In this document: piece by piece, positions 1 through 64,000 of the stretch | How positions within the stretch are numbered: position 1 is the first letter of the stretch | How the letters are laid out: the number at the start of each line of letters is the position of its first letter | Assembly: GCF_055900595.2 (NCBI RefSeq) | Contig: NZ_CM148325.1 | Strand: one strand, 5' to 3' | DNA length: 64,000 nt | Made by a program: the position numbers and the translations under genes | Notes under the pieces: model-generated | The model's input: the letters and a program-made list of their open reading frames with translations, nothing else | Told to the model about the DNA's origin: nothing | The model's database searches: none

Positions 1-1
1 T

Positions 2-619
2 ATTGAATTTGCGCTTGGCAAGCAGGTATTAAAGTTTGGCGAGTTTACGCTGAAGTCCGGGCGCAAAAGCCCCTATTTCTTCAACGCCGGGCTGTTTAAT
101 ACCGGGCGCGATCTGGCACTGTTAGGCCGTTTTTACGCTGAAGCGTTAGTGGATTCCGGCATTGAGTTCGATCTGCTGTTTGGCCCTGCTTACAAAGGGA
201 TCCCGATTGCCACCACAACTGCCGTGGCGCTGGCGGAGCATCATGACCTGGACCTGCCGTACTGCTTTAACCGCAAAGAAGCAAAAGACCACGGTGAAGG
301 CGGCAATCTGGTTGGTAGCGCGTTACAAGGACGCGTAATGCTGGTGGATGATGTGATCACCGCCGGAACGGCGATTCGCGAGTCGATGGAAATTATTCAG
401 GCCAATGGCGCGACGCTTGCTGGTGTATTGATTTCGCTCGATCGTCAGGAGCGTGGTCGCGGCGAGATTTCGGCAATTCAGGAAGTTGAGCGTGATTACA
501 ACTGCAAAGTGATCTCTATCATCACCCTGAAAGACCTGATTGCTTATCTTGAAGAGAAGCCGGAAATGGCGGAACATCTGGCGGCGGTTAAGGCCTATCG
601 CGAAGAGTTCGGCGTTTAA
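2..619 (+). CDS. pyrE: orotate phosphoribosyltransferase, 5' end cut by window edge
   Basis: Frame from nt 2 translates [30 protein letters not shown]..., continuous with the track ORF 149..619 and ending ...AYREEFGV; matches PyrE as I remember it. Confidence 0.95.
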
Positions 620-626
620 AAATATG

Positions 627-655
627 CGCTGCGCAGGTTTTTACTGTGCGCAGCG
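627..655. terminator. perfect 9-bp inverted repeat (cgctgcgca / tgcgcagcg) just after pyrE stop; likely pyrE terminator or attenuator-like hairpin
   Basis: Inverted repeat read directly; no strong T-run after it. Confidence 0.45.
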
Positions 656-689
656 TGATGCGGTTTAAGATATCGTGTTAATCTGCTTT

Positions 690-883
690 CGCCAGCAGTG
701 GCAATAGCGTTTCCGGCCTTTTGTGCCGGGAGGGTCGGCGAGTCGCCGACTTAACGCCAGTAGTTTGTCCAGATACCCAAAGTCGCTCCATTGTACTTAA
801 GTACGCTTCGCGTACGTCGCGCTGACGCGCTCAGTACAGTTACGCGCCTTCGGGATAGTTTGAGGGTATTGCCGCTGTTGGTG
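690..883 (+). ncRNA. msr-msd: retron msr-msd locus (template for msDNA), bounded by a1/a2 inverted repeats
   Basis: a1 (cgccagcagtggcaatagc, ~690-708) and a2 (ggtattgccgctgttggtg, ~865-883) can pair over about 18 of 19 positions as RNA including G-U wobbles; several internal palindromes (gtcggcg/cgccgac, gtacgc/gcgtac, gcgc-tgac-gcgc) typical of msd stem-loops; lies immediately 5' of an RT ORF. Confidence 0.7.
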
Positions 884-915
884 CCTCTTTTGGTCGCCGT
901 GATGTGGAGAGTGGA

Positions 916-1875
916 ATGGATGCTACCCGGATAACCCTTCTGGCGCTTGATTTGTTCGGCTCGCCGGGCTGGAGCGCCGATAAAGAAATACAGCGGCTGT
1001 ATGCGCTCAGTAATCATGCCGCACGCCATTACCGACGGATTATTCTTTCTAAGCGTCACGGCGGTCAGCGGGTGGTGTTAGCCCCTGATTACTTGCTCAA
1101 AACCGTACAGCGCAACATTCTTAAGAACGTCCTTTCACAATTCCCTCTTTCCCCTTTTGCTACCGCCTACCGACAGGGTCGCCCAATCGTCAGCAACGCG
1201 CAGCCTCACTGCCAACAGCCGCAGATCCTTAAACTCGATATCGAAAACTTTTTCGATAGCATTAGCTGGTTACAGGTCTGGCGTGTGTTTAGCCAGACCC
1301 AGTTGCCACGCAATGTGGTAACCATGCTGACCTGGCTTTGTTGCTATAACGACGCGTTACCGCAGGGGGCGCCAACTTCGCCTGCCATTTCCAATCTTGT
1401 GATGCGCCGTTTTGATGAGTGCATAGGGGAATGGTGTCAGGCTCGGGGAATTACCTACACCCGCTACTGCGATGACATGACCTTTTCTGGTCACTTCAAT
1501 GCCCGCCAGGTTAAAAATAAAGTATGCGGATTGTTAGCGGAGCTGGGCCTGAGCCTCAATCAACGCAAAAGTTGCCTGATAGCTGCCTGTAAGCGCCAGC
1601 AGGTAACCGGGATTGTTGTTAATCACAAGCCACAGCTTGCCCGTGAAGCGCGCCGGGCGCTGCGTCAGGAAGTACACTTGTGCCAAAAATATGGCGTTAT
1701 TTCGCATCTTAGTCATCGTGGTGAACTTGATCCTTCTGGCGATCTCCACGCACAGGCAACGGCGTATCTTTATGCTTTGCAGGGAAGAATAAACTGGTTA
1801 TTGCAAATCAATCCTGAGGATGAGGCCTTTAAACAGGCGAGGGTGAGTGTAAAGCGAATGCTGGTGGCATGGTAA
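916..1875 (+). CDS. retron-type reverse transcriptase (Ec107-like), 319 aa from ATG at 916
   Basis: Track ORF 904..1875; RT motifs QGAPTSPAISNL and YCDDMTFSG (YxDD box); GGAG Shine-Dalgarno 6 nt before the ATG at 916; position between pyrE and slmA matches the described retron-Ec107 site. Confidence 0.85.
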   Translation: MDATRITLLALDLFGSPGWSADKEIQRLYALSNHAARHYRRIILSKRHGGQRVVLAPDYLLKTVQRNILKNVLSQFPLSPFATAYRQGRPIVSNAQPHCQQPQILKLDIENFFDSISWLQVWRVFSQTQLPRNVVTMLTWLCCYNDALPQGAPTSPAISNLVMRRFDECIGEWCQARGITYTRYCDDMTFSGHFNARQVKNKVCGLLAELGLSLNQRKSCLIAACKRQQVTGIVVNHKPQLAREARRALRQEVHLCQKYGVISHLSHRGELDPSGDLHAQATAYLYALQGRINWLLQINPEDEAFKQARVSVKRMLVAW

Positions 1876-1883
1876 GAAAAGCG

Positions 1884-1905
1884 TCAGGCAGACGTTTCTG
1901 CCTGA
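1884..1905. terminator. hairpin (tcaggcaga-cgtt-tctgcctga) between convergent RT and slmA
   Basis: Perfect 9-bp stem with 4-nt loop read from sequence. Confidence 0.4.
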
Positions 1906-1918
1906 ACGTTTGGGAGAA

Positions 1919-2515
1919 TTACTGCAACTGCGCAGCAATTAGCGGCCAGCGGGCGTCAAAGTCATCCGTCGGGCGGTATTTAAACTCGCTGCGGACAAAG
2001 CGTGACAGCATACCTTCACAGAAGGCCAGGATCTGGCTTGCCAGCAGGGTTTCGTCGGTGGTGTAACCTTCACCCTCACGCATTCTCTTTTCACGCAATA
2101 CCTGACGCAACTGCGCTTCAATACGCTCGAATAGCTGGTTGATGCGCCCTTGCAGGCGATCCTGTTCAAACATTAGTGCATGACCAGTGAGGATGCGGGT
2201 CAGGCCAGGATTACGCTCACCAAAACCGAGAAGCAGCAACACAATCAGACGCAGGCGCGCTGTGGTGTCTTTCTCATCTTTCAGAATCAGATTGATGCGA
2301 GTAATCAGGCTATCTTCGATAAACTCAATCAGGCTATCGAACATGCGGGTCTTACTGGGGAAGTGGCGATACAGTGCCGCTTCGGAAACGCCGACAGAGG
2401 CGGCCAGTTTTGCCGTCGTGATACGTTGGCTTCCATCGCTGGATTCCAGCATCAGCGCCAGAGACTGAAGTATTTCCTCGCGACGGTTCCTTTTCGCAGT
2501 TTGTTTTTCTGCCAT
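1919..2515 (-). CDS. slmA: nucleoid occlusion factor SlmA (TetR family), 198 aa
   Basis: Track ORF 1919..2557; start placed at [19 protein letters not shown]... (ATG at 2513-2515). Confidence 0.9.
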
Positions 2516-2620
2516 GTTACAAAATACCCCTGAAAATAAGCACTTGCCAGGCGGCACCCACGCTATGACCGCAAACGAAATGTTTGCGGCTATGTTATGA
2601 CGTTATTCGGATGCGTAGTG

Positions 2621-3079
2621 TTACTGACGACCAGAGTGACCAAAGCCGCCTTCACCGCGGTCGGTGGCGTCGAAATCTTCCACCAGATTAAATTCAGCCT
2701 GTACTACCGGAACAAAAATCATCTGGGCGATGCGTTCGCCAGGTTGAATGGTGAAGCTGTCCTGACCACGGTTCCACACGGAAATCATCAACTGGCCCTG
2801 ATAGTCAGAATCGATCAATCCTACCAGGTTACCAAGCACGATACCGTGCTTATGTCCCAATCCGGAGCGCGGCAGCATCATTGCCGCCAGTGAAGGATCG
2901 GCAATATGAATCGCCAGCCCGGTCGGAACCAGCGTAGTGTCACCCGGAGCCAGTTCTACGGCGTCGTCGAGACAGGCACGCAGGTCAAGTCCGGCAGAGC
3001 CAGAGGTGGCATAAGTCGGGAGCGGAAATTCCTTCCCAACGCGCGGGTCCAGAATCTTAACGTCGATTTTTTTCATCAT
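2621..3079 (-). CDS. dut: dUTP diphosphatase
   Basis: [36 protein letters not shown]...; 152-aa ORF. Confidence 0.95.
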
Positions 3080-4277
3080 AACGGGTCACGATCTCGTCGA
3101 GTAATAATTGGCCAAGGAGCTCTTTGCGCTCAAGCGGTAAGACTTTATCTCCGTCCTGCCAGAAAAGGTGTAATGCGTTGTTGTCGCTGTTAAATCCTTG
3201 AGTTGGCTGGGAAACATCGTTCGCGCAGATCAGATCAAGGTTTTTACGGATACGTTTTTGCCGGGCGTATTCTTCCACATTATTTGTTTCGGCGGCAAAT
3301 CCAACGACGTAGGGTCGATGGTCTTTTAGTGCGGCAACGCCTGCGACGATATCGGGGTTTTTAACCATTTTTATTGTTAATTCATCACCCTGCGTGGCCT
3401 GCTTTTTGATTTTCTCTGGGGCTACGGTAGCTGCGCGATAATCCGCCACGGCGGCGCAACCGATAAAAATATTTTGCTGCTGTACAGAAGCATTTACGGC
3501 GGCTTCCATTTCCAGCGCAGTCATTACATCAACACGTTTAACAAACGGTGGCGTCGGTAGCGAAACCGGACCTGATACCAGTGTGACGTTCGCGCCACGA
3601 CGGGCAGCAGCAGCAGCGATAGCAAACCCCATCTTGCCGGAGCTGTGATTAGAGATATAACGCACCGGGTCAAGCGGTTCACGCGTCGGGCCGGCGGTAA
3701 TCATAATGTTCAGATGTTTCAGGTCGTTGACGGGCGAAAAATGTGCTACCGCCATATCAACAATGGTTAACGGATCGAGCATTCGCCCAGGGCCGATATC
3801 ACCACAAGCCTGACTGCCGCTATCTGGCCCCCAGATGAGCAAACCACGCGAGGCAAGCAGCTCTAAATTATGCTGCGTGGCAGCTGCACGGTACATCTGC
3901 TGGTTCATGGCGGGCAGCACGGCTACAGGCGCAGGTGTAGCCAGGCAAATCGTCGATACCAGGTCATTCGCCATTCCGGCAGCAACACGGGCAATCAAAT
4001 CTGCCGTGGCAGGGGCGAGAATCACTAAATCAGCCCATTTACCCAGCTCAATATGGCCCATAGCGGCTTCGGCTGCCGGGTCAAGCAGACTGTCGGAAAC
4101 GGGATACCCCGAAACTGCCTGCAAGCTAAGTGGGGTAATAAAGGCTTTTGCCGCTTCGGTCATGGCTACGCGGACGTCGGCCCCGCGATCGCGCAAACGA
4201 CGCGCCAGTTCAGGGGTTTTATAGGCAGCAATACCGCCGCTGACGCCGAGAACGATTTTTTTACCGGCCAGGCTCAT
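3057..4277 (-). CDS. coaBC: bifunctional phosphopantothenoylcysteine decarboxylase/synthetase CoaBC
   Basis: Track ORF 3057..4349; start placed at [20 protein letters not shown]; 3' end overlaps dut start. Confidence 0.93.
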
Positions 4278-4448
4278 GATGATTTTTCCTGTTGGGTGAC
4301 ACCAGAAGTTGGCGATTTTATCACAATACTTTTGTTGTCGTGCCTTCACCTGAAAATCACTTTGCGAGGCGCTTTCCAGGATTGAAAACTGACCGTCGAT
4401 TTAACGGAACGGCTATGACAGGATGCGAGCACCACAAAGGAGGTGAAG

Positions 4449-5117
4449 GTGAAAAACAATGCACAGCTGTTGATGCCGCGCGAAAAAATGCTGAAGTTTG
4501 GCATTGGTGCGTTAACGGATGTTGAGCTGCTGGCGCTATTTCTGCGTACCGGAACGCGCGGTAAAGATGTATTAACCCTGGCAAAAGAGATGCTGGAGAA
4601 TTTCGGCTCTCTTTATGGCTTGTTAACCTCTGAATATGAACAATTTAGCGGTGTTCATGGAATTGGTGTGGCGAAGTTCGCTCAGTTAAAGGGGATTGCT
4701 GAACTGGCGCGGCGTTACTACAACGTGCGGATGCGTGAAGAAAGCCCTTTACTCAGCCCGGAGATGACGAGGGAATTTTTACAAAGCCAGCTCACGGGCG
4801 AGGAGCGGGAGATCTTTATGGTGATCTTTCTCGACTCCCAACACAGGGTTATAACGCATAGCCGTCTTTTTTCCGGCACGCTAAACCATGTTGAAGTCCA
4901 TCCTCGGGAAATTATCCGCGAAGCGATAAAAATAAACGCCTCGGCGCTGATCCTTGCACATAATCACCCTTCGGGTTGTGCTGAACCCAGTAAAGCGGAT
5001 AAACTCATTACCGAACGGATAATAAAAAGTTGTCAGTTCATGGATTTACGCGTGCTCGACCATATCGTGATTGGGCGTGGAGAGTATGTTTCTTTTGCCG
5101 AACGCGGCTGGATTTAA
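4449..5117 (+). CDS. yicR: UPF0758/RadC-like JAB-domain protein YicR
   Basis: Track ORF 4443..5117; start moved to GTG at 4449 ([15 protein letters not shown]...) behind an AGGAGG SD; HNHPSG JAMM-like motif present. Confidence 0.85.
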
Positions 5118-5312
5118 CCCGCTATGCGCGATCCTTCGGGATCTTTGTCTGTTCGGGACTTGAGCACATCGCTGAGTCAGCGTATACTACGCCACCTTTG
5201 AGAATCTCGGGTTTGGCATTTGGGCCTGGCAATCGAGAGTTCACATAGAACTGCGATGACCGGGCTGTAAAGCCTGACGAGGCGCCAATACCCCATACGA
5301 AGCTCGAGCTAA

Positions 5313-5570
<258 letters not shown>

Positions 5571-5587
5571 GTACTTAGAGGAAATAA

Positions 5588-5758
<171 letters not shown>

Positions 5759-5780
5759 TTCTCGCTTTGATGTAACGAAA

Positions 5781-5806
5781 AACCTCGCTCCGGCGGGGTT
5801 TTTTGT
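5781..5806 (+). terminator. rho-independent terminator after rpmBG
   Basis: 8-bp stem (aacctcgc / gcggggtt, one G-U) with 4-nt loop followed by T-run. Confidence 0.6.
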
Positions 5807-5855
5807 TATCTGCTTGCCCCCATATTGACTGCATCTGTTGATTCCTGGAGATGCT

Positions 5856-6665
5856 ATGCCTGAATTACCCGAAGTTGAAACCAGCCGCCGCGGCATAGAA
5901 CCGCATCTCGTTGGTGCAACCATTCTTCATGCGGTGGTGCGCAACGGACGCCTGCGCTGGCCGGTTTCGGAAGAGATCTACCGTTTAAGCGACCAACCAG
6001 TGCTTAGCGTGCAGCGCCGGGCTAAATATCTGCTGCTGGAGCTGCCTGAGGGCTGGATTATCATTCATTTAGGGATGTCTGGCAGCCTGCGCATCCTTCC
6101 AGAAGAGCTTCCCCCTGAAAAGCATGACCATGTTGATTTGGTGATGAGCAACGGCAAAGTGCTACGCTACACCGATCCGCGCCGCTTTGGTGCCTGGCTG
6201 TGGACCAAAGAGCTGGAAGGGCACAACGTGCTGGCCCATCTTGGACCGGAGCCGCTTAGTGACGATTTCAACGGTGAGTACCTGCATCAGAAGTGCGCGA
6301 AGAAAAAAACGGCGATTAAACCGTGGCTGATGGATAACAAGCTGGTGGTAGGCGTAGGGAATATCTATGCCAGCGAATCTCTGTTTGCGGCGGGGATCCA
6401 TCCGGATCGGCTGGCGTCATCACTGTCGCTGGCGGAGTGTGAATTGTTAGCTCGGGTGATTAAAGCGGTGTTGCTGCGTTCGATTGAGCAGGGCGGTACA
6501 ACTCTGAAAGATTTTCTGCAAAGTGATGGTAAACCGGGCTATTTCGCTCAGGAATTGCAGGTTTACGGGCGAAAAGGCGAGCCGTGTCGGGTGTGCGGTA
6601 CGCCGATTGTGGCGACGAAACATGCGCAGCGGGCAACGTTTTATTGTCGGCAGTGCCAGAAGTAA
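5856..6665 (+). CDS. mutM: formamidopyrimidine-DNA glycosylase
   Basis: Start at [14 protein letters not shown]-terminal zinc finger [26 protein letters not shown]. Confidence 0.95.
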
Positions 6666-6703
6666 TTGATGCGCGCCGGATGGCATACCATCCGGCATAA
6701 ACG

Positions 6704-8468
<1,765 letters not shown>

Positions 8469-8819
8469 AGTAAATAGCTGACTTATGGATGTGCTGGGGA
8501 TTCTATGTATTTAGCTGTGGCTTTACCATTACTTTTCCCGTTTTTGACTTAAATAGCAATTTACCCACCAATTCTTGCTGAACATCTATACTTTTTTTGT
8601 ATTTTTATGCGATTCATTGATTTCCGCAGTACGTGCAGTAAGGAATCGCGGAGCAACAGTGAAAGAATATTGTTGCTAATGATTTTATTTGATTGATTTC
8701 TTTATTGAAAAACAACGATGTGCTTAAAAATCATTCGGATCGGATTGCCGCGAAAGAAGTGATACACTAGCGCGTCAATATCAGTACGGTATCAGTATTC
8801 AGGTAGCTGTTGAGCCTGG

Positions 8820-8831
8820 GGCGGTAGCGTG
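8820..8831 (+). promoter_or_regulatory. ops element (GGCGGTAGCGTG) in the waaQ leader, expected RfaH recruitment site within a JUMPstart-like region
   Basis: Exact ops 12-mer read about 50 nt upstream of waaQ start. Confidence 0.8.
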
Positions 8832-8880
8832 CTTTTTCTGCTTCACCTTAATCGGATAATCTCAACAAAAAGAGTTACTT

Positions 8881-9939
8881 GTGGATAAGCCATTTCGAAG
8901 AATTTTGCTCATTAAGATGCGTTTTCATGGGGATATGTTATTAACTACTCCTGTCATTAGTTCGCTGAAAAAAAATTACCCTGACGCAAAAATCGATGTG
9001 CTGCTTTATCAGGATACCATCCCGATTCTGTCTGAAAATCCAGAGATTAACGCGCTCTACGGCATAAAAAATAAAAAAGCAAAAGCCTCAGAGAAAATTT
9101 CCAACTTTTTTCATCTCATCAAGGTATTACGTGCCAATAAGTATGACCTTATCGTCAATCTTACCGATCAATGGATGGTTGCTATACTGGTTCGCTTATT
9201 AAATGCCCGTGTGAAAATTTCCCAGGATTATCATCATCGGCAGTCTGCTTTTTGGCGTAAAAGCTTCACCCATCTGGTGCCGTTGCAGGGTGGAAATGTG
9301 GTGGAAAGTAACTTATCCGTGCTGACGCCACTGGGTCTCGAATCGTTGGTGAAGCAGACAACGATGAGTTACCCGCCTGCAAGCTGGAAACGAATGCGTC
9401 GCGAACTGGATCACGCAGGTGTTGGACAAAATTATGTGGTTATCCAACCTACCGCGCGGCAAATCTTCAAATGCTGGGACAACGCCAAGTTTTCCGCTGT
9501 GATTGATGCCTTACATACACGTGGCTATGAAGTCGTTCTGACGTCCGGCCCGGATAAAGACGATCTGGCCTGCGTCAATGAAATTGCGCAGGGATGCCAG
9601 ACGCCACCAGTAACGGCGTTGGCCGGAAAGGTAACCTTCCCGGAACTTGGTGCGTTAATCGATCATGCGCAGCTGTTTATTGGCGTTGATTCCGCACCGG
9701 CGCACATTGCCGCTGCAGTTAATACGCCGCTGATATCGCTGTTTGGTGCAACAGACCATATTTTCTGGCGTCCCTGGTCAAATAACATGATTCAATTCTG
9801 GGCGGGAGATTACCGGGAAATGCCAACACGCGATCAGCGTGACCGAAATGAGATGTATCTTTCGGTTATTCCGGCGGCAGATGTCATTGCTGCTGTTGAT
9901 AAATTATTGCCATCCTCCACGACAGGTACGTCGTTATGA
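8881..9939 (+). CDS. waaQ: LPS heptosyltransferase III (GT9)
   Basis: ...MRFHGDMLLTTPVISSLKKNYPDAKIDVLLYQDTIPIL...; start ambiguous (GTG 8881 or ATG 8917). Confidence 0.85.
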   Translation: MDKPFRRILLIKMRFHGDMLLTTPVISSLKKNYPDAKIDVLLYQDTIPILSENPEINALYGIKNKKAKASEKISNFFHLIKVLRANKYDLIVNLTDQWMVAILVRLLNARVKISQDYHHRQSAFWRKSFTHLVPLQGGNVVESNLSVLTPLGLESLVKQTTMSYPPASWKRMRRELDHAGVGQNYVVIQPTARQIFKCWDNAKFSAVIDALHTRGYEVVLTSGPDKDDLACVNEIAQGCQTPPVTALAGKVTFPELGALIDHAQLFIGVDSAPAHIAAAVNTPLISLFGATDHIFWRPWSNNMIQFWAGDYREMPTRDQRDRNEMYLSVIPAADVIAAVDKLLPSSTTGTSL

Positions 9940-11060
9940 TCGTTGCTTTCTGTTTATATAAATATTTTCCCTTTGGCGGTTTGCAACGCGATTTTATGCG
10001 TATTGCTCAGACAGTTGCGGCCCGAGGGCATCATGTTCGGGTTTATGCCCAGTCATGGGAAGGCGAATGCCCTGATGTGTTTGAACTGATCAACGTGCCG
10101 GTTAAGTCGCATACCAATCACGGGCGTAACGCGGAGTATTTTGCCTGGGTGCAAAAACATTTACGCGAGCATCCGGTCGATAAAGTCGTTGGATTCAACA
10201 AAATGCCGGGGCTGGACGTTTATTATGCCGCTGATGTTTGTTATGCCGAGAAAGTGGCGCAGGAGAAAGGCTTTTTCTATCGCCTGACGTCACGTTATCG
10301 CCATTATGCCGCCTTTGAGCGGGCAACCTTTGAACAGGGCAAGCCGACACAGTTGCTGATGCTGACGGACAAGCAAATCGCCGATTTCCAGAAACATTAT
10401 CAGACTGAAGCGGAGCGTTTTCATATTTTGCCTCCGGGGATTTATCCTGACCGTAAATATAGCCAGCAGCCAGCCAATAGCCGTGAAAGCTTTCGTAAGA
10501 AAAATGGAATAACAGAACAACAATATTTATTGTTGCAGGTCGGTTCAGACTTCACGCGTAAAGGTGTCGATCGTTCCATTGAAGCACTTGCTTCGCTCCC
10601 GGATTCACTGCGCCACAACACATTGCTATATGTTGTTGGGCAGGATAAACCGCGAAAATTTGAGGCACTGGCAGAAAAACGCGGCGTGCGCAGTAATGTT
10701 CACTTCTTCTCTGGGCGTAACGATGTCTCGGAATTAATGGCGGCGGCGGATTTATTACTGCATCCTGCCTACCAGGAAGCGGCGGGAATTGTGCTGCTGG
10801 AAGCGATTACTGCAGGATTACCGGTTCTAACAACTGCTGTTTGTGGTTATGCGCATTATATTGTTGACGCGAATTGCGGCGTGGCTATTGCTGAGCCATT
10901 CCGTCAGGAAACATTGAATGAGTTTTTACGCAAAGCGTTAACGCAATCTTCATTGCGCCAGGCCTGGGCGGAAAATGCGCGACATTATGCTGATACACAA
11001 GATTTATACAGTCTGCCAGAGAAAGCGGCGGATATCATAACGGGTGGTCTGGATGGTTGA
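9936..11060 (+). CDS. waaG: LPS core glucosyltransferase I (GT4)
   Basis: 374 aa, [37 protein letters not shown]... Confidence 0.92.
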
Positions 11061-11850
11061 ACTGAAAGAGCCGTTTGCCACGTTATGGCGCGGTAAAGAT
11101 CCTTTTGAGGAAGTTAAAACCTTGCAGGGTGAGGTATTTCGTGAACTGGAAACTCGCCGCACTCTGCGCTTTGAAATGGCGGGCAAAAGCTATTTTCTCA
11201 AATGGCATCGCGGCACGACCCTGAAAGAGATAATCAAAAATTTACTCTCATTGCGGATGCCAGTATTAGGTGCAGACCGTGAATGGAATGCGATTCATCG
11301 GCTGCGGGATGTCGGCGTTGATACTATGTATGGGGTGGCATTCGGCGAAAAAGGCATTAATCCGCTGACCAGAACTTCGTTTATTATTACCGAAGATCTG
11401 ACGCCAACTATCAGTCTGGAAGATTACTGTGCTGACTGGGCGACTAACCCACCAGATGTCCGCGTAAAGCGTATGCTTATTAAACGTGTCGCGACGATGG
11501 TGCGCGATATGCATGCTGCGGGCATTAACCACCGTGACTGTTATATCTGTCATTTCCTGCTGCACTTGCCTTTTTCTGGTAGGGAAGATGAGTTAAAAAT
11601 TTCAGTAATTGACCTGCACCGGGCGCAGCTTCGCACGCGCGTTCCACGTCGTTGGCGCGATAAAGATCTTATTGGGCTTTATTTTTCTTCGATGAATATT
11701 GGCCTGACTCAGCGTGATATCTGGCGATTTATGAAGGTATATTTTGCCGTACCGCTTAAAGACATACTCAAGCAGGAACAAGGGCTGCTGTCGCAAGCAG
11801 AAGCAAAAGCCACGAAAATCAGGGAAAGAACGATTAGAAAATCGTTGTAA
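11053..11850 (+). CDS. waaP: LPS core heptose(I) kinase
   Basis: Start at [21 protein letters not shown]; 265 aa. Confidence 0.92.
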
Positions 11851-11865
11851 TTTCCGGAGAGAAAT

Positions 11866-12882
11866 ATGAGTGCCCACTATTTTAATCCACAAGAGATGAT
11901 CAATAAGACAATCATCTTCGATGAAAGGCCAGAGGCGTCAGTGGCATCATCATTCCATGTTGCTTATGGCATTGATCAGAACTTTCTTTTTGGTTGTGGT
12001 GTTTCAATCACGTCAGTTTTGTTACATAACAACGACGTGAGTTTTGTCTTCCACGTTTTTATTGATGATATCCCTGACGCCGATATCCAGCGTTTATCCC
12101 AATTGGCGAAAAGCTATCATACCTGTATCCAGATCCATCTGGTAAATTGTGAACGGCTTAAGGTATTACCGACGACCAAAAATTGGTCTATTGCCATGTA
12201 TTTCCGTTTTGTAATTGCAGATTACTTTATTGATCAACAAGATAAGATCCTGTACCTGGATGCTGATATCGCCTGTCAGGGAACCTTAAAACCGCTGATA
12301 ACAATGGATCTTGCCAATAACGTTGCTGCTGTTGTTACTGAACGCGATGCTAACTGGTGGTCGTTACGGGCTCAAAGTCTGCAGTGTAATGAACTTGAAA
12401 AGGGTTACTTTAATTCAGGTGTCCTGTTAATTAATACACTAGCGTGGGCGCAGGAGTCCGTTTCTGCTAAAGCGATGTCGATGCTTGCTGATAAAGCCGT
12501 CGTTTCCCGTTTAACCTATATGGATCAAGATATACTAAATCTTATCCTGTTAGGGAAAGTTAAATTCATTGATGCTAAATACAATACGCAATTTAGTTTA
12601 AATTATGAATTAAAAAAATCATTTATTTGTCCAATTAATGATGAAACCGTATTAATTCATTATGTCGGCCCGACAAAACCTTGGCATTACTGGGCCGGTT
12701 ATCCAAGCGCGCAGCCATTTATCAAAGCCAAAGAAGCATCGCCATGGAAAAATGAACCGTTAATGCGGCCAATTAACTCAAATTATGCTCGTTATTGCGC
12801 TAAGCATAATTTTAAACAAAATAAACCAATTAACGGGATAATGAATTATATTTATTATTTTTATTTAAAGATAATAAAATGA
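11866..12882 (+). CDS. waaO: GT8-family LPS alpha-1,3-glycosyltransferase (outer core, WaaO/WaaI-like)
   Basis: GT8 hallmarks (YGIDQNFLFGCGVSI, YLDADI); first gene after waaP as in R1/R4 core loci. Symbol by synteny. Confidence 0.6.
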   Translation: MSAHYFNPQEMINKTIIFDERPEASVASSFHVAYGIDQNFLFGCGVSITSVLLHNNDVSFVFHVFIDDIPDADIQRLSQLAKSYHTCIQIHLVNCERLKVLPTTKNWSIAMYFRFVIADYFIDQQDKILYLDADIACQGTLKPLITMDLANNVAAVVTERDANWWSLRAQSLQCNELEKGYFNSGVLLINTLAWAQESVSAKAMSMLADKAVVSRLTYMDQDILNLILLGKVKFIDAKYNTQFSLNYELKKSFICPINDETVLIHYVGPTKPWHYWAGYPSAQPFIKAKEASPWKNEPLMRPINSNYARYCAKHNFKQNKPINGIMNYIYYFYLKIIK

Positions 12883-12898
12883 CATTGAGAAAAGTTAA

Positions 12899-13894
12899 AT
12901 GAATGAATTTATAAAAGAACGGTTTTCGTATTTAGCAGATAATAAAAAAGAAAACGTCCCAGAGCTAAATGTTTCCTACGGTATCGATAAGAATTTTTTG
13001 TATGGTGCTGGCGTTTCAATTTCTTCCGTTTTGATTAATAATTCAGATATTAATTTTGTCTTTCATGTTTTCACTGATTATGTGGATGATGATTATTTAA
13101 AGTCATTTGATGAAACAGCAAAACAATTTAATACCTCAATTATTGTATATTTAATTGACCCAAAATACTTTGCTGATCTGCCGACGTCACAGTTTTGGTC
13201 GTACGCGACATACTTCAGGGTATTGTCCTTTGAATATCTGAGTGAAAGTATTTCCACACTGCTGTATCTGGATGCCGATGTCGTTTGTAAAGGAAGTCTG
13301 AAACCTCTCACAAAAATTATATTTAAAGATGAGTTTGCTGCGGTTATTCCTGACAATGATAGTACTCAGGCGGCATGTGCAAAACGTCTTAACATTCCCG
13401 AAATGAATGGACGTTATTTCAATGCAGGCGTTATCTATGTCAATCTTAAAAAATGGCATGAAGCAAATTTGACACCGTATTTACTCACGCTTTTACGAGG
13501 GGAAACTAAATATGGCTCTCTTAAATATTTAGATCAGGATGCGTTGAATATCGCATTTAATATGAATAATATCTACCTCGCGAAGGATTTTGATACTATT
13601 TATACCCTGAAAAACGAACTTCATGATCGTAGTCATCGAAAGTATCAGCAAACCATTACCGATAAAACAGTATTGATTCACTATACAGGGATAACTAAAC
13701 CATGGCATAGCTGGGCTGGATATCCGTCTGCATCATACTTTAATATCGCGCGTGAACAATCTCCCTGGAAGAAATATCCTCTTAAAGAGGCGCGGACTGT
13801 TGCAGAAATGCAGAAACAATATAAGCATCTGTTTGCCCATGGTGAGTATATAAAAGGCATAACTTCATTAATTAAGTACAAGCTTAAGAAATAA
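12899..13894 (+). CDS. waaT: GT8-family LPS alpha-1,2-glycosyltransferase (outer core, WaaT/WaaJ-like)
   Basis: GT8 motifs (YGIDKNFLYGAGVSI, YLDADV); second GT8 before waaY. Symbol by synteny. Confidence 0.55.
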   Translation: MNEFIKERFSYLADNKKENVPELNVSYGIDKNFLYGAGVSISSVLINNSDINFVFHVFTDYVDDDYLKSFDETAKQFNTSIIVYLIDPKYFADLPTSQFWSYATYFRVLSFEYLSESISTLLYLDADVVCKGSLKPLTKIIFKDEFAAVIPDNDSTQAACAKRLNIPEMNGRYFNAGVIYVNLKKWHEANLTPYLLTLLRGETKYGSLKYLDQDALNIAFNMNNIYLAKDFDTIYTLKNELHDRSHRKYQQTITDKTVLIHYTGITKPWHSWAGYPSASYFNIAREQSPWKKYPLKEARTVAEMQKQYKHLFAHGEYIKGITSLIKYKLKK

Positions 13895-13903
13895 ATTACT
13901 CTT

Positions 13904-14596
13904 ATGATTACAAGTATACGTTATCGCGGCTTCTCATTTTATTACAAAGATAATGATAATAAATATAAAGAAATCTTTGATGAAATACTGGCCTATAATT
14001 TTAAAACAGTAAAAGTATTACGTAATATTGATGATACCAAAGTATCGTTGATTGATACGAAATATGGTCGCTATGTTTTTAAAGTCTTTGCTCCGAAAAC
14101 GAAAAGGAATGAACGTTTTTTAAAATCTTTTGTAAAAGGTGACTACTATCAGAATTTGATCGTTGAAACCGATCGTGTCAGAAGTGCAGGTCTTACTTTT
14201 CCTAATGATTTTTATTTTCTGGCTGAGCGTAAAATTTTCAACTATGCCAGTGTTTTTATCATGCTTATCGAGTATGTCGAGGGCGTAGAGCTCAATGATA
14301 TGCCGATTATTCCAGAAAATGTTAAAGCAGAAATTAAGGCTTCAATGGAAAAATTGCATGCCTTAAATATGCTATCGGGCGACCCACACCGGGGTAACTT
14401 TATCGTTAGTAAAGATGGTGTCAGGATAATTGACCTATCCGGTAAAAGCTGTACGGCAGAGCGTAAAGCTCGTGATCGTCTGGCCATGGAACGTCACCTG
14501 GGTATTGCCAACGAAATAAAAGATTATGGCTACTATTCAGTAATCTACAGAACCAAACTACGCAAATTTATTAAAAAATTAAAAGGCAAAGCGTAA
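13904..14596 (+). CDS. waaY: LPS core heptose(II) kinase WaaY
   Basis: 230 aa, MITSIRYRGFSFYYKDNDNKYKEIFDEILAYNFKTVKVLRN...; kinase-like with DPHRGNF motif. Confidence 0.85.
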   Translation: MITSIRYRGFSFYYKDNDNKYKEIFDEILAYNFKTVKVLRNIDDTKVSLIDTKYGRYVFKVFAPKTKRNERFLKSFVKGDYYQNLIVETDRVRSAGLTFPNDFYFLAERKIFNYASVFIMLIEYVEGVELNDMPIIPENVKAEIKASMEKLHALNMLSGDPHRGNFIVSKDGVRIIDLSGKSCTAERKARDRLAMERHLGIANEIKDYGYYSVIYRTKLRKFIKKLKGKA

Positions 14597-14621
14597 ACCA
14601 CACAGTCAAAACGGAACCAAC

Positions 14622-15650
14622 ATGGATTTATTAGCTGAGAGTATTACTGAAGTCGCTGTCTCTGGGGAAATTGCTAACACCGATCGTGTGTTAAATATCG
14701 CTTACGGTATTGACCGTAATTTTTTATTTGGTGCGGCAGTATCTATGCAATCAGTTGTTATGCATAACCCAGACCTTGCGGTTAAGTTTCATCTCTTTAC
14801 CGACTACATTGATGAAGATTATCTACAACGTGTTAACGCTTTTACCAGCAAAAATGCTAACGTTGAAGTAAGAATTTATAAAGTCTCCAGTGTCTTTATT
14901 GATATCTTCCCCAGCCTGAAACAGTGGTCTTATGCAACATTCTTCCGTTTAGTTGCGTTCCAGTATCTGAGTGAAACTATTGAAAATCTGTTATATATCG
15001 ATGCTGATGTCATCTGTAAAGGCTCATTAGCTGGATTGCTTGATATTAATTTTGATGGCGATAAATTCGCAGCTGTTATTAAAGATGTGCCTTTTATGCA
15101 GGAAAAACCAGCGAAGCGTCTGGCTATAGAGGGGCTTCCAGGGAATTATTTCAACGCCGGTGTAGTATATCTGCAGCTTGAAGCGTGGGCGAAAAATGAT
15201 TTTATGAATAAAGCCATTGCTATGCTGGCAAGTGACCCGCAGCACACGAAGTATAAATGCCTTGATCAGGATATTTTAAATATTCTGTTCTTTGGTCATT
15301 GTATTTTTATTAGCGGCGATTATGATTGCTTTTATGGCATTGACTATGAGTTAAAAAATAAAAGCGATGAAGATTATAAAAAGACCATTACCGATGATAC
15401 TAAGCTGATTCATTATGTTGGCGTAACGAAGCCCTGGAACGACTGGACGAATTATCCCTGCCAGAAGTATTTTAATGAGGCTTATCAAGCTTCTTGCTGG
15501 AATGATGTGGCGTTTATTCCAGCCACGAATGAAAAACAGTATCAAGTGAAATCCAGACATTTGAAAAGAAATGGTAATATTGCATCTTCATTTTACTATT
15601 TCATGCTCTATTATAGTAAGAAAATAGCGCGTAAGCATTTTTCCAAATAA
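14622..15650 (+). CDS. waaW: GT8-family LPS alpha-1,2-glycosyltransferase (WaaW-like)
   Basis: Third GT8 paralog (YGIDRNFLFGAAVSM, YIDADV) located after waaY as in R1/R4 loci. Confidence 0.5.
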   Translation: MDLLAESITEVAVSGEIANTDRVLNIAYGIDRNFLFGAAVSMQSVVMHNPDLAVKFHLFTDYIDEDYLQRVNAFTSKNANVEVRIYKVSSVFIDIFPSLKQWSYATFFRLVAFQYLSETIENLLYIDADVICKGSLAGLLDINFDGDKFAAVIKDVPFMQEKPAKRLAIEGLPGNYFNAGVVYLQLEAWAKNDFMNKAIAMLASDPQHTKYKCLDQDILNILFFGHCIFISGDYDCFYGIDYELKNKSDEDYKKTITDDTKLIHYVGVTKPWNDWTNYPCQKYFNEAYQASCWNDVAFIPATNEKQYQVKSRHLKRNGNIASSFYYFMLYYSKKIARKHFSK

Positions 15651-15681
15651 TTATTAAGACTAATCATCCAGGGATTTTTTA

Positions 15682-16455
15682 ATGAACTTGCCCATTTATA
15701 TTGTCTCACTTAAAAGAGATATTGAGCGAAGAAATAAAATAAATGATGTCTTTCATCGATTAAACATTAATTTTGATTTTTTTGATGCCATAGATGCTAA
15801 AGATCCTCAAAATAAAGAAATTATTAATGAAATGAGATTAAGTGGTGTCGGCGCAGAAATGACTGATGGAGAAATTGCTTGTACGTTAAGTCATCAGCTT
15901 ATATATCAGGATATGATAGATAAAAATATAGAATGGGCAGTCATTCTAGAGGACGATGTTATCGTCAATGAGAAATTTAAAAATTTCCTTCAATACTTTA
16001 ATCCTTCTGAAAAAGACAAGTTAAAATATAATAATTTGTATTTGCTTGGAGGTCAGAAAGGATTACATGATTATCCAGTATTGGGGCAAAGCCTTTTTAG
16101 TAAAGTTAAGGTAAGTACTTGTATTTTTCGTCGTGTTAATTTTAATAAAAATAAAATTCGTCGTACATGTTCATATTTGATGAATAACGATATGGCACTA
16201 AAGTTGCTCAAATTGACAAAGGATTATGGCACCTATCGAGCTGATAGCTGGAAGTTAATGCATCAACATAATATTATAAAAGATTTTTATTTAGACGAAA
16301 TAATATTACATCCTATTTTAAATGAGTTTAATAGTCACCTTGAAAGTGAAAGGCTTTTAATATCGGAAAAAAAACAACCCAGGACAAGGCTTCAGAAAAA
16401 AATGAAGTTTATACGTTCCTGGATAAAGGTGGCTTTTTTTTCTCTTTTGAAATGA
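15682..16455 (+). CDS. waaX: GT25-family beta-glycosyltransferase (Lic2A/LgtB-like); position of waaX (R4) or waaV (R1)
   Basis: N-terminus MNLPIYIVSLKRDIERRNKIN... resembles GT25 family; lies immediately before waaL. waaX preferred over waaV on remembered family assignment only. Confidence 0.45.
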   Translation: MNLPIYIVSLKRDIERRNKINDVFHRLNINFDFFDAIDAKDPQNKEIINEMRLSGVGAEMTDGEIACTLSHQLIYQDMIDKNIEWAVILEDDVIVNEKFKNFLQYFNPSEKDKLKYNNLYLLGGQKGLHDYPVLGQSLFSKVKVSTCIFRRVNFNKNKIRRTCSYLMNNDMALKLLKLTKDYGTYRADSWKLMHQHNIIKDFYLDEIILHPILNEFNSHLESERLLISEKKQPRTRLQKKMKFIRSWIKVAFFSLLK

Positions 16456-16489
16456 GATTGTTAATTTCAATTTATTGTGAGATATTAAC

Positions 16490-17743
16490 GTGGAAGTAAA
16501 AATTGAGCAATTTCGAAATAATAGCTGTAATTTTATTTTTTTATTATATTTAATCGGTTTGTTGTTTGTGCCAATTGATCTAAATATTACCACTAAAATA
16601 ATTAATGCTACAGGTGCATTTTCTCTTTTTTTATTAATTGTAAATAACAAGCATAATTATAATAAAAATATCATTATATTAATTCTTGGCTTACTTCTTT
16701 TGGGTGCAATGAACCTGATATGGTATGAGTTTTATAAAACAGAAGATGTAGTATATAGAAATGCTTATCGAGGCTATCTTGAGTCTGGAAAACTATTAGT
16801 ATTTAGCTCGTTGACATTTTTATTACTAAGTAAAAATAAATTCAGGCAAAATGAAAAGCTACATTTTATTTCAGCTATCTTAGTTCAAATAATCATGCTA
16901 TGTAGAGCATATTATCAAGGGATATATTTGCATGCAGACCGCATTCCCCTCTCCGCCATGAATGGGAATATTGGTCAGATGGGGGCAGCGACTATTGCGG
17001 CTTATGTGATTACATTCACTACTTTATATTCTTCAATTGTATTCATCAAAATGCAATCGAAATATAAATGGTTTCTATTTTATGCTAACTTTGCTTTAAG
17101 CTTTGCAGCAGTAATGATGACAGGAACGCGTGCGGCAATTTTCACATTCCCACTTATGATTATGGTCATATTATTTCTTCAGCATCGTGATCAAAAAGTG
17201 TTTTTATTTAAAGGATTGAGTGGTGTTTTTATATTGCTACTTGCTTGTGGTTTGATATTTAATAAGGAAATTGAGAGGCGAATTAATTCATTAAAAGCTG
17301 ATGTTATTTCATATGCTACAAAAAATAACAGTCAATCCTCGGTCGGAGCACGTTTTGCAATGGTTAATGCAGGAATTAAAGGAAGTCCTGATGGTTTTAA
17401 TTGGCAATCTCTTGAGCAGCGTGCTGAAAAGATAAAAGCATTAAGTGCAGAAAATAATATTTATAGTGGAGCTTTATTATTCCTTGATGTACATATGCAT
17501 AATGAAATTGTTGAAGCTCTTTCCACGAAAGGGAAAATTGGTCTTCTTGTTCTTATTATGTTCTATGTTGCAATGATCTACTACTGTATCCGGGAGAAAA
17601 AATATATACTTTTGGTTTTCCCTGCTTCTATTATGTTATTTGGCATTAGTGATGTCATTACGCATGCTAAACCAATACCGGCATCGTGGATTGTGTGCCT
17701 CTTCCTGTCTATATCGTTTTTGAGTAAAAAAGAACCACAATAA
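16490..17743 (+). CDS. waaL: O-antigen ligase WaaL
   Basis: 417-aa polytopic membrane protein, AT-rich, last gene of the waaQ operon; GTG start. Confidence 0.8.
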   Translation: MEVKIEQFRNNSCNFIFLLYLIGLLFVPIDLNITTKIINATGAFSLFLLIVNNKHNYNKNIIILILGLLLLGAMNLIWYEFYKTEDVVYRNAYRGYLESGKLLVFSSLTFLLLSKNKFRQNEKLHFISAILVQIIMLCRAYYQGIYLHADRIPLSAMNGNIGQMGAATIAAYVITFTTLYSSIVFIKMQSKYKWFLFYANFALSFAAVMMTGTRAAIFTFPLMIMVILFLQHRDQKVFLFKGLSGVFILLLACGLIFNKEIERRINSLKADVISYATKNNSQSSVGARFAMVNAGIKGSPDGFNWQSLEQRAEKIKALSAENNIYSGALLFLDVHMHNEIVEALSTKGKIGLLVLIMFYVAMIYYCIREKKYILLVFPASIMLFGISDVITHAKPIPASWIVCLFLSISFLSKKEPQ

Positions 17744-17758
17744 TAAAAACGTTGATTA

Positions 17759-17785
17759 AGTAAGTGGGTATAATGCCCACTTACT
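17759..17785. terminator. bidirectional terminator hairpin between convergent waaL and waaC
   Basis: Perfect 10-bp stem agtaagtggg / cccacttact with 7-nt loop, A/T-rich flanks. Confidence 0.6.
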
Positions 17786-17790
17786 ATTTA

Positions 17791-18750
17791 TTAAATCAAT
17801 GTAATTTCTTTATAAACAGCCGCTGCTTCTAAATTATTTAAACTCTTTAGCGGAGCCCTACAAACCATCTGATTCTTCCCATACCCGCCAATTAATCCCG
17901 GATCGGTTGGCCCATAAACCGTGATATTGGGTCTATCCAGTGCCGCCGTTAAATGGCTTAACCCCGTATCCACCGACACCACAAATTTAGCCCCCGCCAG
18001 CACACAAGCAACGCCTTCCAGACTCATCTTCGGCAATACGTCGACATAATCAAATCCTTCCGCCAGTCTTTTTGCCCGCTCTTCTTCATGCGGCGCGCCC
18101 CACGGAAGTTTAATGCGAATCCCTGAATCTGCCAGTAAACCAATCAACTCTCGCCAGTGTGCTTCCGGCCAGTGTTTATCATCACGGGTTGTTGCATGAA
18201 GAAATACGGCATATTCGCCAGCATCTGTCGGCAGGTTCGTCAGGAAATGCTGCGCAATGGCATAATCGCCCTGAGTCTGCGGTTTGCTGTAACCCAGACT
18301 TTTGGCAAACAGTTCGCGGGTGCGTTCTACGGCGTGCTGCTGTTTTGCAATATGATGCTTACGATTGTAAAACAGGCTGGCTAAGGGTTCGCGAGCGGTT
18401 TGCCAGTCCATTCCATGCTTTACGCCATGCGCCAGACGCGTCACCAGCGCCGCGCTTTTTACCAGCCCCTGAGCGTCGATAATTGCGTCATAGTTCTCTG
18501 CTTGTAGCGCTTCACGAAACGCTTTCCGTTCAGCTTTTATGGGGGCCGAGAACCAGGCTTTACGCCAGCGACGTATTGCCACAGGAATAACTCGCTCAAC
18601 GGCAGCGTGCCAGGAAGGAATCTGTGCGAACCCTTCTTCCACCACCCAGTCAAACTTAATCCCTGGGATTGCCTGCTGGGCATCAGTGAGTGCGGGCAGC
18701 GTATGGAGAACATCGCCCATCGACGATGTTTTAACGATCAGAACCCGCAT
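17791..18750 (-). CDS. waaC: LPS heptosyltransferase I
   Basis: 319 aa, MRVLIVKTSSMGDVLHTLPALTDAQQAIPG... Confidence 0.93.
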   Translation of the reverse strand: MRVLIVKTSSMGDVLHTLPALTDAQQAIPGIKFDWVVEEGFAQIPSWHAAVERVIPVAIRRWRKAWFSAPIKAERKAFREALQAENYDAIIDAQGLVKSAALVTRLAHGVKHGMDWQTAREPLASLFYNRKHHIAKQQHAVERTRELFAKSLGYSKPQTQGDYAIAQHFLTNLPTDAGEYAVFLHATTRDDKHWPEAHWRELIGLLADSGIRIKLPWGAPHEEERAKRLAEGFDYVDVLPKMSLEGVACVLAGAKFVVSVDTGLSHLTAALDRPNITVYGPTDPGLIGGYGKNQMVCRAPLKSLNNLEAAAVYKEITLI

Positions 18751-18753
18751 CCG

Positions 18754-19800
18754 TCAGGCTTCCTCTTGTAACAATAGCGCGTTGAGTTCTTCCAGTACGC
18801 GCTGGGGAGTAATGTCGATCAAGCTCTGGTGATAACCCTCCGCAGCGTCACCTTTACGCACTTTGTGATAGCCGGTAATCAGGCGGATCACGCGCGCTTT
18901 ATGGGATAGTGGCGGTGTGAAGTCCGGGCTACTCGGACCATACAGGGCAACCAGCGGACGATTGAGCGCCGCCGCAACGTGCATCAGGCCAGAATCGTTA
19001 GTGACAATGGCTTTACAGGCTGCAATCAGGATAACCGCTTGATCAAGCTGTGTTTCCCCCGCCAGGTTCCGGCACCATGCCTGCTGCTCGGTATTCAAAG
19101 CGGCAAGAATCTCATTGCCCGCTTCATGATCTTTCGCCGAGCCAAACAGAACCACCTGATAACCTTCATCAATCAGCTGCTTTGCCAGCTCCGCATAGTG
19201 GTAGTGTGGCCAGCGTTTTGCCGGACCAAACTCCGCTCCGGGGCAAAAGCCAATCATCGGACGTTCTGATGAGAGCGAAAATTGATTACAGGTATATGAT
19301 TTTTCACCTTCGCTCACCTGCAACTGCGGCCATAACAATGGCTGCGGCAGATCTTGTGCGGTACGCATAATGCCTTTGTCATAGGCTAGCGCGACATAGC
19401 GTTCCACCATTAGCGGCCAGGCTTCTTTATCGAGCACGCGTACATCGTTAAGTAAACCGTAGCGCATCTCGCCGCGCCAGCCGGTGCGATGAGGAATACC
19501 CGCGAAGAAAGGCACTAATGCGGACTTGAAGGAGTTGGGTAAGACGTAGGCGCGGTCGTAGCGCTTTTCACGCAGACTATGACCCAGTTTGCGGCGTTCG
19601 CCGATTTCCAGCGCTCCGTGACCGAGAGGCATAGGGATAGCTTCGTTAACTTCCGGCATCCGCGATAACAATGGACGGCACCATGCCGGTGCCATCACGT
19701 CGATTATCGCCTGGGGATAGCGCGCCTGGAGCGTGCGATAGAGACTTTGCGACATCATCATGTCGCCAACCCAAGACGGGCCGATCACCAGTATTTTCAT
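18754..19800 (-). CDS. waaF: LPS heptosyltransferase II
   Basis: 348 aa, MKILVIGPSWVGDMMMSQSLYRTLQARYPQ... Confidence 0.93.
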   Translation of the reverse strand: MKILVIGPSWVGDMMMSQSLYRTLQARYPQAIIDVMAPAWCRPLLSRMPEVNEAIPMPLGHGALEIGERRKLGHSLREKRYDRAYVLPNSFKSALVPFFAGIPHRTGWRGEMRYGLLNDVRVLDKEAWPLMVERYVALAYDKGIMRTAQDLPQPLLWPQLQVSEGEKSYTCNQFSLSSERPMIGFCPGAEFGPAKRWPHYHYAELAKQLIDEGYQVVLFGSAKDHEAGNEILAALNTEQQAWCRNLAGETQLDQAVILIAACKAIVTNDSGLMHVAAALNRPLVALYGPSSPDFTPPLSHKARVIRLITGYHKVRKGDAAEGYHQSLIDITPQRVLEELNALLLQEEA

Positions 19801-19809
19801 GCAGAGCTC

Positions 19810-20742
19810 TTATGCGTCGCGATTCAGCCAGGCCATATATTCCGTTACGCCTTCGGCAACGGTTTTGAACGGTTTATCGTAACCCGCCGCGCGCAGATTC
19901 GTCAGATCCGCCTGAGTGAATGCCTGATAGCGGCCTTTCAGTTTATCCGGGAACGGAATGTATTCGATCTGGCCTTTCTTGTGATAAGCAAGCGTAGCAT
20001 CCGCTACTGCCTGGAAGGATTCTGCACGACCGGTACCGAGGTTGAAGATGCCGGATACGCCATTTTCCAGGAACCACAGATTCACATCAGCCACGTCGCC
20101 CACATAGACGAAGTCACGTTTGAAGTTCTCGCTACCTTCGAACAGCTTCGGTGATTCACCGTTGTTAAGCTGAGTGTTGAGATGGAAAGCGACGCTCGCC
20201 ATGCTGCCTTTATGGCCTTCACGCGGTCCATAAACGTTGAAATAGCGGAAGCCAACAATCTGCGAGTTCGCTTCTGGCAGGATTTGGCGAACATATTCAT
20301 CAAACAGGAATTTTGAGTAACCGTAGACGTTCAACGGTTTTTCGTACTCGCGGGATTCAATAAAGTCGGAGGTGCGACCGCCGTAAGTGGCCGCGGAAGA
20401 GGCATACAGGAACGGGATTTCGCGTTCCAGACAGTAGTGCAGCAGCTCTTTGGAGTATTGATAGTTGTTATCCATCATATACTTGCCATCCCACTCGGTG
20501 GTGGAAGAGCACGCGCCTTCGTGGAAAATCGCTTCGACATCGCCGAACTCTTCGCCAGCCATAATCTGGATCAGGAAGTCTTCCTTATCCATATAGTCCG
20601 CGATATTCAGATCCACCAGGTTCACAAACTTGGTGCCGTCTTTCAGGTTGTCCACCACCAGAATATCGGTGATGCCTTTATCATTCAGGGCCTTAACGAT
20701 GTTGCTGCCGATAAAGCCCGCGCCGCCGGTAACGATGATCAT
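19810..20742 (-). CDS. hldD: ADP-L-glycero-D-manno-heptose 6-epimerase
   Basis: 310 aa, [33 protein letters not shown]... Confidence 0.95.
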
Positions 20743-20955
20743 AACTGTAACCTTCGAATTATGGAGTCAGAGACAATCTCAGACACGAATGCTTCTATCA
20801 TATCACTACACGGCGTTCGCTTCAGCCATTCGCCAAAAGTGAGATTGATGGACGTTATTTATCCTGAATTTTGCAGAAGTGTTAACGCGTCATCTCGTCG
20901 CAACCTATAAGTTTGGGTAATATGTGCTGGAATTTGCCCTGTCTGGAGAATCGCA

Positions 20956-22152
20956 ATGCGTGGAGAATTTTATCAGCAGTTAACCAACGATCTGGAAACC
21001 GCAAGGGCGGAAGGGTTGTTTAAAGAAGAGCGCATTATTACGTCTGCGCAACAAGCAGACATCACTGTGGCTGATGGAAGCCACGTCATTAACTTTTGTG
21101 CCAATAACTATCTCGGACTGGCGAATCATCCGGATCTGATTGCGGCGGCAAAGGCGGGAATGGATTCTCACGGTTTCGGCATGGCTTCGGTGCGTTTTAT
21201 TTGCGGCACTCAGGACAGCCATAAAGAGCTTGAACAAAAACTGGCGGCCTTCCTGGGGATGGAAGATGCGATTCTCTACTCTTCCTGCTTTGATGCTAAC
21301 GGTGGCCTGTTTGAAACGCTGCTGGGCGCGGAAGACGCCATTATCTCCGACGCACTGAACCACGCGTCTATTATTGATGGTGTGCGTCTGTGCAAAGCTA
21401 AACGCTATCGTTATGCCAACAACGATATGCAGGAGCTGGAAGCACGTCTGAAAGAAGCGCGTGAAGCCGGTGCGCGTCATATGCTGATTGCCACCGATGG
21501 TGTGTTCTCAATGGACGGCGTGATTGCCAACCTGAAAGGTGTTTGCGATCTCGCCGATAAATACGATGCGCTGGTGATGGTGGATGACTCTCACGCGGTC
21601 GGTTTTGTCGGTGAAAACGGTCGTGGCTCCCATGAATACTGCGATGTGATGGGCCGGGTCGATATTATCACCGGCACGCTCGGTAAAGCGCTGGGTGGCG
21701 CTTCTGGTGGTTATACCGCGGCGCGCAAAGAAGTGGTTGAGTGGCTGCGCCAGCGTTCTCGTCCGTACCTGTTCTCCAACTCGTTGGCACCGGCCATTGT
21801 TGCCGCTTCCATCAAAGTGCTGGAGATGGTTGAAGCGGGTAGCGAGCTGCGTGACCGTCTGTGGGCGAACGCGCGTCAGTTCCGTGAGCAAATGTCGGCG
21901 GCGGGCTTTACCCTGGCGGGTGCCGATCACGCCATTATTCCGGTCATGCTTGGCGATGCTGTAGTGGCGCAAAAATTTGCACGTGAACTGCAAAAAGAGG
22001 GCATTTACGTCACCGGTTTCTTCTATCCGGTCGTTCCTAAAGGTCAGGCGCGTATTCGTACCCAGATGTCTGCGGCGCATACCCCTGAGCAAATTACGCG
22101 TGCGGTAGAAGCGTTCACGCGTATTGGTAAACAACTGGGCGTAATCGCCTGA
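20956..22152 (+). CDS. kbl: 2-amino-3-ketobutyrate CoA ligase
   Basis: 398 aa, [38 protein letters not shown]... Confidence 0.95.
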
Positions 22153-22165
22153 GTGAGGATGTGAG

Positions 22166-23191
22166 ATGAAAGCGTTATCCAAACTGAAAGCGGAAGAGGG
22201 CATCTGGATGACCGACGTTCCTGAACCGGAACTCGGACATAACGATCTGCTGATTAAAATCCGTAAAACAGCCATCTGCGGGACTGACGTTCACATCTAT
22301 AACTGGGATGAGTGGTCGCAAAAAACCATCCCAGTACCGATGGTTGTAGGCCATGAATATGTCGGTGAGGTGGTTGGCATCGGTCAGGAAGTGAAAGGCT
22401 TCAAGATCGGCGATCGCGTTTCTGGCGAAGGCCATATCACTTGTGGTCATTGCCGCAACTGTCGTGGTGGCCGTACCCATTTGTGCCGCAACACGATAGG
22501 CGTTGGTGTTAATCGCCCGGGCTGCTTCGCCGAATATCTGGTGATCCCGGCATTCAACGCCTTCAAAATCCCCGACAATATCTCCGATGACTTAGCCGCA
22601 ATTTTCGACCCGTTCGGTAACGCCGTGCATACCGCGCTGTCGTTTGATCTGGTGGGCGAGGATGTGCTGGTCTCTGGTGCAGGCCCGATTGGTATTATGG
22701 CGGCGGCGGTGGCGAAACACGTTGGTGCACGTAACGTGGTGATTACTGATGTTAACGAATACCGCCTTGAGTTGGCGCGTAAAATGGGTATCACCCGTGC
22801 GGTTAACGTCGCTAAAGAGAACCTCAATGATGTGATGGCAGAACTGGGCATGACCGAAGGCTTTGATGTTGGTCTGGAAATGTCCGGTGCGCCGCCAGCG
22901 TTTCGTACAATGCTCGACACCATGAACCACGGCGGTCGCATTGCGATGCTGGGTATTCCGCCGTCTGATATGTCTATCGACTGGACCAAAGTGATCTTTA
23001 AGGGCTTGTTCATTAAAGGTATTTACGGTCGTGAGATGTTTGAAACCTGGTACAAGATGGCGGCGCTGATTCAGTCTGGCCTCGATCTCTCGCCGATCAT
23101 TACCCATCGTTTCTCTATCGATGATTTCCAGAAGGGCTTTGACGCTATGCGTTCGGGCCAGTCCGGGAAAGTTATTCTGAGCTGGGATTAA
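22166..23191 (+). CDS. tdh: L-threonine 3-dehydrogenase
   Basis: 341 aa, [43 protein letters not shown]... Confidence 0.95.
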
Positions 23192-23244
23192 CACGAACAA
23201 GGGCTGGAATACCAGCCCTTGAAGCTGATGGCAAACACAAAATT

Positions 23245-23343
<99 letters not shown>

Positions 23344-23602
23344 TAAACAAAGCGCACTTGGTCTACAATCTGAAAATCCAAAATACCAGCCCTTTTCCCT
23401 GAGGATAATCTGTTAAATATGTAAAATCCTGTCAGTGTAATAAAGAGTTCGTAATTGCGCTGATCTCTTATATAGCTGTTCTCATTATCTCTCTACCCTG
23501 AAGTGACTCTCTCACCTGTAAAAATAATATCTCACAGGCTTAATGGTTTCTTAATACAAAGCCTGTAAAACATCAGGATAACTTCAGAGGTCGTCGGTAT
23601 TT

Positions 23603-24637
23603 ATGATGAACAGCACCAATAAACTCAGTGTTATTATCCCGTTATATAATGCGGGAGATGATTTCCGTACTTGCATGGAATCTTTAATCGCGCAAACCTG
23701 GACTGCTCTGGAAATCATTATTATTAACGATGGTTCAACGGATAATTCTGTTGAAATAGCAAAGCATTACGCGGAAATCTATCCGCACGTTCGTTTGCTG
23801 CATCAGGCGAATGCTGGCGCATCGGTAGCGCGTAATCGTGGGATCGAGGCAGCGACGGGTAAATATGTCGCTTTTGTCGATGCTGATGATGAGGTCTATC
23901 CCACCATGTACGAAACGCTGGTGACGATGGCCGAGCAGGACAACCTTGACGTGGCGCAGTGCAACGCTGACTGGTGTTTTCGTGAAACGGGAGAAACCTG
24001 GCAGTCCATCCCCACCGATCGCCTTCGCTCAACCGGCGTATTAACCGGCCCGGACTGGCTGCGAATGGGGCTTTCTTCCCGCCGTTGGACTCATGTTGTC
24101 TGGATGGGCATTTATCGTCGTGATGTCATTGCTAAAAATAACATTAAATTTATTGCCGGATTACATCATCAGGATATTGTCTGGACAACAGAATTTATGT
24201 TTAACGCGCAACGCGTGCGATATACCGAGCAATCGTTATATAAATATTATTTGCATAATACGTCAGTGAGCCGATTGAATAGACAGGGAAATAAAAACCT
24301 TAATTATCAACGCCACTATATTAAGATTACCCGACTGTTGGAAAAGTTAAATCGCGATTACGCAGACAGAATAGTGATTTACCCGGAATTTCATCAACAA
24401 ATAACTTACGAAGCATTACGTGTTTGCCATGCGGTACGTAAAGAGCCAGATATTATTACCCGCCAACGGATGATTGCTGAGATATTTACTTCCGGTATGT
24501 ATAAGCGCCTGATTTCCAATGTACGCAGCATAAAGGTGGGTTATCAGGCGTTACTGTGGTCTTTCCGCTTATGGCAATGGCGCGACAAAACGCGGTCGCA
24601 CCATCGCATTACGCGTAGCGCCTTTAATTTGCGCTAG
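23603..24637 (+). CDS. waaH: GT2-family LPS glycosyltransferase WaaH (YibD)
   Basis: 344 aa, MMNSTNKLSVIIPLYNAGDDF...INDGSTDNS...VDADD. Confidence 0.85.
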   Translation: MMNSTNKLSVIIPLYNAGDDFRTCMESLIAQTWTALEIIIINDGSTDNSVEIAKHYAEIYPHVRLLHQANAGASVARNRGIEAATGKYVAFVDADDEVYPTMYETLVTMAEQDNLDVAQCNADWCFRETGETWQSIPTDRLRSTGVLTGPDWLRMGLSSRRWTHVVWMGIYRRDVIAKNNIKFIAGLHHQDIVWTTEFMFNAQRVRYTEQSLYKYYLHNTSVSRLNRQGNKNLNYQRHYIKITRLLEKLNRDYADRIVIYPEFHQQITYEALRVCHAVRKEPDIITRQRMIAEIFTSGMYKRLISNVRSIKVGYQALLWSFRLWQWRDKTRSHHRITRSAFNLR

Positions 24638-25583
24638 CGTTAAGTTTTGCCGCTTCGGGCTGCTTGCCCCAGCCTTGCCACTGATGCTGGAAGTAAACGA
24701 TCAGCGTGCTCTGGCTGATGCTTTCGCTTAATACTTCAAAGAAGCGATTAGCATAAACCGGTTCCAGCGGTTTCTTCGGTTTACACAGTTTCACGCCACG
24801 GAACGGATTATGCGGTGCATCAGGCACAGCGTTTTTCGGCGGTGTAGAAGTATCAACCTGCGGTTCATTCAGCAAGCTGCTGGCTTTCACCAGTGTAATG
24901 TCTGGCGGCAGGTTATAAACCATCTGTTGCAACACGCGTACCGTTGAAAGGTGAGGATGCCCAATGGCAATGGTCGAACCGTTGCGACGCGCCAGGTCAA
25001 TTGCACGATTAAACTGCACACGGATGTCTGCTTCGTTCTGTGAATCGTCGAGGAACACCTTCCGTTTAATAACCTTCACGCCAGTGCCTTGCGCGGCGCG
25101 CATCGCCTGGGTATTACCGATGGTTACGCTGTCGAGGAAGTAAAGATTGTAACGCGCCAGTGCCTGCATCACTTTCTGCATACCAAACAGGTTAGAGGTC
25201 ATCTTGCTACCCATGTGGTTGTTGATCCCCACGGCATAGGGCACGTTATTGACCGCACTACGAATAATGCGCTCAATTTCGTCGCTGCTCATCTCCGGGC
25301 GTAGCGTATTTTTCTCCAGCGGCTGTTTACTCAGTGGTGCCATCGGTAGATGAATCAACACTTCGTGACCGCTGTTATGTGCTTTGGTCGCCATCTCTCT
25401 GGCGTGCGGTGAATCGGGTAATACAGCGACGGAGATAGCGGAAGGCATCGCCAGCACCTGGTTTTCGTTGTGCGGGCGATACCCAAAATCATCAATGACG
25501 ATGGCAAGTTTGCCAGCAAGTACGGGGGAGGAGAGCGCCAACAGAGCGGCAAATGCAAGAACGTTACGACGAAATGGAAACAA
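24624..25583 (-). CDS. yibQ: divergent polysaccharide deacetylase family protein YibQ
   Basis: 319 aa with signal peptide MFPFRRNVLAFAALLALSSPVLAG. Confidence 0.85.
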   Translation of the reverse strand: MFPFRRNVLAFAALLALSSPVLAGKLAIVIDDFGYRPHNENQVLAMPSAISVAVLPDSPHAREMATKAHNSGHEVLIHLPMAPLSKQPLEKNTLRPEMSSDEIERIIRSAVNNVPYAVGINNHMGSKMTSNLFGMQKVMQALARYNLYFLDSVTIGNTQAMRAAQGTGVKVIKRKVFLDDSQNEADIRVQFNRAIDLARRNGSTIAIGHPHLSTVRVLQQMVYNLPPDITLVKASSLLNEPQVDTSTPPKNAVPDAPHNPFRGVKLCKPKKPLEPVYANRFFEVLSESISQSTLIVYFQHQWQGWGKQPEAAKLNASAN

Positions 25584-25586
25584 AAC

Positions 25587-26846
25587 TTATCTTCCCAACC
25601 ACGGCTGTGGATTGACCGCCTGACCCTGGCGGCGAATTTCGAAATAGAGTGAAGGCCGACCCTGACCGCCACTGCTGCCCACCAGTGCAATTGGCTGGCC
25701 CGCGCGAACCTGCGAACCAACGCTCACCAGTGCGCTCTGATTATAGCCGTAAAGACTCATGTCGCCTTTACCATGCTCAACCACCACCACCAGACCGTAG
25801 CCTTGCAGCCAGTCAGCCAGAATCACCCGACCGTCGGCAATCGCTTTAACTTCAGTACCTTCAGAAGCACCAATCACCATCCCTTTCCAGCGCAGCTCAC
25901 CCTGTAGCTGCTCGCCATAACGATGCAGCGTCGGCCCGCGAACCGGCCAGAATGCCTGACCACGCGGCGCGCCCAGGCCACCAGTTCGGGACATCAGCGA
26001 TTTTTCGCTTTCGGTCGGTTTGTAGGTGGTGCCTTTGCGCGTCGCTTCTTTCTGACGGTCGCGAACCGCCTGGGCTTCGCGCGCCTCACGTTCAGCACGC
26101 GCTTTCGCTGCCGCTTCCGCACGGGCAATGCTGTTACGTAGACGAGATTCGTTGGCGCGCAACTCGCTCAACTGTTGTTGACCTTGCTGGATGGAAGACT
26201 CTAGCCCAGCCAGCGTCTTTTTACGCTCGTTCAGCGCCTGGGTCAGCTTCGCCTGTTGGGCGCGCTGCTCATATAACAGCGTTTGCTGCTCGCTCTGTTT
26301 CTCTTCCAGCTCGGCGCGTTGCATAGCGACTTCTTCACGCGTTTGTTTCAACTGAGCAATGGTTTCTTGTCGCGCCTGGTTGAGATAACCGAAATAAGCC
26401 TGTAAACGCTGACCACGCTGGCTTTCTTCACCGCTAAGAATCAGCTGAATACCGGTATGCTCGCCCTGACGGAATGCGGCATCCAGTTGTGCGGCGAGGC
26501 TGCGTTCCTGAGCGGCTTTTTGTTGCTCCAGCTTTGCAATCGATGCGTTCATCTCATCAATCTGTTTATTCAGTTGATTGAGTGTGTTTTGCGTTTCGCG
26601 CAGCTTGCGAGTGGCTTCAGAGATCGCTTCTTCCTGCTTTTTCAATTGTGCGAGCAGGCTTGCGCGTTGTTGTTGCTTTTGGCGTACCGCGCGCTCTTTC
26701 GCGGCGATATCGGCCTGAATAGATTTGAGTTGGTCGCGATCATCCGCGTGGGCGGAAAAGGCGCACAACAATACGCCAGCGCTAAGAACGCTGGCGTAGA
26801 TGATGGGCCTGATTGCAAACCTGCGCGGTTTCACGGCCCGTGTCAT
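25587..26846 (-). CDS. envC: murein hydrolase activator EnvC
   Basis: Start at MTRAVKPRRFAIRPIIYASVL; long coiled-coil region then LytM-like C-terminus. Confidence 0.9.
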   Translation of the reverse strand: MTRAVKPRRFAIRPIIYASVLSAGVLLCAFSAHADDRDQLKSIQADIAAKERAVRQKQQQRASLLAQLKKQEEAISEATRKLRETQNTLNQLNKQIDEMNASIAKLEQQKAAQERSLAAQLDAAFRQGEHTGIQLILSGEESQRGQRLQAYFGYLNQARQETIAQLKQTREEVAMQRAELEEKQSEQQTLLYEQRAQQAKLTQALNERKKTLAGLESSIQQGQQQLSELRANESRLRNSIARAEAAAKARAEREAREAQAVRDRQKEATRKGTTYKPTESEKSLMSRTGGLGAPRGQAFWPVRGPTLHRYGEQLQGELRWKGMVIGASEGTEVKAIADGRVILADWLQGYGLVVVVEHGKGDMSLYGYNQSALVSVGSQVRAGQPIALVGSSGGQGRPSLYFEIRRQGQAVNPQPWLGR

Positions 26847-26879
26847 GGTATTAATCGCCTTTCCCCTCATGGGGAGGGA

Positions 26880-28424
26880 TTATTCCACGATGAACAGCGG
26901 CTTACCAGTCATCTCTTGCGGGATTTCCATACCCATCAGCGACAACATGGTCGGCGCGATGTCAGAAAGTTTGCCGCCTTCAACCGCTTTCACGTTCTTA
27001 TCGCCAACGTAAATCAGCGGAACAGGCAGGTTGGTGTGCGCTGTGTGCGCCTGACCCGTTGCCGGATCGCGCATCTGTTCAGCGTTACCGTGGTCAGCGG
27101 TGATCAGCAGTTGTCCACCTACAGACTCAACCGCTTTCGCAACTTCATCCACGCAGTGATCCAGCGCTTCAACGGCTTTAACCGCTGCTTCCATCACCCC
27201 GGTGTGACCTACCATGTCGCCGTTAGGATAGTTACAGATGATAGTGTCGTATTTGCCGCTCTTGATGGCCGCAACCAGTTTTTCGGTCAGCTCTGCGGAG
27301 CTCATTTCTGGCTGCAGGTCGTAAGTTGCCACTTTCGGCGAGTTGATCAGAATGCGGTCTTCGCCTTTGAACGACTCTTCTACACCACCGTTAAAGAAGA
27401 AAGTGACGTGAGCATATTTTTCGGTTTCGGAAATACGCAGTTGAGTTTTGTCGTTTTTCGCCATCCACTCGCCGAAGGTGTTAACCAGAGAAGCTGGCGG
27501 GTAAGCAACCGCAGTTTTGATATCAGCGGCGTATTCGGTCAGCATCACGAAATCGATGTTAACCACTTTCTTACGCGCGAAGCCGTCGAAATCAGCGTTC
27601 ACGAAAGCACGAGTGATTTCACGCGCGCGGTCAGCACGGAAGTTCATGAAAATCAGCGCATCGCCGTCTTCCATTGCCGCGTCTGGCTGGCCTTCAGCAC
27701 GGATAACGGTCGCTTTCACGAATTCGTCGTTTTCGTCGCGAGCATAAGCAGCCTGCAAACCGGCAACAGCGGTGTCGGCCTGGAATTCGCCCTGCGCCAG
27801 CGTCAGCAGGTCATACGCTTTTTCAACGCGATCCCAACGATTGTCGCGGTCCATTGCGTAGTAACGACCAATGATGGACGCTACGCGGCCTTTGCCCAGC
27901 GCGGCAAATTTCTCTTCGAATTTTTTCAGCGAGGATTCAGCACTGCGCGGCGGGGTGTCGCGACCGTCAAGGAATGCGTGCAGGTAGATTTTTTCTGCGC
28001 CGCGTTCCGCTGCCAGTTCTACCATCGCCATGATGTGATCTTCGTGGCTGTGTACACCACCTGCGGACAGCAGACCCATAATGTGTACTGCTTTGCCTGC
28101 GTTTTTCGCTTTATCTACCGCACCAGTCAGCACCGGATTAGCGAAGAAAGCGCGATCTTTGATTTCAACGTCCAGACGAGTCAGGTCCTGATACACGATG
28201 CGGCCGGCACCCAGGTTAACGTGGCCTACTTCGGAGTTACCCATTTGACGGTCAGGCAGACCGACTTCCAGACCGGAAGCGTCGATCAGGGTATGCGGAC
28301 GATTGGCCCACAGTGCATCCATTACCGGGGTTTTAGCACTAAAAATGGCGTTATCCTGCTGTTCTTCGCGATAGCCATAGCCATCCAGAATCACCAGTAC
28401 CATAGGTTTTTTAGAAACCGACAT
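26880..28424 (-). CDS. gpmI: 2,3-bisphosphoglycerate-independent phosphoglycerate mutase
   Basis: Track ORF 26880..28568; start placed at [21 protein letters not shown] (ATG at 28422-28424), 514 aa. Confidence 0.93.
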
Positions 28425-28668
28425 TGCGACAACCTCATACTCAAGAGTCAAAATTTGCGTAATTTTACTACAGCTGAATCGATAAAATAGCCTCTGAAGA
28501 TCAAAATATACGACCGCTCGCGGCAAGCCGATGCCAGATTTACGCTTTTTTTTCGTAGCACCCCGCAAAATTGCATTCCAGTTAACGCGCTGGCTGTATT
28601 TGCCGCACCGCGCAGGTATACTCCTTTCCTGGTTTTTTTAATCACTACGTCGGGAGTTGTTACCCCCC

Positions 28669-29100
28669 ATGCAAGAAATTATGCAATTTGTTGGCCGTCA
28701 TCCCATACTGAGTATCGCCTGGATCGCGTTACTGGTGGCGGTTCTTGTGACTACGTTTAAGAGCCTGACCTCGAAAGTGAAGGTGATTACTCGTGGTGAA
28801 GCTACACGTCTGATCAACAAAGAAGACGCTGTGGTTGTGGATTTACGTCAGCGTGATGACTTCCGTAAAGGCCATATCGCAGGTTCTATCAATCTGTTGC
28901 CGAGCGAAATCAAAGCCAATAATGTTGGTGAGCTTGAGAAGCACAAAGACAAGCCGGTTATCGTGGTAGACGGTTCTGGCATGCAGTGCCAGGAGCCTGC
29001 AAACGCGCTGACGAAAGCAGGTTTTGCGCAAGTATTCGTGCTGAAAGAGGGCGTCGCTGGCTGGGCTGGCGAGAACTTGCCTCTGGTGCGCGGCAAATAA
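28669..29100 (+). CDS. yibN: rhodanese-domain inner membrane protein YibN
   Basis: Start at [26 protein letters not shown]. Confidence 0.88.
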
Positions 29101-29241
29101 TTTACCTGTCGTCTTTCATGATGCAGGCCGTTAGCTGCAATTAGGCCCCCTGAGACTTATTGTTATAAGCTTCTGGGGACACTCCATTTTGCTGCCGCCC
29201 TGCAACATGAAATTTCAGGGTAAAAAAACAGGAGCTAATTT

Positions 29242-29493
29242 ATGGCCAATGTTGAAATCTATACCAAAGAAACCTGCCCGTATTGCCATCGTGCGAAAGC
29301 ACTGCTGAGCAGCAAGGGTGTGAGTTTTCAGGAGTTGCCGATCGATGGCAACGCCGCTAAGCGTGAAGAGATGATCAAACGCAGCGGTCGCACCACGGTT
29401 CCCCAGATTTTTATTGACGCACAGCACATTGGCGGCTGTGATGACTTGTATGCATTGGATGCACGTGGTGGACTGGATCCCCTGCTGAAATAA
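29242..29493 (+). CDS. grxC: glutaredoxin 3
   Basis: 83 aa with CPYC active site. Confidence 0.95.
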   Translation: MANVEIYTKETCPYCHRAKALLSSKGVSFQELPIDGNAAKREEMIKRSGRTTVPQIFIDAQHIGGCDDLYALDARGGLDPLLK

Positions 29494-29555
29494 CGTGTGA
29501 ACGTTGGCATTACATTGCGCAGTATTGAAGGACAACACTTAAGGGTTTTCTACAC

Positions 29556-30023
29556 ATGTCAGAACAAAACAACACTGAAATGACTTTCCAGATCCAGCGT
29601 ATTTATACCAAGGATATTTCTTTCGAAGCGCCAAACGCGCCGCACGTTTTCCAGAAAGATTGGCAGCCAGAAGTTAAACTTGATCTTGATACGGCATCTT
29701 CTCAACTGGCAGATGACGTTTACGAAGTGGTACTGCGTGTTACCGTAACGGCATCCCTGGGTGAAGAAACTGCGTTCCTGTGCGAAGTGCAGCAGGGCGG
29801 TATTTTCTCCATCGCGGGTATCGAAGGCACCCAGATGGCACATTGCCTGGGCGCATACTGCCCGAACATTCTGTTCCCGTATGCTCGTGAGTGCATCACC
29901 AGCATGGTATCCCGCGGTACATTCCCGCAACTGAACCTTGCGCCGGTTAACTTCGATGCGCTGTTCATGAACTATTTGCAGCAGCAGGCTGGCGAAGGTA
30001 CTGAAGAACATCAGGATGCCTGA
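29556..30023 (+). CDS. secB: protein-export chaperone SecB
   Basis: 155 aa, [32 protein letters not shown]... Confidence 0.96.
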
Positions 30024-31042
30024 TGAACCAACGTAATGCTTCAATGACTGTGATCGGTGCCGGCTCGTACGGCACCGCTCTTGCCATTACCCTGGCAAGA
30101 AATGGCCACGAGGTTGTCCTCTGGGGCCATGACCCTGAACATATCGCGACGCTTGAACGCGACCGCTGTAACGCCGCGTTTCTCCCCGATGTGCCTTTTC
30201 CCGATACGCTCCATCTTGAAAGCGATCTCGCTACCGCACTGGCAGCCAGCCGTAATATTCTTGTCGTCGTGCCAAGCCATGTCTTTGGTGAAGTGCTGCG
30301 CCAGATTAAACCGCTGATGCGCCCTGATGCGCGGCTGGTGTGGGCGACCAAAGGGCTGGAAGCGGAAACCGGACGTTTGTTACAGGACGTGGCGCGTGAG
30401 GCGTTAGGCGATCAAATTCCGCTGGCGGTTATCTCTGGCCCAACGTTTGCGAAAGAACTGGCGGCAGGTTTACCGACGGCTATTTCGTTGGCCTCTACCG
30501 ACCAAACCTTTGCTGATGATCTTCAGCAGTTGCTGCACTGTGGTAAAAGTTTCCGCGTTTACAGCAACCCGGATTTCATTGGCGTGCAACTTGGCGGCGC
30601 GGTGAAAAACGTCATTGCCATTGGCGCGGGGATGTCCGATGGTATCGGTTTTGGTGCGAATGCGCGTACGGCGCTGATCACTCGTGGGCTGGCTGAGATG
30701 TCGCGTCTTGGCGCGGCGCTGGGGGCCGATCCTGCCACCTTTATGGGCATGGCGGGGCTGGGTGATCTGGTACTTACCTGTACCGACAACCAGTCGCGTA
30801 ACCGCCGTTTTGGCATGATGCTCGGTCAGGGCATGGATGTACAAAGCGCGCAGGAGAAGATTGGTCAGGTGGTTGAAGGCTACCGCAATACGAAAGAAGT
30901 CCGCGAACTGGCGCATCGCTTCGGCGTTGAAATGCCAATAACCGAGGAAATTTATCAAGTATTATATTGCGGAAAAAACGCGCGCGAGGCAGCATTGACG
31001 TTATTAGGTCGTGCACGCAAGGACGAGCGCAGTAGCCACTAA
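30023..31042 (+). CDS. gpsA: NAD(P)H-dependent glycerol-3-phosphate dehydrogenase
   Basis: 339 aa, [40 protein letters not shown]... Confidence 0.95.
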
Positions 31043-31121
31043 AACCAGGGAACCTTTGTTACCGCTATGACCCGGCCCGCGCAGAACGGGCCGGTCATTA
31101 TCTCATCGTGTGGAGTAAGCA

Positions 31122-31943
31122 ATGTCGTGTGAAGAACTGGAAATTGTCTGGAACAATATTAAAGCTGAAGCCAGAACGCTGGCGGACTGTGAGCCAATGC
31201 TGGCCAGTTTTTACCACGCGACGCTACTCAAGCACGAAAACCTGGGCAGTGCACTGAGCTACATGCTGGCGAACAAGCTGTCATCGCCAATTATGCCTGC
31301 CATTGCTATCCGCGAAGTGGTGGAAGAAGCCTACGCCGCCGACCCGGAAATGATTGCTTCTGCGGCCTGTGATATTCAGGCAGTGCGTACCCGCGACCCG
31401 GCAGTCGATAAATACTCAACCCCATTGTTATATCTGAAAGGTTTTCATGCCTTGCAGGCCTATCGCATCGGTCACTGGCTGTGGAATCAGGGCCGTCGCG
31501 CACTGGCTATTTTTCTGCAAAACCAGGTTTCTGTGACGTTCCAGGTGGATATTCATCCGGCGGCAAAAATTGGTCGCGGTATCATGCTCGACCACGCGAC
31601 GGGCATTGTGGTGGGTGAAACTGCGGTGATTGAAAACGATGTGTCGATTCTGCAATCCGTTACCCTTGGCGGTACGGGTAAATCTGGTGGAGACCGTCAC
31701 CCGAAAATTCGTGAAGGCGTGATGATTGGCGCAGGCGCGAAAATTCTCGGCAATATTGAAGTTGGGCGCGGTGCGAAGATTGGCGCAGGTTCCGTGGTGC
31801 TGCAACCGGTACCGCCACATACCACCGCCGCTGGCGTTCCGGCACGCATTGTCGGTAAACCAGACAGCGATAAGCCATCAATGGATATGGATCAGCATTT
31901 CAACGGCATTAACCATACGTTTGAATATGGGGATGGGATCTGA
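31122..31943 (+). CDS. cysE: serine O-acetyltransferase
   Basis: 273 aa, MSCEELEIVWNNIKAEARTLADCEPMLASFYHATLLKHENLG... Confidence 0.95.
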   Translation: MSCEELEIVWNNIKAEARTLADCEPMLASFYHATLLKHENLGSALSYMLANKLSSPIMPAIAIREVVEEAYAADPEMIASAACDIQAVRTRDPAVDKYSTPLLYLKGFHALQAYRIGHWLWNQGRRALAIFLQNQVSVTFQVDIHPAAKIGRGIMLDHATGIVVGETAVIENDVSILQSVTLGGTGKSGGDRHPKIREGVMIGAGAKILGNIEVGRGAKIGAGSVVLQPVPPHTTAAGVPARIVGKPDSDKPSMDMDQHFNGINHTFEYGDGI

Positions 31944-31995
31944 CGTCCTGTGATTGTGCCAGATGCGATGTAATCATCTATCCGGCATACAGTAA

Positions 31996-32469
31996 CTAAT
32001 CTCTCAACACCGCTCCCGGATACCCCAGCTGCCGCCAGGCTTCATACACCACGACCGACACCGCATTGGACAGGTTCATGCTGCGGCTGTCCGGCACCAT
32101 TGGAATGCGAATTTTTTGTTCAGCGGGCAGGGCATCGAGAATGCTCGCGGGCAGGCCGCGTGTTTCCGGGCCAAACATCAGATAGTCGCCATCCTGATAA
32201 CTTACGGCGCTGTGTGCGGGTGTGCCTTTCGTGGTGAGGGCAAACAGACGCTGGGGATTTTCTGCTTCCAGGAACGCAGCATAGTTATGATGACGCGTAA
32301 CGGCGGTAAATTCGTGGTAGTCCAGTCCTGCGCGGCGCAGGCGCTTGTCGTCCCAGGCAAATCCCATCGGTTCGATGATATGCAGGCGAAAGCCGGTGTT
32401 GGCGCAAAGACGGATGATGTTGCCAGTATTTGGCGGAATTTCTGGTTCGTAAAGTACGATGTTTAGCAT
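31996..32469 (-). CDS. trmL: tRNA (Cm34/cmnm5Um34) 2'-O-methyltransferase
   Basis: 157 aa SPOUT-type, [37 protein letters not shown]... Confidence 0.92.
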
Positions 32470-32516
32470 ACTGCCCCCTTAGTGCGGGGGCAGGATAGCA
32501 GATATTCATCTAACTC

Positions 32517-33707
32517 TTAAGCCGCATTCCCTTTCGCCATCGGAGCCAGCGCCGCAGGCAACTCTTTACCCAGCCCCTGCACCAGCGAATCTTGCGTAAT
32601 TTCACTGATCGATTTTGCGCCAGTCAGTGTCATTGCCACTTTCATCTCTTTTTCGATCAGATTCAGCAGATTTGCCACGCCCGCCTGGCCCGCCGTTGCC
32701 AGCGCATACAGGAAAGCACGACCCAGCAGTACAGTATCGGCACCGAGTGCAATCATACGCACGACATCAAGCCCGTTACGAATGCCGCTATCTGCCAGAA
32801 TGGCGATATCACCTTTCACCGCATCTGCAATAGCAGGCAACGCACGGGCAGAAGAGAGTACACCGTCCAGCTGGCGGCCACCGTGGTTAGAAACCACAAT
32901 GCCATCTGCGCCAAAACGTACCGCATCACGCGCATCTTCTGGGTCGAGGATCCCTTTGATCACCATCGGGCCATCCCAGAAATCGCGGATCCACTCAAGG
33001 TCTTTCCATGAGATAGAAGGATCGAAGTTATTCCCCAGCCAGCCGATGTAATCTTCCAGTCCGGTCGGTTTGCCGAGATAAGTCGAGATATTACCGAGAT
33101 CATGCGGACGACCATTCAGGCCCACATCCCACGCCCATTGCGGATGCGTTACCGCCTGCAAGTAGCGGCGCATTGCCGCGTTCGGGCCGCTCATTCCAGA
33201 GTGCGCATCACGGTAACGCGCACCAGGCGTTGGCATATCCACAGTGAAGACCAGAGTTGAACAGCCTGCCGCTTTTGCACGCTCCAGCGCGTTACGCATA
33301 AAGCCGCGATCGCGCAGCACATATAACTGGAACCACATCGGACGCTTGATGGCGGGGGCGACTTCTTCAATTGGGCAAACAGAAACGGTCGAGAGAGTAA
33401 ACGGAATGCCATGTGCATCCGCCGCTTTTGCGGCCTGAACTTCGCCGCGTCGCGCATACATGCCACACAAACCTACCGGACCTAGCGCCACCGGCATCGA
33501 CAATTTCTCATTAAACAGCGTCGTTTCCAGGCTTAAGTCGGACATGTTTTTCAGAATTCGCTGGCGCAGCGCCACCTCTGACAAATCTTCCACGTTGCGG
33601 CGCAGGGTGTATTCAGAATATGCCCCCCCATCCATATAGTGGAACAGGAATGGCGGCAGAATGCGTTGTGCTGCGGCGCGATAATCGCTGGCTGCGGAAA
33701 TAATCAT
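32517..33707 (-). CDS. lldD: L-lactate dehydrogenase (FMN-dependent)
   Basis: 396 aa, [38 protein letters not shown]... Confidence 0.95.
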
Positions 33708-34480
33708 GCGTTTTTCTCCCTCGAATTCTCATTATGGTCACCAGGCAGGCGGGTAATGCGTGCATGGCGAGCTTGATCTTCATCGAATCGTTTCATGGTG
33801 GTGTGAACAAAGCTAAGGTGCGCCATCATTGCTTTACGCGCCCCGTCAGCATCACCGGCAAAAATGGCGTCAATGACAGCCTGATGTTGTTCGGTCAGTT
33901 GTGAAAAAACCGGGGGCACCAGATACATCCGCTGACGGCTATGCTTCACTGAGGATTGCAAGACATCGAAGAAACCACGCATGGTTTGCAGCAACACAAT
34001 GTTATGTGAGGCTTCGGCAATCGCCAGATGAAAACGAACGTCCGCTTGTGAGGCGAGATCCGGGTCTTCGCTGAGTGTTGCTTCAAAGCAAAGCTGAATT
34101 TTCTCTTTTTCGCCAGGCGTGGCGCGCATTGCTGCATGCCACGCGGTGCTGGCTTCTATGGCGTAGCGGGCTTCCAGAATATCGAAACTGTAATCCGGAT
34201 CATCGGCCATCAGCGTTTTCAATGGCTGGACGATGTTTTGCTCCGACCATGTGTCATGACGCCAGCGAATAAACGTCCCGCCGCCGCGTCGACTGAGCAG
34301 CACACCTTCGCTCACCAGTTTCGCCAGCGCCTCGCGCAGTGAATTTCGCGACACACCGAGTTGCATTGCCAGTTGACGTTCAGCGGGCAATTTCATGCCC
34401 GCCTCCAGGTTTTTTTCATCGATCAGCGCCCGCACACGATCGGCAACCTCGTCTGACAGGCGTCTGGGTAAAACAATCAT
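33704..34480 (-). CDS. lldR: GntR/FadR-family regulator LldR
   Basis: Start at [25 protein letters not shown]; overlaps lldD start and lldP stop. Confidence 0.92.
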
Positions 34481-36135
34481 TAAGGAATCATCCACGTTAA
34501 GACATAGGCCTGAAGCGTGGTGATCACGCCCACCATACAGGTGAAGATCAGGCTGTGTTTGACAGTAAAGCGGAACAAATCAGACTCTTTGCCCACCAGT
34601 CCTACCGCCGCACAGGCGATAGCGATAGATTGCGGAGAGATCATTTTGCCGGTGACACCACCGGTGGTGTTGGCAGCAACCAGCAACAGGTCAGAAACGC
34701 CAATTTGTTGTGCGGCGGTAGCCTGCAAAGCGGCAAACAAAGCATTAGATGACGTATCCGACCCGGTCAGGAATACCCCAAGCCAGCCGAGGAACGGCGA
34801 GAAGAAGGTGAATGCATGACCGGTATGCGCCAGTGCCAGCGCCAGTGTTGATGACAGTCCGGAATAGTTCGAAATAAAGGCGAATGCCAGCACCATACCG
34901 ATGGAGTAGATAGGCAGAGCCAGTTCTTTCAGCGTGCTGCCGAAGGTGCTGATAGCGTCAGATGGTTTCATCTTCAGCCAGACAATTGAGAGCAGGGCAG
35001 CAAAAAGAATGGCGGTACCGGTAGCAGAGAACCAGTCGAACTTAAACACGGCGGCGTAAGCTGTCGCTTCGCTGACCACTGGCGGCATACGGGCAACCAG
35101 TTTATCGAGGTACGGCACCGGAATATTGATCACCCACTCATACAGCGCGCCACCCGATGCGAACAGGGCTTTAAACGGCGGGATACTCCACAGTGTTACG
35201 GTAGCGGTCAGGAACAGGAACGGTGTCCAGGCACGTAATACCTGACCCGCGGTGTAACCGGTGTGGGCCAGCGTCATATCAACCTGTGACGCCCCCAAAT
35301 CACCAAAACGGAATACGCGCACCGGCTGCCAGCGTTTGAGGAACAGCGTCAGGCAGAGCAGTGATACCAGCGAAGAGATAATGTCTGGCAGTTCCGGCCC
35401 AATGAAGTTAGAGCTGAGGTATTGAGCGATGGCAAACGAGCCGCCCGCAACCACGACCGCAGGCCAGGTTTCTTTGATACCGCGCCAGCCGTCCATAATC
35501 GCCATAATCCAGAACAGCACGATAATGGTCATAAACGGTAGCTGACGCCCCACCATCTGGCCAATCTCAAAGCTGTCGATGCCTGTTACCTGCCCGGCGA
35601 CCAGAATCGGAATACCCATCGCACCGAATGCTACTGGCGCGGTGTTAACAATCAGGCACAGCCCGGCGGCGTACAGCGGTTTAAAGCCCAGGCCGACCAG
35701 CAATGCGGCGGTAATTGCTACCGGTGCGCCAAATCCTGCGGCCCCTTCGAGGAACGCGCCGAAACAGAAACCGACGATCAGCATTTGCAGGCGCTGGTCA
35801 GGGGTTATCGAAAGAATAGACGAGCGGATGATGTCAAACTGCCCGGTTTTCACCGAGATCTTATAGACGAACACCGCTGCAATAATGATCCACGCGATGG
35901 GCCACAAACCGTAGAAGAAGCCATAAACCACCGAGGCCAGCGCGTTAGCGACCGGCATTTTATAGAACAGCAAAGCCACGGCAAGGGCGATTGCCACCGT
36001 CCACGAGGCGGCGACGTATCCTTTCAGTTTGAGCTTAATCAGCGCAAAGAAGAAAAACAGAATGGGAAGCGATGCTATCAGGCTGGAAAGCCAGATATTC
36101 CCGGCGGGATCATAGTTTTGTTGCCAGAGATTCAT
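34480..36135 (-). CDS. lldP: L-lactate permease
   Basis: Start at [29 protein letters not shown]; 551 aa. Confidence 0.93.
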
Positions 36136-36376
36136 TGCAGGTCTCCTGCAGTCCACACACGCCGCGTGATGAGTCTGTTGCTCATCTCCGTGTCACACGT
36201 TGTGTAAAAGTGGCACTGCCAATTGTGTTGTGTAGGGATAATGACAATGAATAGTTAACTAAATGTTATGCATTGGCAACATTGATGTGAGTTTTAATTG
36301 GGGAACTGTGAACCAGAGGTCAGATAAGCGAAGAATTGGTAGGGCCAATTTGGAGTGAGGGAGATGTCTGTAAAGA

Positions 36377-36408
36377 AAAGGGCAATTCCCATCAGGGAAT
36401 TGCCCTCA
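36377..36408 (-). terminator. hairpin (gggcaattccc / gggaattgccc) downstream of the adhesin gene
   Basis: Perfect 11-bp inverted repeat, followed on the minus strand by a T-rich tract (cttttcttt). Confidence 0.5.
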
Positions 36409-36435
36409 GATTGTTGATCTGGTGCGCCTTATTTT

Positions 36436-36520
36436 GCCGGATGCGGCGTGAACGCCTTATCCGTCCTACAGGAATGTGCTGAATCATCCCGTAGGTCTGA
36501 TAAGCGCAGCGCATCACGCA
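36436..36520. repeat. REP/BIME element
   Basis: gccggatgcggcgtgaacgccttatccgtcctac and gtaggtctgataagcgcagcgcatcacgc. Confidence 0.7.
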
Positions 36521-36551
36521 ATTTGGCGTTTACCCATTCTTTAATGGATCA

Positions 36552-39500
36552 TTACCACTGAATACCGGCACCGAGTGCGGCGGAGTATTCACCCTGGCTA
36601 TTGGTACTACCTTGTAATTTGTAGACCCAACGACCATTGGCGCTCACCATCGACACACCTAAAGCAACAGCCGATTCGCCGTTGTAAGTACCACCACCAA
36701 TAGAGGCCATGCTGGCTCCCGGCGTGTAAGCCTGCGGCAGACCGGTCATTGCCATTGCGGAAGCGATACCACCGCTCAACTTGCTTTCGGTTTTGGACAG
36801 TTTGTTATCCATCTCAACCATGCGCTGATCGGTGTATTGCTTCGTTTCCTGCACACTTTGCTTCAACTGTGCATAGTTCACTGCGTCGTTGTTGTTCACG
36901 CCCGCAGAAACGTTGCTGATGCGAGTCGTACCGCCATTGCCGCCACCGAGAGTGATGTTGCTGTAGTCGATAGAGCCATCAGCTTTGGTGTCGTAGCGAA
37001 CGCCACCTGCTTCGGAAGACTTCAGTTGCGAAACGTTAACCGCATCGGTGGCATTAACACCGGCAGCAACGTTGGTGATACGGCGCTGGTTGGTAGAAGA
37101 ACCCACAGAGATTGTGTTTTCTTCGTTGGCCACGGAGCCTGTACCCAGAGCGACGCTGTTGTCAGCGGCAGCAATGGATCCAGAACCAATCGCCACACTG
37201 TCTTTACCCTGGGCGTTAGCATCTACGCCATCGGTGTTGGTCTTGAAGTACTTGGTGCTACCTGTGGTTACGATATCGCCAATACCGTTCTCGATATTGG
37301 TCACGCGAGTATCCAGATTCGTCACCTGATTGTTCAGGTTAGTAATGCTCTGGGTATTCTGGGAAACCTGCGCATCCGTTACTTTCAATTGACCCACGTT
37401 GACCGCATCGGTATCAGCCGAACCAGCCGCGACGTTGGTGATCTGACGTTGACCGTCTTCGCTACCTACGGAGAATTCACCCACAGAGTTCTGCGGTGCA
37501 TCCATGTTGTAGGCGGTGTAGCCAGTTTGTGCGCCACGGGTAGTTTGAGAACCATTACCCATTGCAATGCTGTTTGCATGGTTTGCACGCGCGTTGCTAC
37601 CGATAGCAATACCGTTAATCGCATCTGCCAGAACTAAAGTGTTCAGGCCGATACCAATACCTGCATTACCATTAACGATGGTTTTTGCGCCCATTGCCAG
37701 CGAGTCTTCACCGATTGCCAGTGAGTCTTCAGCCGTTGAATTGGCGTGATAGTATTTGGTTGGCGTGGTGGCTACTGCACCAATGGCATTCTGCAACTGG
37801 CGAACCGTAACGGCGTCATGGGCTTCAGAACCATCGGCAACATTGATGATTTGACGATATTTACCATCGTCACCGATCGACAATGCGCCAAGCAGTTCAC
37901 CGTCAGTTGTGTCATAACCAATCACAACACCTTCTTCCGATACGCTGGTGTCACGAGAACCTTTAACTATTAAACGGCTGGAAACGGAACTGCTACCCAG
38001 AGCGATACCTGTATCAACGTTGCTGTAACTGTCCTGACCGATGGCTACACTGCTGGCACGAGAGGCAACAGCGTTATAACCCACAGCGGTAGCACCAATA
38101 CCTGAAGCGCTGGCATCGTTGAATGCTAAGCCGTTGTCGTTGGTACGCACATAGTTAATACCCGCGCCATTTTCTTCGATGTAGGTTTCACTGGTGTTAC
38201 CGGCAAGCTGATTGATGACTTCGCTGTTCTGCTGGATCAGCATATTGGTGTTAAACAGCTGAGAACCGTTCACTGCATCGGTGCTACCTTCACCAATGTT
38301 ACCATCAGCAACGTTTGTGATAATGCTGGCCTTGCCGTCATGACTGGCGTTGTAAGCCCCTTCGCCGTTATTGGCGGTCGCATCCCACAGCAGCGCGTTC
38401 TCATCAAGCGCATCCAGAGCGTCACCGACATTGTTGTACTCGGCATTCGCAATGGTGTAAGTCGGCGCAGTGATAGTACCGTCAGCGTTAACTTCTGCAT
38501 CACCGCCCAGAGCATCTGCGATATATTTATTAGTGGTATAGAGTTGTGAGCCGTTAATCGCGTCGCTGCTGGTGGCAGAGATTGCACCATTTGCGACGTT
38601 AGTAATCTTACTGGCAGTGTTATCTACCCCACGACCGGCGCTGAATGCACCAGCACCGTCATTGGCTGTTGCATCCCAGAGCAGGGCGTCATCCAGTGTG
38701 GTATCGATCGCTTCCAGTGCGTCACCAACGTTGCTGTAACTGCCGCCAGCGATGGCATAAGTCGGTGTGGTGATACTGCCGTCCGCATTCACCACAGCGT
38801 TCCCGCCCAGAGCATCGGCAATGTAGTCACTAACGCCATAAAGTTGAGAACCATTAATAGCGTCGCTACTGGTGGATGAGACTGCACCGTTTGCAACATC
38901 AGTGATTACACTGGGATCATTATTAATGCCGTGTTTGGCGCTGAATTTGCCTGCGGTTGTATCCCAGAGCAGAGCATCACCGAGAGAATCACTAAATGAA
39001 GTGTTAATCGCAGCCAGAGCATCCCCGACGCTAGTGTAGTCAGTGCCGCCAATACTATAGGTTGGCCCGGTTAATATACCTGTATCGCTAATATCAGCCC
39101 CACCACCCAGATAGGACGTGAATGAATCAGCCAAACCGTAAAGTTGTGAGCCATTAATGGCGTCAGTGCTGTCAGAGGAGACTATGCCAGCTTGTACGTT
39201 GCTGATTTTGTTGGCGGCGTTAGTGCCGTGTGCAGCGGTGAATGCGCCTGCGGCGTCGTCCCATTTCAGGGCGTCTTCACCGAGGTTAGTCACCGTATCA
39301 GTCAGGTTAGTGATATTGGTGGTGTTGGTCGCCACATCGTCCTTGGTCGCTTTCAGCTGAGAACCATTAACGGCGTCGGTGCTGGTGTCAGAGAGCTCGC
39401 CAGCGGTGACGTTAGTGATTTTGTTGGTGGCGTTGGTGCCGTGTGCAGCGGTGAATGCGCCTGCGGCATCGTCCCATTTCAGGGCGTCTTCACCGAGGTT

Positions 39501-41363
39501 AGTCACCGTATCAGTCAGGTTAGTGATGTTGGTGGTGTTAGTTGCCACGTTATCGTTAGTGGTTTTCAACTGAGAACCGTTAACGGCGTCGGTGCTGGTG
39601 TCAGAGAGCTCGCCAGCGGTGACGTTAGTGATTTTGTTGGTGGCGTTGGTGCCGTGTGCAGCGGTGAATGCGCCTGCGGCATCGTCCCATTTCAGGGCGT
39701 CTTCACTAAGGTCAGTCACCGTATCAGTCAGGTTAGTGATATTGGTGGTGTTGGTCGCCACATCGTCCTTGGTCGCTTTCAGCTGAGAACCATTAACGGC
39801 GTCGGTGCTGGTGTCAGAGAGCTCGCCAGCGGTGACGTTAGTGATTTTGTTGGTGGCGTTGGTGCCGCGTGCAGCGGTGAATGCGCCTGCGGCATCGTCC
39901 CATTTCAGGGCGTCTTCACCGAGGTTAGTCACCGTATCAGTCAGGTTAGTGATATTAGTGGTGTTGCCAGCCACTTCGCTCGTCAGGTTAGTGATGTTGG
40001 TGGTGTTTGCCGCCACATCGTCCTTGGTCGCTTTCAGCTGAGAACCGTTGACGGCGTCGGTGCTGGTGTCAGAGAGGTCGCCAGCGGTGACATTGGTGAT
40101 TTTGCTAGTGGCGTTGTTGCCATGGGCAGCGCTGTATTTGCCATTGGTTTGGTCCCATTGCAGAGTGTTTTCATCAAGTACAGTGAGCGCATCGCCAACG
40201 TTATTTTTGTTACCATTTTTTAAGTTGTAGGCGGGGGCTTTAACTGTACCGTCGTCAACGTTTACCGATGCGCCTCCACCCAGTCGTTTTGCTACCGAGT
40301 CGCTGATGGCATAAAGCTGCGAGCCATTAATGGCGTCATTGCTGTCAGCTTTGATGGTGCCATTTTTCACATTCACGATCTTGCGTTTTAATGAGTCATT
40401 ACCGACAGAAACGCTATCGTCCAGATCCGCAATCGAACCTGCCCCCAACGCGACGGCGTTAATACCGTTGGCGCTGGTATTACTACCAAGCGCAAGACTA
40501 TTATCGCCCGTGACAACACTGGTTTTACCTAAAGCAATAGAGTTTAAGCCACTCGATTGGCTACCATTACCCAGAACGATAGCATCTGTACCATTAGCTT
40601 TGTTGCCCTGACCTATGGCAATTTCGCTATCTGCCAAAGCCTGGCTGCCATTGCCCAATACGATAGTATTGGTTTTATCGGCAAGGCTCCCGGAGCCCAG
40701 CGCCATGCTATTAGTCCCTTTTGCCTTCGCATTATTGCCAATGGCGGTAGCATTTTCAGCGGCTTCGGTGTTAGTGCCCATCGCGATGGAGTCCGTTCCT
40801 GATGCATTTGCCAATCGTCCTAATGCAAGAGCATTAGCAGCACTTGCTACCGTATCTTTGCCCAACGCCATGGCACCTTCACCTTTAGCTTGAGCAGAAT
40901 TCCCCAGTGCAAGTGTATAATCGCTGGTCGCTTTAGCTGCACTGCCGATGGCGATAGCTCGGCTGCCCGTTGATACCGTTGATTGCCCTAAGCCAACCGA
41001 TCTTTCTCCTGATGAGTTACTTGAGAAGCCAATTGCCGTACTGCCCACCCCGGCGGTCGAACCTATTCCTACCGCAACACTTCCTGTATTCTCTGTTCCT
41101 GAACCCTTTGGCTCTGATGATGCGACAGCACCTTTACCAATGGCAATCCAGTCATTACTGAGTGGCGTTGCCTCTGCGCTTTTACCACCGTCAAGTGAAA
41201 CCGAAGCATTGGCCCCAACGGGTGAGAGTAGCCCACCCGCAACCAGCGCGGAAATTAACAGCTTACTACGCCCGCTCTTTTTTCCACGACTCTTCGCCGT
41301 TTCGCTGGCAACGCTATAGCTGCCCGTCGCTGGATTCCAGATAACTTTAAAAATTTTGTTCAT
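36552..41363 (-). CDS. trimeric autotransporter adhesin (YadA-like; UpaG/EhaG/SadA family), 1603 aa
   Basis: N-terminal extended signal peptide [21 protein letters not shown]...; long repetitive Ser/Thr/Asn/Gly-rich passenger with NGSQL-type head/neck motifs; C-terminal YadA-type anchor ending ...[36 protein letters not shown]. Confidence 0.85.
39166..40060. repeat. tandem array of about 4 copies of a 213-bp (71-aa) unit inside the adhesin gene
   Basis: Plus-strand artefact ORFs start at 39379, 39592 and 39805 (213-nt spacing) with near-identical translations; the adhesin shows repeated [71 protein letters not shown] blocks. Confidence 0.85.
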
Positions 41364-41406
41364 TATTGATGTTCTCTATTCCTTGATATAAGCGCAGAAG
41401 CTGCAT

Positions 41407-42090
41407 TTATTTTTTGTTTTTCCGCTGCTGAGTTTCAGCAGGTTGAACAGTGTCGAACTGGAGATTGGCCATATTGATGGACAATTTCAGATACTTCAGG
41501 TTATTAGGTGAAACGCCTTTTAATGTCAGGTTAATGTCTTGCCATTGACCAGGCATTAATTGCAGGGTGGAGTTCATGGTGGTGTTGAAAAGTAATTGTT
41601 GCCACTTCGACAGCGCTTTGGTATCGGTGGGTCTTTCACTGCCCCATGTGGCTTGAAAGCCAATATTTGATACGGGAACGCTTAATAGGTTGACCAGCGA
41701 AATACGAATAACGCTACCATTTTCAACTGCATCAATAGACAGCACCCGGCCTGCCAAACCAACCGAGCCATTGTTTAAAATGAAGTATTTTGTTTGTGCA
41801 GGGTTAAATTCGGTGAAGACAAATTCGTCCTGTTTGTCTTTGACCGCCTTTACTACACCCGCCAGCACTTTAGTGGTGTTTGCAATATTAATTTGTTGAT
41901 TTTCAATAAATTCTATCTTTCTTTTATATTGTTCTTGTTGTTTTTCAAGAATCTCTATTTTACTTTTTTGCAATTCTTGCTGTTTGGCAAGATCGTCGAT
42001 CAGATTCGCTTTCTCAATATAGTCACACCCAGTCAATACCCAGAGTGGCAATGTTATCAACATGCTTAATAGTGCTTTTTTGATGCTCAT
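41407..42090 (-). CDS. SadB-like inner-membrane lipoprotein encoded immediately upstream of the adhesin
   Basis: Signal peptide with LTGC lipobox and Asp at +2 (CD, inner-membrane retention); coiled-coil-like QQELQKSKIEILEKQQEQYKRKIEFIENQQ; ends 44 nt upstream of the adhesin start on the same strand. Confidence 0.65.
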   Translation of the reverse strand: MSIKKALLSMLITLPLWVLTGCDYIEKANLIDDLAKQQELQKSKIEILEKQQEQYKRKIEFIENQQINIANTTKVLAGVVKAVKDKQDEFVFTEFNPAQTKYFILNNGSVGLAGRVLSIDAVENGSVIRISLVNLLSVPVSNIGFQATWGSERPTDTKALSKWQQLLFNTTMNSTLQLMPGQWQDINLTLKGVSPNNLKYLKLSINMANLQFDTVQPAETQQRKNKK

Positions 42091-42662
42091 AGGGTGAATT
42101 CCTTTTCATGATCCCGATACGTTAACTGTTACGGCGTAATCATCCTTTTTATGAATGATTCGAGTGGAAATATACGTTATATAAATTTATAAGAGACTTT
42201 TTCTATTAATTGTTGTATTAATTGGTAGTGCGAATATGACATTAAATGTCAGACAATTTCAGATTGTAGCCAATAATATTAATCGCGCGGATTTTAATGA
42301 TCGATGTCAATCAATGTCAAATGTTTCACCGGATGAAAACACCGACCAGGAGAAATATTAATATTCAGCATGGTGATGTTTTCTTGGGAAGTGTGTGATT
42401 CTGAGCGATAAATATAAATAATTAATGGCTGTTACAGGCATTAATGTGCATTAATTCATTGTTATCGCTTATATATCACTTTTTTATTCCATACCACAAT
42501 TTCAGAATTTAGCCTGTAATATGCGCTTCAAAGAGCCGGTGAGATGGAAGCAATAGTGATAAGAATGTTAAAGATATCCGATATCTGGTATCAGGCTCCT
42601 GCATGTGCCAGCAGGAGCGAGTAAATCGTGAGAGGCTGTGATTACAGCGGTGAGACAGGTAC

Positions 42663-43025
42663 TTAAAATGCGGTCTTAGAGAATCCGGTCATCTCTTGCA
42701 GGCCCATTTCGCGGCCCAGCGCGGTCATCGGATGCACAACTACCAGTCCGCGAACACTTTTCTTCAGCTTGCCCATATCAGCCTGCTCTTTTTTAGTAAT
42801 CGCGCGCTGGAAGGGCATTTTCATCAGTTTTTGCGCTTCTTTACTGAGTTTCTGGCTGTGAACTTCACGCAGGCGAGCAATTTCGGCTTCCAGCGTGGCT
42901 TTTTCTTTTTCCAGTTCGGCATATTTATCTGCGGCTTCAACCAGTGACAGGTCAGCCTGCTGATGGCGGATAGCGTCCAGGCGATCGCTGAGACGTTTGA
43001 TTTCGTTTTTTTCGACTTCTTTCAT
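42663..43025 (-). CDS. yibL: DUF2810-family protein YibL
   Basis: 120 aa, [42 protein letters not shown]... Confidence 0.85.
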
Positions 43026-43308
43026 GTGATGACTTCTGATAGAGATAAATTTATAGCCTCTAGTATGCGCGACCAGGTGCTTTGTTCACAACAGATGGCA
43101 TTGTAATAGTTCCAGATTGTAACCATTAATGTGTTTGAAAATTACCCAATCTATTGATTAATTAGGAAATTTAAAGAAAAAAGATAGACAACAGAAGAGG
43201 ATCATTATTGAGGATTGAGCACGTTTTCCTTAATGTCATTTATACCGGGATCTAAACTAAAATTGGCGGCCGCGCATTCCCGACGCGGGGTAATACGGAG
43301 ATATCATC

Positions 43309-43518
43309 ATGGGCAAATTAGGTGAAAACGTTCCGCTTCTTATCGATAAAGCTGTAGATTTCATGGCATCGAGCCAGGCGTTCCGGGAGTATCTGAAAAA
43401 ACTTCCTCCCCGCAATGCGATTCCGTCCGGAATACCTGATGAAAGCGTGCCGTTATATCTACAACGTCTGGAGTATTATCGTCGGCTTTATCGGCCGAAA
43501 CAGGTAGAGGAGAAGTAA
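43309..43518 (+). CDS. yibT: small protein YibT (69 aa)
   Basis: [31 protein letters not shown]...; position between yibL and mtlR. Confidence 0.7.
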
Positions 43519-43528
43519 GCGAAAGTAC

Positions 43529-44116
43529 TTACTTTTGAAAGGCTTTTTTTAAGCTGATTTTGGAAATCAGCTCTGTCAGTGAAAGGACCATTGTTGATCG
43601 CACAGCCTGTTGGTAACGCTGAATTTGCATTGCATACAAACTGGAGTCTGCGGGTTCAAACTGTGGCGGCGGTGGTAACGCCGCCACACAGTGCAGCTCA
43701 CCAAAGGGGCCAAGAATTTCGTCGTCGGTAAAGGCGTACTCATTGCCGTCGTGATTTAGTTCTTCACGCAATGCCATCAGCAGTTCCGCATCTTCGTATT
43801 CATGGCGGTTAATGACACCCAACCCGTAAATGAGTTTTAAACGCACAGAAAGATCGCCCAGCGGGCCATCGCCGTCGAGTAACGGTTCTACAGCATACTT
43901 CACCGCGTAATCGTCTTTGCGGAATACCTGAAGCACCAGAAGATTTACCGCCTCGGTCAAAAGCTCGACGGCGGTAATCAGAAAGCTTCGCACGGTTTTG
44001 CCAGCATTCAGACGCTCAAGCACACGGTTTTCAAAGGCCTGGGTTTGTTCCATTGTTGCCTGCATATCTGACAATCTGTTATTCGGGCGCAGGGAGTCCT
44101 GCGCCTGGTCCACCAT
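43529..44116 (-). CDS. mtlR: mannitol operon repressor MtlR
   Basis: 195 aa, [43 protein letters not shown]... Confidence 0.92.
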   Translation of the reverse strand: MVDQAQDSLRPNNRLSDMQATMEQTQAFENRVLERLNAGKTVRSFLITAVELLTEAVNLLVLQVFRKDDYAVKYAVEPLLDGDGPLGDLSVRLKLIYGLGVINRHEYEDAELLMALREELNHDGNEYAFTDDEILGPFGELHCVAALPPPPQFEPADSSLYAMQIQRYQQAVRSTMVLSLTELISKISLKKAFQK

Positions 44117-45264
44117 TATTGCATTGCTTTATAAGCGGTTACCGCCTCGGATACAACCTCGCTGTTAGCATCAAGGCCGGAAATCTGCGCCAGTGCGGCT
44201 TGCGGGCCTTTGTCGGCAATCAGTGCTGCCAGTTCCTGAGCCTGCGGATCATCTTCACTGCGGAAGTGCATTGCAGCGGCAATACCTTCAATCAGGTTTT
44301 TATGTGGCAGACCATATTCCAGCGTTCCGAGCAGTGGCTTGATCAGACGGTCGCCAGCACTCAGTTTACGCAGCGGCTGACGGCCTACGCGCTCTACATC
44401 GTCTTTCAGATACGGGTTCTCAAAACGACCAAGGATTTTCTGGATGTACGCCGCATGTTTGTCCGCGTCAAAACCGTAACGCTTGATCAGTACAGCGCCA
44501 CTTTCTTCCATCGCCCCTTTTACTACCGCGCGGATTTTCTCGTCGAGAATTGCGTCACGAATGGTCTGATGACCTGCCAGTTTTCCGAGGTACGCGGTTA
44601 TAGCATGACCTGTATTCAGGGTGAAGAGTTTACGCTCAACAAATGCCATCAGGTTGTCGGTTAACTCCATGCCTGGGATGTTCGGCAGTGCACCTTTGAA
44701 TTGGGTTTTATCGACAATCCATTCGCTGAAGGTTTCGACTGTCACTTCCAGCGGATCGTTCGTTGCCGAAGCGGAAGGCGGTACGATGCGGTCAACGGCA
44801 GAGTCCACAAAGCCAACATGTTCTTCGACCCACGCTTTGGCGTCTTCCGGCAGGGCGTTCATCACATGGCCTTTCAGCTGCGTGGTGCCGCGTACCATGT
44901 TTTCACAGGCGATAATGTTCAGCGGGGATTCATTACCTTGTTCTTTACGTTTCACCAGCCCTTTGGCGATTGCCGGAGCAATACGTTCCAGCACAACCGG
45001 GCCCACGGCGGTAGTGACTAAATCAACCTGAGCAATCAGATCAACGACATCATCACCAATGCTGCTGACAGCATTGACGCCAGAAACGGTATCTACCTGC
45101 TCGGTTTCACCGACTACATGAACCTGATAGCTATGACGGGCATTCAGGGCATCAAGTACCACCTGATTGACATCGGCAAACGTCAGTTGGATACCTGCGT
45201 CTGCCAGCAGTTTACCGATAAAGCCACGACCGATATTACCTGCGCCAAAATGTAATGCTTTCAT
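44116..45264 (-). CDS. mtlD: mannitol-1-phosphate 5-dehydrogenase
   Basis: Track ORF 44116..45408 runs into the REP array; start placed at [29 protein letters not shown] (ATG at 45262-45264), 382 aa. Confidence 0.93.
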
Positions 45265-45299
45265 AGTATTAACCTTCATCAATGTTTTTACCCGAGAGG

Positions 45300-45762
<463 letters not shown>

Positions 45763-47676
45763 TTACTTACGACCTGCCAGCAGTTCCAGCACTTCATCCA
45801 CGCTGGTGGTGTGCGCCAGACGCTCGATGACGGACTCATCATCCAGTGCGTTGGTCAGGCTGGTGATAACCTGAATGTGCTCGTTGTTACGGGCAGCAAT
45901 ACCAATCACCAGACGGGCAATGTCATCTTCTTCTTCACCGAAGCGCACGCCTTCCGGGTACTGGCAGAACACCACGCCCGTTTTCAGTACGCGATCTTTC
46001 GCTTCAACCGTACCGTGCGGTACCGCGATGGACTCACCCAGATAAGTCGGGGTCAGTTTTTCACGATCCAGCATCGCCTGAACGTATTCCGGCTCAACGT
46101 AACCGCCTTTCACCAGCTGCTCGCCAGCAAAACGAATCGCTTCTTCTTTGGTGGCCGCTTTGCGACCGAGGAAGATGTTCTCCGCGCCTAGCTTGAACAG
46201 GTTAGCACTGGAATCGTCAAAGCTGTCTTTCAGACTGTCTTTCACTTTTACTTCGTTTTCAGTATGGCGCTGGGCAGCAACCAGACGTTCGGTCAGGCTG
46301 GTGTACAGGCCGCTGTCGAGGAAGTTGGTCAGCGAAATATGCTGTGCCTGCGGAACCTGGCGCATAGCGCGTTCGGTCAGGTCACGGTGAGTGATGACCA
46401 GGTCCACATCTGGCGGCAGGTTGTTGATCGCGCTGTTAGTAACAGAAATCTGCGACAGACCTGCATCCTGAATTTTCTTACGCAGCACACCTGCGCCCAT
46501 CGCACTGGAACCCATACCGGCATCACAGGCAACGATGATTTTACGGACGTGGCTCAGGTCGTTAGTCACATCGCCAGCAGACAGCGGAGATGCGCCTTTA
46601 GATTCAGCTTTCATGTCCTGCATACGACGCGTTGCTGCTTCAATGTCATCTTCTTCTTTCACTTTGCTGGTTTTCAGCAGAATGGCAGAGACAACGAAGG
46701 AGACTGCCATCGCCGCACACACACCCGCTATGTTAGCGAAGTAAGCACCTTTTGGTGTCATCGCCAGTACCGCAAGGATAGAGCCCGGAGATGCCGGAGA
46801 AACCAGACCACCGCCCAGGATAGTCAGCGTGAATACGCCAGTCATACCACCGAGGATAACGGCCAGGATCAGACGCGGATTCATCAGCACATACGGGAAG
46901 TAGATTTCGTGGATACCCCCCAGGAAGTGAATGATTGCCGCACCGCCCGCAGACTGTTTAGCGCTACCACGACCAAAGAACATGTACGCCAGCAGAACAC
47001 CCATACCCGGACCTGGGTTAGCTTCAATCAGGAAGAAGATGGATTTACCCAGTTCATGGGACTGCTGAATACCCAGCGGCGAGAAGATACCGTGGTTAAT
47101 GGCGTTGTTGAGGAACAGGATTTTCGCCGGTTCAACAAAGATAGACGCCAGCGGCAGCATGTCATGGACAACCATGAAGTTAACGCCCGCAGCCAGCATT
47201 TTGGACAGGGCTTCAACAATCGGGCCAATGCCGAGGAACGCCAGAATAGCGAGGATCATCCCGATGATGCCTGCGGAGAAGTTATTCACCAGCATCTCAA
47301 AACCGGATTTGATCTTACCGTCTACCCAGCGGTCGAAGTGCTTAATGCACCAGCCGCCCAGCGGACCTGCAATCATAGAACCGAGGAACATCGGCATATC
47401 TGCGCCGACGATAACGCCCATTGTAGTGATGGCACCGACTACGCCGCCACGTTCGCCGCCTACCAGCTTACCACCGGTATAACCGATCAGCAGTGGCAGG
47501 AGATAAGTGATCATCGGCCCGACCAGCTTCGCCAGCGTTTCGTTCGGTAACCACCCTGTTGGAATAAATAGCGCGGTGATGATACCCCACGCGATAAACG
47601 CGCCGATATTTGGCATCACCATGTTGCTGAGGAAACGACCAAAGCTTTGCACTTTGATCTTAATATCGGATGACAT
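45763..47676 (-). CDS. mtlA: PTS mannitol-specific EIICBA
   Basis: 637 aa, MSSDIKIKVQSFGRFLSNMVMPNIGAFIAWGIITALFIPTGW... Confidence 0.95.
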   Translation of the reverse strand: MSSDIKIKVQSFGRFLSNMVMPNIGAFIAWGIITALFIPTGWLPNETLAKLVGPMITYLLPLLIGYTGGKLVGGERGGVVGAITTMGVIVGADMPMFLGSMIAGPLGGWCIKHFDRWVDGKIKSGFEMLVNNFSAGIIGMILAILAFLGIGPIVEALSKMLAAGVNFMVVHDMLPLASIFVEPAKILFLNNAINHGIFSPLGIQQSHELGKSIFFLIEANPGPGMGVLLAYMFFGRGSAKQSAGGAAIIHFLGGIHEIYFPYVLMNPRLILAVILGGMTGVFTLTILGGGLVSPASPGSILAVLAMTPKGAYFANIAGVCAAMAVSFVVSAILLKTSKVKEEDDIEAATRRMQDMKAESKGASPLSAGDVTNDLSHVRKIIVACDAGMGSSAMGAGVLRKKIQDAGLSQISVTNSAINNLPPDVDLVITHRDLTERAMRQVPQAQHISLTNFLDSGLYTSLTERLVAAQRHTENEVKVKDSLKDSFDDSSANLFKLGAENIFLGRKAATKEEAIRFAGEQLVKGGYVEPEYVQAMLDREKLTPTYLGESIAVPHGTVEAKDRVLKTGVVFCQYPEGVRFGEEEDDIARLVIGIAARNNEHIQVITSLTNALDDESVIERLAHTTSVDEVLELLAGRK

Positions 47677-47980
47677 AAAAACACCCCTTCTTATGTTTGC
47701 TGTCGCGCAGGCTGGAAGCCCGAGGTTTTTTGTTAATGTGGCGGCAGAGGTAGCCGGACCTTGTTGATAGTGCGAAATCTGGCACTGAATCGGTTAACTG
47801 TCCAGTCGACGGCTTTTTGTGTGATATCGGTCACATAAATATAGGGGGTAGAGAGGTAATTGACGTGATGTGCATCACAAAATACTTGTGTAAAAAAGCA
47901 ACAAGACGGCGATTTTCGCTAAAAATGGCATTTAAATGTGAGTAATGTCACATTTTTGTTTTGTTGGTTTGTTGAATCTT

Positions 47981-47996
47981 TGTGATCTGAATCACA
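47981..47996. promoter_or_regulatory. consensus CRP site (TGTGA-N6-TCACA) in the mtlA promoter region
   Basis: tgtgatctgaatcaca read directly; further TGTGA/TCACA-containing palindromes at about 47865-47878 and 48022-48037. Confidence 0.65.
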
Positions 47997-48212
47997 AGAT
48001 ATTTTCTTACGGCGTTCACCTGATGTGATCTGCAGCATGTTATGCCTTCGTCATAAAATCGTTATGTAACTAAGCAACTCATCACCTCTAAAAATTATTC
48101 TTTGGTGTTATGGCGAGAATCGCGAACCCGAATTATTGTCAAAATATCAGCCTGACTCCCTTCTGGCTGCCAGCCAAAAAACAACACCGATAAACGTGAA
48201 TCCGAGGCAGAT

Positions 48213-48575
48213 ATGTTTCTAAACTATTTCGCGTTGGGAGTGCTGATCTTCGTCTTTCTGGTGATTTTTTATGTAATCATCGCGATACATGACATCCCTT
48301 ATCTGATTGCCAAAAAGCGCAATCACCCCCATGCCGACGCTATTCATACGGCGGGCTGGGTGAGCCTGTTTACTCTGCATGTTATCTGGCCGTTCCTGTG
48401 GATCTGGGCGACGCTCTATCAACCGGAGCGTGGCTGGGGTATGCAGTCACATGTTGCGTCGCAGGAGAAAGCGACTGACCCGGAAATCGCCGCACTTTCT
48501 GACCGAATTTCCCGGCTGGAGCATCAACTCGCCGCCGAGAAAAAGACTGACTATTCCACGTTCCCGGAGATCTAA
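48213..48575 (+). CDS. yibI: DUF3302-family small inner membrane protein YibI
   Basis: 120 aa, [45 protein letters not shown]... Confidence 0.85.
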
Positions 48576-48577
48576 AT

Positions 48578-49714
48578 ATGGATCTATTGATTGTTTTAAC
48601 TTACGTGGCGCTGGCGTGGGCGGTCTTTAAAATCTTCCGCATTCCGGTAAATCAGTGGACGCTGGCGACGGCGGCGCTGGGAGGCGTGTTTCTGGTGAGT
48701 GGTTTGATTTTGTTGATGAACTACAACCACCCTTACACTTTTACCGCACAGAAAGCGGTGATTGCTATTCCCATCACGCCACAGGTGACGGGGATCGTGA
48801 CTGAAGTCACTGACAAGAATAATCAGCTCATTCAGAAGGGCGAGGTGCTTTTTAAGCTCGACCCGGTACGTTATCAGGCGCGAGTCGACAGACTTCAGGC
48901 TGACCTGATGACGGCGACGCATAATATAAAGACACTGCGCGCGCAGCTCACTGAAGCGCAAGCCAATACCACCCAGGTTTCAGCGGAGCGTGACCGCTTG
49001 TTTAAAAATTATCAACGTTACCTGAAAGGCAGCCAAGCGGCGGTAAATCCGTTCTCAGAACGTGATATCGACGATGCGCGGCAGAATTTTCTCGCGCAGG
49101 ATGCGCTGGTGAAAGGCTCGGTGGCGGAACAGGCGCAAATCCAGAGCCAGCTCGACAGTATGGTTAACGGTGAGCAGTCGCAGATTGTCAGCTTAAGGGC
49201 GCAGCTTACCGAAGCGAAATATAACCTTGAGCAGACCGTCATTCGCGCGCCGAGCAATGGCTACGTCACTCAGGTGCTGATCCGCCCAGGTACATACGCA
49301 GCTGCCTTGCCGTTGCGTCCGGTAATGGTTTTCATCCCTGAGCAAAAACGGCAAATTGTCGCCCAATTTCGGCAAAACTCGCTGTTACGTCTGAAACCCG
49401 GCGATGATGCGGAAGTGGTGTTTAACGCGCTACCTGGGCAGGTGTTCCACGGCAAACTGACTAGTATTTTACCTGTCGTGCCAGGCGGTTCGTATCAGGC
49501 GCAAGGGGTATTGCAATCATTAACGGTCGTGCCCGGCACGGACGGTGTGCTGGGAACCATTGAACTGGACCCTAACGATGATATCGATGCTTTACCCGAC
49601 GGCATCTACGCCCAGGTGGCAGTTTACTCCGACCATTTCAGCCATGTTTCGGTGATGCGGAAGGTGCTGCTAAGAATGACCAGTTGGATGCATTATCTTT
49701 ATTTGGATCATTGA
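48578..49714 (+). CDS. yibH: HlyD-family (membrane fusion protein-like) inner membrane protein YibH
   Basis: 378 aa, single N-terminal TM then coiled-coil and barrel-sandwich-like regions; starts 3 nt after yibI. Confidence 0.85.
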
Positions 49715-49784
49715 GACTTGTATCACCTGTGTTTTGCGCGAGCCTGAGCCATACTGATATTTTTCCTCGCACAAAGGACTCGGC

Positions 49785-50393
49785 ATGAAACTCGTCGGTA
49801 GCTACACCAGCCCGTTTGTACGCAAACTTTCTATTCTGTTGTTAGAAAAGGGCATAACTTTCGAATTTATTAATGAACTGCCCTATAACGCGGACAACGG
49901 CGTGGCGCAATTTAACCCGTTAGGGAAAGTGCCGGTGCTGGTGACTGAAGAGGGCGAATGTTGGTTTGATTCGCCGATCATCGCTGAATATATTGAATTA
50001 ATGAATGTCGCTCCGGCGATGTTGCCGCGCGATCCGCTGGAGTCGTTGCGAGTGCGCAAAATTGAGGCGCTGGCGGATGGCATTATGGATGCCGGGCTGG
50101 TATCGGTGCGTGAACAGGCACGTCCGGCGGCGCAGCAGTCTGAAGATGAATTGTTACGCCAGCGGGAGAAAATCAACCGCAGTCTGGATGTGCTGGAAGG
50201 ATATCTGGTCGATGGCACGCTCAAAACCGATACGGTCAATCTGGCGACTATCGCCATTGCCTGTGCCGTCGGATATCTCAATTTCCGCCGCGTTGCGCCA
50301 GGCTGGTGTGTCGACCGCCCACACTTAGTCAAACTGGTCGAAAACCTGTTTAGCCGCGAAAGTTTTGCTCGCACCGAACCGCCAAAGGCTTGA
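49785..50393 (+). CDS. yibF: glutathione S-transferase YibF
   Basis: 202 aa, [39 protein letters not shown]... Confidence 0.9.
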
Positions 50394-50490
50394 TGCGCGA
50401 TATGTCCTCCTGACCCATCTCACGTTACAATCCGTGGTTATGTTAAACGCCCTTCTCCGTGTGAGAGGGCCTTGATCAACCAGGTTTCCT

Positions 50491-51882
50491 ATGACAACCG
50501 AAACGCGTTCCCTCTATAGTCAACTTCCGGCTATTGATCGCTTATTGCGCGATAGCTCCTTCCTTTCTTTGCGTGATACTTATGGTCACACCCGCGTGGT
50601 GGAATTGCTGCGTCAGATGCTTGACGAAGCGCGAGAAGTGATTCGTGACAACCAGACGCTACCCGCGTGGTGTGAAAACTGGGCGCAAGAAGTTGATGCC
50701 CGGTTGACGAAAGAGGCGCAAAGCGCGCTGCGTCCGGTGATCAACCTGACGGGAACCGTGCTGCATACCAACCTTGGGCGAGCTTTACAGGCGGAAGCCG
50801 CGGTGGAGGCTGTTGCGCAGGCTATGCGTTCGCCAGTAACCCTCGAATACGATCTGGATGACGCCGGACGCGGACATCGCGATCGGGCGCTGGCGCAGCT
50901 GCTGTGCCGTATTACGGGGGCGGAAGATGCCTGTATCGTTAATAACAATGCGGCGGCGGTCTTGTTGATGTTGGCGGCCATTGCCAGCGGGAAAGAGGTG
51001 GTGGTTTCTCGCGGCGAACTGGTGGAGATTGGCGGTGCGTTTCGTATTCCCGATGTTATGCGCCAGGCAGGCTGCACACTACACGAAGTGGGGACCACCA
51101 ACCGCACGCACACTAATGATTATCGTCAGGCGGTGAATGAAAATACCGCTCTGTTGATGAAAGTACATACCAGTAACTACAGCATTCAGGGGTTCACCAA
51201 AGCGATAGATGAAGCTGAACTGGTGGCGCTCGGCAAAGAGCTGGATGTTCCCGTAGTGACTGACTTAGGCAGCGGCTCGCTGGTCGATCTTAGCCAGTAC
51301 GGTTTGCCGAAAGAGCCAATGCCGCAGGAGTTGATTGCGGCGGGCGTCAGTCTGGTGAGCTTCTCCGGCGACAAGCTGTTAGGCGGACCGCAGGCAGGAA
51401 TTATTGTTGGTAAAAAAGAGATGATTGCCCGCCTGCAAAGCCATCCGCTGAAGCGTGTATTACGCGCGGATAAAATGACCCTCGCGGCGCTGGAAGCCAC
51501 GTTGCGTCTTTATTTACACCCTGAAGCTTTGAGTGAAAAATTACCGACTCTGCGTCTGCTTACCCGCAGCGCAGAGGTCATTCAAATCCAGGCACAACGT
51601 TTACAGGCCCCCCTTGCCGCACATTACGGCGCGGAGTTTGCGGTACAGGTTATGCCATGTCTTTCGCAGATTGGCAGTGGTTCGCTGCCGGTTGATCGCC
51701 TGCCGAGCGCGGCATTAACGTTTACACCCCATGATGGACGCGGTAGCCACCTTGAGTCATTAGCCGCCCGCTGGCGTGAATTACCAGTGCCGGTGATTGG
51801 TCGTATTTATGACGGACGATTGTGGCTGGATTTACGCTGCCTTGAAGATGAGCAACGGTTTTTGGAGATGTTGTTGAAATGA
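50491..51882 (+). CDS. selA: L-seryl-tRNA(Sec) selenium transferase
   Basis: 463 aa, [42 protein letters not shown]... Confidence 0.95.
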
Positions 51883-53723
51883 TTATTGCGACTGCCGGAC
51901 ACGTTGACCACGGCAAAACAACCTTATTGCAGGCGATTACTGGCGTAAATGCCGACCGTCTGCCGGAAGAAAAAAAGCGCGGCATGACCATCGATCTCGG
52001 CTATGCCTACTGGCCGCAGCCGGATGGTCGTGTTCCGGGTTTTATCGACGTTCCCGGTCATGAAAAGTTTCTTTCCAACATGCTGGCGGGCGTCGGGGGT
52101 ATCGATCACGCGCTGTTGGTGGTGGCGTGCGATGACGGCGTGATGGCACAGACTCGTGAGCATCTGGCGATTTTGCAGCTGACCGGTAACCCGATGCTGA
52201 CAGTGGCGCTGACCAAAGCCGATCGCGTGGACGAAGCGCGTGTTGATGAGGTTGAACGCCAGGTAAAGGAGGTGCTGCGGGAATACGGTTTTGCTGAGGC
52301 AAAACTGTTTATCACCGCAGCAACCGAAGGCCGGGGAATTGATGCCCTGCGCGAGCATCTGCTTCAGTTACCAGAACGTGAACACGCCAGCCAACATAGC
52401 TTCCGCCTCGCTATCGACCGTGCTTTTACCGTAAAAGGTGCCGGGCTGGTCGTCACCGGTACGGCGTTAAGTGGGGAAGTGAAGGTAGGCGATTCACTCT
52501 GGCTGACTGGTGTAAATAAACCGATGCGCGTGCGTGCGCTGCATGCGCAAAATCAGCCAACAAATGCAGCTCATGCCGGGCAGCGTATTGCGCTTAACAT
52601 CGCGGGTGATGCGGAAAAAGAACAGATTAACCGTGGGGACTGGTTGCTTGCCGATGCGCCGCCGGAGCCGTTTACGCGGGTGATAGTCGAGCTTCAAACT
52701 CATACACCGTTGACCCAGTGGCAGCCGCTGCATATTCACCACGCCGCCAGCCACGTTACGGGACGCGTTTCGCTGCTGGAAGATAACCTTGCCGAGTTGG
52801 TGTTCGACACGCCGCTGTGGCTGGCAGATAACGATCGCTTAGTGCTACGCGATATCTCGGCCCGCAACACGCTGGCGGGGGCGCGCGTGGTGATGCTTAA
52901 CCCGCCGCGTCGCGGTAAACGTAAGCCGGAATATCTGCAATGGCTGGAGTCTCTTGCACAGGCGCAGAGCGATGCCGATGCGTTAGCTATTCATCTGGAA
53001 CGCGGAGCGGTTAACCTTGCTGATTTCGCTTGGGCGCGCCAGCTCAACGGCGAAGGGATGCGTGAACTGCTGCAGCAACCGGGCTATATTCAGGCCGGTT
53101 ACAGCTTGCTGAATGCACCGGTTGCCGCTCGTTGGCAGCGTAAAATTCTCGATACCCTGGCGACTTATCATGAGCAGCATCGCGATGAACCAGGTCCTGG
53201 GCGCGAGCGTCTGCGGCGCATGGCGTTGCCAATGGAAGATGAAGCGCTGGTGCTGTTGCTGATTGAAAAGATGCGCGAAAGCGGCGACATCCTCAGTCAT
53301 CACGGTTGGCTGCATCTGCCGGATCATAAAGCGGGCTTCAGCGAAGAGCAGCAGGCCATCTGGCAAAAAGCGGAGCCGCTGTTTGGTGACGAGCCGTGGT
53401 GGGTGCGTGACCTGGCAAAAGAGACGGGAACCGACGAGCAGGCAATGCGTTTGACGCTACGCCAGGCGGCGCAGCAGGGGATAATTACCGCGATCGTTAA
53501 AGATCGTTATTACCGTAACGATCGGATTGTCGAGTTTGCCAATATGATCCGCGATCTCGATCAGGAATGTGGTTCAACCTGCGCGGCGGATTTCCGCGAT
53601 CGCTTAGGCGTAGGCCGAAAGCTGGCAATTCAAATCCTGGAATATTTTGACCGCATTGGCTTTACGCGGCGTCGTGGAAATGATCATTTATTGCGCGACG
53701 CATTATTATTTCCGGAAAAATAG
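51879..53723 (+). CDS. selB: selenocysteine-specific elongation factor
   Basis: 614 aa, [23 protein letters not shown]...; overlaps selA stop by 4 nt. Confidence 0.95.
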
Positions 53724-53781
53724 GGGAATGATTAATTCATAATAAATATGAATTAATACAAAGTTCTTATTAATGTTAAGG

Positions 53782-53816
53782 AAGCACGTTATTTGATGAA
53801 TGTAACGTGCTTTTTA
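53782..53816 (+). terminator. rho-independent terminator after selB
   Basis: 9-bp stem aagcacgtt / aacgtgctt followed by TTTTT. Confidence 0.65.
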
Positions 53817-53912
53817 TTAAAAATATTTTAATAAACGGTAATGTTGATCATATTTTCAAATGAAAATCCTCAGTAAGCTGCCGGCCCTTTTTTACTCTTT
53901 CAGGAGTGTATT

Positions 53913-55032
53913 ATGGCAGCTTCAACCTTTTTTATTCCTTCCGTGAATGTTATCGGCGCTGATTCATTGAATGATGCAATGAATATGATGGCAGATTATG
54001 GATTTACCCGTACCTTAATTGTCACCGACAATATGTTAACGAAATTGGGTATGGCGGGTGATGTGCAAAAAGCACTGGAAGAACGCAATATTTTTAGCGT
54101 TATTTATGATGGCACCCAACCTAACCCCACCACGGAAAACGTCGCTGCAGGTTTGAAATTACTTAAAGAAAATAATTGCGATAGCGTGATTTCCTTAGGC
54201 GGTGGTTCTCCACACGACTGCGCAAAAGGTATTGCGCTGGTTGCAGCCAACGGCGGTGACATCCGCGATTATGAAGGCGTTGACCGCTCTGCAAAACCGC
54301 AGTTGCCGATGATCGCCATCAACACCACGGCGGGTACGGCATCAGAAATGACCCGTTTTTGCATCATCACCGATGAAGCACGTCACTCCGCTGCTTTCTG
54401 TCAATGACTCCTCGCTGATGATCGGTATGCCGAAGTCACTGACCGCTGCAACGGGTATGGATGCCTTAACGCACGCTATCGAAGCGTATGTGTCTATTGC
54501 CGCCACGCCGATCACCGACGCTTGCGCACTGAAAGCGGTGACTATGATTGCCGAAAACCTGCCCTTAGCCGTTGAAGATGGCAGCAATGAGAAAGCGCGC
54601 GAAGCAATGGCTTACGCTCAGTTCCTCGCGGGTATGGCGTTCAACAATGCGTCTCTGGGTTATGTTCATGCGATGGCGCACCAGTTAGGTGGTTTCTACA
54701 ATCTGCCGCACGGTGTATGTAACGCCGTTCTGCTGCCGCACGTTCAGGTATTCAACAGTAAAGTCGCTGCTGCACGTTTGCGTGACTGCGCTGCCGCGAT
54801 GGGTGTTAACGTGACAGGTAAAAACGACGCGGAAGGTGCAGAAGCCTGCATCAATGCCATCCGTGAACTGGCGAAGAAAGTGAATATCCCGGCAGGCTTG
54901 CGTGACCTGAACGTGAAAGAAGAAGATTTCGCGGTACTTGCGACCAATGCCCTGAAAGATGCCTGCGGCTTTACTAACCCGATTCAGGCAACTCACGAAG
55001 AAATTGTGGCGATTTATCGCGCGGCGATGTAA
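53913..55032 (+). pseudogene. yiaY: Fe-containing alcohol dehydrogenase YiaY, split into two overlapping frames (apparent frameshift near 54380)
   Basis: Track ORFs 53913..54407 ([31 protein letters not shown]...CIITDEARH then SAAFCQ stop) and 54373..55032 ([39 protein letters not shown]...) are the N- and C-halves of one iron-ADH fold in different frames. Confidence 0.7.
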
Positions 55033-55232
55033 TCATCATTCCCACAATGGCTGGCTAATTGTCAGCCATTTTTTCAACTCTCTCAAAATTTGCGATTTTT
55101 GAGAGAGTTTTAGTTATCTCTGTAATCCTTGCCCGTAAATTCGTGATAGCCGTCGTAAAGCTATCACCAGCTGGCGAAGATTTCGCCAGTCACGTCTACC
55201 CTTGTTATACCTCACACCGCAAGGAGACGATC

Positions 55233-56771
55233 ATGACCAATAATCCCCCTTCAGCACAGATTAAGCCCGGCGAGTATGGTTTCCCCCTCAAGTTAAAAGC
55301 CCGCTACGACAACTTTATTGGCGGCGAATGGGTAGCCCCTGCCGACGGCGAGTATTACCAGAACCTGACGCCGGTGACCGGGCAGCTACTGTGCGAAGTG
55401 GCGTCTTCGGGCAAACGAGACATCGATCTGGCGCTGGATGCTGCGCATAAAGTGAAAGATAAATGGGCGCATACTTCGGTGCAGGATCGCGCGGCGATTC
55501 TGTTTAAGATTGCCGATCGAATGGAGCAGAACCTCGAACTTTTAGCGACGGCTGAAACCTGGGATAACGGCAAACCCATTCGCGAAACCAGTGCTGCTGA
55601 TGTACCGCTGGCGATTGACCACTTCCGCTATTTCGCCTCGTGTATTCGGGCGCAGGAAGGCGGTATTAGCGAAGTGGATAGCGAAACCGTGGCTTATCAC
55701 TTCCACGAACCGTTAGGCGTGGTGGGGCAGATTATCCCGTGGAACTTCCCGCTGTTGATGGCGAGCTGGAAAATGGCTCCCGCGCTGGCGGCGGGCAACT
55801 GTGTGGTGCTGAAACCCGCACGTCTTACCCCGCTTTCTGTACTGCTGCTAATGGAAATCGTTGGTGATTTACTGCCGCCGGGCGTGGTGAACGTGGTTAA
55901 CGGTGCTGGTGGGGAAATTGGCGAATATCTGGCGACCTCGAAACGCATCGCTAAAGTGGCGTTTACCGGCTCAACGGAAGTGGGCCAACAAATTATGCAA
56001 TACGCTACGCAAAACATTATTCCGGTGACGCTGGAGCTGGGCGGCAAATCGCCAAATATCTTCTTTGCTGATGTGATGGATGAAGAAGATGCCTTTTTCG
56101 ATAAAGCGCTGGAAGGCTTTGCACTGTTTGCCTTTAACCAGGGCGAAGTTTGCACCTGTCCAAGCCGTGCTTTAGTGCAGGAGTCTATCTACGAACGCTT
56201 TATGGAACGCGCCATCCGCCGTGTCGAAAGCATTCGTAGCGGTAACCCGCTCGACAGCGTGACGCAAATGGGCGCGCAGGTTTCTCACGGGCAATTGGAA
56301 ACCATCCTTAACTACATTGATATCGGTAAAAAAGAGGGCGCAGACGTGCTCACCGGTGGGCGGCGCAAGCTGCTGGAAGGCGAACTGAAAGACGGCTACT
56401 ACCTCGAACCGACGATTCTGTTTGGTCAGAACAATATGCGCGTGTTCCAGGAAGAAATTTTTGGTCCGGTGCTGGCGGTAACCACCTTCAAAACGATGGA
56501 TGAGGCGCTGGAGCTGGCGAACGACACGCAATATGGTCTGGGGGCTGGTGTCTGGAGCCGCAACGGTAATCTGGCCTATAAGATGGGGCGCGGCATTCAG
56601 GCCGGGCGAGTGTGGACCAACTGTTATCACGCTTACCCGGCACATGCGGCGTTTGGTGGCTATAAGCAGTCGGGTATCGGGCGCGAAACCCATAAGATGA
56701 TGCTTGAGCATTACCAGCAAACCAAGTGCCTGCTGGTGAGCTACTCAGATAAACCGTTGGGGCTGTTCTGA
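55233..56771 (+). CDS. aldB: aldehyde dehydrogenase B
   Basis: Track ORF 55059..56771; start placed at [33 protein letters not shown] (ATG 55233), 512 aa. Confidence 0.93.
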
Positions 56772-56783
56772 TGTAAGAAGCTG

Positions 56784-56830
56784 GTCGCATCGGGTATTCA
56801 TTGCCTGATGCGACGCTTTCGCGTTTTACC
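56784..56830 (+). terminator. hairpin after aldB (gtcgcatc...gatgcgac) followed by T-rich tract
   Basis: 8-bp inverted repeat read from sequence. Confidence 0.5.
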
Positions 56831-57048
56831 AATTCAAATGTCTACGTCTTGAATGACTGAATATTGATTGAACTTAATTACGAGTCTCCTCGCATCTTTT
56901 CAACAAGTTACTGCACACCGTTATTCTTCTTCCGAACGGCATTCCTGAGTCAACTTTATCTCCCTGACGGCCCATATAAATCGCGCTATCGTGATTGTTA
57001 TTGCTAAGTGTGTGTGTATCGTGTGTATAATCATGGAAGGGCAGGGAT

Positions 57049-57234
57049 GTGAAAAGTGCAGACGTGATCGCCATCCTGAAGCAGCATGGCTGGGAACATA
57101 TTCGAACCCGTGGTAGTCATCATCAGTTCCGCCACCCTGTCCATCCGGGTCTGGTGACGGTTCCGCACCCTAAAAAAGATATTAAGCCCGGTACGCTGGC
57201 GCAAATTGGGCGTCAGGCTGGTTTAACATTTTAA
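57049..57234 (+). CDS. hicA: HicA-family toxin (61 aa), GTG start
   Basis: MKSADVIAILKQHGWEHIRTRGSHHQFRHPVHPGLVTVPHPKKDIKPGTLAQIGRQAGL: HicA-like GSHH...GL(V)TVP(H)PKKD signature; TATAAT at 57025-57030 upstream. Confidence 0.8.
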   Translation: MKSADVIAILKQHGWEHIRTRGSHHQFRHPVHPGLVTVPHPKKDIKPGTLAQIGRQAGLTF

Positions 57235-57250
57235 AATTTCAGGAGGCAAT

Positions 57251-57661
57251 ATGTTTTATCCCGCCTATATCCACAGTGATCCTGACGGCAGCGCCAGCGG
57301 TTTTTTCCCTGATGTTCCAGGCTGTTATTTTGCTGGTGATACGCTGGACAACGCTTTCCAGGATGCGCGAAGTGCACTGGTCGCGCACTTCGAAACCTTA
57401 TGCGAGATGAATGAAGAGTTGCCGCTTCCAGGCTCTGTGGAAACACATCTGGTCCAGCGTGCGCAGGACTTTATTGGCGGGCAATGGTTGCTGGTGGATA
57501 TCAATATGAATCAGTTCGAAGGTCGGGCTGAACGTATCAATATTACGATGCCGAAAAGATTACTGAACAAGATTGATACCTACGTGCGCAATAACCCAGA
57601 CTACGCCAACAGAAGTGCGTTTCTGGCGGAAGCTGCCCGGCGTGTATTGCCGGGCGTTTAA
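57251..57661 (+). CDS. hicB: HicB-family antitoxin (136 aa) with C-terminal ribbon-helix-helix
   Basis: Starts 17 nt after hicA; C-terminal INITMPKRLLNKIDTYVRNNPDYANRSAFLAEAARRVL is RHH/CopG-like. Confidence 0.75.
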   Translation: MFYPAYIHSDPDGSASGFFPDVPGCYFAGDTLDNAFQDARSALVAHFETLCEMNEELPLPGSVETHLVQRAQDFIGGQWLLVDINMNQFEGRAERINITMPKRLLNKIDTYVRNNPDYANRSAFLAEAARRVLPGV

Positions 57662-58041
57662 TCTCGCGTTTCGATGGTGAGCGGGCGGACCAGGCTGTAC
57701 AGCCACAGACCAAAACAAGCGATGGTGCCAATCACCACGGTGAGGAACACACTGACTGACAGGCCTGCAAGCAATCCCGCAGGCAGGGCCAGCAGGCCGT
57801 GGATCACGGTGTCGTTCCATCTCACCTGATCGTAGCCAAACATGCCTAAAACGCCGCAAACCAGACCGTAAATCACCATTGGTGTTCCGAGGCCAATCAG
57901 CAATAAACGGTAGATAATTGAAGGTTTAATACGCTTTATCTGTACTGTGGATGTTTTACTGGGGTTATTCATTAGTTTGGTCAATAGTTCCATTATTTCA
58001 ATATGATAAACCTCGACCTGTTGAAAAGCCAGGTAGCACAC
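57658..58041 (-). CDS. small hydrophobic membrane protein of unknown function (111-127 aa depending on start)
   Basis: Track ORF; two or three predicted TM segments (IIYRLLLIGLGTPMVIYGLVCGVLGMF, GLLALPAGLLAGLSVSVFLTVVIGTIACFGLWLY); 3' end overlaps hicB stop by 4 nt (convergent). Start uncertain. Confidence 0.45.
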   Translation of the reverse strand: MCYLAFQQVEVYHIEIMELLTKLMNNPSKTSTVQIKRIKPSIIYRLLLIGLGTPMVIYGLVCGVLGMFGYDQVRWNDTVIHGLLALPAGLLAGLSVSVFLTVVIGTIACFGLWLYSLVRPLTIETRD

Positions 58042-58154
58042 TTCAGAAAGTATATAAAAAACAATATGTCGTTATATAAATAAGGAAATTGCACTGCATC
58101 ATGGCATTTCATAATATGCGTTAATTGTTCTTTTTTATATTCTCTGAGGGAAAT

Positions 58155-58478
58155 ATGTTCCTGGACTATTTTGCACTGGGAGTGCTTATTTTTGTATTTC
58201 TGGTGATATTCTATGGGATTATTATTTTACATGATATTCCCTACCTGATTGCTAAAAAACGTAATCATCCTCATGCCGACGCCATTCATGTTGCTGGTTG
58301 GGTGAGTCTTTTTACGCTGCATGTTATCTGGCCATTTTTGTGGATTTGGGCCACGCTTTACCGCCCGGAGCGGGGATGGGGAATGCAAAACCATGACTCC
58401 TCCGTTGTGCAACTACAACAGCGTATTGCCGGGCTGGAGAAACAGCTCGCCGACATCAAATCCTCTTCTGCCGAGTAA
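58155..58478 (+). CDS. yiaW: DUF3302-family small inner membrane protein YiaW (paralog of YibI)
   Basis: Start at [46 protein letters not shown]-terminal ~75 aa nearly identical to YibI. Confidence 0.85.
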
Positions 58479-58483
58479 TACTT

Positions 58484-59620
58484 ATGGATTTACTGATTAT
58501 TTTGACCTATGTGGCTTTCGCATGGGCAATGTTTAAGATCTTCAAAATTCCTGTAAATAAATGGACCATTCCCACCGCGGCCCTGGGTGGCATATTTATT
58601 GTCAGCGGTCTAATTCTGTTAATGAACTATAACCATCCGTATACCTTTAAAGCGCAAAAAGCGGTTATTTCTATTCCTGTTGTCCCGCAGGTGACAGGCG
58701 TGGTGATCGAAGTGACGGACAAGAAAAATACGCTGATTAAAAAAGGTGAGGTGCTATTTCGACTGGACCCGACGCGTTATCAGGCGCGGGTGGATCGGCT
58801 GATGGCGGATATCGTTACCGCAGAACATAAACAGCGGGCGTTGGGCGCAGAGTTAGATGAGATGGCGGCGAATACTCAGCAGGCAAAGGCCACGCGGGAT
58901 AAATTCGCTAAAGAGTACCAGCGTTACGCACGCGGCAGCCAGGCGAAAGTAAACCCGTTTTCAGAACGCGATATTGATGTGGCGCGGCAAAATTATCTGG
59001 CGCAGGAAGCCTCCGTAAAGTCATCGGCGGCGGAACAAAAACAGATCCAGAGCCAGCTGGATAGCCTGGTGTTGGGTGAACATTCTCAAATCGCCAGCCT
59101 GAAAGCGCAGCTCGCGGAAGCAAAATATAACCTTGAGCAGACGATAGTGCGTGCGCCGAGCGATGGTTATGTGACCCAAGTGCTGATTCGTCCGGGTACC
59201 TATGCCGCATCGCTGCCGCTACGTCCTGTGATGGTGTTTATACCCGATCAGAAACGACAAATTGTGGCGCAGTTCCGTCAGAACTCCTTGCTGCGACTGG
59301 CTCCCGGCGATGATGCGGAAGTGGTGTTTAATGCTCTGCCAGGTAAGGTATTCAGCGGTAAGCTGGCAGCCATTAGCCCAGCTGTTCCCGGCGGAGCTTA
59401 TCAGTCGACCGGCACCTTACAGACGTTAAACACAGCACCGGGTTCAGATGGCGTTATCGCGACCATTGAACTGGATGAGCACACTGAGTTGAGCGCTTTA
59501 CCAGACGGTATTTACGCCCAGGTGGCGGTTTACTCTGATCATTTCAGCCATGTCTCGGTGATGCGCAAAGTGCTGTTACGCATGACCAGTTGGGTGCATT
59601 ACCTTTATCTCGATCATTAA
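58484..59620 (+). CDS. yiaV: HlyD-family inner membrane protein YiaV (paralog of YibH)
   Basis: 378 aa, collinear with YibH along the full length with high identity. Confidence 0.85.
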
Positions 59621-60591
59621 TCTTCGCTTTCCGCCGCTTGTTCAGGCCGCAGTTGCTGCGACTGAGCAAGCTGGTGGCGAATTTCACGCAGCATTTCATC
59701 CAGCACATACTGGACCCGCCAGGGCTGGTATTCCCGTTTACGGAAGATAGCCACCAGATCCAGCCACCATTCATACGGTTGCTGAAAGCAGGGCACCAGC
59801 GTGCCGTCTTGCAGGTCGCTCTGCACACTTTTGTCTGGCGCAAACACAATCCCCAGGTGATTTCGTGCCAGCTCCAGCGCCGATTGCGTGTTGTCGCAAA
59901 CGTAATTTCCCTTCACGCGATAATCCCGCACCTCTTTACTCCCGGCGACGTTGAAGCGCCAGATATTCGCGTCGTCGATCATCATCGAGTCGATCAAAAT
60001 ACAGGAGTGATGTTCGAGTTCGTCAGGACGGCTAATGGGATGTTTCTCAAGATAGCGCTGACTGGCATAAGCGGTTACGGCATATTGCGTAATAAAACTG
60101 GCAACCAGCGATTCATCTTTTGGTGGAGCATAGCTGATTAAAACATCACAATCATCGGGAAATTCGACACCTTCATAAAAGGCATTACGCTCAAGATTGC
60201 AGGTTTTTAGCGATAAGGTGATATCACCGATATCTTTAATTTTATCGATAACATGTTTGGATAAATAGGTAATTATGCCGGTTGGGGCGTAGATGGTGAC
60301 CCGACCACGTTTCTCATGCTTATAATCTGCAATAAAATTATTAAGTTGCTCGTTTCTGTCCAGCATGTCGTTGATGTACGGTAACAGCGCGGTACCAAAA
60401 GGTGTGAGCATCAGCTGCCGGGTGGTTCGGTCAAAGACTTTTAAACCTACTTTTGATTCAAAATCAGCAAGATATTTGCTGACGTTGGCCTGTGCGAATC
60501 CAAGTACAGTCGCGGCATGGCTGATATTTTCACTGGCAGCGATTACCGAGATAATTTTTAACTCCCGGTACTTAAGTTGTAATTTTGTCAT
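59617..60591 (-). CDS. yiaU: LysR-family transcriptional regulator YiaU
   Basis: 324 aa with N-terminal HTH ([33 protein letters not shown]). Confidence 0.88.
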
Positions 60592-60714
60592 CGCAACAGC
60601 CCAATTATATATAATTTTATATATTACTATATAAATATGAATCTTGCACCGGAGAAATTGTAAGCATTATTATGCCGACTCTTTTTTATCTTATTTTAAA
60701 ATGGAATACCGGAC

Positions 60715-61455
60715 ATGTTAATTAACCGCAATATTGTAGCGTTATTTACGTTGCCTTTTATGGCAAGCGCTACTGCTTCTGAATTATCCATTGGTGCTGG
60801 TGCAGCTTATAATGAATCGCCTTATCGTGGTTATAATGAAAATACAAAGGCAATTCCGCTGATTAGTTATGAAGGTGATTCTTTTTATGTTCGTCAGACC
60901 ACGTTAGGTTTTATTCTGTCGCAAAGTGAAAAAAATGAACTTAGCCTGACCGCATCCTGGATGCCGCTGGAATTTGACCCTGCAGATAATGACGATCATG
61001 CCATGCAACAGCTTGATAAGCGTGATAGTACGGCTATGGCGGGGGTTGCCTGGTATCACCACGAGCGTTGGGGAACCGTGAAAGCCTCTGCGGCTGCGGA
61101 CGTTCTGGATAACAGCAACGGCTGGGTGGGGGAGCTATCGGTATTTCACAAAATGCAGATAGGTCGCCTGTCGCTGACACCTGCACTGGGCGTTCTCTAT
61201 TATGACGAGAATTTCAGTGACTATTACTATGGCATTTCAGAGAGTGAGTCCCGTCGTAGCGGTCTGGCAAGTTATTCCGCGCAGGATGCTTGGGTGCCCT
61301 ATGTCAGCCTGACGGCAAAATACCCGATAGGAGAGCACATCGTATTGATGGCGAGTGCCGGATACAGCGAGCTGCCGGAAGAGATTACCGACAGCCCGAT
61401 GATTGATCGTAATGAGAGTTTTACCTTTGTCACCGGCGTGAGCTGGCGTTTTTAA
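60715..61455 (+). CDS. yiaT: MipA/OmpV-family outer membrane protein YiaT
   Basis: 246 aa with signal peptide MLINRNIVALFTLPFMASA and C-terminal ...VTGVSWRF beta-barrel terminus. Confidence 0.88.
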   Translation: MLINRNIVALFTLPFMASATASELSIGAGAAYNESPYRGYNENTKAIPLISYEGDSFYVRQTTLGFILSQSEKNELSLTASWMPLEFDPADNDDHAMQQLDKRDSTAMAGVAWYHHERWGTVKASAAADVLDNSNGWVGELSVFHKMQIGRLSLTPALGVLYYDENFSDYYYGISESESRRSGLASYSAQDAWVPYVSLTAKYPIGEHIVLMASAGYSELPEEITDSPMIDRNESFTFVTGVSWRF

Positions 61456-61504
61456 TTTACCGGTGGATGTCGGTGCGGCTGGCCTACGCTCTCGCACTGA
61501 CCTT

Positions 61505-61590
61505 CAGGCTTGATAAGACGCGTTAAGCGTCGCATCAGGCAATGTGCACCCTACGTTGGATGCGGCGCGAGCGCCTTATCCAACCTACGG
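61505..61590. repeat. REP/BIME element overlapping the stop codon of the downstream GH127 gene
   Basis: aggcttgataagacgcgttaagcgtcgcatcaggca and ggatgcggcgcgagcgccttatccaacctacgg. Confidence 0.65.
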
Positions 61591-63555
61591 ATGGCAATGC
61601 TTTTCCTCATTCACCCAGATCCGCATTTCGCCTTCACCCCGGTTAGCCCAGCTAAACCACGGGATAAATGTCAGAGTTTGCGGCTGGCGTTTGGCTGGCG
61701 CGCTGTCGTAATGCCACAGCGGTTGCTGCTCTGGATAGCTCTGTTCATACCGGTAACCCGGTGCCTGGATTAAGATCTTATGGCTGAACAATCCCTTACC
61801 TTCAAATGTCGTAAATGGCGCATCGGTGGGCAGCCACAGATTATGCAGTGACTCGCCGTTGTCGGCCTGTTCCAGGCAATACACCAGCGGGCCGCGCTGA
61901 ATCGCCACTTTTCCGGCGACGTGACGCACCAGCGGGTTACCGTAAACGCGACGTACCGGCATTGGCAACGTCAGATTCAGCGTGTCGCCCTCCTGCCATT
62001 CGCGGGTAATGTGCAAATACCCTTTACGAATATCCTGCTCGACCTCTTCCCCATTCAATGTAATCTGCGGCTGTGTGCACCAGTCCGGCAGACGTAAAGC
62101 CAGCGTATGACGCACCGGCTGGGGCGATTCAACCGCAATTGTCACCTGTTCCTGCCACGGATAGTTTCCGCTAACCCGCAGACGCAGCGTGCCATTTTCT
62201 ACCGGCACTTCCATGCTGTTTCCTGCGTAGATGTTGATATACAACGCATCTTCACGCGGCGTGTAGAGATAATGACCAATCGAGGTTAGCACGCGGGCGA
62301 TATTTGGCGGACAACAAGCGCAACCAAACCAACGCTGGCGGATCGGCTTAACGTGATCGTAGATATGGTTGAATTTCAGCGATTTTGGATGTACTTCCAG
62401 CGGATTCACATAGAAGAAATGTTTGCCATCCAGCGCCATGCCGCCGAGCACGGTGTTGTACAGTGCGCGCTCCATCACATCGGCATATTGACTGTCGCCT
62501 TCCATTTCCAGCATTCGCCGGGCGAACATCATCAGGCCGATGGAAGCACAGCTTTCGGCGTATACCGTGTCATTCGGCAGATCGTAATCGCTGCTGAACG
62601 CTTCGCCGCTGCTTTGTGAGCCAATGCCGCCGGTAATATATAACTGACGCTGGGCCATATTGTTCCACAGCCGCAGGCAGTCCTGACGCTTGCTTTCATC
62701 GTGACTTAAACGCGCGAGATGCGCGACGCCGGTCATCAGGTAGACAAAACGTACCGCGTGACCAATGGCGGTTTGCTGCTGTGCGATGGGCAAATGTGCC
62801 TGGCTGTAGGCTTTGTCTTTCACCATCCACGCCGGGCCGTAGGTGTGCCAGTGCGAGGTCTGCCCGCGCTTTTCATATTCCTGGTCGTAATAGTGCGGTT
62901 GCGCACCACGCTGTTCGACAAAATAGTTCGTCAGCGCCAGGTAGCGCGGCTCTTCGGTCACTTCATACAGGCGCATTAGTGCCAGTTCAATTTCCGGGTG
63001 ACCAGGATAACCGTGTAACTTACTTTCACCTGGACCAAATACGCTGTCGATATGATCGGCCAGACGGCAAACCACTTCCAGCAAGCGCCGCTTGCCCGTG
63101 GCCTGGAAGAAGGCGACTCCGGCTTCAATCAGATGACCGGCGCAGTAAAGTTCATGACACTCCGCCAGATTGCTCCAGCGTTCTTTGGGCGCTTTTACCG
63201 TAAAGTAAGTATTGAGATAGCCATCTTCGCACTGGGCGGAAGCGACCAGTTCGATTACCTCGTCAGCAGTTTTTTCCAGTTCGGCATCCGGCTTCTGGCA
63301 CAGCGACCAGGCTACCGCTTCCAGCCATTTGGCGACGTCGCTGTCCTGAAACACCATCCCGTAAAATTCACCGTCTTGCAGTCCTGCGGCAATGCGAAAG
63401 TTTTCAATCGCATGGCTGGGTTCCGCTTCTGGGATACGATCGTTCAAGGCATCCCACTGATAAGGAATCACCACGTCGCGGACCAGTTGTTGGTACTGAC
63501 CGAGGAACGGATCGCTGACCGTCAGTTTATGCAGATCGACTTCCGAAATGTTCAT
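61585..63555 (-). CDS. DUF1680/glycoside hydrolase family 127-like protein (beta-L-arabinofuranosidase-like), about 656 aa
   Basis: Track ORF 61585..63603; start placed at MNISEVDL (ATG 63553-63555) behind an AAGGAG SD; cysteine-rich motif WFGCACCPPNIARV as I recall for the GH127 family. Confidence 0.6.
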   Translation of the reverse strand: MNISEVDLHKLTVSDPFLGQYQQLVRDVVIPYQWDALNDRIPEAEPSHAIENFRIAAGLQDGEFYGMVFQDSDVAKWLEAVAWSLCQKPDAELEKTADEVIELVASAQCEDGYLNTYFTVKAPKERWSNLAECHELYCAGHLIEAGVAFFQATGKRRLLEVVCRLADHIDSVFGPGESKLHGYPGHPEIELALMRLYEVTEEPRYLALTNYFVEQRGAQPHYYDQEYEKRGQTSHWHTYGPAWMVKDKAYSQAHLPIAQQQTAIGHAVRFVYLMTGVAHLARLSHDESKRQDCLRLWNNMAQRQLYITGGIGSQSSGEAFSSDYDLPNDTVYAESCASIGLMMFARRMLEMEGDSQYADVMERALYNTVLGGMALDGKHFFYVNPLEVHPKSLKFNHIYDHVKPIRQRWFGCACCPPNIARVLTSIGHYLYTPREDALYINIYAGNSMEVPVENGTLRLRVSGNYPWQEQVTIAVESPQPVRHTLALRLPDWCTQPQITLNGEEVEQDIRKGYLHITREWQEGDTLNLTLPMPVRRVYGNPLVRHVAGKVAIQRGPLVYCLEQADNGESLHNLWLPTDAPFTTFEGKGLFSHKILIQAPGYRYEQSYPEQQPLWHYDSAPAKRQPQTLTFIPWFSWANRGEGEMRIWVNEEKHCHP

Positions 63556-63565
63556 CTTGTGCTCC

Positions 63566-64000
63566 TTAAGGCTGTACATGACGCTGACGCAGGTCGCTAG
63601 CAATGCGTGACATCATAGGGTTATTGAGTTTGCAAAAGCGGATCGCCATCGCCAGCAGCAGGTGGAACAGCGCAGGCAGCAATGTTTCCATCGCCGCGAT
63701 CCCGCCAAGCGAACTGGCGGTCTGGTTTTCCACGCCTGGCTGGTAGGCGACAAAAATAAACAGCAGGCTGATGATCCCGGCGCTGGAGGCCCAGGCCAGC
63801 TTGATGAAAAACAGATTGAAGGCGAAGTTCATGCCGGAAGAACGTACGCGGGTTTTCCACTCGCCGTAGTCATCGGCAAAGGCCATCAATGAGAAGTGCA
63901 ATGGCAATGTGAAGCCAAGAATCACGCCATTACCAAGGATCACCGCCAGCCACAGCGTTTGATAAGCCGGGCCAGAAGGCAGGAACCACATCAACACCGC
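63566..64000 (-). CDS. glycoside-pentoside-hexuronide (GPH)/MFS-type sugar:cation symporter, 3' portion only (5' end beyond window)
   Basis: Hydrophobic C-terminal 143 aa in track ORF 63566..63997; stop lies 11 nt upstream of the GH127 start on the same strand. Confidence 0.55.
   Translation of the reverse strand, partial: AVLMWFLPSGPAYQTLWLAVILGNGVILGFTLPLHFSLMAFADDYGEWKTRVRSSGMNFAFNLFFIKLAWASSAGIISLLFIFVAYQPGVENQTASSLGGIAAMETLLPALFHLLLAMAIRFCKLNNPMMSRIASDLRQRHVQP

Follow-up and report, generated by a model that had tools for sequence, protein, structure and literature searches.

The window, by which we mean the whole stretch of 64,000 nucleotides that was analysed, carries two copies of a cassette in which a gene for a small DUF3302 membrane protein is followed closely by a gene for a periplasmic adaptor. 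The genes and sites on which our argument draws are the following:

47820-47996, no strand assigned: four CRP-consensus sites (TGTGA-N6-TCACA) in the divergent mtlA-yibI intergenic region
48213-48575, plus strand: yibI, coding for a DUF3302 small inner-membrane protein of 120 aa (assigned from the ORF, Pfam PF11742, family alignments and an AF2 model)
48578-49714, plus strand: yibH, coding for an EmrA/AaeA-type periplasmic adaptor (membrane fusion protein) of 378 aa
58155-58478, plus strand: yiaW, the yibI paralogue, 107 aa when counted from the ATG
58484-59620, plus strand: yiaV, the yibH paralogue, 378 aa, an accessory copy
59617-60591, minus strand: yiaU, coding for a LysR-type regulator (LpsR in the literature), convergent with yiaV and overlapping it by 4 bp
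60715-61455, plus strand: yiaT, coding for a MipA/OmpV-family outer-membrane protein, the fourth gene of the yiaW-V-U-T block

The two cassettes lie on the same strand with a start-to-start distance of 9,942 bp, and the ORF coordinates thus bear out the positions, the same-strand order and the spacing of about 10 kb (9.9 kb) that were given in the original prediction. In both pairs a small membrane protein precedes a 378-aa adaptor, and the identical architecture that had been proposed for them is confirmed by their Pfam domains and by intergenic gaps of 2 nt between yibI and yibH and 5 nt between yiaW and yiaV. The ORF listing extends yiaW to an alternative TTG start at 58125; the ATG start used here is backed by the alignment to YibI from residue 1 onwards and by the RefSeq annotation. 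The same genes are named yibI, yibH, yiaW and yiaV in RefSeq E. coli genomes, and yibI and yiaW are both annotated there as DUF3302 genes. A GGAG sequence sits within the 3' end of yibI and, combined with the short gap that follows, makes translational coupling of yibI and yibH likely. At the far end of the second cassette, yiaU and yiaV have been given as an overlapping-transcript pair (PMC12288877). Three of the CRP-consensus sites are perfect, the sole perfect matches in the 64-kb window, and the fourth has one mismatch; with these putative sites located by mtlA, shared catabolite control of yibIH is possible. In many strains, including K-12, an Rhs element lies between yibH and yibF; it is absent from the window.

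YibH and YiaV are 77% identical over 378 residues with no gaps (E = 0), and the large proteins are therefore as collinear and as highly similar as had been claimed. YibI and YiaW are 73% identical over 113 aa (E = 1e-60), and here the similarity is uneven in the way that had been described: in the DUF3302 domain 72 of the first 78 residues match (92%), while the tails differ in length and in sequence. The tail of YiaW is the shorter one, and both tails retain a short heptad-like helix, a feature that is general among DUF3302 family members according to the family alignment. The pairwise alignment at the DNA and protein levels, which had been put forward as a check, thus identifies true paralogues rather than pairs of weak similarity. 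At the DNA level, yibH and yiaV are 70% identical in register, and BLASTN of the cassettes gives three blocks of 74-78% identity. The differences between yibH and yiaV at codon positions 1, 2 and 3 number 83, 47 and 208, respectively, with a pS of 0.74, which is saturated, and a dN of 0.18. This dN beside a saturated pS indicates strong purifying selection on yibH and yiaV alike. Along the large gene pS stays between 0.70 and 0.83, with a mild dip to 0.53 in the final 42 codons only, and this uniformity rules out a recent duplication or gene conversion. The GC3 of the cassettes is 0.61-0.63 for yibIH and 0.48-0.55 for yiaWV. Relatives of YiaV with at least 83% identity were found in E. coli, Citrobacter amalonaticus and a few metagenome sequences only. 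Among the other full-length homologues, 99 of 103 are nearer to YibH, with a mean identity of 82.8% to YibH vs 76.2% to YiaV; every member of this set that has a source name belongs to the Enterobacterales. In a neighbour-joining tree, the YiaV clade is basal to that of the Enterobacterales YibH proteins. On the homologue identities and the tree, yibIH is the copy of the ancestral type and yiaWV an old paralogue or a xenologue. Judged from their sequences, yibIH and yiaWV are anciently diverged copies of one two-gene module.

The shared orientation of the cassettes and their distance of 9.9 kb are what gave rise to the proposal that they act as direct repeats between which recombination could delete or duplicate the intervening yibF-selAB-yiaY-aldB segment; the same facts could also be read as a recent segmental duplication. 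We regard either reading as highly improbable. The longest in-register identical run between yibIH and yiaWV is 29 nt and the next 20 nt, and a divergence of 30% with such short runs makes for a very poor substrate for homologous recombination. At a DNA identity of 70%, and of at most 78% in the BLASTN blocks, the cassettes are therefore ill suited to recombine with each other. The evenly high pS argues against recent gene conversion, and the unlike GC3 and the basal position of the YiaV clade also speak against the repeat reading. The intervening genes have moreover been kept: using the 11.6-kb interval as query, with matches sampled across the ranking of 5,425 complete E. coli genomes, we found no deletion of yibF-selAB-yiaY-aldB, and even the lowest-ranked chromosomal matches in this sample still carry selA, selB, yiaY and aldB. 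The loss of yiaWV in the two strains that were inspected is a separate indel of yiaW-V-U-T, which leaves yibIH and selAB-aldB intact. The one further observation in favour of exchange between the cassettes is the presence of mosaic YibH/YiaV proteins in metagenome assemblies, namely P0278, with the pattern YibH-YiaV-YibH, and P0283, with the reverse pattern YiaV-YibH-YiaV. However, each of them is encoded on one short metagenome contig (about 1.2-1.3 kb), and in both the second switch is close to the identical run of 20 nt; such tiny single contigs, with opposite patterns and a switch at this run, are best read as assembly chimeras. As far as their sequences tell, the cassettes are neither recombinogenic repeats nor the product of a recent duplication, and the rearrangement idea for yibIH and yiaWV can be dropped.

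Within E. coli, yibIH is core and yiaWV is accessory. The yibIH query is covered to at least 80% in 5,385 of 5,426 complete genomes (about 99%), and yiaWV is present at an identity of at least 95% in about 3,800 of the complete genomes (about 70%); in 1,435 genomes the yiaWV query merely cross-matches yibH. The window itself resembles E. coli, with a best identity to a complete genome of 97-98% for yibIH and 99.9% for yiaWV. In strains S1-THA-01-A and UTI89, the genes whose usual place is beyond yiaT come directly after aldB, and yiaW-yiaV-yiaU-yiaT is missing as a block; the order of this block is also found in C. amalonaticus. On this evidence yiaWV is an accessory copy, carried in the yiaW-V-U-T block, whose four genes were seen either all present or all missing. 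In B2-type strains, of which UTI89 is one, yibIH is the only copy, which makes them a clean background for genetics.

The small protein YibI matches PF11742 (DUF3302) with E = 1e-40 over residues 3-78, corresponding to positions 1-76 of the 77 in the model. Its helix 1 is followed by a loop with the conserved sequence R36-x-H38-P39-x-x-D42, a Trp-rich helix 2 that contains W49, W59, P60, W63 and W65, a turn of the form Y-R-P-x-R-G-W-G, a linker that varies and, at the end, a short amphipathic helix. The positive-inside rule predicts a cytoplasmic location for the KKR-rich loop and a periplasmic one for the tail. R36, H38 and D42 are invariant in 31 aligned pairs, and H38 is also invariant in the family alignment of 41 sequences. 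H26, D27, H45 and H56 of YibI, which together with D2 of YibH form a putative polar cluster, are replaced, as is D2, in the alphaproteobacterial members. Among solved structures we found none of a DUF3302 protein; the sole matches are designed coiled coils that align to the tail.

The large protein YibH contains the Pfam domains CusB_dom_1, HlyD_D23 and Biotin_lipoyl_2. It had been described as a single-TM protein, which is probably wrong, as the alignment and the AF2 model agree on two conserved N-terminal hydrophobic helices: the hydrophobic segments are centred at about residues 10-13 and 36-39, and the corresponding AF2 helices span residues 1-19 and 29-50. The AF2 model further has a helical hairpin (about residues 97-152 and 161-218, with about 55 residues per arm), lipoyl and beta-barrel domains and a C-terminal helix at residues 355-371, and the pLDDT of the periplasmic domains is mostly above 85. 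As modelled, YibH has the parts by which an HlyD-type adaptor is recognized, that is, lipoyl and beta-barrel domains flanking a hairpin and an N-terminal inner-membrane anchor; genetic linkage to an inner-membrane transporter, another mark of such adaptors, was found neither in the window nor in 78 paired loci from other genomes, which are described below. With Foldseek, the best PDB match is EmrA in EmrAB-TolC (8zal/8zar; E = 1e-19), followed by MacA, AcrA and MexA. Structure prediction of the complex between the small and the large protein, which had been called for, gave a fused YibI-YibH AF2 model, built from 31 paired sequences (pLDDT 76.6), in which the adaptor fold is seen; the pTM of the fused pair is only 0.52. 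Across 80 orthologue pairs, conservation of the adaptor peaks in the two membrane helices, in the NYNHPYT motif that follows them and in the C-terminal RKxLLRMxSW helix, and the hairpin is the most variable region. The membrane segments are the best conserved parts of the DUF3302 protein and of the adaptor alike.

Several well-known export systems resemble the cassettes in part. EmrA (8zal, 8zar and 4tko) matches YibH with a TM-score of 0.71, normalised to the target, and an rmsd of 4.3-5.1 A, and it is also the best PDB match of YibH at the sequence level (phmmer E = 1.7e-11). A membrane anchor, lipoyl and beta-barrel domains and a long hairpin are common to both, and the membrane-proximal domain is absent in EmrA, as it is in YibH. 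However, the identity between them is only 19-20%, yibH has no adjacent MFS gene, and YibH, unlike EmrA, possesses one more N-terminal helix and is obligatorily paired with DUF3302. The adaptors MdtN (of MdtNOP), AcrA, MacA and MexA are built from the same domain families, and MdtN is among the top NCBIfam matches of YibH (E about 1e-32); MdtN and the RND and ABC adaptors differ from YibH and YiaV in that for the latter neither a pump nor an outer-membrane factor is encoded in cis. Neither protein can be placed in the EmrA/EmrK, MdtN or AaeA subfamilies, as the NCBIfam scores of YibH and YiaV are far below the cut-offs: 113.5 and 112.0 bits vs 390.8 for TIGR00998, 57.1 and 52.5 vs 563 for EmrA, 110.9 and 112.2 vs 376 for MdtN, and 75.1 and 63.8 vs 400 for AaeA. 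With the generic RND_mfp model TIGR01730 (cut-off 94.9), YibH just passes with a score of 99.9, while YiaV, at 88.1, fails.

In gene order, a parallel is provided by the AaeX-AaeA-AaeB and YdhI-YdhJ-YdhK systems, in which the gene for a small two-helix protein likewise lies just upstream of the adaptor gene. AaeA is 25% identical to YibH (E = 2e-16), both AaeA and YdhJ align with YibH across the whole periplasmic part and, like it, carry a P-[YW]-T motif behind the anchor; a basic C-terminal helix like that of AaeA is present in YibH. YibH differs from AaeA and YdhJ by its additional N-terminal hydrophobic helix and by a hairpin that is about 42 residues longer. A further difference is that aaeA and ydhJ are followed by a gene for a FUSC pump, whereas the cassettes are followed by neither a FUSC gene nor any other pump gene. 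The small proteins, too, are not detectably related. We considered homology of DUF3302 to AaeX (DUF1656) and rejected it on the basis of a BLASTP E value of 2.3 and an hhalign probability of 0.1%. With no similarity of YibI to AaeX and no FUSC gene in the window, the cassettes are not operons of the AaeXAB type.

The pairing of the two genes extends beyond E. coli. At 50% identity the DUF3302 family falls into 783 clusters. When one genome was scanned per species, more than 587 confirmed DUF3302 loci were obtained, and the 80 loci kept are mostly from Alpha- and Gammaproteobacteria, with single members from Desulfobacterota, Verrucomicrobiota and Nitrospinota. In 78 of the 80 loci, the next gene downstream, in the same orientation, is YibH-like, as judged by a phmmer score of more than 150 bits; the E values of the 53 pairs listed range from 1e-63 to 1e-128. 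The number rises to 79 with L008, which is paired once an over-extended ORF is allowed for, and the 80th locus is cut by a contig end. The distance between the two genes is -4 to +16 nt in 72 of the 78 paired loci, and the larger overlaps at the remaining paired loci are over-extended ORF calls. Two additional, divergent DUF3302 members that were looked up separately show the same pair. The adaptors fall into two size classes, of about 315-345 aa and about 372-391 aa, for which hairpin length is the main difference. The mean pairwise distance is 0.22 for the DUF3302 domain vs 0.48 for the adaptor, and the distance matrices of the two proteins across the loci correlate with r = 0.66.

No ABC, RND, MFS or FUSC transporter gene lies beside either cassette within the window, which upholds the statement of the original prediction that there is no adjacent ABC or RND transporter, and none is conserved across the 78 paired loci. 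When the neighbours within five genes on each side of these loci were clustered, no third gene or pump was found to be shared across genera; synteny of neighbours is seen at the genus level only, within Aeromonas or Shewanella. With no neighbour family that crosses genera, the absence of a pump is to be regarded as a property of the family and not as an accident of E. coli. Neighbours that are multi-helix membrane proteins are few and heterogeneous (CstA, SulP, bile-acid symporter-like and DMT proteins). A link to SulP was considered and discarded: a SulP gene follows the truncated DUF3302 variant P0195 and two Pseudomonas cassettes and nothing else in the 80 loci.

One of the neighbourhoods might suggest that the module is cargo of mobile elements, with a role in anti-phage defence or superinfection exclusion, as a Yersinia cassette is situated between a phage integrase/excisionase pair and RecT-type genes. 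This prophage-adjacent copy is isolated, and we give the cargo explanation next to no credence. PADLOC returned just two marginal coiled-coil matches for YibH (E about 0.005) and thus no defence system. The two matching phage records are both Campylobacter phage assemblies with sequence that is 98.7% E. coli-like and are most likely contamination, and there are 3 matches in 2.9 million IMG/VR contigs. Plasmid mobility was discarded as well, since most of the plasmid matches are to non-mobilizable chromids or megaplasmids or to chromosomes that carry the wrong label.

The explanation that we favour, though only tentatively, is that the pair forms a fixed inner-membrane complex in which an efflux-type adaptor works with partners encoded elsewhere. 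According to this model, the DUF3302 protein and the adaptor would assemble in the inner membrane at a fixed stoichiometry, and the complex would build a hairpin funnel toward an outer-membrane channel such as TolC, as other adaptors do. The module would then act like AaeX-AaeA or EmrA, with the adaptor as part of an export or efflux route, and its inner-membrane transporter, if there is one, would be encoded elsewhere in the genome. In favour of this model are the tight adjacency of the two genes across a large family, the correlated distances of the two proteins, the conservation peaks in and next to the membrane and in the C-terminal helix, the EmrA-like fold, and the kinship with AaeA and YdhJ, whose genes likewise follow one for a small two-helix protein. 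It had been concluded earlier that these proteins are not classical efflux adaptors, and of this the factual basis, the lack of an adjacent transporter, holds good; the conclusion itself is an inference only, and it has to be set against a predicted fold that is closest to EmrA in EmrAB-TolC. Some observations nevertheless do not fit easily with an efflux adaptor. The lack of a conserved neighbouring transporter gene in any lineage is atypical for such proteins and counts against our favoured explanation, as do the scores far below the cut-offs of the EmrA, MdtN and AaeA models and the low pTM of the fused pair. The variation in hairpin length, between forms of about 317 aa and of about 380 aa, would be unexpected if the adaptor had to dock to a single invariant outer-membrane partner.

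The lack of a neighbouring transporter gives some room to a different model, in which the DUF3302 helices and the two N-terminal helices of the adaptor together form a conduit through the inner membrane, so that the pair would by itself be a complete exporter or channel; we think this unlikely. Each pair would contribute four helices, possibly giving 24 in a hexamer, and at most an outer-membrane duct would be needed in addition, an arrangement that we likewise consider rather improbable. The module would then represent a new class of envelope-spanning conduits that need no pump, doubtful in our opinion, in which the base of an adaptor-type funnel is closed by its own ring of small helices instead of by an ABC, RND, MFS or FUSC transporter. 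Such a conduit would explain both the stand-alone pairing of the genes and the fact that the membrane parts are the most conserved. It would be consistent with the lack of a conserved neighbouring transporter at the 80 loci, with membrane segments and membrane-adjacent motifs that are better conserved than a simple anchor would lead one to expect, with the smaller divergence of the DUF3302 domain compared with the adaptor, with the conserved polar residues in or near the membrane (R36, H38 and D42) and with the extra N-terminal helix of YibH that AaeA and YdhJ lack. However, neither an energy-coupling domain nor a known transporter fold is detectable in the pair, and the replacement of the polar cluster of YibI and YibH in alphaproteobacteria implies that this cluster is not universally required.

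The published data touch on the genes mostly in passing. In the literature searched we found no direct study of these proteins and no functional assignment, which agrees with the original prediction, and mentions of DUF3302 were incidental. In TCDB, yiaV is entered as an uncharacterised adaptor, and yibH has served elsewhere as a neutral site for integration. The phenotypes that have been described could be taken to mean that the module has a role in the envelope other than transport, for example as a periplasm-spanning scaffold or stress structure that affects barrier properties and exports no substrate, although we are inclined to doubt this. In UTI89, yibI is induced in urine, and a deletion mutant shows a competitive index of 0.33 in urine as well as lower adhesion; this phenotype is notable because UTI89 has no back-up copy in the form of yiaWV. 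An identical IS1 insertion, at nt 263 of the 324 nt of yiaW, was found in three of six macrophage-evolved lines, and deletion of yiaW is reported, according to a citation in PMC12844161, to increase the efficiency of Ca2+-mediated transformation. It would also fit an envelope role that yiaWV travels with the genes for an outer-membrane protein (yiaT) and an LPS-related regulator (yiaU).

On the other hand, the predicted fold is that of an efflux adaptor, and the phenotypes are few, partly indirect and uncomplemented. An engineered yiaW::aph insertion at the IS1 site left phagosome maturation, followed as LAMP1 association, unchanged, and this is the sole assay reported for it. The connection with the regulator is weakened by the finding that YiaU/LpsR controls yiaT and waa genes in a regulon paper that does not name yiaWV (PMC9068703), and we accordingly discarded control of yiaWV by YiaU. 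Urine fitness, adhesion, the IS1 insertions under macrophage selection and transformation do not, for their part, point specifically to efflux, and this counts against the efflux-type adaptor complex that we favour.

While the genes themselves have long been annotated, the point of note in this study is that a DUF3302 protein and an EmrA/AaeA-like adaptor form a widespread, stand-alone module. If it is true that the transporter is encoded elsewhere, the pair would fill a gap in the efflux inventory; if it is true that the pair works alone, it would represent a new design of envelope conduit.

The two cassettes, yibI/yibH and yiaW/yiaV, lie in surroundings that differ from strain to strain. In the window, yibH is followed after 70 nt (49715-49784) by yibF, and a search of this junction for a terminator-like site found none. 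Many E. coli strains, K-12 included, carry an Rhs element insertion that separates yibH from yibF, and the distance from one cassette to the other is therefore strain-dependent. Further towards yiaW, yiaY and aldB have a Fic-family gene between them in other E. coli strains, and the stretch between aldB and yiaW is itself variable among E. coli, being missing from K-12-like strains. In the window it comprises the following features:

57049-58041: hicA/hicB toxin-antitoxin pair and small membrane-protein ORF, between aldB and yiaW
57251-57661: hicB ORF
57658-58041, minus strand: small membrane-protein ORF, for which the RefSeq annotation is shorter

On the outer sides of the cassettes, yiaV converges with yiaU, with a 4 bp overlap of their stop codons (59617-59620), and this pair is among the candidates for overlapping transcripts, or 'excludons' (PMC12288877). 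Within the 64-kb window, perfect matches to TGTGA-N6-TCACA occur only in the divergent region between mtlA and yibI:

47820-47996: four CRP-consensus sites, spaced by 44, 73 and 44 bp

These are presumably sites of the mtl promoter, and they might act on yibIH as well.

An identical IS1 insertion in yiaW has been described in three of six macrophage-evolved lines (PMC3861542). It is located at nt 263 of 324 (about position 58417 of the window), just upstream of yiaV, and would truncate the YiaW tail alone. In the natural isolate NZ_CP080080.1 (database match H43), yiaW is likewise split by an IS1B element, and the nt 263 site may be an IS1 hotspot.

Three homologous proteins (P0278, P0283 and P0285) are mosaics of YibH and YiaV, with the pattern YibH-YiaV-YibH in P0278 and its opposite, YiaV-YibH-YiaV, in P0283. 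Each comes from a single short metagenome contig, the second switch occurs close to a 20-nt run that the two paralogues share without a mismatch, and the mosaics are probably assembly chimeras rather than recombinants.

In the Yersinia loci L091 and L092 (4307-8582), a YdgH/BhsA-like gene comes after the DUF3302 and adaptor genes. This module has a phage integrase/excisionase pair on one side and RecT-type genes on the other, and it appears to reside inside a prophage-like element. Outside this case, phage collections contain almost no copies of the module. A yibI sequence with 98.7% identity to the E. coli protein is present in MG065691.1 and MG065686.1 (matches H48 and H49), two 'Campylobacter phage' records that lack annotation, most likely through E. 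coli contamination or chimeric assembly.

Variant members were also found within the family. P0195 (locus L088, 6001-8070) is a 105-aa protein in which the DUF3302 domain is fused directly to the conserved C-terminal helix motif of the adaptor, the remainder of which is missing. Downstream of it are a SulP transporter and PPK2, and two Pseudomonas loci (L035 and L077) likewise have SulP downstream of their cassettes. In the alphaproteobacterial members, the family alignments A1 and A2 revealed that the polar DUF3302 residues H26, D27, H45 and H56 and the polar adaptor residue D2 are replaced together (by Y/W-G, G, G and A/V); these positions may form a co-varying cluster across the two proteins, or their joint replacement may reflect just one lineage event.

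Follow-up and report, generated by a model that had tools for sequence, protein, structure and literature searches.

Two short intergenic spacers of an Escherichia coli lineage, at the sites that hold rhsA and htrL in K-12, are very probably ancestral and uninterrupted

Eleven Rhs loci have been distinguished in E. coli by Jackson et al. 2009 (PMC2935791), and the interval between yibF and yibH, the rhsA site of K-12, is position 10 among them. The same study mapped presence and absence of Rhs at position 10 across strains and inferred that the element there arose after the split from a Rhs-poor pathogenic group, so the polymorphism at yibF/yibH is already published (PMC2935791). The annotation of K-12 MG1655 gives the order yibF-[rhsA yibA yibJ yibG yibS yibW yibV yibU]-yibH, with 8287 bp between yibF and yibH, and, at a second site, the order kbl-htrL-rfaD, with 1435 bp between kbl and rfaD (hldD). 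The gene at this second site, htrL (yibB), is likewise a known accessory gene; a literature search on htrL/rfaD/kbl returned nothing on its distribution, while a study of Salmonella Typhimurium gives ‘kbl<>rfaD’ as divergent neighbours (PMC10268841). K-12 HtrL itself matches Pfam PF09612, in NCBI naming the WlaTC/HtrL family of glycosyltransferases (E=8e-131). A third comparable system is retron-Ec107 at pyrE-ttk, reportedly described by Herzer et al. in 1992 as an islet insertion lacking the hallmarks of a mobile element.

The window analysed here, a 64-kb stretch of DNA, contains both K-12 sites, with gene identities taken from Pfam and from the RefSeq annotation of near-identical genomes. 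At the first, yibI (48213..48575, + strand; DUF3302, Pfam PF11742, E=8e-41, and named yibI in the annotation of strain E200086) opens a yibI-yibH pair, followed by yibH (48578..49714, +), which encodes a HlyD-family membrane-fusion-like protein with Pfam HlyD/CusB domains. A spacer of 70 bp (49715..49784), the unoccupied position 10, then leads to yibF (49785..50393, +), a glutathione S-transferase-like gene with Pfam GST_N and GST_C domains and annotated as such in RefSeq. A paralogue of the yibI-yibH pair at roughly 70% identity, yiaW-yiaV, lies further along the window at about 58143..59618. At the second site, hldD (rfaD; 19810..20742, - strand), encoding ADP-glyceromanno-heptose 6-epimerase and identified from a 100% identical region annotated rfaD, is the first gene of hldD-waaF-waaC and diverges from kbl (20956..22152, +; glycine C-acetyltransferase in the RefSeq annotation), which is followed by tdh. 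The 213 bp between them (20743..20955) contain no open reading frame and constitute the unoccupied htrL site.

A sequence-only reading of the window had given these spacings as about 70 and 213 bp and had proposed both intervals as empty relative to rhsA and htrL on the K-12 map. Both spacings are exact, the proposed positions of rhsA (between yibF and yibH) and of htrL (between kbl and hldD) agree with the MG1655 annotation, and BLAST alignment with K-12, to which the window is 94–97% identical, reveals true empty sites at both loci, the K-12 intervals not being equally short. In the yibH-yibF spacer, 32 nt (49716..49747) have no counterpart in K-12 at BLAST level, and 8249 bp stand there instead; in the hldD-kbl spacer, 46 bp (20806..20851) without a K-12 BLAST match are replaced by 1267 bp containing htrL. 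Neither islet is found elsewhere in the window: tblastn with K-12 RhsA, YibA, YibG, YibV and HtrL as queries detected no homologue anywhere in the 64 kb, and blastn found no match there to the DNA of either islet, including the whole 8249-bp Rhs islet. With only 70 bp between yibH and yibF, there is no large GC-rich open reading frame for a YD-repeat core and none of the AT-rich downstream part that carries yibA, yibJ, yibG, yibV and others in K-12, and no PF09612 reading frame lies on the kbl strand between hldD and kbl.

The two K-12 insertions resemble the retron-Ec107 islet in that each replaces a short stretch of the ancestral spacer (32 and 46 bp at BLAST resolution), and in that a search around htrL revealed no direct repeats at its flanks. 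They differ from it in that refined alignments shrink the replaced stretch to roughly 10–18 nt. At the hldD-kbl site, refined alignment against htrL-carrying alleles confines the allele-specific part of the empty spacer to about 15–18 nt near 20835–20851; at the Rhs site, alignment suggests that K-12 retains a diverged version of the 25–30 nt closest to yibF, in which case the nucleotides truly replaced may number fewer than 32. Part of each ‘missing’ spacer thus seems to persist, diverged, in the occupied alleles, which makes the argument that the empty allele holds extra sequence weaker than the BLAST breakpoints imply. As for the nature of the htrL islet, the K-12 segment has a GC content of 32–40% against 50–58% in its flanks. 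A search for direct or inverted terminal repeats or a target-site duplication bracketing this segment found none, leaving an origin by transposon, insertion sequence or integrase unsupported.

The retron site is also represented in the window, where it is occupied. A reverse transcriptase gene (904..1875, +), classed by PADLOC as RT_Ec107-like (E=6.9e-133), lies between pyrE (149..619) and slmA (ttk; 1919..2557, -), forming a third presence/absence site relative to K-12. The same gene is present in E200086, and Rfam reported no msr/msd RNA for this retron at its gathering threshold.

The ancestral state of the Rhs site was approached by a scan with YibF of one genome per bacterial species, which yielded 55 loci. 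The spacing between yibH and yibF is 61–92 bp in 13 outgroup loci, among them E. whittamii, Escherichia sp. E1V33, two further Escherichia species representatives, C. amalonaticus, Kluyvera, Lelliottia, Huaxiibacter, Pluralibacter and several other Enterobacteriaceae genomes. The window spacer aligns throughout with these outgroups, its sequence being conserved in the Escherichia outgroups and C. amalonaticus. Wherever yibI-yibH adjoins yibF in the outgroups there is no RhsA homologue within 10 kb, and tblastn of K-12 RhsA against all 55 loci gave zero matches. C. koseri is the exception to the compact spacing: its yibH is degenerate and lies about 174 bp from yibF. Given the outgroup spacing and the aligned spacer, the compact yibH-yibF arrangement is, on parsimony, to be taken as ancestral and the K-12 Rhs element as an insertion, a polarity that agrees with the inference of Jackson et al. 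2009.

Two Escherichia genomes have other occupants beside yibF. In E. albertii NBRC 107761 (contig 1..840) a MOSC-domain-like reading frame lies directly upstream of yibF, replacing yibH or Rhs, and homology to E. coli stops within about 20 nt of the K-12 Rhs breakpoint; a point immediately ahead of the yibF ribosome-binding site may thus be prone to rearrangement. In Escherichia sp. MOD1-EC7003 (contig 1..2965) a core-less Rhs relic adjoins yibF, made up of the K-12 yibF-rhsA spacer at 92.5% identity, a yibU-like stretch at 79% and an ISAs1/H-repeat-like reading frame; Rhs-derived occupants of the yibF site thus extend beyond E. coli proper.

For the hldD-kbl site, named outgroup Kbl proteins were taken from the members of 90% clusters and their contigs compared. 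The interval measures 213 bp in E. fergusonii, 202 bp in Salmonella enterica, 215 bp in Enterobacter and 213 bp in Klebsiella variicola, and the window interval is colinear over its full length with those of these four htrL-less taxa, at 83% mean column identity and with only short gaps. Structurally, the window shows no difference from the htrL-less region of E. fergusonii, Salmonella, Enterobacter, Klebsiella and most E. coli, BL21 derivatives among them, while K-12, O157:H7 and O103/O111 strains differ from it by the 1.27-kb htrL islet. The outgroup colinearity, together with the low GC content of htrL, identifies the empty state as the apparent ancestral one and htrL as a presumably acquired islet. 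The polarity at both sites is drawn by parsimony from a limited set of outgroups, and the presence of htrL at this one site in four genera leaves some room for an ancient htrL followed by multiple losses.

Both intervals are thus very probably ancestral Enterobacteriaceae spacers that were never interrupted, the window lineage having kept the pre-insertion allele at each site. In this history, K-12 and its relatives would have gained a Rhs element of about 8.2 kb immediately behind the yibH stop codon, and a low-GC islet of about 1.2 kb with the putative LPS glycosyltransferase gene htrL/yibB would have entered the middle of the hldD-kbl promoter region.

The frequency of each state was determined in a census of 5,426 complete E. 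coli genomes, 5424 of which match the probes at all. A probe of 270 bp that spans the junction of yibH and yibF is unbroken, at 97.8–100% identity, in 1521 of the 5424 (28%), including CFT073, and the complete yibH-yibF pair is contiguous in 1523 genomes, including strain 042. The yibF-rhs junction of K-12 type is found in 3708 genomes (68%), O157:H7, O103:H2 and K-12 derivatives among them, and about 195 genomes have another arrangement at the Rhs site. The flanking genes and intact junction of the window are like those of the Rhs-free CFT073 site, with the 270-bp probe 99.3% identical, and in strain 042, as in the window, yibH and yibF are contiguous. Against this background of CFT073 and 042 the window shows no structural difference, but its flanks represent a more divergent haplotype, the best match over yibH-yibF being 97.6%. 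At the second site, a 301-bp hldD-kbl probe is intact in 3465 of the 5424 genomes (64%), including the BL21(DE3) derivative Nico21(DE3), and the K-12 htrL segment is present in the other 1959 (36%), the two counts adding up exactly to 5424; for htrL, then, K-12 has the minority state.

The breakpoints are uniform at both sites. Among the matches listed, Rhs-occupied E. coli lose homology at one and the same nucleotide (window 49748), and genomes with a split hldD-kbl interval always have their kbl-side break at window 20852. One breakpoint pair per site in the E. coli genomes among these matches points to a single origin of each insertion; on this reading each insertion allele would have arisen once, after which homologous recombination in the conserved genes on either side would have spread or replaced it and, in the case of htrL, carried it across genus boundaries as well.

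Excision or deletion of the elements from an occupied ancestor, leaving short scars, has some precedent, as strains are known to lose Rhs loci or to keep mere relics of them (PMC2935791) and the core-less remnant beside yibF in MOD1-EC7003 is a case in point. Such scars would hardly take the form of full-length spacers colinear with those of distant genera and of the same structure in 1521 and 3465 E. coli genomes, since independent events would differ in their end points, and no islet remnant is present in the window; we therefore consider deletion most improbable. An assembly artefact, in which copies of a repeated Rhs element were merged or passed over, is a natural concern for multi-copy Rhs cores, which often break short-read assemblies, and two of our outgroup contigs, those of E. 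albertii NBRC 107761 and MOD1-EC7003, do end near yibF. A collapse would nevertheless not yield a clean 70-bp spacer like that of 1521 complete genomes, conserved moreover in outgroups, and htrL is single-copy, so that the chance of such an artefact is next to negligible.

All four combinations of occupancy are present in E. coli: K-12 carries both Rhs and htrL, BL21 carries Rhs without htrL, M7424 and M00057 carry htrL without Rhs, and the window and E200086 carry neither. The sequence-only reading had regarded the empty sites as useful for strain placement and for dating the insertions, a value that it overstated. The empty states are frequent (28% and 64%), and with each state widespread and all four combinations occurring neither marker alone places a strain; three other genera have the htrL-carrying allele with exactly the same breakpoints, and the variation in Rhs occupancy had been published before. 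Presence and absence at these sites would consequently reflect old alleles reshuffled by recombination, and no datable recent event. What is gained is mostly bookkeeping, in that K-12 comes out as derived at both loci and the frequencies of the empty Rhs and htrL sites are now given for complete E. coli genomes.

The window itself falls within E. coli, being 96–98% identical to most complete E. coli genomes and 87–94.5% identical to representatives of other Escherichia species. Over its first 38 kb it shares 99.92% identity with a small group of complete genomes, of which E200086 (stool, Mali) is typical, while from about 41 kb on identity to this group or to any other complete genome is only 98.0–98.8%, and the best match to the right third (42.7–64 kb) is 98.0%. 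The genome that the window comes from is absent from the 5,426 of the census. From this pattern of identity the window appears to derive from an E. coli lineage that is poorly represented among complete genomes and mosaic with respect to its nearest relatives. A 6.1-kb stretch between lldP and yibL (36494..42659), absent from K-12, contains, according to the E200086 annotation, a 4.6-kb gene for a YadA-like trimeric autotransporter and a DUF3251 gene. Inside the autotransporter gene identity to E200086 falls from 99.92% to 92–98%, and it is then 98.4–98.8% to the end of the window, a drop that marks a recombination boundary.

This mosaicism bears on whether the empty sites could be secondary, an ancestor once occupied having re-imported the ancestral empty allele from a donor by homologous recombination across the flanks. 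The presence of all four state combinations indicates that the sites have been reshuffled in E. coli, the change in identity to E200086 from 99.92% (to 38 kb) to 98.0–98.8% beyond covers the yibH-yibF site, and the 270-bp junction is 100% identical to that of an unrelated strain, AR_0013. Yet neither site is occupied in the closest genomes, those of the E200086 group, no close relative carrying an insertion turned up, and reversion calls for extra events. We regard it as unlikely, and continuous descent of the never-interrupted spacers as the better account.

The distribution of HtrL homologues beyond E. coli is patchy. The closest are those of Cedecea davisae (82% amino acid identity), C. amalonaticus (80%) and Atlantibacter hermannii (76%), and all three sit between hldD and kbl in the orientation seen in K-12. 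The htrL-carrying alleles have two breakpoints and a distinctive flank haplotype in common across genera, and the htrL gene of K-12 is only about 75% identical in DNA to that of C. amalonaticus. The insertion allele is therefore old, and most likely, we infer, it has passed whole from genus to genus, with recombination acting in the highly conserved hldD and kbl sequences on either side. More speculatively, and with a low probability in our view, the shared breakpoints and haplotype, the gene identity of about 75% and the division of E. coli into 64% empty and 36% occupied may reflect an ancient polymorphism in the presence of htrL, common to several genera at this single location and maintained by balancing or phage-driven selection, not by neutral gain and loss. 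If so, selection would target a glycosyltransferase that modifies LPS and whose gene sits within the promoter region of hldD. For annotators, htrL is best treated as an accessory LPS-related gene that would move between genera at a fixed site beside the waa cluster.

More distant HtrL homologues, of about 60% identity, occur at unrelated loci in C. freundii, in Salmonella Saintpaul and as a second copy in E. coli. The E. coli paralogue (GCA_900448175.1, contig 4001..4975) and that of Salmonella Saintpaul (contig 5001..5858) both lie upstream of a PF00180 gene of the isocitrate/isopropylmalate dehydrogenase family, and in E. coli an IS1 transposase gene stands between the HtrL/YibB copy and the PF00180 gene.

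The compact arrangement at the Rhs site has a possible consequence for transcription. In its ancestral position yibF, 70 bp behind yibH on the same strand, might be co-transcribed with yibI-yibH, and the K-12 insertion would sever this link: there, yibF is separated from yibIH by 8.3 kb, and rhsA is divergent from yibF. An intrinsic-terminator scan found no terminator-like hairpin in the 70-bp spacer, which makes read-through from yibI-yibH into yibF a prediction that may hold for the ancestral arrangement, the scan being of low sensitivity, as were those that missed promoters. Simple consensus scans of limited sensitivity found no sigma-70 promoter or intrinsic terminator in either spacer, a result that is uninformative because hldD and kbl must have promoters in the scanned region; by the same reasoning the 213 bp would have to hold the divergent hldD and kbl promoters. 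For annotation purposes, yibI-yibH-yibF can be regarded as a conserved tight trio outside K-12, its separation in K-12 being secondary.

Several other features of the window are of note. The outer-core part of the waa cluster (12000..17800) does not align with K-12; its E200086 counterpart carries waaO, two further GT8-family genes, a GT25-family gene and an O-antigen ligase, so that the LPS core type differs from that of K-12. Between aldB and yiaW (approximately 57050..58000) the colinear E200086 annotation places a hicA/hicB toxin-antitoxin pair and a small hypothetical gene. Rfam detected no element at either spacer, its only matches in the window lying elsewhere and both above the gathering score: a JUMPstart element (8793..8831, +) upstream of the waaQ operon, and naRNA4, a REP-derived nucleoid-associated RNA (61507..61585, -), near the right end of the window.

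What the first reader, a model, noticed from the sequence alone, without database searches (positions are those of the whole stretch)
56772..58154. HicA/HicB-like toxin-antitoxin pair lies between aldB and yiaW
A 61-aa HicA-like protein and a 136-aa HicB-like protein with a C-terminal RHH domain form a tight two-gene unit with its own consensus -10 (TATAAT at 57025-57030). From memory, the K-12 hicAB pair is at a different chromosomal locus and K-12 has no hicAB here, so this may be a strain-specific insertion of a TA module into the aldB-yiaW spacer. I cannot verify that from the sequence alone.
Basis: partly seen in the sequence, partly recalled or inferred. Interest (0 to 1): 0.6.

Follow-up and report, generated by a model that had tools for sequence, protein, structure and literature searches.

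The report
Ancient HicAB toxin-antitoxin pair, lost in K-12
The two small genes after aldB are a real HicA/HicB toxin-antitoxin pair of a known type, but they are an old resident of this chromosomal neighbourhood that K-12 and most E. coli have lost, not a new insertion.

Summary
hicA (57049-57234, GTG start, 61 aa) matches Pfam HicA_toxin (E 2e-23). hicB (57251-57661, 136 aa) matches HicB_lk_antitox over its full length (E 9e-36). The nearest solved structures are Burkholderia pseudomallei HicA/HicB and Yersinia pestis HicB3, both with ribbon-helix-helix (RHH) antitoxins. Gly22 and His24 of HicA are kept.

The "strain-specific insertion" reading is not supported.
- K-12 has no gene here but keeps a scar: the last ~84 bp of hicB, with REP repeats replacing hicA and the rest of hicB.
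- E. whittamii and another Escherichia species share the same breakpoint and filler.
- hicAB at 75-86% HicB identity lies within 6 kb downstream of aldB in 12 of 18 loci from other Enterobacterales.
- dN/dS is about 0.06-0.09, and GC content is native.
- True plasmid homologues are ≤58% identical and phage homologues <43%.

Among 5,426 complete E. coli genomes, 505 keep hicAB, about 3,400 keep only a fragment and about 1,500 keep nothing.

Verdict: an ordinary, uncharacterised member of a known family with an informative history. Low to moderate interest.

The parts
56784..56814 (.). REP-like inverted repeat just after the aldB stop (GTCGCATCGGG / CCTGATGCGAC). It is context, not part of the module, and is shared by all E. 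coli alleles.
   Evidence: Inverted repeat. Conserved in the K-12, type-2 and type-4 alleles. Calling it REP rests on my knowledge of the REP consensus.
56879..56894 (+). Palindrome TACGA-N6-TCGCA, which resembles the CRP-S core TGCGA-N6-TCGCA. It starts 170 nt upstream of the hicA GTG and marks the left edge of the conserved hicAB unit.
   Evidence: A site with at most 3 mismatches starts at -169 to -173 in 12 of 16 orthologous upstream regions. Six have at most 2 mismatches, against 0.27 expected and a maximum of 3 in 2,000 shuffles. The half-sites are conserved while the spacer varies. Within the window alone the motif occurs at chance frequency. In EC556-type strains, homology to the window resumes at 56876 (query position 105).
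56931..56946 (+). Second conserved upstream block (TCCGA-N6-TTCCT; consensus yGCGA...TTCCtG), about 118 nt upstream of hicA. Function unknown.
   Evidence: Conserved columns in the alignments. Related sequences appear as second-best CRP-S-like matches at -120/-121 in three genera.
56983..56995 (+). Conserved block GCGCTA-N2-GTGAT. Candidate distal HicB operator or other regulator site.
   Evidence: Conserved across the 18 aligned sequences within otherwise diverged spacer DNA. Part of an imperfect hairpin/palindrome at 56979-56996. The operator role is inferred by analogy with Y. pestis PhicA3, which has two operators flanking the promoter (review PMC11594946).
57012..57031 (+). Conserved block GTGTGTAT-N2-TGTG-TATAAT, holding the -10 hexamer TATAAT (57026-57031) and a 9-nt-period direct repeat of TGTGTAT. 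Candidate promoter plus proximal HicB operator.
   Evidence: Nearly invariant across the 18 aligned sequences. No -35 at 16-18 nt; the best is TTGCTA at 57001-57006 with a 19-nt spacer. An operator overlapping the -10 is known for Y. pestis HicB3 BS2 and B. pseudomallei HicB (PMC11594946).
57049..57234 (+). hicA: a 61-aa HicA-family toxin with a GTG start. Gly22 and His24 are present.
   Evidence: Pfam PF07927 E 2.1e-23. PDB 4C26/6G26 B. pseudomallei HicA E 1e-16, with query His24 aligned to the mutated H24A position. GTG start in all 15 orthologous loci checked plus the window. dN/dS median 0.093.
57251..57661 (+). hicB: a 136-aa antitoxin with an N-terminal HicA-binding domain (partial RNase H fold) and a C-terminal ribbon-helix-helix DNA-binding domain (about residues 93-133).
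   Evidence: Pfam PF15919 E 9.1e-36 over the full length. PDB 6G1N E 2.8e-25 and 4P78 E 1.6e-21 over residues 1-133. dN/dS median 0.064. PHROG 497 'HicB-like'.
57634..57656 (+). G+C-rich hairpin (9 pairs) within the last codons of hicB, between the convergent hicB and ORF104. Possible terminator.
   Evidence: Terminator-like site. Function not tested.
57658..57972 (-). ORF104: a 104-aa hydrophobic (predicted membrane) protein of unknown function, convergent with hicB with overlapping stops. A neighbour, probably not part of the TA module.
   Evidence: Annotated as hypothetical protein WP_001064341.1. No Pfam, NCBIfam, PADLOC or PHROG family. Homologues of 54-58% identity lie next to hicB in Pseudocitrobacter and Enterobacter sp. 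kpr-6, and a 94% homologue is intact in E. whittamii where hicAB is deleted. K-12 carries a 171-bp internal deletion.

Best explanation
This is a bicistronic, toxin-first type II toxin-antitoxin operon of the classical hicAB kind in which HicB ends in a ribbon-helix-helix domain (class 4 of Gerdes 2024).

Inferred mechanism, from homology to the B. pseudomallei and Y. pestis systems. HicA is a small RNase with a double-stranded-RNA-binding fold. It cleaves cellular RNA independently of the ribosome and uses His24, with Gly22. [quoted passage not shown] HicB dimerises or tetramerises through the RHH domain and represses the operon, most likely at the conserved block overlapping the -10 (57012-57031), with a second conserved block at 56983-56995. 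Excess HicA would be expected to loosen HicB from DNA.

Shown by comparison. The module is not a recent insertion. It is an old chromosomal resident of the aldB / yiaTUVW / GH127 neighbourhood in Enterobacteriaceae and has been kept under purifying selection. Within Escherichia it is an old presence/absence polymorphism. The window carries the most complete allele: aldB-hicAB-ORF104-yiaWVUT-GH127. K-12-like genomes carry a REP-filled deletion scar. Other lineages have lost ORF104-yiaWVUT, or everything between aldB and GH127.
For: Family identity:
- Pfam, PDB sequence matches over the full length including the RHH, PHROGs and RefSeq naming.
- Catalytic Gly22 and His24 are retained (their roles are described in PMC11594946).
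- Class definition: PMC10865869.

Deletion rather than insertion:
- The K-12 alignment shows a hicB 3' remnant, a REP filler and a 171-bp deletion in ORF104.
- E. whittamii and Escherichia sp. MOD1-EC7003 have the identical breakpoint and filler.

Old residency:
- hicAB lies within 6 kb downstream of aldB in 12 of 18 loci from other Enterobacterales, at 68-86% HicB identity.
- dS is saturated, as for aldB, and dN/dS is 0.06-0.09.
- GC content is about 0.49-0.51, like the flanks.
- There are no plasmid copies in E. coli genomes. The closest true plasmid homologue is 58% identical and the closest phage homologue 43%.

Regulation: the -10, the GTG start and the upstream blocks are conserved.

Allele structure.

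Frequencies: 505 of 5,426 genomes intact, 3,902 with any hicAB match, 15 with the whole interval.
Against: - Nothing here shows toxicity, neutralisation, RNA cleavage or DNA binding. All mechanism is by homology.
- The simple promoter scan finds no canonical promoter at the TATAAT, and a transcript starting about 7 nt after it would have a leader of only about 11 nt.
- NCBIfam HMMs gave no hit at E ≤ 0.01, and PADLOC gave none.
- Gene order around hicAB differs between genera. It is directly after aldB in E. coli, Yokenella and Enterobacter sp. kpr-6, but after yiaT in Enterobacter, Lelliottia and Pseudocitrobacter. Six loci show no aldB within reach (one of them, L010, has under 1 kb of contig upstream). 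'Same neighbourhood' is therefore firmer than 'same site', and old horizontal exchange by homologous recombination cannot be excluded.
- Complete-genome collections are biased, so 9.3% is not a population frequency.
Confidence: 0.85

Rival explanations
1. One reading: a recent, strain-specific insertion of a mobile TA cassette into a K-12-like aldB-yiaW spacer.
For: K-12 has no gene here. Only 505 of 5,426 complete E. coli genomes have hicAB, and only 15 have this exact interval. HicA and HicB families do occur on phages and plasmids in general.
Against: K-12-like spacers contain the 3' end of hicB and a partly deleted ORF104, which an empty target site could not contain. The same scar occurs in two other Escherichia species. 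Orthologues lie in the same neighbourhood across genera with saturated dS. GC is native and there are no flanking repeats. I saw no mobility gene among the ORFs of the interval, without a dedicated search. No close plasmid or phage copy exists.
Confidence: 0.03
2. A domesticated or decaying relic. The ORFs are intact, but HicA is no longer toxic, or the pair is silent, and it is on its way to the loss seen in most E. coli.
For: Loss is frequent. About 91% of complete E. coli genomes lack an intact pair. Toxin-first decay is visible in relatives: hicA is frameshifted in Escherichia sp. E1V33, carries His24->Pro in Enterobacter chuandaensis, and is missing or truncated with hicB kept in two Enterobacter MAGs. 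No canonical -35 is present.
Against: In the window both ORFs are intact, with Gly22 and His24. The proteins are identical in the strains examined: HicA in H1, H2 and H4; HicB in H1 and H2, 99% in H4. dN/dS of 0.06-0.09 across genera shows long-term constraint on both genes. The promoter-region blocks are conserved.
Confidence: 0.1
3. A three-gene unit in which the convergent membrane protein ORF104 works together with HicAB, for example as a sensor, an effector or a second immunity component.
For: ORF104 abuts hicB with overlapping stop codons. The hicB-ORF104 adjacency recurs in Pseudocitrobacter and Enterobacter sp. kpr-6 at 54-58% identity.
Against: The two parts are lost independently. 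About 490 E. coli genomes and most other genera have hicAB without ORF104, while E. whittamii keeps ORF104 without hicAB. Convergent orientation means separate transcripts. ORF104 matches no known family.
Confidence: 0.05

Closest known systems
Burkholderia pseudomallei HicAB (PDB 4C26, 6G1N, 6G26)
   Same: This is the best solved match to both proteins (HicA E 1.2e-16, HicB E 2.8e-25, full length). It has the same toxin-first order, the same Gly22/His24 numbering, and the same HicB architecture of an N-terminal HicA-binding domain plus a C-terminal RHH. Its operator overlaps the -10, and a CRP-S motif is predicted in its promoter (PMC11594946).
   Different: It comes from a different bacterial class. 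Sequences are clearly diverged (HicA E 1.2e-16, HicB E 2.8e-25; identity not computed). The operator sequence here is unknown and was not compared. Nothing about this E. coli pair has been tested.
Yersinia pestis HicA3-HicB3 (PDB 4P78, 4P7D)
   Same: HicB3 is RHH-type and aligns over residues 1-132 (E 1.6e-21). It has two operators flanking the promoter, with the main one over the -10, which parallels the two conserved blocks at 56983-56995 and 57012-57031.
   Different: hicA3 and hicB3 are separated by 174 bp, against 16 nt here. HicA3 is only weakly similar (E 1e-4).
E. coli K-12 HicAB (hicA b4532 / hicB b1438; PDB 6HPB)
   Same: Same superfamily, same toxin-first order and also a GTG start for hicA. 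Its P1 promoter is Sxy/CRP-S dependent, which would parallel the CRP-S-like palindrome conserved here.
   Different: It is a different locus (1.509 Mb) and a different class. K-12 HicB has a C-terminal helix-turn-helix, and only residues 1-66 align (33% identity). HicA similarity is marginal (pairwise E 0.011).

Membership tests
HicA toxin family (Pfam PF07927) | Small (about 60 aa) protein matching the HicA profile (dsRBD-like fold) | tested here: met
   PF07927 E 2.1e-23 over model positions 2-58 of 58. PDB HicA 4C26/6G26 E 1e-16. phrog_353 'toxin' E 9e-23.
HicA toxin family (Pfam PF07927) | Conserved catalytic histidine, with the preceding glycine, in the G-S-H motif | tested here: met
   Gly22-Ser23-His24 are present. 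His24 aligns with the H24A position of 4C26. Their role in toxicity is described in PMC11594946.
HicA toxin family (Pfam PF07927) | RNase activity and growth arrest on expression | not testable with these tools
   Needs expression and in vitro cleavage assays.
HicB antitoxin, RHH type (class 4 hicAB of Gerdes 2024) | N-terminal HicB (partial RNase H fold) domain | tested here: met
   PF15919 full length, E 9.1e-36. Aligns to the N-domains of 6G1N, 4P78 and also K-12 6HPB.
HicB antitoxin, RHH type (class 4 hicAB of Gerdes 2024) | C-terminal ribbon-helix-helix DNA-binding domain, not HTH | tested here: met
   Residues about 93-133 align with the RHH domains of 6G1N and 4P78. The K-12 HTH-type HicB aligns only to residues 1-66. 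No 3D model was made here, so the fold is inferred from sequence homology to solved structures.
HicB antitoxin, RHH type (class 4 hicAB of Gerdes 2024) | Gene order hicA then hicB in one operon | tested here: met
   Same strand, 16-nt spacer, own Shine-Dalgarno sequence. Class definition in PMC10865869. Co-transcription itself was not tested.
Type II toxin-antitoxin system (functional definition) | The antitoxin protein binds and neutralises the toxin and autorepresses the operon | not testable with these tools
   Only indirect support: conserved blocks over the -10 and upstream and co-conservation of both genes.
Recently inserted genomic islet / mobile cassette | An empty site in relatives, with flanking repeats, mobility genes or foreign composition | tested here: not met
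   The 'empty' K-12 site contains hicB and ORF104 remnants. No direct repeats. GC is native. Cross-genus synteny.
Sxy/CRP-S regulon promoter (as for K-12 hicAB P1) | A CRP-S site (TGCGA-N6-TCGCA core) suitably placed upstream of a promoter, with Sxy- and CRP-dependent expression | tested here: inconclusive
   A motif with 1 mismatch lies at 56879-56894 and is conserved in position across genera. It occurs at chance frequency within the window. No promoter could be placed at a canonical distance from it. Dependence on Sxy and CRP cannot be tested here.

The most novel reading that the evidence does not exclude
This hicAB is not a selfish, mobile addiction cassette. It is a host-integrated RNase switch that has kept a fixed chromosomal neighbourhood since before the Enterobacteriaceae genera diverged. 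It is wired, like the unrelated-class K-12 hicAB, to the Sxy/CRP-S (competence-type) regulon through the conserved palindrome at 56879-56894. Its intact and deleted alleles persist side by side across Escherichia species as a long-lived, possibly balanced, polymorphism.
Probability: 0.2. Interest if true: 0.5.

Novelty: new member of a known kind. Interest (0 to 1): 0.3.

Why it matters
Taken alone this is a routine annotation, since RefSeq already names these proteins HicA and HicB family. Two points are modestly useful.

First, it corrects a tempting inference. Absence from K-12 did not mean gain in this strain. K-12 carries the deletion scar, and the annotated 47-aa 'hypothetical protein' between aldB and yiaW in K-12-like genomes is a remnant of a neighbouring gene.

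Second, it gives a clean natural series for studying how chromosomal TA modules persist and decay. The series runs from an intact pair, through a toxin frameshift, a catalytic His->Pro change and an antitoxin-only state, to a REP-filled scar. All stages sit at one orthologous locus with saturated synonymous divergence and strong purifying selection.

If the conserved CRP-S-like site is functional, two different classes of E. coli hicAB would share Sxy/CRP control. That would point to a physiological role rather than mere addiction.

Tried and rejected
- NCBIfam HMMs gave no hit for HicA, HicB, ORF104 or YiaW at E ≤ 0.01. This is uninformative, because Pfam and PDB matches are strong.
- PADLOC gave nothing for the three proteins, so there is no support for a catalogued defence system.
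- Rfam at E ≤ 1 gave nothing in 56600-58300.
- The sigma-70 scan did not call the TATAAT promoter. I kept the -10 because of its cross-genus conservation, but the promoter is not demonstrated.
- I looked for an inverted-repeat operator near the -10. The repeat finder found only the REP hairpin, and I could not define a convincing palindrome by eye, so I report conserved blocks only.
- The CRP-S-like motif is not enriched within the window (4 found, 3.8 expected). I keep it only because its position is conserved. I could not place a matching -10 at a class I or class II distance from it.
- Literature: no paper in the library links hicAB with aldB or yiaW. The accession WP_000833473 appears only in a Xanthomonas TA survey. 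The primary B. pseudomallei HicB-DNA and Y. pestis HicAB3 papers were not held, so I used the reviews. I could not determine which hicAB was studied in ExPEC PPECC42.
- The homologue search for ORF104 returned only Escherichia hypothetical proteins and fragments.
- I did not assign phylogroups to the alleles, because no tool gives a strain typing or a tree.
Full report
**1. What is in the sequence**

aldB ends at 56771 and yiaW starts at 58155. Three genes lie between them, not two.
- hicA: 57049-57234 (+), GTG start, 61 aa.
- hicB: 57251-57661 (+), 136 aa. It follows hicA after 16 nt and has a CAGGAGG Shine-Dalgarno sequence.
- ORF104: 57658-57972 (-), a 104-aa hydrophobic protein. It is convergent with hicB and their stop codons overlap.

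**2. Family identity**

- HicA matches Pfam HicA_toxin (E 2.1e-23, whole model).
- HicB matches HicB_lk_antitox (E 9.1e-36, whole model).
- Against solved structures, the best HicA matches are B. pseudomallei HicA 4C26/6G26 (E about 1e-16). Gly22-Ser23-His24 are conserved, and His24 lies opposite the H24A position of 4C26.
- HicB matches B. pseudomallei HicB 6G1N (E 2.8e-25) and Y. pestis HicB3 4P78 (E 1.6e-21) over residues 1-133. That span includes their ribbon-helix-helix domains.
- K-12 HicB (6HPB) aligns only over residues 1-66, and K-12 HicA is barely similar.
- The pair therefore belongs to the classical toxin-first hicAB operons with an RHH HicB, class 4 in PMC10865869. It is distinct from the HTH-type K-12 pair at 1.509 Mb.
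- RefSeq already names the identical proteins as HicA and HicB family. PHROGs agree. NCBIfam and PADLOC gave nothing.

**3. Is it an insertion? No**

MG1655 has no annotated gene between aldB and yiaW. Aligning a K-12-lineage spacer with the window shows the following (tblastn).
- The aldB-proximal REP is shared.
- Window positions of about 56831-57576, which hold hicA and most of hicB, are replaced by roughly 90 bp of REP-type sequence.
- Homology then resumes inside hicB at about 57577 and runs through its stop. This remnant encodes the last 27 residues and carries a 12-bp deletion.
- ORF104 carries a 171-bp internal deletion. The 47-aa 'hypothetical protein' that PGAP calls in K-12-like genomes is what remains of its 5' end.

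An empty insertion target could not contain the 3' end of the inserted gene, so the K-12 state is derived by deletion. E. whittamii and Escherichia sp. MOD1-EC7003 have the same breakpoint and the same REP filler. The deletion therefore happened once, either before those lineages separated or with later spread by recombination.

**4. Depth of residency**

A scan of one genome per species found HicB relatives of 68-86% identity in 18 loci from other Enterobacterales (17 intact hicB genes, L009-L025, plus the hicB fragment in L031). The genera include Pseudocitrobacter, Pluralibacter, Trabulsiella, Yokenella, Citrobacter, Enterobacter, Lelliottia, Phytobacter and Serratia.
- In 12 of these 18 loci, aldB (92-96% identical) lies within 6 kb upstream of hicAB.
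- hicAB is directly adjacent to aldB in Yokenella and Enterobacter sp. kpr-6.
- In Enterobacter, Lelliottia and Pseudocitrobacter it comes after yiaU-yiaT.
- A GH127 glycoside hydrolase gene usually lies convergent downstream, with an ORF104 homologue in between in two genera.

Synonymous sites between the window and these orthologues are saturated, as they are for aldB. dN/dS is about 0.09 for hicA and 0.06 for hicB. GC content is native, and no direct repeats flank the pair. I saw no mobility gene among the ORFs of the interval, though I ran no dedicated search. All E. coli copies are chromosomal. The nearest true plasmid homologue is 58% identical and the nearest phage homologue 43%. The two hits at 99% or above in the plasmid collection are 4.9-Mb records, that is, chromosomes.

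**5. Alleles in E. coli**

| Allele | Gene order | Genomes |
|---|---|---|
| Window type | aldB-hicAB-ORF104-yiaW-yiaV-yiaU-yiaT-GH127... | 15 |
| Type 2 | aldB-hicAB-GH127-MFS-AraC-sgbE | about 490 (inferred: 505 minus 15; two inspected) |
| K-12 type | aldB-REP-ΔhicB-ΔORF104-yiaWVUT | about 3,400 keep the hicB fragment |
| Type 4 | aldB-REP/BIME-GH127, no trace of hicAB | not counted (two inspected); about 1,500 genomes have no hicAB match |

- The window type is the most complete allele. Its GH127 is 99% identical to the type-2 copy.
- Type 2 retains about 25 bp of the ORF104 3' end. Some type-2 strains have a 359-aa HSDR_N-domain gene inserted between aldB and hicA.
- In total, 505 of 5,426 complete genomes (9.3%) carry at least 80% of hicAB. 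Sampling is biased, so this is not a population frequency.
- Breakpoints delimit the conserved hicAB unit as roughly 56876-57686.

**6. Regulatory region**

Aligning the upstream DNA of 18 sequences (about 11 genera) shows islands of conservation in otherwise unalignable spacer.
- The GTG start and a purine-rich Shine-Dalgarno sequence; the GTG is present in all 15 orthologous loci checked.
- A block GTGTGTAT-N2-TGTG-TATAAT at 57012-57031.
- A block GCGCTA-N2-GTGAT at 56983-56995.
- A block around 56931-56946.
- A palindrome TACGA-N6-TCGCA at 56879-56894.

The first two blocks resemble the arrangement in Y. pestis PhicA3, which has two HicB3 operators with the main one over the -10. B. pseudomallei also has an operator over the -10 (PMC11594946). 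I infer that they are the promoter and the HicB operators.

The palindrome matches the CRP-S core. A site with at most 3 mismatches starts at -169 to -173 in 12 of 16 orthologous upstream regions. Six have at most 2 mismatches, against 0.27 expected and a maximum of 3 in 2,000 shuffles. Relatedness of the sequences inflates this comparison. Within the window alone the motif occurs at chance frequency. I could not place a promoter at a canonical distance from it. K-12 hicAB P1 is Sxy/CRP-S dependent, so shared control is a lead, not a result. The simple promoter scan does not call the TATAAT because the best -35 (TTGCTA) is 19 nt away.

**7. Mechanism**

Shown here: family membership of both proteins, retention of the catalytic residues, operon layout, long-term purifying selection, conserved cis elements and deletion history.

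Inferred from homologues:
- HicA cleaves RNA and arrests growth.
- HicB binds HicA through its N-domain and represses the promoter through RHH dimers.
- Excess HicA relieves repression.

Not addressed: the biological role, whether phage defence, stabilisation of the variable neighbourhood, stress response or Sxy-linked physiology.

**8. Rivals**

- Recent insertion is contradicted (sections 3 and 4).
- A silent or detoxified relic remains possible, since loss and toxin-first decay are common in relatives. It is disfavoured for this allele by the intact catalytic motif and the selective constraint.
- A three-gene unit with ORF104 is unlikely, because the two parts are lost independently.

**9. 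Verdict**

The identification as HicAB is correct. The 'insertion' interpretation is wrong in direction: this window holds the ancestral-like, most complete allele, and K-12 holds the scar. It is an uncharacterised member of a well-known family. Interest is low to moderate and comes mainly from the evolutionary series and the conserved CRP-S-like element.

Noticed in passing
window 57658-57972 (-); L024 6405-6716; L018 6401-6712; L033 6076-6387: ORF104 is a 104-aa hydrophobic protein with no Pfam, NCBIfam, PHROG or PADLOC family. It is conserved next to hicB in Escherichia, Pseudocitrobacter and Enterobacter sp. kpr-6 at 54-94% identity. It is intact in only 27 of 5,426 complete E. coli genomes. 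The 47-aa 'hypothetical protein' WP_001066080.1 annotated between aldB and yiaW in K-12-like genomes is its 5' remnant, left after a 171-bp deletion.
   Followed up: partly
window 61585-63603 (-) and beyond: A GH127 glycoside hydrolase gene follows yiaT in the window. In other strains an MFS transporter and an AraC regulator follow GH127. In the strains inspected, GH127 directly abuts hicB (type 2) or aldB (type 4, where it is frameshifted). The window therefore holds both the yiaWVUT block and the GH127 cassette, whereas the other strains inspected hold one of them next to aldB or hicB.
   Followed up: partly
L001 2851-3000 (K-12-like) and L034 5058-5180 (type 4): In both hicAB-less alleles the missing DNA is replaced by REP/BIME-type repeats (GCCGGATAAGGCG...CGCATCCGGC). 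This suggests that REP elements were involved in, or colonised, the deletion junctions.
   Followed up: no
L005 1620-2699 (-), E. coli EC556; L011 6420-7499, L017 6412-7488, L021 6412-7488: A stand-alone 359-aa protein with a type I restriction R-subunit N-terminal (HSDR_N, PD-(D/E)XK-like) domain recurs next to hicAB. It lies between aldB and hicA in some E. coli, and convergent downstream of hicB in Trabulsiella, Enterobacter chuandaensis and Lelliottia (77% identical between E. coli and Trabulsiella). It has only a weak PADLOC hit, to a type IIG restriction enzyme. It may be a defence-type neighbour.
   Followed up: partly
L008 169-350; L017 hicA; L009, L016, L031: Relatives show stages of TA decay. 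hicA is frameshifted with hicB intact in Escherichia sp. E1V33. The catalytic His24 is replaced by Pro in Enterobacter chuandaensis HicA. hicA is missing or truncated with hicB kept in two Enterobacter MAGs. hicB is fragmented in Lelliottia nimipressuralis.
   Followed up: partly
L034 2059-3354; L035 2059-3354: In type-4 E. coli strains a Fic-family protein gene sits between yiaY and aldB. It is absent from the window and from K-12. This is another sign that the yiaY-aldB-sgbE stretch is a hotspot of gene-content variation.
   Followed up: no
L007 (1,246-bp contig labelled Collinsella sp. MAG): A contig binned as Collinsella carries the aldB end plus hicAB at 97-100% protein identity to E. coli. 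This is almost certainly an E. coli contig mis-binned into an actinobacterial MAG.
   Followed up: no
L036 1281-1300 versus window 57043-57060: K-12 hicA and this hicA both start with GTG in a similar context (GATGTGAAA), although the proteins are barely similar. This may be coincidence, or a shared means of keeping toxin translation low.
   Followed up: no

What the first reader, a model, noticed from the sequence alone, without database searches (positions are those of the whole stretch)
57658..58041. Unassigned small membrane protein gene convergent with and overlapping hicB
A 111-127-aa strongly hydrophobic ORF on the minus strand ends 4 nt inside the hicB stop and starts about 110 nt from the yiaW start. 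I do not recognise it. It could be a third partner of the TA module, a cargo gene that came in with it, or a spurious ORF.
Basis: seen in the sequence. Interest (0 to 1): 0.45.

Follow-up and report, generated by a model that had tools for sequence, protein, structure and literature searches.

The report
Conserved small two-pass membrane protein gene
The open reading frame is a real, old gene for a 104-residue inner-membrane protein of unknown function that was at this locus before the hicAB toxin-antitoxin pair, is not part of that pair, and is broken or deleted in about 99.5% of complete E. coli genomes, K-12 included.

Summary
A hydrophobic minus-strand ORF ends at 57658 and shares 4 nt (TTAA) with the hicB stop.

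It is a genuine gene.
- Same-length orthologues (103-105 aa, 52-63% identical) occur in Citrobacter, Kluyvera and Franconibacter.
- dN/dS is 0.09-0.13 within Escherichia and 0.02-0.05 within Kluyvera.
- Homology puts the start at ATG 57972 (104 aa), not at the 111- or 127-aa starts.

It is not a hicAB partner or cargo.
- Orthologues sit tail-to-tail with aldB in genera that lack hicAB.
- 505 of 5426 complete E. coli genomes carry hicAB here, but only 15 of them keep the intact ORF. Another 12 have the intact ORF without hicAB.
- About 4240 genomes, K-12 included, carry a 171-bp in-frame deletion between imperfect 11-bp direct repeats. This leaves a 47-codon remnant.

The protein is predicted to cross the membrane twice, with both ends in the cytoplasm and a conserved periplasmic hairpin. 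It belongs to a wide family (272 clusters at 50% identity) with no Pfam, NCBIfam, PHROG, PADLOC or PDB match. The closest named relatives are proteins that UniProt labels DUF3566 (CofA, a PBP1a cofactor). The Pfam model and my profile tests did not confirm membership.

Function is inferred only. Interest is modest.

The parts
57658..57972 (-). CDS of a 104-aa predicted two-pass inner-membrane protein (stop codon 57658-57660, start ATG 57972-57970). Sequence: MNNPSKTSTVQIKRIKPSIIYRLLLIGLGTPMVIYGLVCGVLGMFGYDQVRWNDTVIHGLLALPAGLLAGLSVSVFLTVVIGTIACFGLWLYSLVRPLTIETRD
   Evidence: ORF. RefSeq annotates the same 104-aa CDS in an identical locus. Orthologues of 103-105 aa align end to end. dN/dS is 0.02-0.24 wherever dS is measurable. 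AF2 model has pLDDT 81.8, helices 17-44 and 59-95, and a beta-hairpin at 51-56.
57973..58041 (-). Probably 5' leader and promoter DNA rather than coding sequence.
   Evidence: The extension is not conserved as protein outside Escherichia, and Kluyvera has a stop 3 codons upstream of the conserved Met. The region holds a conserved TTTATCAT block (58010-58003, a -10-like TATCAT on the minus strand, which also reads TATGAT on the + strand). It also overlaps the position of the published K-12 yiaWV promoter, CAGACA-17-TATAAA in K-12 and CAGGTA-17-TATAAA at 58030-58058 here (PMC3946193).
57634..57656 (.). GC-rich hairpin (GCCCGGC-N7-GCCGGGC) 2 nt past the ORF stop, lying inside the last 8 codons of hicB. 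Probable transcript-end structure for the ORF, for hicAB, or for both.
   Evidence: Terminator-like site. Every orthologue has a GC-rich hairpin just after its stop codon, between it and aldB.
57689..57699 (+). Left copy (ACCAGGCTGTA) of the imperfect 11-bp direct repeat at which most E. coli have deleted 171 bp of this gene.
   Evidence: Window versus K-12 alignment. Junction sequences: the K-12 junction ACCAGGCCGTA is a chimera of the two copies.
57860..57870 (+). Right copy (ACCAGACCGTA) of the same direct repeat. The copies are 171 bp (57 codons) apart.
58050..58092 (.). AT-rich block conserved across genera in the divergent ORF-yiaW intergenic region (GCAATT..TATTTATATAACGACATAT..TTTTTTATATAC on the minus strand). 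Candidate shared regulatory site.
   Evidence: Alignment of the intergenic region from Escherichia and three Citrobacter-like loci. The K-12 spacer is listed as bound by RpoD holoenzyme and marked 'HNS' in the genomic SELEX table.
57049..57661 (+). hicA (57049-57234) and hicB (57251-57661). These are neighbours, not part of the gene's own system.
   Evidence: RefSeq annotation of an identical locus. Absent from the orthologous loci of other genera.

Best explanation
**What it is.** This is a genuine, vertically inherited chromosomal gene for a 104-residue inner-membrane protein. It is independent of hicAB.

**History of the locus.**
- Ancestral arrangement in Enterobacteriaceae: aldB and this gene tail-to-tail, separated only by a hairpin.
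- In the Escherichia lineage hicAB was inserted into that spacer, so that the hicB stop came to overlap the gene's stop.
- In most E. coli, hicAB later decayed to a hicB 3' remnant plus a REP element.
- The membrane-protein gene itself lost 57 codons through a deletion between 11-bp direct repeats.
- The window carries the rare intact form of both.

**Predicted architecture (shown by prediction, not experiment).**
- A basic cytoplasmic N-terminus.
- TM1 at about residues 17-44.
- A short periplasmic beta-hairpin carrying the conserved G-[YF]-D-x-V-[KR]-W-N...H-G motif.
- TM2 at about residues 59-95, ending in the conserved G-L-W-x-Y-S-x-x-R-P-L motif.
- A short cytoplasmic tail.

**Mechanism (inferred, about 0.3-0.35 likely).** The protein self-associates through its glycine-rich helices and acts as a small accessory or modulator subunit. 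It would dock onto the transmembrane or periplasmic part of a larger envelope protein, as the two-pass DUF3566 protein CofA does with PBP1a in Corynebacterium. It would have no enzymatic activity of its own.

**How sure I am.** I put about 0.9 on 'real gene, two-pass membrane protein, not a hicAB component'. The figure in the confidence field covers the whole statement, mechanism included.
For: **Real gene.**
- Orthologues of 103-105 aa in Escherichia whittamii, Escherichia sp. E1V33, Citrobacter amalonaticus, three Kluyvera species and Franconibacter.
- dN/dS is 0.09-0.13 at dS 0.23-0.28 within Escherichia, and 0.016-0.05 at dS 0.26-0.35 within Kluyvera.
- A wider family of 272 clusters at 50% identity with E<=1e-3, matching over the full length.

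**Independence from hicAB.** Synteny tables and E. coli genome counts.

**History.**
- K-12 and E. whittamii keep the last ~27 codons of hicB.
- REP-like sequence replaces the rest of hicAB.
- The deletion runs exactly from repeat to repeat, 171 bp, in frame.

**Architecture.**
- AF2 with 32 sequences gives pLDDT 81.8.
- Hydropathy and charge: N-terminus 4 K/R and no D/E, loop net -1.
- Invariant or near-invariant G27, G40, G46, N53, G59, G88, L89, W90 and S93 across 32 divergent members.

**Self-association hint.** One relative, P0127, is a tandem duplication of the whole domain in a single chain.

**CofA analogy.**
- Foldseek on AFDB50 returns many proteins that UniProt names 'DUF3566 domain-containing protein', at TM-score 0.7-0.85 and 22-35% identity.
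- UniRef gives the Franconibacter orthologue the same name.
- CofA is a two-TM protein made almost entirely of DUF3566 and binds the TM domain of PBP1a (PMC7205459).
Against: **No expression data.** I found none, and no paper mentions the protein.

**DUF3566 link not confirmed at sequence level.**
- The Pfam DUF3566 model does not match the window protein even at E<=10, nor any of 107 family members at E<=0.1. It matches my M. tuberculosis control at 1.5e-42.
- hhalign aligns only the N-terminal 20-38 columns, at E 0.01-0.1 and probability below 4%.
- HMM scores against real DUF3566 sequences are no better than against reversed ones.

**No recurrent partner.** Distant family members have no recurring neighbour gene that would name a partner.

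**Dispensable.** 99.5% of complete E. coli genomes lack an intact copy.

**Weak translation signal.** The E. coli allele lacks the AGGA Shine-Dalgarno sequence seen in the Citrobacter orthologues.
Confidence: 0.5

Rival explanations
1. A stand-alone pore-forming or membrane-perturbing small protein (holin-like, type-I-toxin-like, or a small channel). It would work by homo-oligomerising in the inner membrane rather than by binding a partner.
For: It has two TM helices with both ends in the cytoplasm and a charged C-tail, a layout that class II holins also have by general knowledge. The helices carry small-xxx-small motifs, and one relative is a tandem-duplicated chain, both pointing to oligomers. 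Distant family members occur as lone genes in variable, integron-like arrays without a fixed neighbour. One orthologue has a faint PADLOC '2TM effector' match at E=0.06, which is not significant.
Against: There is no significant PHROG, PADLOC or BFVD match. The enterobacterial copies are syntenic chromosomal genes under strong purifying selection, not in prophages. No antitoxin or antisense partner is evident. The conserved periplasmic loop motif suggests specific recognition rather than bulk membrane damage.
Confidence: 0.2
2. A gene being lost, with no present function in E. coli. On this reading the intact allele in the window is an ancestral survivor that has not yet been hit.
For: Only 27 of 5426 complete genomes keep it intact. 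About 4240 carry the 171-bp deletion and about 1150 have no match at all. The E. coli allele has lost the AGGA ribosome-binding motif present in Citrobacter. The K-12 spacer is marked 'HNS' in the genomic SELEX table.
Against: dN/dS between the intact E. coli allele and the alleles of E. whittamii and Escherichia sp. E1V33 is 0.09-0.13, so the intact lineages were under constraint until recently. This rival concerns dispensability in E. coli, not what the protein does where it is kept.
Confidence: 0.15
3. Third component or cargo of the hicAB toxin-antitoxin module.
For: Only adjacency and the 4-nt stop-codon overlap in this window and in 14 other complete genomes.
Against: The orientation is convergent. 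Orthologues occur in three other genera without hicAB. About 490 E. coli genomes have hicAB at this locus without the intact ORF, and 12 have the intact ORF without hicAB.
Confidence: 0.03
4. A spurious ORF: a chance open frame on the strand opposite to nothing in particular.
For: In shuffles, 1.5% of sequences with this composition give an open frame as long. There is no Pfam or NCBIfam hit.
Against: Frame, length and motifs are conserved at 52-63% identity across genera while synonymous sites are saturated. dN/dS is well below 1. There are 272 homologous clusters.
Confidence: 0.02

Closest known systems
DUF3566 (Pfam PF12089) / CofA of Corynebacterium glutamicum and Rv0007 of M. tuberculosis
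   Same: Both are domains of about 100-120 residues made of two TM helices. In both, a basic cytoplasmic segment of the form h-x-h-[RK]-R-[IL]-x-P-x-S-x-h-K precedes TM1, and a short conserved tail follows TM2. UniProt names several Foldseek-matched relatives of the window protein (TM-score 0.7-0.85), and the Franconibacter orthologue, 'DUF3566 domain-containing protein'. CofA acts as a small membrane cofactor that binds the TM domain of PBP1a, which is the model I adopt for the mechanism.
   Different: The Pfam model does not detect the window protein or any of 107 relatives, although it detects the control. Profile-profile and HMM tests are at noise level apart from the N-terminal motif. The periplasmic loop is shorter. 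Actinobacterial cofA lies downstream of gyrA near oriC, whereas this gene lies next to aldB. No interaction data exist for this protein.
RefSeq hypothetical proteins WP_001064341.1 and WP_001064340.1 (intact, 104 aa) and WP_001066080.1 (K-12-type 47-aa remnant)
   Same: WP_001064341.1 is the identical protein, annotated at the same position in 15 complete E. coli genomes. The 47-aa entry is the same gene after the 171-bp deletion.
   Different: These entries carry no name, family or function. NC_000913.3 lists no CDS or other shown feature there at all.
Small membrane proteins encoded beside membrane-fusion proteins (YiaW/DUF3302 with YiaV; by my own recollection, AaeX with AaeA)
   Same: It is small and hydrophobic, and it is transcribed divergently from yiaW-yiaV in Escherichia and most Citrobacter loci.
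   Different: It has no sequence relation to DUF3302. It persists where yiaWV is absent, in Kluyvera, Franconibacter, C. amalonaticus S646 and L011. It is therefore not an obligate part of that system.

Membership tests
HicAB toxin-antitoxin module (as a third component or cargo) | Co-occurs with hicA/hicB across genomes | tested here: not met
   Orthologues in Citrobacter, Kluyvera and Franconibacter have no hicAB. In E. coli, 505 genomes have hicAB here, 15 of them with the intact ORF, and 12 have the intact ORF without hicAB.
HicAB toxin-antitoxin module (as a third component or cargo) | Same operon or same strand as hicAB | tested here: not met
   The orientation is convergent. Only the stop codons overlap.
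DUF3566 / CofA (PF12089) | Match to the Pfam PF12089 model | tested here: not met
   No match for the window protein at E<=10. None of 107 relatives matches at E<=0.1. Positive control: the Rv0007 C-terminal domain matches at 1.5e-42. The precomputed Pfam field is empty for all relatives.
DUF3566 / CofA (PF12089) | Profile-profile similarity to bona fide DUF3566 sequences | tested here: inconclusive
   hhalign aligns only the N-terminal motif: E=0.098 with probability 0.6%, and E=0.012 with probability 3.7%. HMM scores are no better than for reversed sequences. My DUF3566 profile was mycobacterial only (Neff 1.8), so the test had low power.
DUF3566 / CofA (PF12089) | Two TM helices forming almost the whole domain, N-terminus in the cytoplasm | tested here: met
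   AF2 model. Hydropathy and the positive-inside charge count. This is prediction only.
DUF3566 / CofA (PF12089) | Structural similarity to proteins labelled DUF3566 | tested here: met
   Foldseek on AFDB50 gives at least 15 hits named DUF3566 with E from 1.6e-6 to 1e-2 and TM-score 0.7-0.85. The label is UniProt's, and I could not reproduce it with the Pfam model.
DUF3566 / CofA (PF12089) | Binds the TM domain of a class A PBP | not testable with these tools
   Needs two-hybrid or pull-down experiments. Shown only for the Corynebacterineae proteins.
Holins / phage small membrane proteins | Sequence or fold match to phage families, or a prophage context | tested here: not met
   PHROGs gave no hit with E<0.04. 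The best BFVD Foldseek hit has E=0.76. The context is syntenic chromosome.
Anti-phage defence effectors (PADLOC) | Match to a PADLOC model | tested here: not met
   The only hit is a '2TM effector' match at E=0.06 for one orthologue. The window protein has none.
Protein-coding gene (versus chance ORF) | Purifying selection and conserved frame and length in related genomes | tested here: met
Protein-coding gene (versus chance ORF) | Evidence of transcription and translation | not testable with these tools
   No expression data are available here. The supplement text of one K-12 Ribo-seq paper and a full-text search for the peptide and accessions returned nothing. The other Ribo-seq paper had no supplement text held.

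The most novel reading that the evidence does not exclude
The gene would be the enterobacterial representative of a protein family that is effectively undescribed. The family has no Pfam, NCBIfam or PDB entry by the tests run here. Its members are two-pass membrane proteins of about 100 residues, found in Gammaproteobacteria and in uncultured environmental bacteria, and some appear to travel as integron-type cassettes. On this reading the family is a remote proteobacterial counterpart of the actinobacterial PBP cofactor CofA/DUF3566. The 47-residue single-TM remnant fixed in most E. coli, including K-12, could also still be made as a microprotein.
Probability: 0.2. Interest if true: 0.5.

Novelty: new member of a known kind. 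Interest (0 to 1): 0.3.

Why it matters
- It removes a false lead. The ORF is not a third component of a HicAB module, so this locus is not a new TA architecture.
- It gives a name-less RefSeq 'hypothetical protein' a start codon, a predicted topology, conserved motifs and a family of at least 272 clusters.
- It shows that the unannotated aldB-yiaW spacer of K-12 holds two gene relics: a hicB tail and a 57-codon in-frame deletion of this gene.
- If the CofA analogy held, it would point to small-membrane-protein cofactors of envelope enzymes in Proteobacteria. That remains inference.

Tried and rejected
- **Family libraries.** NCBIfam, Pfam, PHROGs and PADLOC, run on the window protein and on up to 107 relatives, gave no significant family.
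- **Solved structures.** PDB by sequence profile and by Foldseek gave nothing. BFVD gave nothing.
- **Link to DUF3566.** I recalled the Rv0007 C-terminal domain from memory and checked it: it is 100% identical to M. tuberculosis entries and matches Pfam at 1.5e-42. I then ran hhalign and HMM tests with reversed-sequence controls. The only signal was the N-terminal motif, so I do not claim membership.
- **A K-12 gene name for the remnant.** ysaE appears only in a list of verified new small ORFs that gives no position. ysaC and ysaD lie between yiaS and yiaT. NC_000913.3 lists no CDS or other shown feature between yiaW and aldB.
- **Expression evidence.** One K-12 Ribo-seq paper had no supplement text held, and the other had no hit for the coordinates or the peptide. 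A full-text search for the peptide and accessions returned 0 papers.
- **Guilt by association.** Seven contexts of distant relatives showed no recurrent neighbour. A LysR gene (L023/L024) and a MipA-family gene (L027) each recur once beside the enterobacterial yiaU/yiaT, which I judged too thin to use.
- **Minus-strand sigma-70 promoter.** The consensus scan found none.
- **Not attempted.** dN/dS on the 47-codon remnant within E. coli, because there are too few sites for any power.

Full report
**1. The observation**

The window around the finding reads aldB (to 56771, +), hicA (57049-57234, +), hicB (57251-57661, +), the ORF (57658-58041, -), then yiaW (58155-58478, +), yiaV (+) and yiaU (-). 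An essentially identical locus (99.9% over the 1501 bases compared) in E. coli MFDS1022581 is annotated the same way by RefSeq. There the ORF is a 104-aa 'hypothetical protein', WP_001064341.1.

- The hicB stop (57659-57661) and the ORF stop (57658-57660 on the other strand) share the tetranucleotide TTAA, so the 4-nt overlap is real.
- GTG 58041 is 114 nt from the yiaW ATG.
- The protein is strongly hydrophobic (GRAVY +0.80).

**2. It is a real gene, and the start is ATG 57972**

A word-indexed search of 5.8 billion proteins found full-length relatives of 104-105 aa at 53-63% identity. A scan of one genome per GTDB species placed relatives in Escherichia whittamii, Escherichia sp. E1V33, Citrobacter amalonaticus (two strains) and three Kluyvera species. 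Franconibacter has one too.

All of these begin at the position of the window's ATG 57972. In Kluyvera a stop codon lies three codons upstream of that Met. The 111- and 127-aa versions are therefore unlikely.

Nei-Gojobori dN/dS values:

| Comparison | dN/dS | dS |
|---|---|---|
| Window allele vs other Escherichia species | 0.09-0.13 | 0.23-0.28 |
| Among Kluyvera species | 0.016-0.05 | 0.26-0.35 |
| Between genera (where computable) | at or below about 0.3, up to 0.44 for Franconibacter vs Kluyvera | saturated |

The gene evolves much faster than its neighbours: 52-63% protein identity against 93-98% for AldB and about 90% for YiaW and YiaV. It is still clearly constrained. The 'spurious ORF' reading is refuted.

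**3. It is not part of hicAB**

In every orthologous locus the gene lies tail-to-tail with aldB. Outside Escherichia tblastn finds no hicA or hicB.

- yiaW-yiaV are usually on the other side.
- They are absent in Kluyvera, Franconibacter, C. amalonaticus S646 and one metagenomic contig.
- aldB is thus the only constant neighbour.

Counts in 5426 complete E. coli genomes:

| State | Genomes |
|---|---|
| hicAB present at this locus | 505 |
| ORF intact | 27 |
| ORF intact with hicAB | 15 |
| ORF intact without hicAB | 12 |
| 171-bp-deleted form of the ORF | about 4240 |

In two examples of the hicAB-positive genomes, a GH127 gene and an MFS gene follow hicB directly. In the first, homology to the window stops about 25 nt into the 3' end of the ORF.

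K-12 and E. whittamii retain only the last ~27 codons of hicB. In K-12 the rest is replaced by REP-like sequence. The simplest history has three steps:

- The membrane-protein gene is ancestral.
- hicAB was inserted between it and aldB in the Escherichia lineage.
- hicAB was later lost many times.

The same spacer also holds an HSDR_N 'type I restriction endonuclease' gene in some genomes, so it is an insertion hot spot.

**4. The K-12 state**

K-12 has an in-frame deletion of exactly 171 bp (57 codons, residues 39-95). It lies between two imperfect 11-bp direct repeats, ACCAGGCTGTA at 57689 and ACCAGACCGTA at 57860. The K-12 junction, ACCAGGCCGTA, is a chimera of the two.

The result is a 47-codon frame (MNNSSKTSTVQIKRIKPSIIYRLLLIGLGSPMVIYGLV|RPLTIETRD) at NC_000913.3 3754611-3754754. 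PGAP annotates it as WP_001066080.1. NC_000913.3 does not annotate it. It is not ysaC, ysaD or, as far as I could tell, ysaE.

**5. What the protein looks like**

With a 32-sequence alignment AlphaFold2 gives mean pLDDT 81.8. The model has two long helices (17-44 and 59-95) joined by a short beta-hairpin (51-56).

- The N-terminal 16 residues carry four K/R and no acidic residue.
- The loop is net -1.
- The C-tail is RPLTIETRD.

By the positive-inside rule both ends are cytoplasmic and the loop is periplasmic.

Across 32 members at about 30% identity the conserved positions are mostly glycines in the helices (G27, G40, G46, G59, G88). The others are N53, also conserved at 90% or more, with W52 beside it in the loop, and G-L-W-x-Y-S-x-x-R-P-L at the cytoplasmic end of TM2.

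**6. Family**

A profile search of 1.84 billion representative proteins found 272 clusters at E<=1e-3 and 82 at E<=1e-10. Nearly all are 95-125 aa and match over the full length.

- One member is a tandem duplication of the domain (P0127).
- Several members carry N- or C-terminal extensions.
- Neighbourhoods of distant members vary.
- In Psychrosphaera the gene sits in an array of small same-strand ORFs beside a divergent tyrosine recombinase, with an IS110 nearby.
- One identical 106-aa protein occurs in at least four different neighbourhoods. This looks like integron-cassette behaviour.

None of 107 members matches any Pfam family convincingly. NCBIfam, PHROGs, PADLOC, PDB sequences, PDB folds and BFVD folds also gave nothing.

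**7. Closest known family**

Foldseek against AFDB50 returned, after the orthologues, many proteins that UniProt names 'DUF3566 domain-containing protein'. They come from Mannheimia, Cedecea, Kluyvera genomosp. 2 and others, at TM-score 0.7-0.85 and 22-35% identity. UniRef gives the Franconibacter orthologue the same name.

DUF3566 is the domain of CofA, a two-TM protein of Corynebacterium glutamicum. CofA binds the transmembrane domain of PBP1a and is needed for its proper function. In Actinobacteria the gene follows gyrA (PMC7205459; PMC4255298).

I tested membership as follows.

- The Pfam model finds the Rv0007 domain at 1.5e-42. I had recalled that sequence from memory, and it proved 100% identical to M. 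tuberculosis entries.
- The same model finds none of my 107 family members.
- hhalign aligns only the N-terminal h-x-h-[RK]-R-h-x-P-x-S-x-h-K motif, at probability below 4%.
- HMM scores against real DUF3566 sequences are no better than against reversed ones.

So the window protein resembles DUF3566 in architecture and in one motif, and relatives carry that label in UniProt. Membership was not demonstrated here.

**8. Mechanism**

- **Shown:** conservation, synteny and allele history.
- **Predicted:** topology and fold.
- **Inferred:** function.

I commit to a small accessory or modulator subunit that self-associates through its glycine-rich helices and docks on a larger envelope protein, CofA-like, at about 0.3-0.35.

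The main rival is a stand-alone oligomeric pore or membrane-active protein, at about 0.2. Lone occurrence in cassette arrays favours it. The lack of any phage or defence match and the conserved periplasmic motif argue against it.

The gene is dispensable in E. coli, since 99.5% of complete genomes lack an intact copy. In K-12 the spacer is bound by RpoD holoenzyme and marked 'HNS' in the genomic SELEX table. The E. coli allele lacks the AGGA ribosome-binding motif of the Citrobacter orthologues. Low expression is therefore plausible.

**9. Verdict**

This is a real but ordinary uncharacterised small membrane-protein gene, already present in RefSeq as a hypothetical protein. It is unrelated to the TA module beside it.

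- **Novelty:** new member of a known kind.
- **Interest:** 0.3.

Noticed in passing
window 57049-57661; K-12 locus L002 1630-1795: The hicAB pair here is intact in only 505 of 5426 complete E. coli genomes. K-12 keeps just the last ~21-27 codons of hicB, with a 12-bp deletion, next to a REP-like element. K-12 therefore has an unannotated hicB relic downstream of aldB.
   Followed up: partly
L029 3006-8361 (Psychrosphaera aquimarina); L032-L034: Distant family members sit in integron-like arrays: a divergent tyrosine recombinase, then small same-strand ORFs, with an IS110 nearby. One identical 106-aa protein (P0204) is found in at least four different neighbourhoods, including beside TIR/SEFIR and GIY-YIG genes. 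This suggests cassette mobility.
   Followed up: no
L007 6640-7713; L028 949-2028: An HSDR_N-domain gene annotated 'type I restriction endonuclease' is inserted in the same spacer in a Citrobacter-like contig and in some E. coli, between aldB and the ORF in the former and between aldB and hicAB in the latter. Together with hicAB and REP, this marks the spacer as an insertion hot spot.
   Followed up: no
window 58050-58092 and 58003-58010: Two blocks in the ORF-yiaW divergent intergenic region are conserved across genera. One is AT-rich with an ATAT-N6-ATAT dyad. The other is TTTATCAT, which reads as a -10 box on either strand. They may be a shared regulatory site, perhaps for the adjacent LysR-type regulator YiaU.
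   Followed up: partly
L013 5742-5923 (Escherichia sp. E1V33): hicA matches in two overlapping pieces in different frames, which looks like a frameshifted toxin gene. hicB and the membrane-protein gene are intact there.
   Followed up: no
L003 3525-5978; L028 3234-5592: In at least two E. coli with hicAB here, yiaW, yiaV and, within the stretch read, yiaU and yiaT are missing. A GH127 glycoside hydrolase gene and an MFS transporter gene follow hicB directly. In a Citrobacter-like contig (L007) the same two genes lie beyond yiaT, so this looks like a deletion of the intervening block.
   Followed up: partly
window 57049: hicA is called from a GTG start in the window (61 aa). NCBIfam gave no family for HicA and only a weak NikR-type match (E=0.07) for HicB. 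The TA assignment therefore rests on the RefSeq product names.
   Followed up: no
proteins P0127 and P0151: P0127 (261 aa) contains two copies of the family domain in tandem. P0151 (244 aa) has the domain followed by a soluble extension of about 140 residues. These natural fusions could guide oligomer and partner hypotheses.
   Followed up: no

What the first reader, a model, noticed from the sequence alone, without database searches (positions are those of the whole stretch)
61585..64000. GH127-like hydrolase and GPH-type symporter next to yiaT
A two-gene unit (transporter then hydrolase, 11-nt spacer, SD-coupled) follows yiaT on the opposite strand, where I expect the sgb/yiaK-S sugar genes in K-12. 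It looks like an accessory glycan-utilisation locus, possibly for beta-L-arabinofuranosides or related plant oligosaccharides. A REP element overlaps the hydrolase stop codon.
Basis: partly seen in the sequence, partly recalled or inferred. Interest (0 to 1): 0.5.

Follow-up and report, generated by a model that had tools for sequence, protein, structure and literature searches.

The report
E. coli GH127 arabinofuranosidase–symporter accessory operon
This is an ordinary, already annotated sugar-utilisation module (transporter plus cytoplasmic GH127 glycosidase, with an AraC-type regulator just beyond the window) that about 43% of complete E. coli genomes carry next to yiaT and that K-12 has lost, leaving only the ysaC and ysaD pseudogene scraps.

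Summary
On the minus strand, 61585-63555 encodes an intact 656-aa three-domain GH127 protein. It is 55% identical to the solved Geobacillus GH127 beta-L-arabinofuranosidase and 44% to Bifidobacterium HypBA1. The Cys nucleophile, Glu acid/base and Zn(Cys)3-Glu site are all conserved. Upstream is the 3' end of a GPH-family symporter, cut by the window edge. The spacer is 10 nt, not 11, and AAGGAG overlaps the transporter's TAA stop. A REP pair lies between yiaT and the hydrolase, and one REP supplies the hydrolase stop codon.

The full unit has three genes: a divergent AraC-type regulator lies beyond the window, followed by sgbE-sgbU-sgbH-lyxK. K-12 keeps only a 190-bp hydrolase fragment (ysaD) and a 102-bp regulator fragment (ysaC). 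About 2,314 of 5,426 complete E. coli genomes hold the intact module. The same triad, with the same 10-nt spacer, occurs in Salmonella, Klebsiella and Kosakonia under strong purifying selection.

The most likely function is proton- or sodium-coupled uptake of small beta-L-arabinofuranosides, followed by cytoplasmic release of L-arabinose. The substrate is inferred, not shown.

The locus is already annotated and of low novelty.

The parts
60715..61455 (+). yiaT (MipA/OmpV-family outer-membrane protein). A neighbour convergent with the hydrolase, not part of the module.
   Evidence: 246-aa ORF; RefSeq annotation of the 99.7%-identical genome.
61507..61590 (.). REP pair (BIME-like) between the convergent yiaT and GH127 genes. 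One REP lies on the minus strand (core 61512-61536) and one on the plus strand (core 61559-61580). The tail of the second REP contains the GH127 stop codon (61585-61587).
   Evidence: The REP core pattern has 6 hits in the window against 0 in shuffles. Inverted repeats were found. Rfam naRNA4 (REP-derived) scores 67.8 bits against a gathering score of 59.5. Comparing locus forms shows that the tail after ...IWVNEE and the stop codon differ with the abutting REP.
61585..63555 (-). GH127 glycoside hydrolase gene: 656 aa plus a TAG stop, ATG start at 63555, and no N-terminal signal peptide by inspection. Predicted catalytic residues are E318 (acid/base) and C414 (nucleophile). Predicted Zn ligands are E334, C336, C414 and C415.
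   Evidence: Pfam PF07944, PF20736 and PF20737. PDB 4qjy at E = 1e-236 with 55% identity, and HypBA1 3wkw at E = 3e-153 with 44% identity. Residue mapping. RefSeq annotates it as 'glycoside hydrolase family 127 protein'. dN/dS is 0.03-0.09.
63556..63565 (-). 10-nt intercistronic spacer. The Shine-Dalgarno AAGGAG (63562-63567) overlaps the transporter's TAA stop, giving TAAGGAG.
   Evidence: Sequence. The same 10-nt spacer with T(A/G)AGGAG is found in Salmonella, Klebsiella and Kosakonia.
63566..64000 (-). 3' part of the GPH-family (glycoside-pentoside-hexuronide:cation) symporter gene: the last 143 codons plus the TAA stop. The gene continues beyond the window; the full length is 466 aa.
   Evidence: ORF. 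The fragment is identical to the C-terminus of the 466-aa protein of L001. That protein scores 333 bits on TIGR00792 (cutoff 231) and 357 bits on the YagG-like subfamily model (below its cutoff of 610). Pfam MFS_2 matches at 3e-73.

Best explanation
The region is the distal two-thirds of a three-gene, substrate-inducible glycoside-utilisation module: AraC-type regulator <-> GPH symporter -> GH127 hydrolase.

Proposed mechanism:
1. A small beta-L-arabinofuranoside is taken up by the cation-coupled GPH symporter. The most likely substrates are the disaccharide beta-L-Araf-(1,2)-L-Ara or short beta-arabino-oligosaccharides and Hyp-linked arabinosides. These derive from plant extensins, lectins and pectic side chains.
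2. The cytoplasmic, Zn-dependent cysteine glycosidase GH127 cleaves off the non-reducing beta-L-arabinofuranose.
3. The released L-arabinose enters the core araBAD pathway.
4. The two structural genes are co-transcribed and translationally coupled, because the stop codon overlaps the SD with a 10-nt spacer.
5. The divergent AraC-family protein, which lies outside the window, probably activates their promoter.

Shown here: gene order, family membership, an intact active site, the coupling geometry, joint presence or absence of the three genes, conservation across genera, and purifying selection.

Inferred: the identity of the substrate, the coupling ion, the regulator's effector, and the link to araBAD.

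The module is ancestral at this position in Enterobacteriaceae. K-12-like strains lost it through a 4,021-bp deletion plus a 210-bp deletion.
For: Hydrolase family and active site:
- The GH127 three-domain architecture is present.
- It is 55% identical over 630 residues to the solved Geobacillus GH127 beta-L-arabinofuranosidase 4qjy. It is 44% identical over 626 residues to HypBA1.
- HypBA1's E322, E338, C340, C415, C417 and C418 align with identical residues E318, E334, C336, C412, C414 and C415. The roles of these residues are taken from PMC8106489.
- The match to the aceric-acid-hydrolase equivalog is far below its cutoff (455 against 950 bits), and the matches to the Bacteroides GH127 structures 6ex6 and 5mqo cover only part of the protein. 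The enzyme therefore sits with the HypBA1/Geobacillus subgroup.

Transporter: it passes the curated GPH model.

Module integrity:
- The regulator-symporter-hydrolase triad with a 10-nt spacer recurs in Salmonella enterica subsp. houtenae and Klebsiella michiganensis at the same chromosomal position. In Kosakonia sacchari it sits at an unrelated position, so the three genes travel as a unit.
- Presence counts match: 2,314 genomes for the hydrolase and 2,312 for transporter plus regulator.
- dN/dS is 0.03-0.15 for all three genes.

Precedent: in B. longum, extracellular release of beta-Ara2, import, then intracellular GH127 cleavage is an established pathway (PMC8106489; PMC7889515).
Against: - No enzyme assay, growth test or expression data for the E. 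coli protein was found in the searchable literature.
- GH127 contains other specificities, namely aceric acid hydrolase and 3,6-anhydro-D-galactosidase. Identity of 44-55% to characterised enzymes does not fix the aglycone or linkage.
- The 21-kb locus holds no GH121-type enzyme that could release beta-Ara2 from glycoproteins. E. coli would therefore depend on other organisms or on free plant glycosides.
- No sigma-70-like promoter was found by the consensus scan. A CRP-like site in the control region is no better than chance.
- The module has been lost from about 45% of genomes and is frameshifted in at least one, so it is dispensable.
Confidence: 0.62

Rival explanations
1. The architecture and logic are the same (GPH import followed by cytoplasmic GH127 cleavage), but the substrate is different. 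Candidates are a plant secondary-metabolite glycoside carrying a terminal beta-L-Araf, or a non-arabinose sugar handled by other GH127 members such as aceric acid or 3,6-anhydro-D-galactose glycosides.
For: GH127 is polyspecific; the only NCBIfam hit, though sub-threshold, is to the aceric acid hydrolase model. The transporter's nearest named relatives are the uncharacterised YagG/YicJ-type symporters, not an arabinoside carrier. The E. coli locus contains no partner enzyme for extensin degradation.
Against: Full-length identity is 55% and 44% to two enzymes deposited as beta-L-arabinofuranosidases, with all aligned active-site residues identical. The aceric-acid model scores less than half of its cutoff, and the Bacteroides structures align only from residue ~250 onward.
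Confidence: 0.25
2. The module is a cryptic or decaying relic with no current physiological role in this strain. It is on its way to the loss already completed in K-12.
For: It is absent, apart from remnants, from ~2,450 genomes. The hydrolase is frameshifted in strain AVS0575. No recognisable sigma-70 promoter was found.
Against: All reading frames in the window and in the closest genome are intact. dN/dS is 0.086 within E. coli and 0.03-0.06 between genera. The three genes are retained or lost together in thousands of genomes. The control region holds an invariant 13-mer across four genera. An activator-dependent promoter is expected to lack a good -35 element.
Confidence: 0.08
3. The module is a recently acquired horizontally transferred island inserted next to yiaT, as the phrase 'accessory locus' might suggest.
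For: It is variably present in E. coli. In Kosakonia the triad sits at a different site next to an integrase-like fragment.
Against: The same triad lies next to sgbE in Salmonella and Klebsiella at ordinary orthologue-level divergence of 84-89% amino-acid identity. K-12 carries decayed fragments of both end genes at exactly this site. This shows deletion, not an empty site. The variable insert on the other side is actually the yiaWVUT block.
Confidence: 0.05

Closest known systems
Geobacillus stearothermophilus GH127 beta-L-arabinofuranosidase (PDB 4qjy/4qk0). The name Ara127N comes from Lansky et al. 2014 as cited in PMC7889515; linking that name to this PDB entry rests on my own knowledge.
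   Same: 55% identity over essentially the full length. Same three domains and the same CCPPN cysteine motif.
   Different: From memory, the Geobacillus gene belongs to a large L-arabinan utilisation cluster served by ABC transport; I did not check this. The E. coli gene is paired with a single GPH symporter and an AraC-type regulator.
Bifidobacterium longum HypBA1 (GH127, EC 3.2.1.185; PDB 3wkw/3wkx) and its beta-arabino-oligosaccharide pathway
   Same: 44% identity. The nucleophile Cys, acid/base Glu and Zn(Cys)3-Glu ligands are identical (roles from PMC8106489). Both are intracellular enzymes acting after import of a small beta-arabinoside.
   Different: B. longum uses an extracellular GH121 (HypBA2) and an ABC transporter with a dedicated binding protein. 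The E. coli locus has no GH121 and uses a GPH secondary symporter.
E. coli GPH-symporter plus cytoplasmic glycosidase pairs (yicJ-yicI, yagG-yagH, uidB-uidA, melB-melA). The pairings are from my own knowledge.
   Same: The two-gene logic is the same. The transporter's best NCBIfam subfamily hit is the YagG-type symporter.
   Different: The hydrolase family is different (GH127 rather than GH31, GH43, GH2 or GH4). The YagG model scores below its cutoff (357 against 610 bits), so this is a distinct GPH member.
K-12 pseudogenes ysaC (b4648) and ysaD (b4649)
   Same: They are the remnants of this very module. ysaD corresponds to window 61693-61882 (63 in-frame codons, 55 identical). ysaC is the last 33 codons of the regulator.
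   Different: They are non-functional fragments. The ysaC-ysaD gap is used as a neutral chromosomal insertion site (a strain listed in PMC12361893).

Membership tests
CAZy GH127 (beta-L-arabinofuranosidase family, formerly DUF1680) | Three-domain architecture: catalytic (alpha/alpha)6 domain PF07944, middle domain PF20736 and C-terminal domain PF20737 | tested here: met
   Pfam E-values are 7e-112, 4e-24 and 3e-25, covering residues 12-649.
CAZy GH127 (beta-L-arabinofuranosidase family, formerly DUF1680) | Cysteine nucleophile (HypBA1 C417) and glutamate acid/base (E322) | tested here: met
   They align with C414 and E318 of the window protein. Residue roles are from PMC8106489.
CAZy GH127 (beta-L-arabinofuranosidase family, formerly DUF1680) | Zn2+ site formed by (Cys)3-Glu (HypBA1 E338, C340, C417, C418) | tested here: met
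   Identical residues E334, C336, C414 and C415 are present.
CAZy GH127 (beta-L-arabinofuranosidase family, formerly DUF1680) | Hydrolysis of terminal beta-L-arabinofuranosides (EC 3.2.1.185) | not testable with these tools
   This needs an enzyme assay. No published assay of the E. coli protein was found.
NCBIfam NF049879 aceric acid hydrolase (a GH127 equivalog) | Whole-protein score at or above the curated cutoff of 950 bits | tested here: not met
   The score is 455 bits, and the best stretch covers only residues 252-649.
GPH:cation symporter family (TC 2.A.2; TIGR00792) | Score above the curated cutoff of the family model | tested here: met
   333 bits against a cutoff of 231 on the full-length 466-aa orthologue. 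The 143 residues in the window are identical to its C-terminus. Pfam MFS_2 matches at 3e-73.
GPH:cation symporter family (TC 2.A.2; TIGR00792) | Na+/H+-coupled uptake of a glycoside | not testable with these tools
   This needs transport assays.
AraC/XylS regulators (gene outside the window) | C-terminal double helix-turn-helix domain with an N-terminal ligand/dimerisation domain | tested here: met
   AraC (PRK10572) matches at 7e-17 over residues 38-268, below the equivalog cutoff, so this is a family member and not AraC itself. Precomputed Pfam hits on orthologues are HTH_18, HTH_AraC and a weak AraC_binding.
REP / BIME extragenic repeats of E. coli | Imperfect palindrome with the GATGCG(A/G)CG...CG(C/T)CTTATC core, often in inverted pairs between convergent genes | tested here: met
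   Two cores in opposite orientation lie at 61512-61536 and 61559-61580. The window has 6 matches against 0 expected. Rfam naRNA4 is hit above its gathering score.
Bifidobacterium-type HypBA beta-arabino-oligosaccharide cluster | Extracellular GH121 beta-L-arabinobiosidase and an ABC transporter with a beta-Ara2-binding protein next to the GH127 gene | tested here: not met
   Neither is present among the 20 annotated genes of the 21-kb locus or in the Salmonella, Klebsiella and Kosakonia loci. The rest of the genome was not searched.

The most novel reading that the evidence does not exclude
The AraC-GPH-GH127 triad could be a working beta-L-arabinofuranoside scavenging system. It would let roughly 43% of E. 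coli strains, including O157:H7, B strains and APEC/ExPEC lineages but not K-12, cross-feed on beta-arabinobiose or Hyp-arabinosides. Bifidobacteria and Bacteroides release these from dietary plant extensins and pectins. That would make the module a strain-variable gut or plant-niche fitness determinant, and possibly explain its reported co-segregation with invasive IBD isolates (PMC11879602).
Probability: 0.4. Interest if true: 0.35.

Novelty: already known. Interest (0 to 1): 0.15.

Why it matters
The practical value is modest.

- It explains the K-12 pseudogenes ysaC and ysaD as the two ends of a deleted three-gene sugar module.
- It documents that the aldB-sgbE interval is a mosaic of at least three independent indels: the hicAB cassette, the yiaWVUT block and the GH127 triad.
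- It points to an easily testable, strain-variable carbohydrate capability of E. coli, the use of beta-L-arabinofuranosides. This capability has been characterised biochemically only in Bifidobacterium, Geobacillus, Bacteroides and a few others.

It does not reveal a new kind of system.

Tried and rejected
- The 672-aa TTG-start ORF from the mechanical ORF list was rejected in favour of the ATG at 63555. The TTG form would overlap the transporter's last 12 codons. RefSeq and all orthologues start at the ATG, 10 nt after the transporter stop.
- Assignment as aceric acid hydrolase was rejected: 455 bits against a cutoff of 950.
- The consensus sigma-70 promoter scan over the whole module found 0 sites, fewer than in shuffles, so it is uninformative. 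The terminator-like hits were not interpretable.
- A CRP-site search (TGTGAN6TCACA, up to 2 mismatches) gave one hit in the control region (L001 13385-13400), but 8 hits in the locus against 6.7 expected. I do not claim it.
- NCBIfam gave no family for the hicA-like and hicB-like ORFs or for the 127-aa ORF. The HicA and HicB names rest on RefSeq annotation of an aligned genome.
- Literature searches for an experimental study of the E. coli GH127 locus found only a correlative mention in an AIEC genomics paper. The terms tried were GH127, DUF1680, yiaT, sgbE, O157 and beta-L-arabinofuranosidase. The original HypBA1 and Ara127N papers are not held.
- The horizontally acquired island reading was rejected because of synteny in Salmonella and Klebsiella and the remnants in K-12.
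- Structure prediction was not run, because solved structures at 44-55% identity already exist.
Full report
**What is in the sequence**

The window end 57,000-64,000 reads as follows:

| Coordinates | Strand | Feature |
|---|---|---|
| 57049-57661 | + | hicA-like and hicB-like ORFs |
| 57658-58041 | - | 127-aa ORF |
| to 58478 | + | yiaW |
| 58484-59620 | + | yiaV |
| 59617-60591 | - | yiaU |
| 60715-61455 | + | yiaT |
| 61585-63603 | - | long ORF (hydrolase) |
| 63566 to window edge | - | second ORF (transporter) |

Gene names come from the RefSeq annotation of the closest complete genome, E. coli 2013C-4282. It is 99.7% identical over 60715-64000. Window coordinate = L001 coordinate + 51,714 in this stretch.

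**The hydrolase**

The mechanical ORF begins at a TTG (63603). The real start is the ATG at 63555, which gives 656 aa.
- RefSeq annotates the 656-aa form.
- Orthologues in Salmonella, Klebsiella and Kosakonia all start at the equivalent ATG, 10 nt after the upstream stop.

Family assignment is unambiguous.
- Pfam finds the three GH127 domains: catalytic PF07944 at 7e-112, middle PF20736 at 4e-24 and C-terminal PF20737 at 3e-25. Together they cover residues 12-649.
- Against solved structures, the best match is 4qjy (E = 1e-236). [quoted passage not shown]
- The next matches are the HypBA1 entries from Bifidobacterium longum, 3wkw and others (E = 3e-153).
- From the printed alignments, identity is 55% over 630 residues to 4qjy and 44% over 626 residues to HypBA1.

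The active site is intact.
- HypBA1's catalytic acid/base E322 and nucleophile C417 align with identical residues in the window protein, as do the Zn ligands E338, C340, C417 and C418.
- The window residues are E318, C414, E334, C336 and C415. The residue roles are stated in PMC8106489.
- The only NCBIfam hit, aceric acid hydrolase, is far below its cutoff (455 against 950 bits) and covers only the C-terminal 60%.
- The Bacteroides GH127 structures 6ex6 and 5mqo likewise align only from about residue 250.
- The enzyme therefore belongs with the HypBA1/Geobacillus beta-L-arabinofuranosidase subgroup.

The N-terminus, MNISEVDLHKLTVSDPFLGQ, has no hydrophobic signal-like segment. I infer a cytoplasmic location from direct reading of the sequence.

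**The transporter and the coupling**

The upstream ORF ends with TAA at 63566-63568 and is cut by the window edge.
- Its 143 residues in the window are identical to the C-terminus of the 466-aa protein of 2013C-4282.
- That protein passes the curated GPH:cation symporter model TIGR00792 (333 bits, cutoff 231).
- It is closest to, but below the cutoff of, the YagG-type subfamily.
- Pfam gives MFS_2 at 3e-73.

The sequence is TAAGGAGCACAAGATG, so the Shine-Dalgarno AAGGAG overlaps the stop codon. The same geometry, T(A/G)AGGAG then 7 nt then ATG, is kept in four genera. This supports co-transcription and translational coupling, which remain inferences.

**The REP element**

Two REP cores in inverted orientation lie between the convergent yiaT and hydrolase genes, at 61512-61536 (-) and 61559-61580 (+).
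- The core pattern occurs 6 times in the window and never in 100 shuffles.
- The pair is recognised by Rfam's REP-derived naRNA4 model (67.8 bits, gathering score 59.5).
- The tail of the second REP, ...CCAACCTACG, contains the hydrolase's TAG stop in its complement.

Comparing locus forms gives a small extra result. The conserved protein ends at ...IWVNE(E). After that, the window form reads KHCHP*. E. coli strains with a different flanking REP read TSA*. Other genera read L*, TEA* or just a stop. In E. coli, the abutting REP therefore supplies the last few codons and the stop.

**What lies beyond the window, and the K-12 comparison**

In 2013C-4282 the transporter is followed by a 225-bp AT-rich control region and a divergent 271-aa AraC-family regulator. 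Directly after that come sgbE (annotated araD), sgbU, sgbH (annotated ulaD), lyxK and yiaONML. The sgb/yiaK-S genes are therefore not replaced. They sit about 3.9 kb further on.

K-12 MG1655 has only two annotated pseudogenes between yiaT and sgbE: ysaD (b4649, 192 bp) and ysaC (b4648, 102 bp). Pairwise BLAST gives the following picture:

| K-12 relative to the intact locus | L001 coordinates | Window coordinates |
|---|---|---|
| Matches through yiaT plus 27 bp | to 9768 | to 61482 |
| Lacks 210 bp between two GGCTGG hexamers | 9769-9978 | 61483-61692 |
| Keeps 190 bp of the hydrolase C-terminal domain at 89% identity | 9979-10168 | 61693-61882 |
| Lacks 4,021 bp | 10169-14189 | from 61883 onward |
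| Resumes in the last 104 bp of the regulator gene | from 14190 | outside the window |

The ysaD fragment is still in frame, with 55 of 63 residues identical. It carries 21 of 189 nucleotide differences, well above the 2-5% seen in the flanks.

**Distribution**

- Of 5,426 complete E. coli genomes, 2,314 hold at least 80% of the hydrolase gene at 95% identity or more. About 2,450 hold only the ~190-bp remnant.
- The transporter plus regulator are present in 2,312 genomes. The rest hold only the 104-bp regulator remnant.
- The three genes are therefore kept or lost together.
- Carriers include O157:H7, BL21 and APEC strains. Remnant-only strains include K-12 derivatives, O104:H21 and O111:H8.
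- At least one carrier, AVS0575, has a frameshifted hydrolase.

**Other genera**

Proteins 84-88% identical occur in Salmonella enterica, Kluyvera, Klebsiella michiganensis and K. huaxiensis, Kosakonia, Citrobacter, Scandinavium and Enterobacter.
- In Salmonella enterica subsp. houtenae and K. michiganensis, the regulator-symporter-hydrolase triad sits next to lyxK-sgbH-sgbU-sgbE, as in E. coli.
- In Kosakonia sacchari it sits elsewhere, near pth-ychF and an integrase-like fragment, without the sgb genes.
- The triad is therefore the functional unit. Its position next to sgbE is ancestral for the Escherichia-Salmonella-Klebsiella group.
- Nei-Gojobori dN/dS is 0.086 within E. coli and 0.03-0.06 between genera for the hydrolase. 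It is 0.06-0.09 for the symporter and 0.03-0.15 for the regulator. Between genera, dS is saturated.
- The control region keeps an invariant CAGGTCGGAATCG block followed by a T-run in all four genera. It is a candidate operator or promoter element, and this is inference only.

**Mechanism**

The best-supported reading is a classic secondary-transporter plus cytoplasmic-glycosidase pathway.
1. A small beta-L-arabinofuranoside is imported by the GPH symporter.
2. The Zn-dependent cysteine glycosidase hydrolyses it.
3. The L-arabinose feeds araBAD.
4. The AraC-type protein provides substrate-dependent activation.

The precedent is the B. longum pathway. There, extracellular HypBA2 (GH121) releases beta-Ara2 from hydroxyproline-rich glycoproteins, an ABC transporter imports it, and intracellular HypBA1 cleaves it (PMC8106489; PMC7889515). 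E. coli lacks a GH121 in the locus. It would have to rely on material released by other organisms or on free plant glycosides.

The substrate, coupling ion and effector are inferred. I found no experimental work on the E. coli enzyme. The only mention is a comparative-genomics paper reporting that a GH127 protein co-segregates with invasiveness among IBD isolates (PMC11879602).

**Rival explanations**

- The same machinery acts on a different glycoside (confidence 0.25).
- The module is a cryptic, decaying relic (0.08). Intact frames and strong purifying selection argue against this.
- The module is a recently acquired island (0.05). Synteny in other genera and the remnants in K-12 argue against this.

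**Verdict**

- The spacer is 10 nt.
- The unit has three genes.
- The sgb genes are still present beyond the window.
- K-12 is the deletion state.

The genes are routinely annotated by RefSeq as 'glycoside hydrolase family 127 protein', 'MFS transporter' and 'AraC family transcriptional regulator'. The K-12 remnants already have gene names. The finding is therefore already known at the annotation level, ordinary in kind, and uncharacterised only with respect to substrate. Interest is low.

Noticed in passing
window 56829-57577 (ORFs 57049-57234 + and 57251-57661 +): A ~750-bp cassette encoding a HicA-like toxin (61 aa) and a HicB-like antitoxin (136 aa) sits between aldB and yiaW. It is absent from the closest genome (2013C-4282) and from K-12, but present next to aldB in strain JSWP006, where RefSeq names the genes HicA and HicB. 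NCBIfam gave no hit.
   Followed up: partly
window ~57687-61601 (127-aa ORF, yiaW, yiaV, yiaU, yiaT): The whole yiaW-yiaV-yiaU-yiaT block is itself an indel. In E. coli JSWP006 and AVS0575, and in Salmonella enterica subsp. houtenae, aldB (with or without hicAB) abuts the GH127 gene directly. About 1,255 genomes have yiaT contiguous with an intact GH127, out of 2,314 with the gene. The aldB-sgbE interval is thus a mosaic of at least three independent indels.
   Followed up: partly
window 61585-61601: The last codons and the stop of the GH127 gene are supplied by the abutting REP and differ between locus forms: KHCHP* here, TSA* in JSWP006-type strains, and shorter tails in other genera.
   Followed up: yes
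window 61507-61585 (-): There is an Rfam hit to naRNA4 (RF02564, nucleoid-associated ncRNA derived from a REP element) at 67.8 bits against a gathering score of 59.5. It most likely just reflects the REP pair. Whether this copy is transcribed as part of the GH127 or yiaT 3' UTR is unknown.
   Followed up: no
window 57658-58041 (-): A 127-aa ORF with predicted membrane-like hydrophobic stretches lies between hicB and yiaW. RefSeq annotates a shorter 'hypothetical protein' here in 2013C-4282, and K-12-like strain YJX (L002) has a 47-aa version. K-12 MG1655 lacks window 57700-57858. No family was found.
   Followed up: no
L001 13253-13477 (outside the window; control region between the GPH symporter and the AraC-type gene): An invariant CAGGTCGGAATCG block followed by a T-run and CCTTGTT is conserved in Escherichia, Salmonella, Klebsiella and Kosakonia. 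It is a candidate regulator-binding or promoter element. A CRP-like site at 13385-13400 is not above chance.
   Followed up: partly
L009 1949-3244 and 5071-7040 (E. coli AVS0575): In this strain a Fic-family gene is inserted between yiaY and aldB, and the GH127 gene is annotated as frameshifted. This is an example of independent decay of the module.
   Followed up: no
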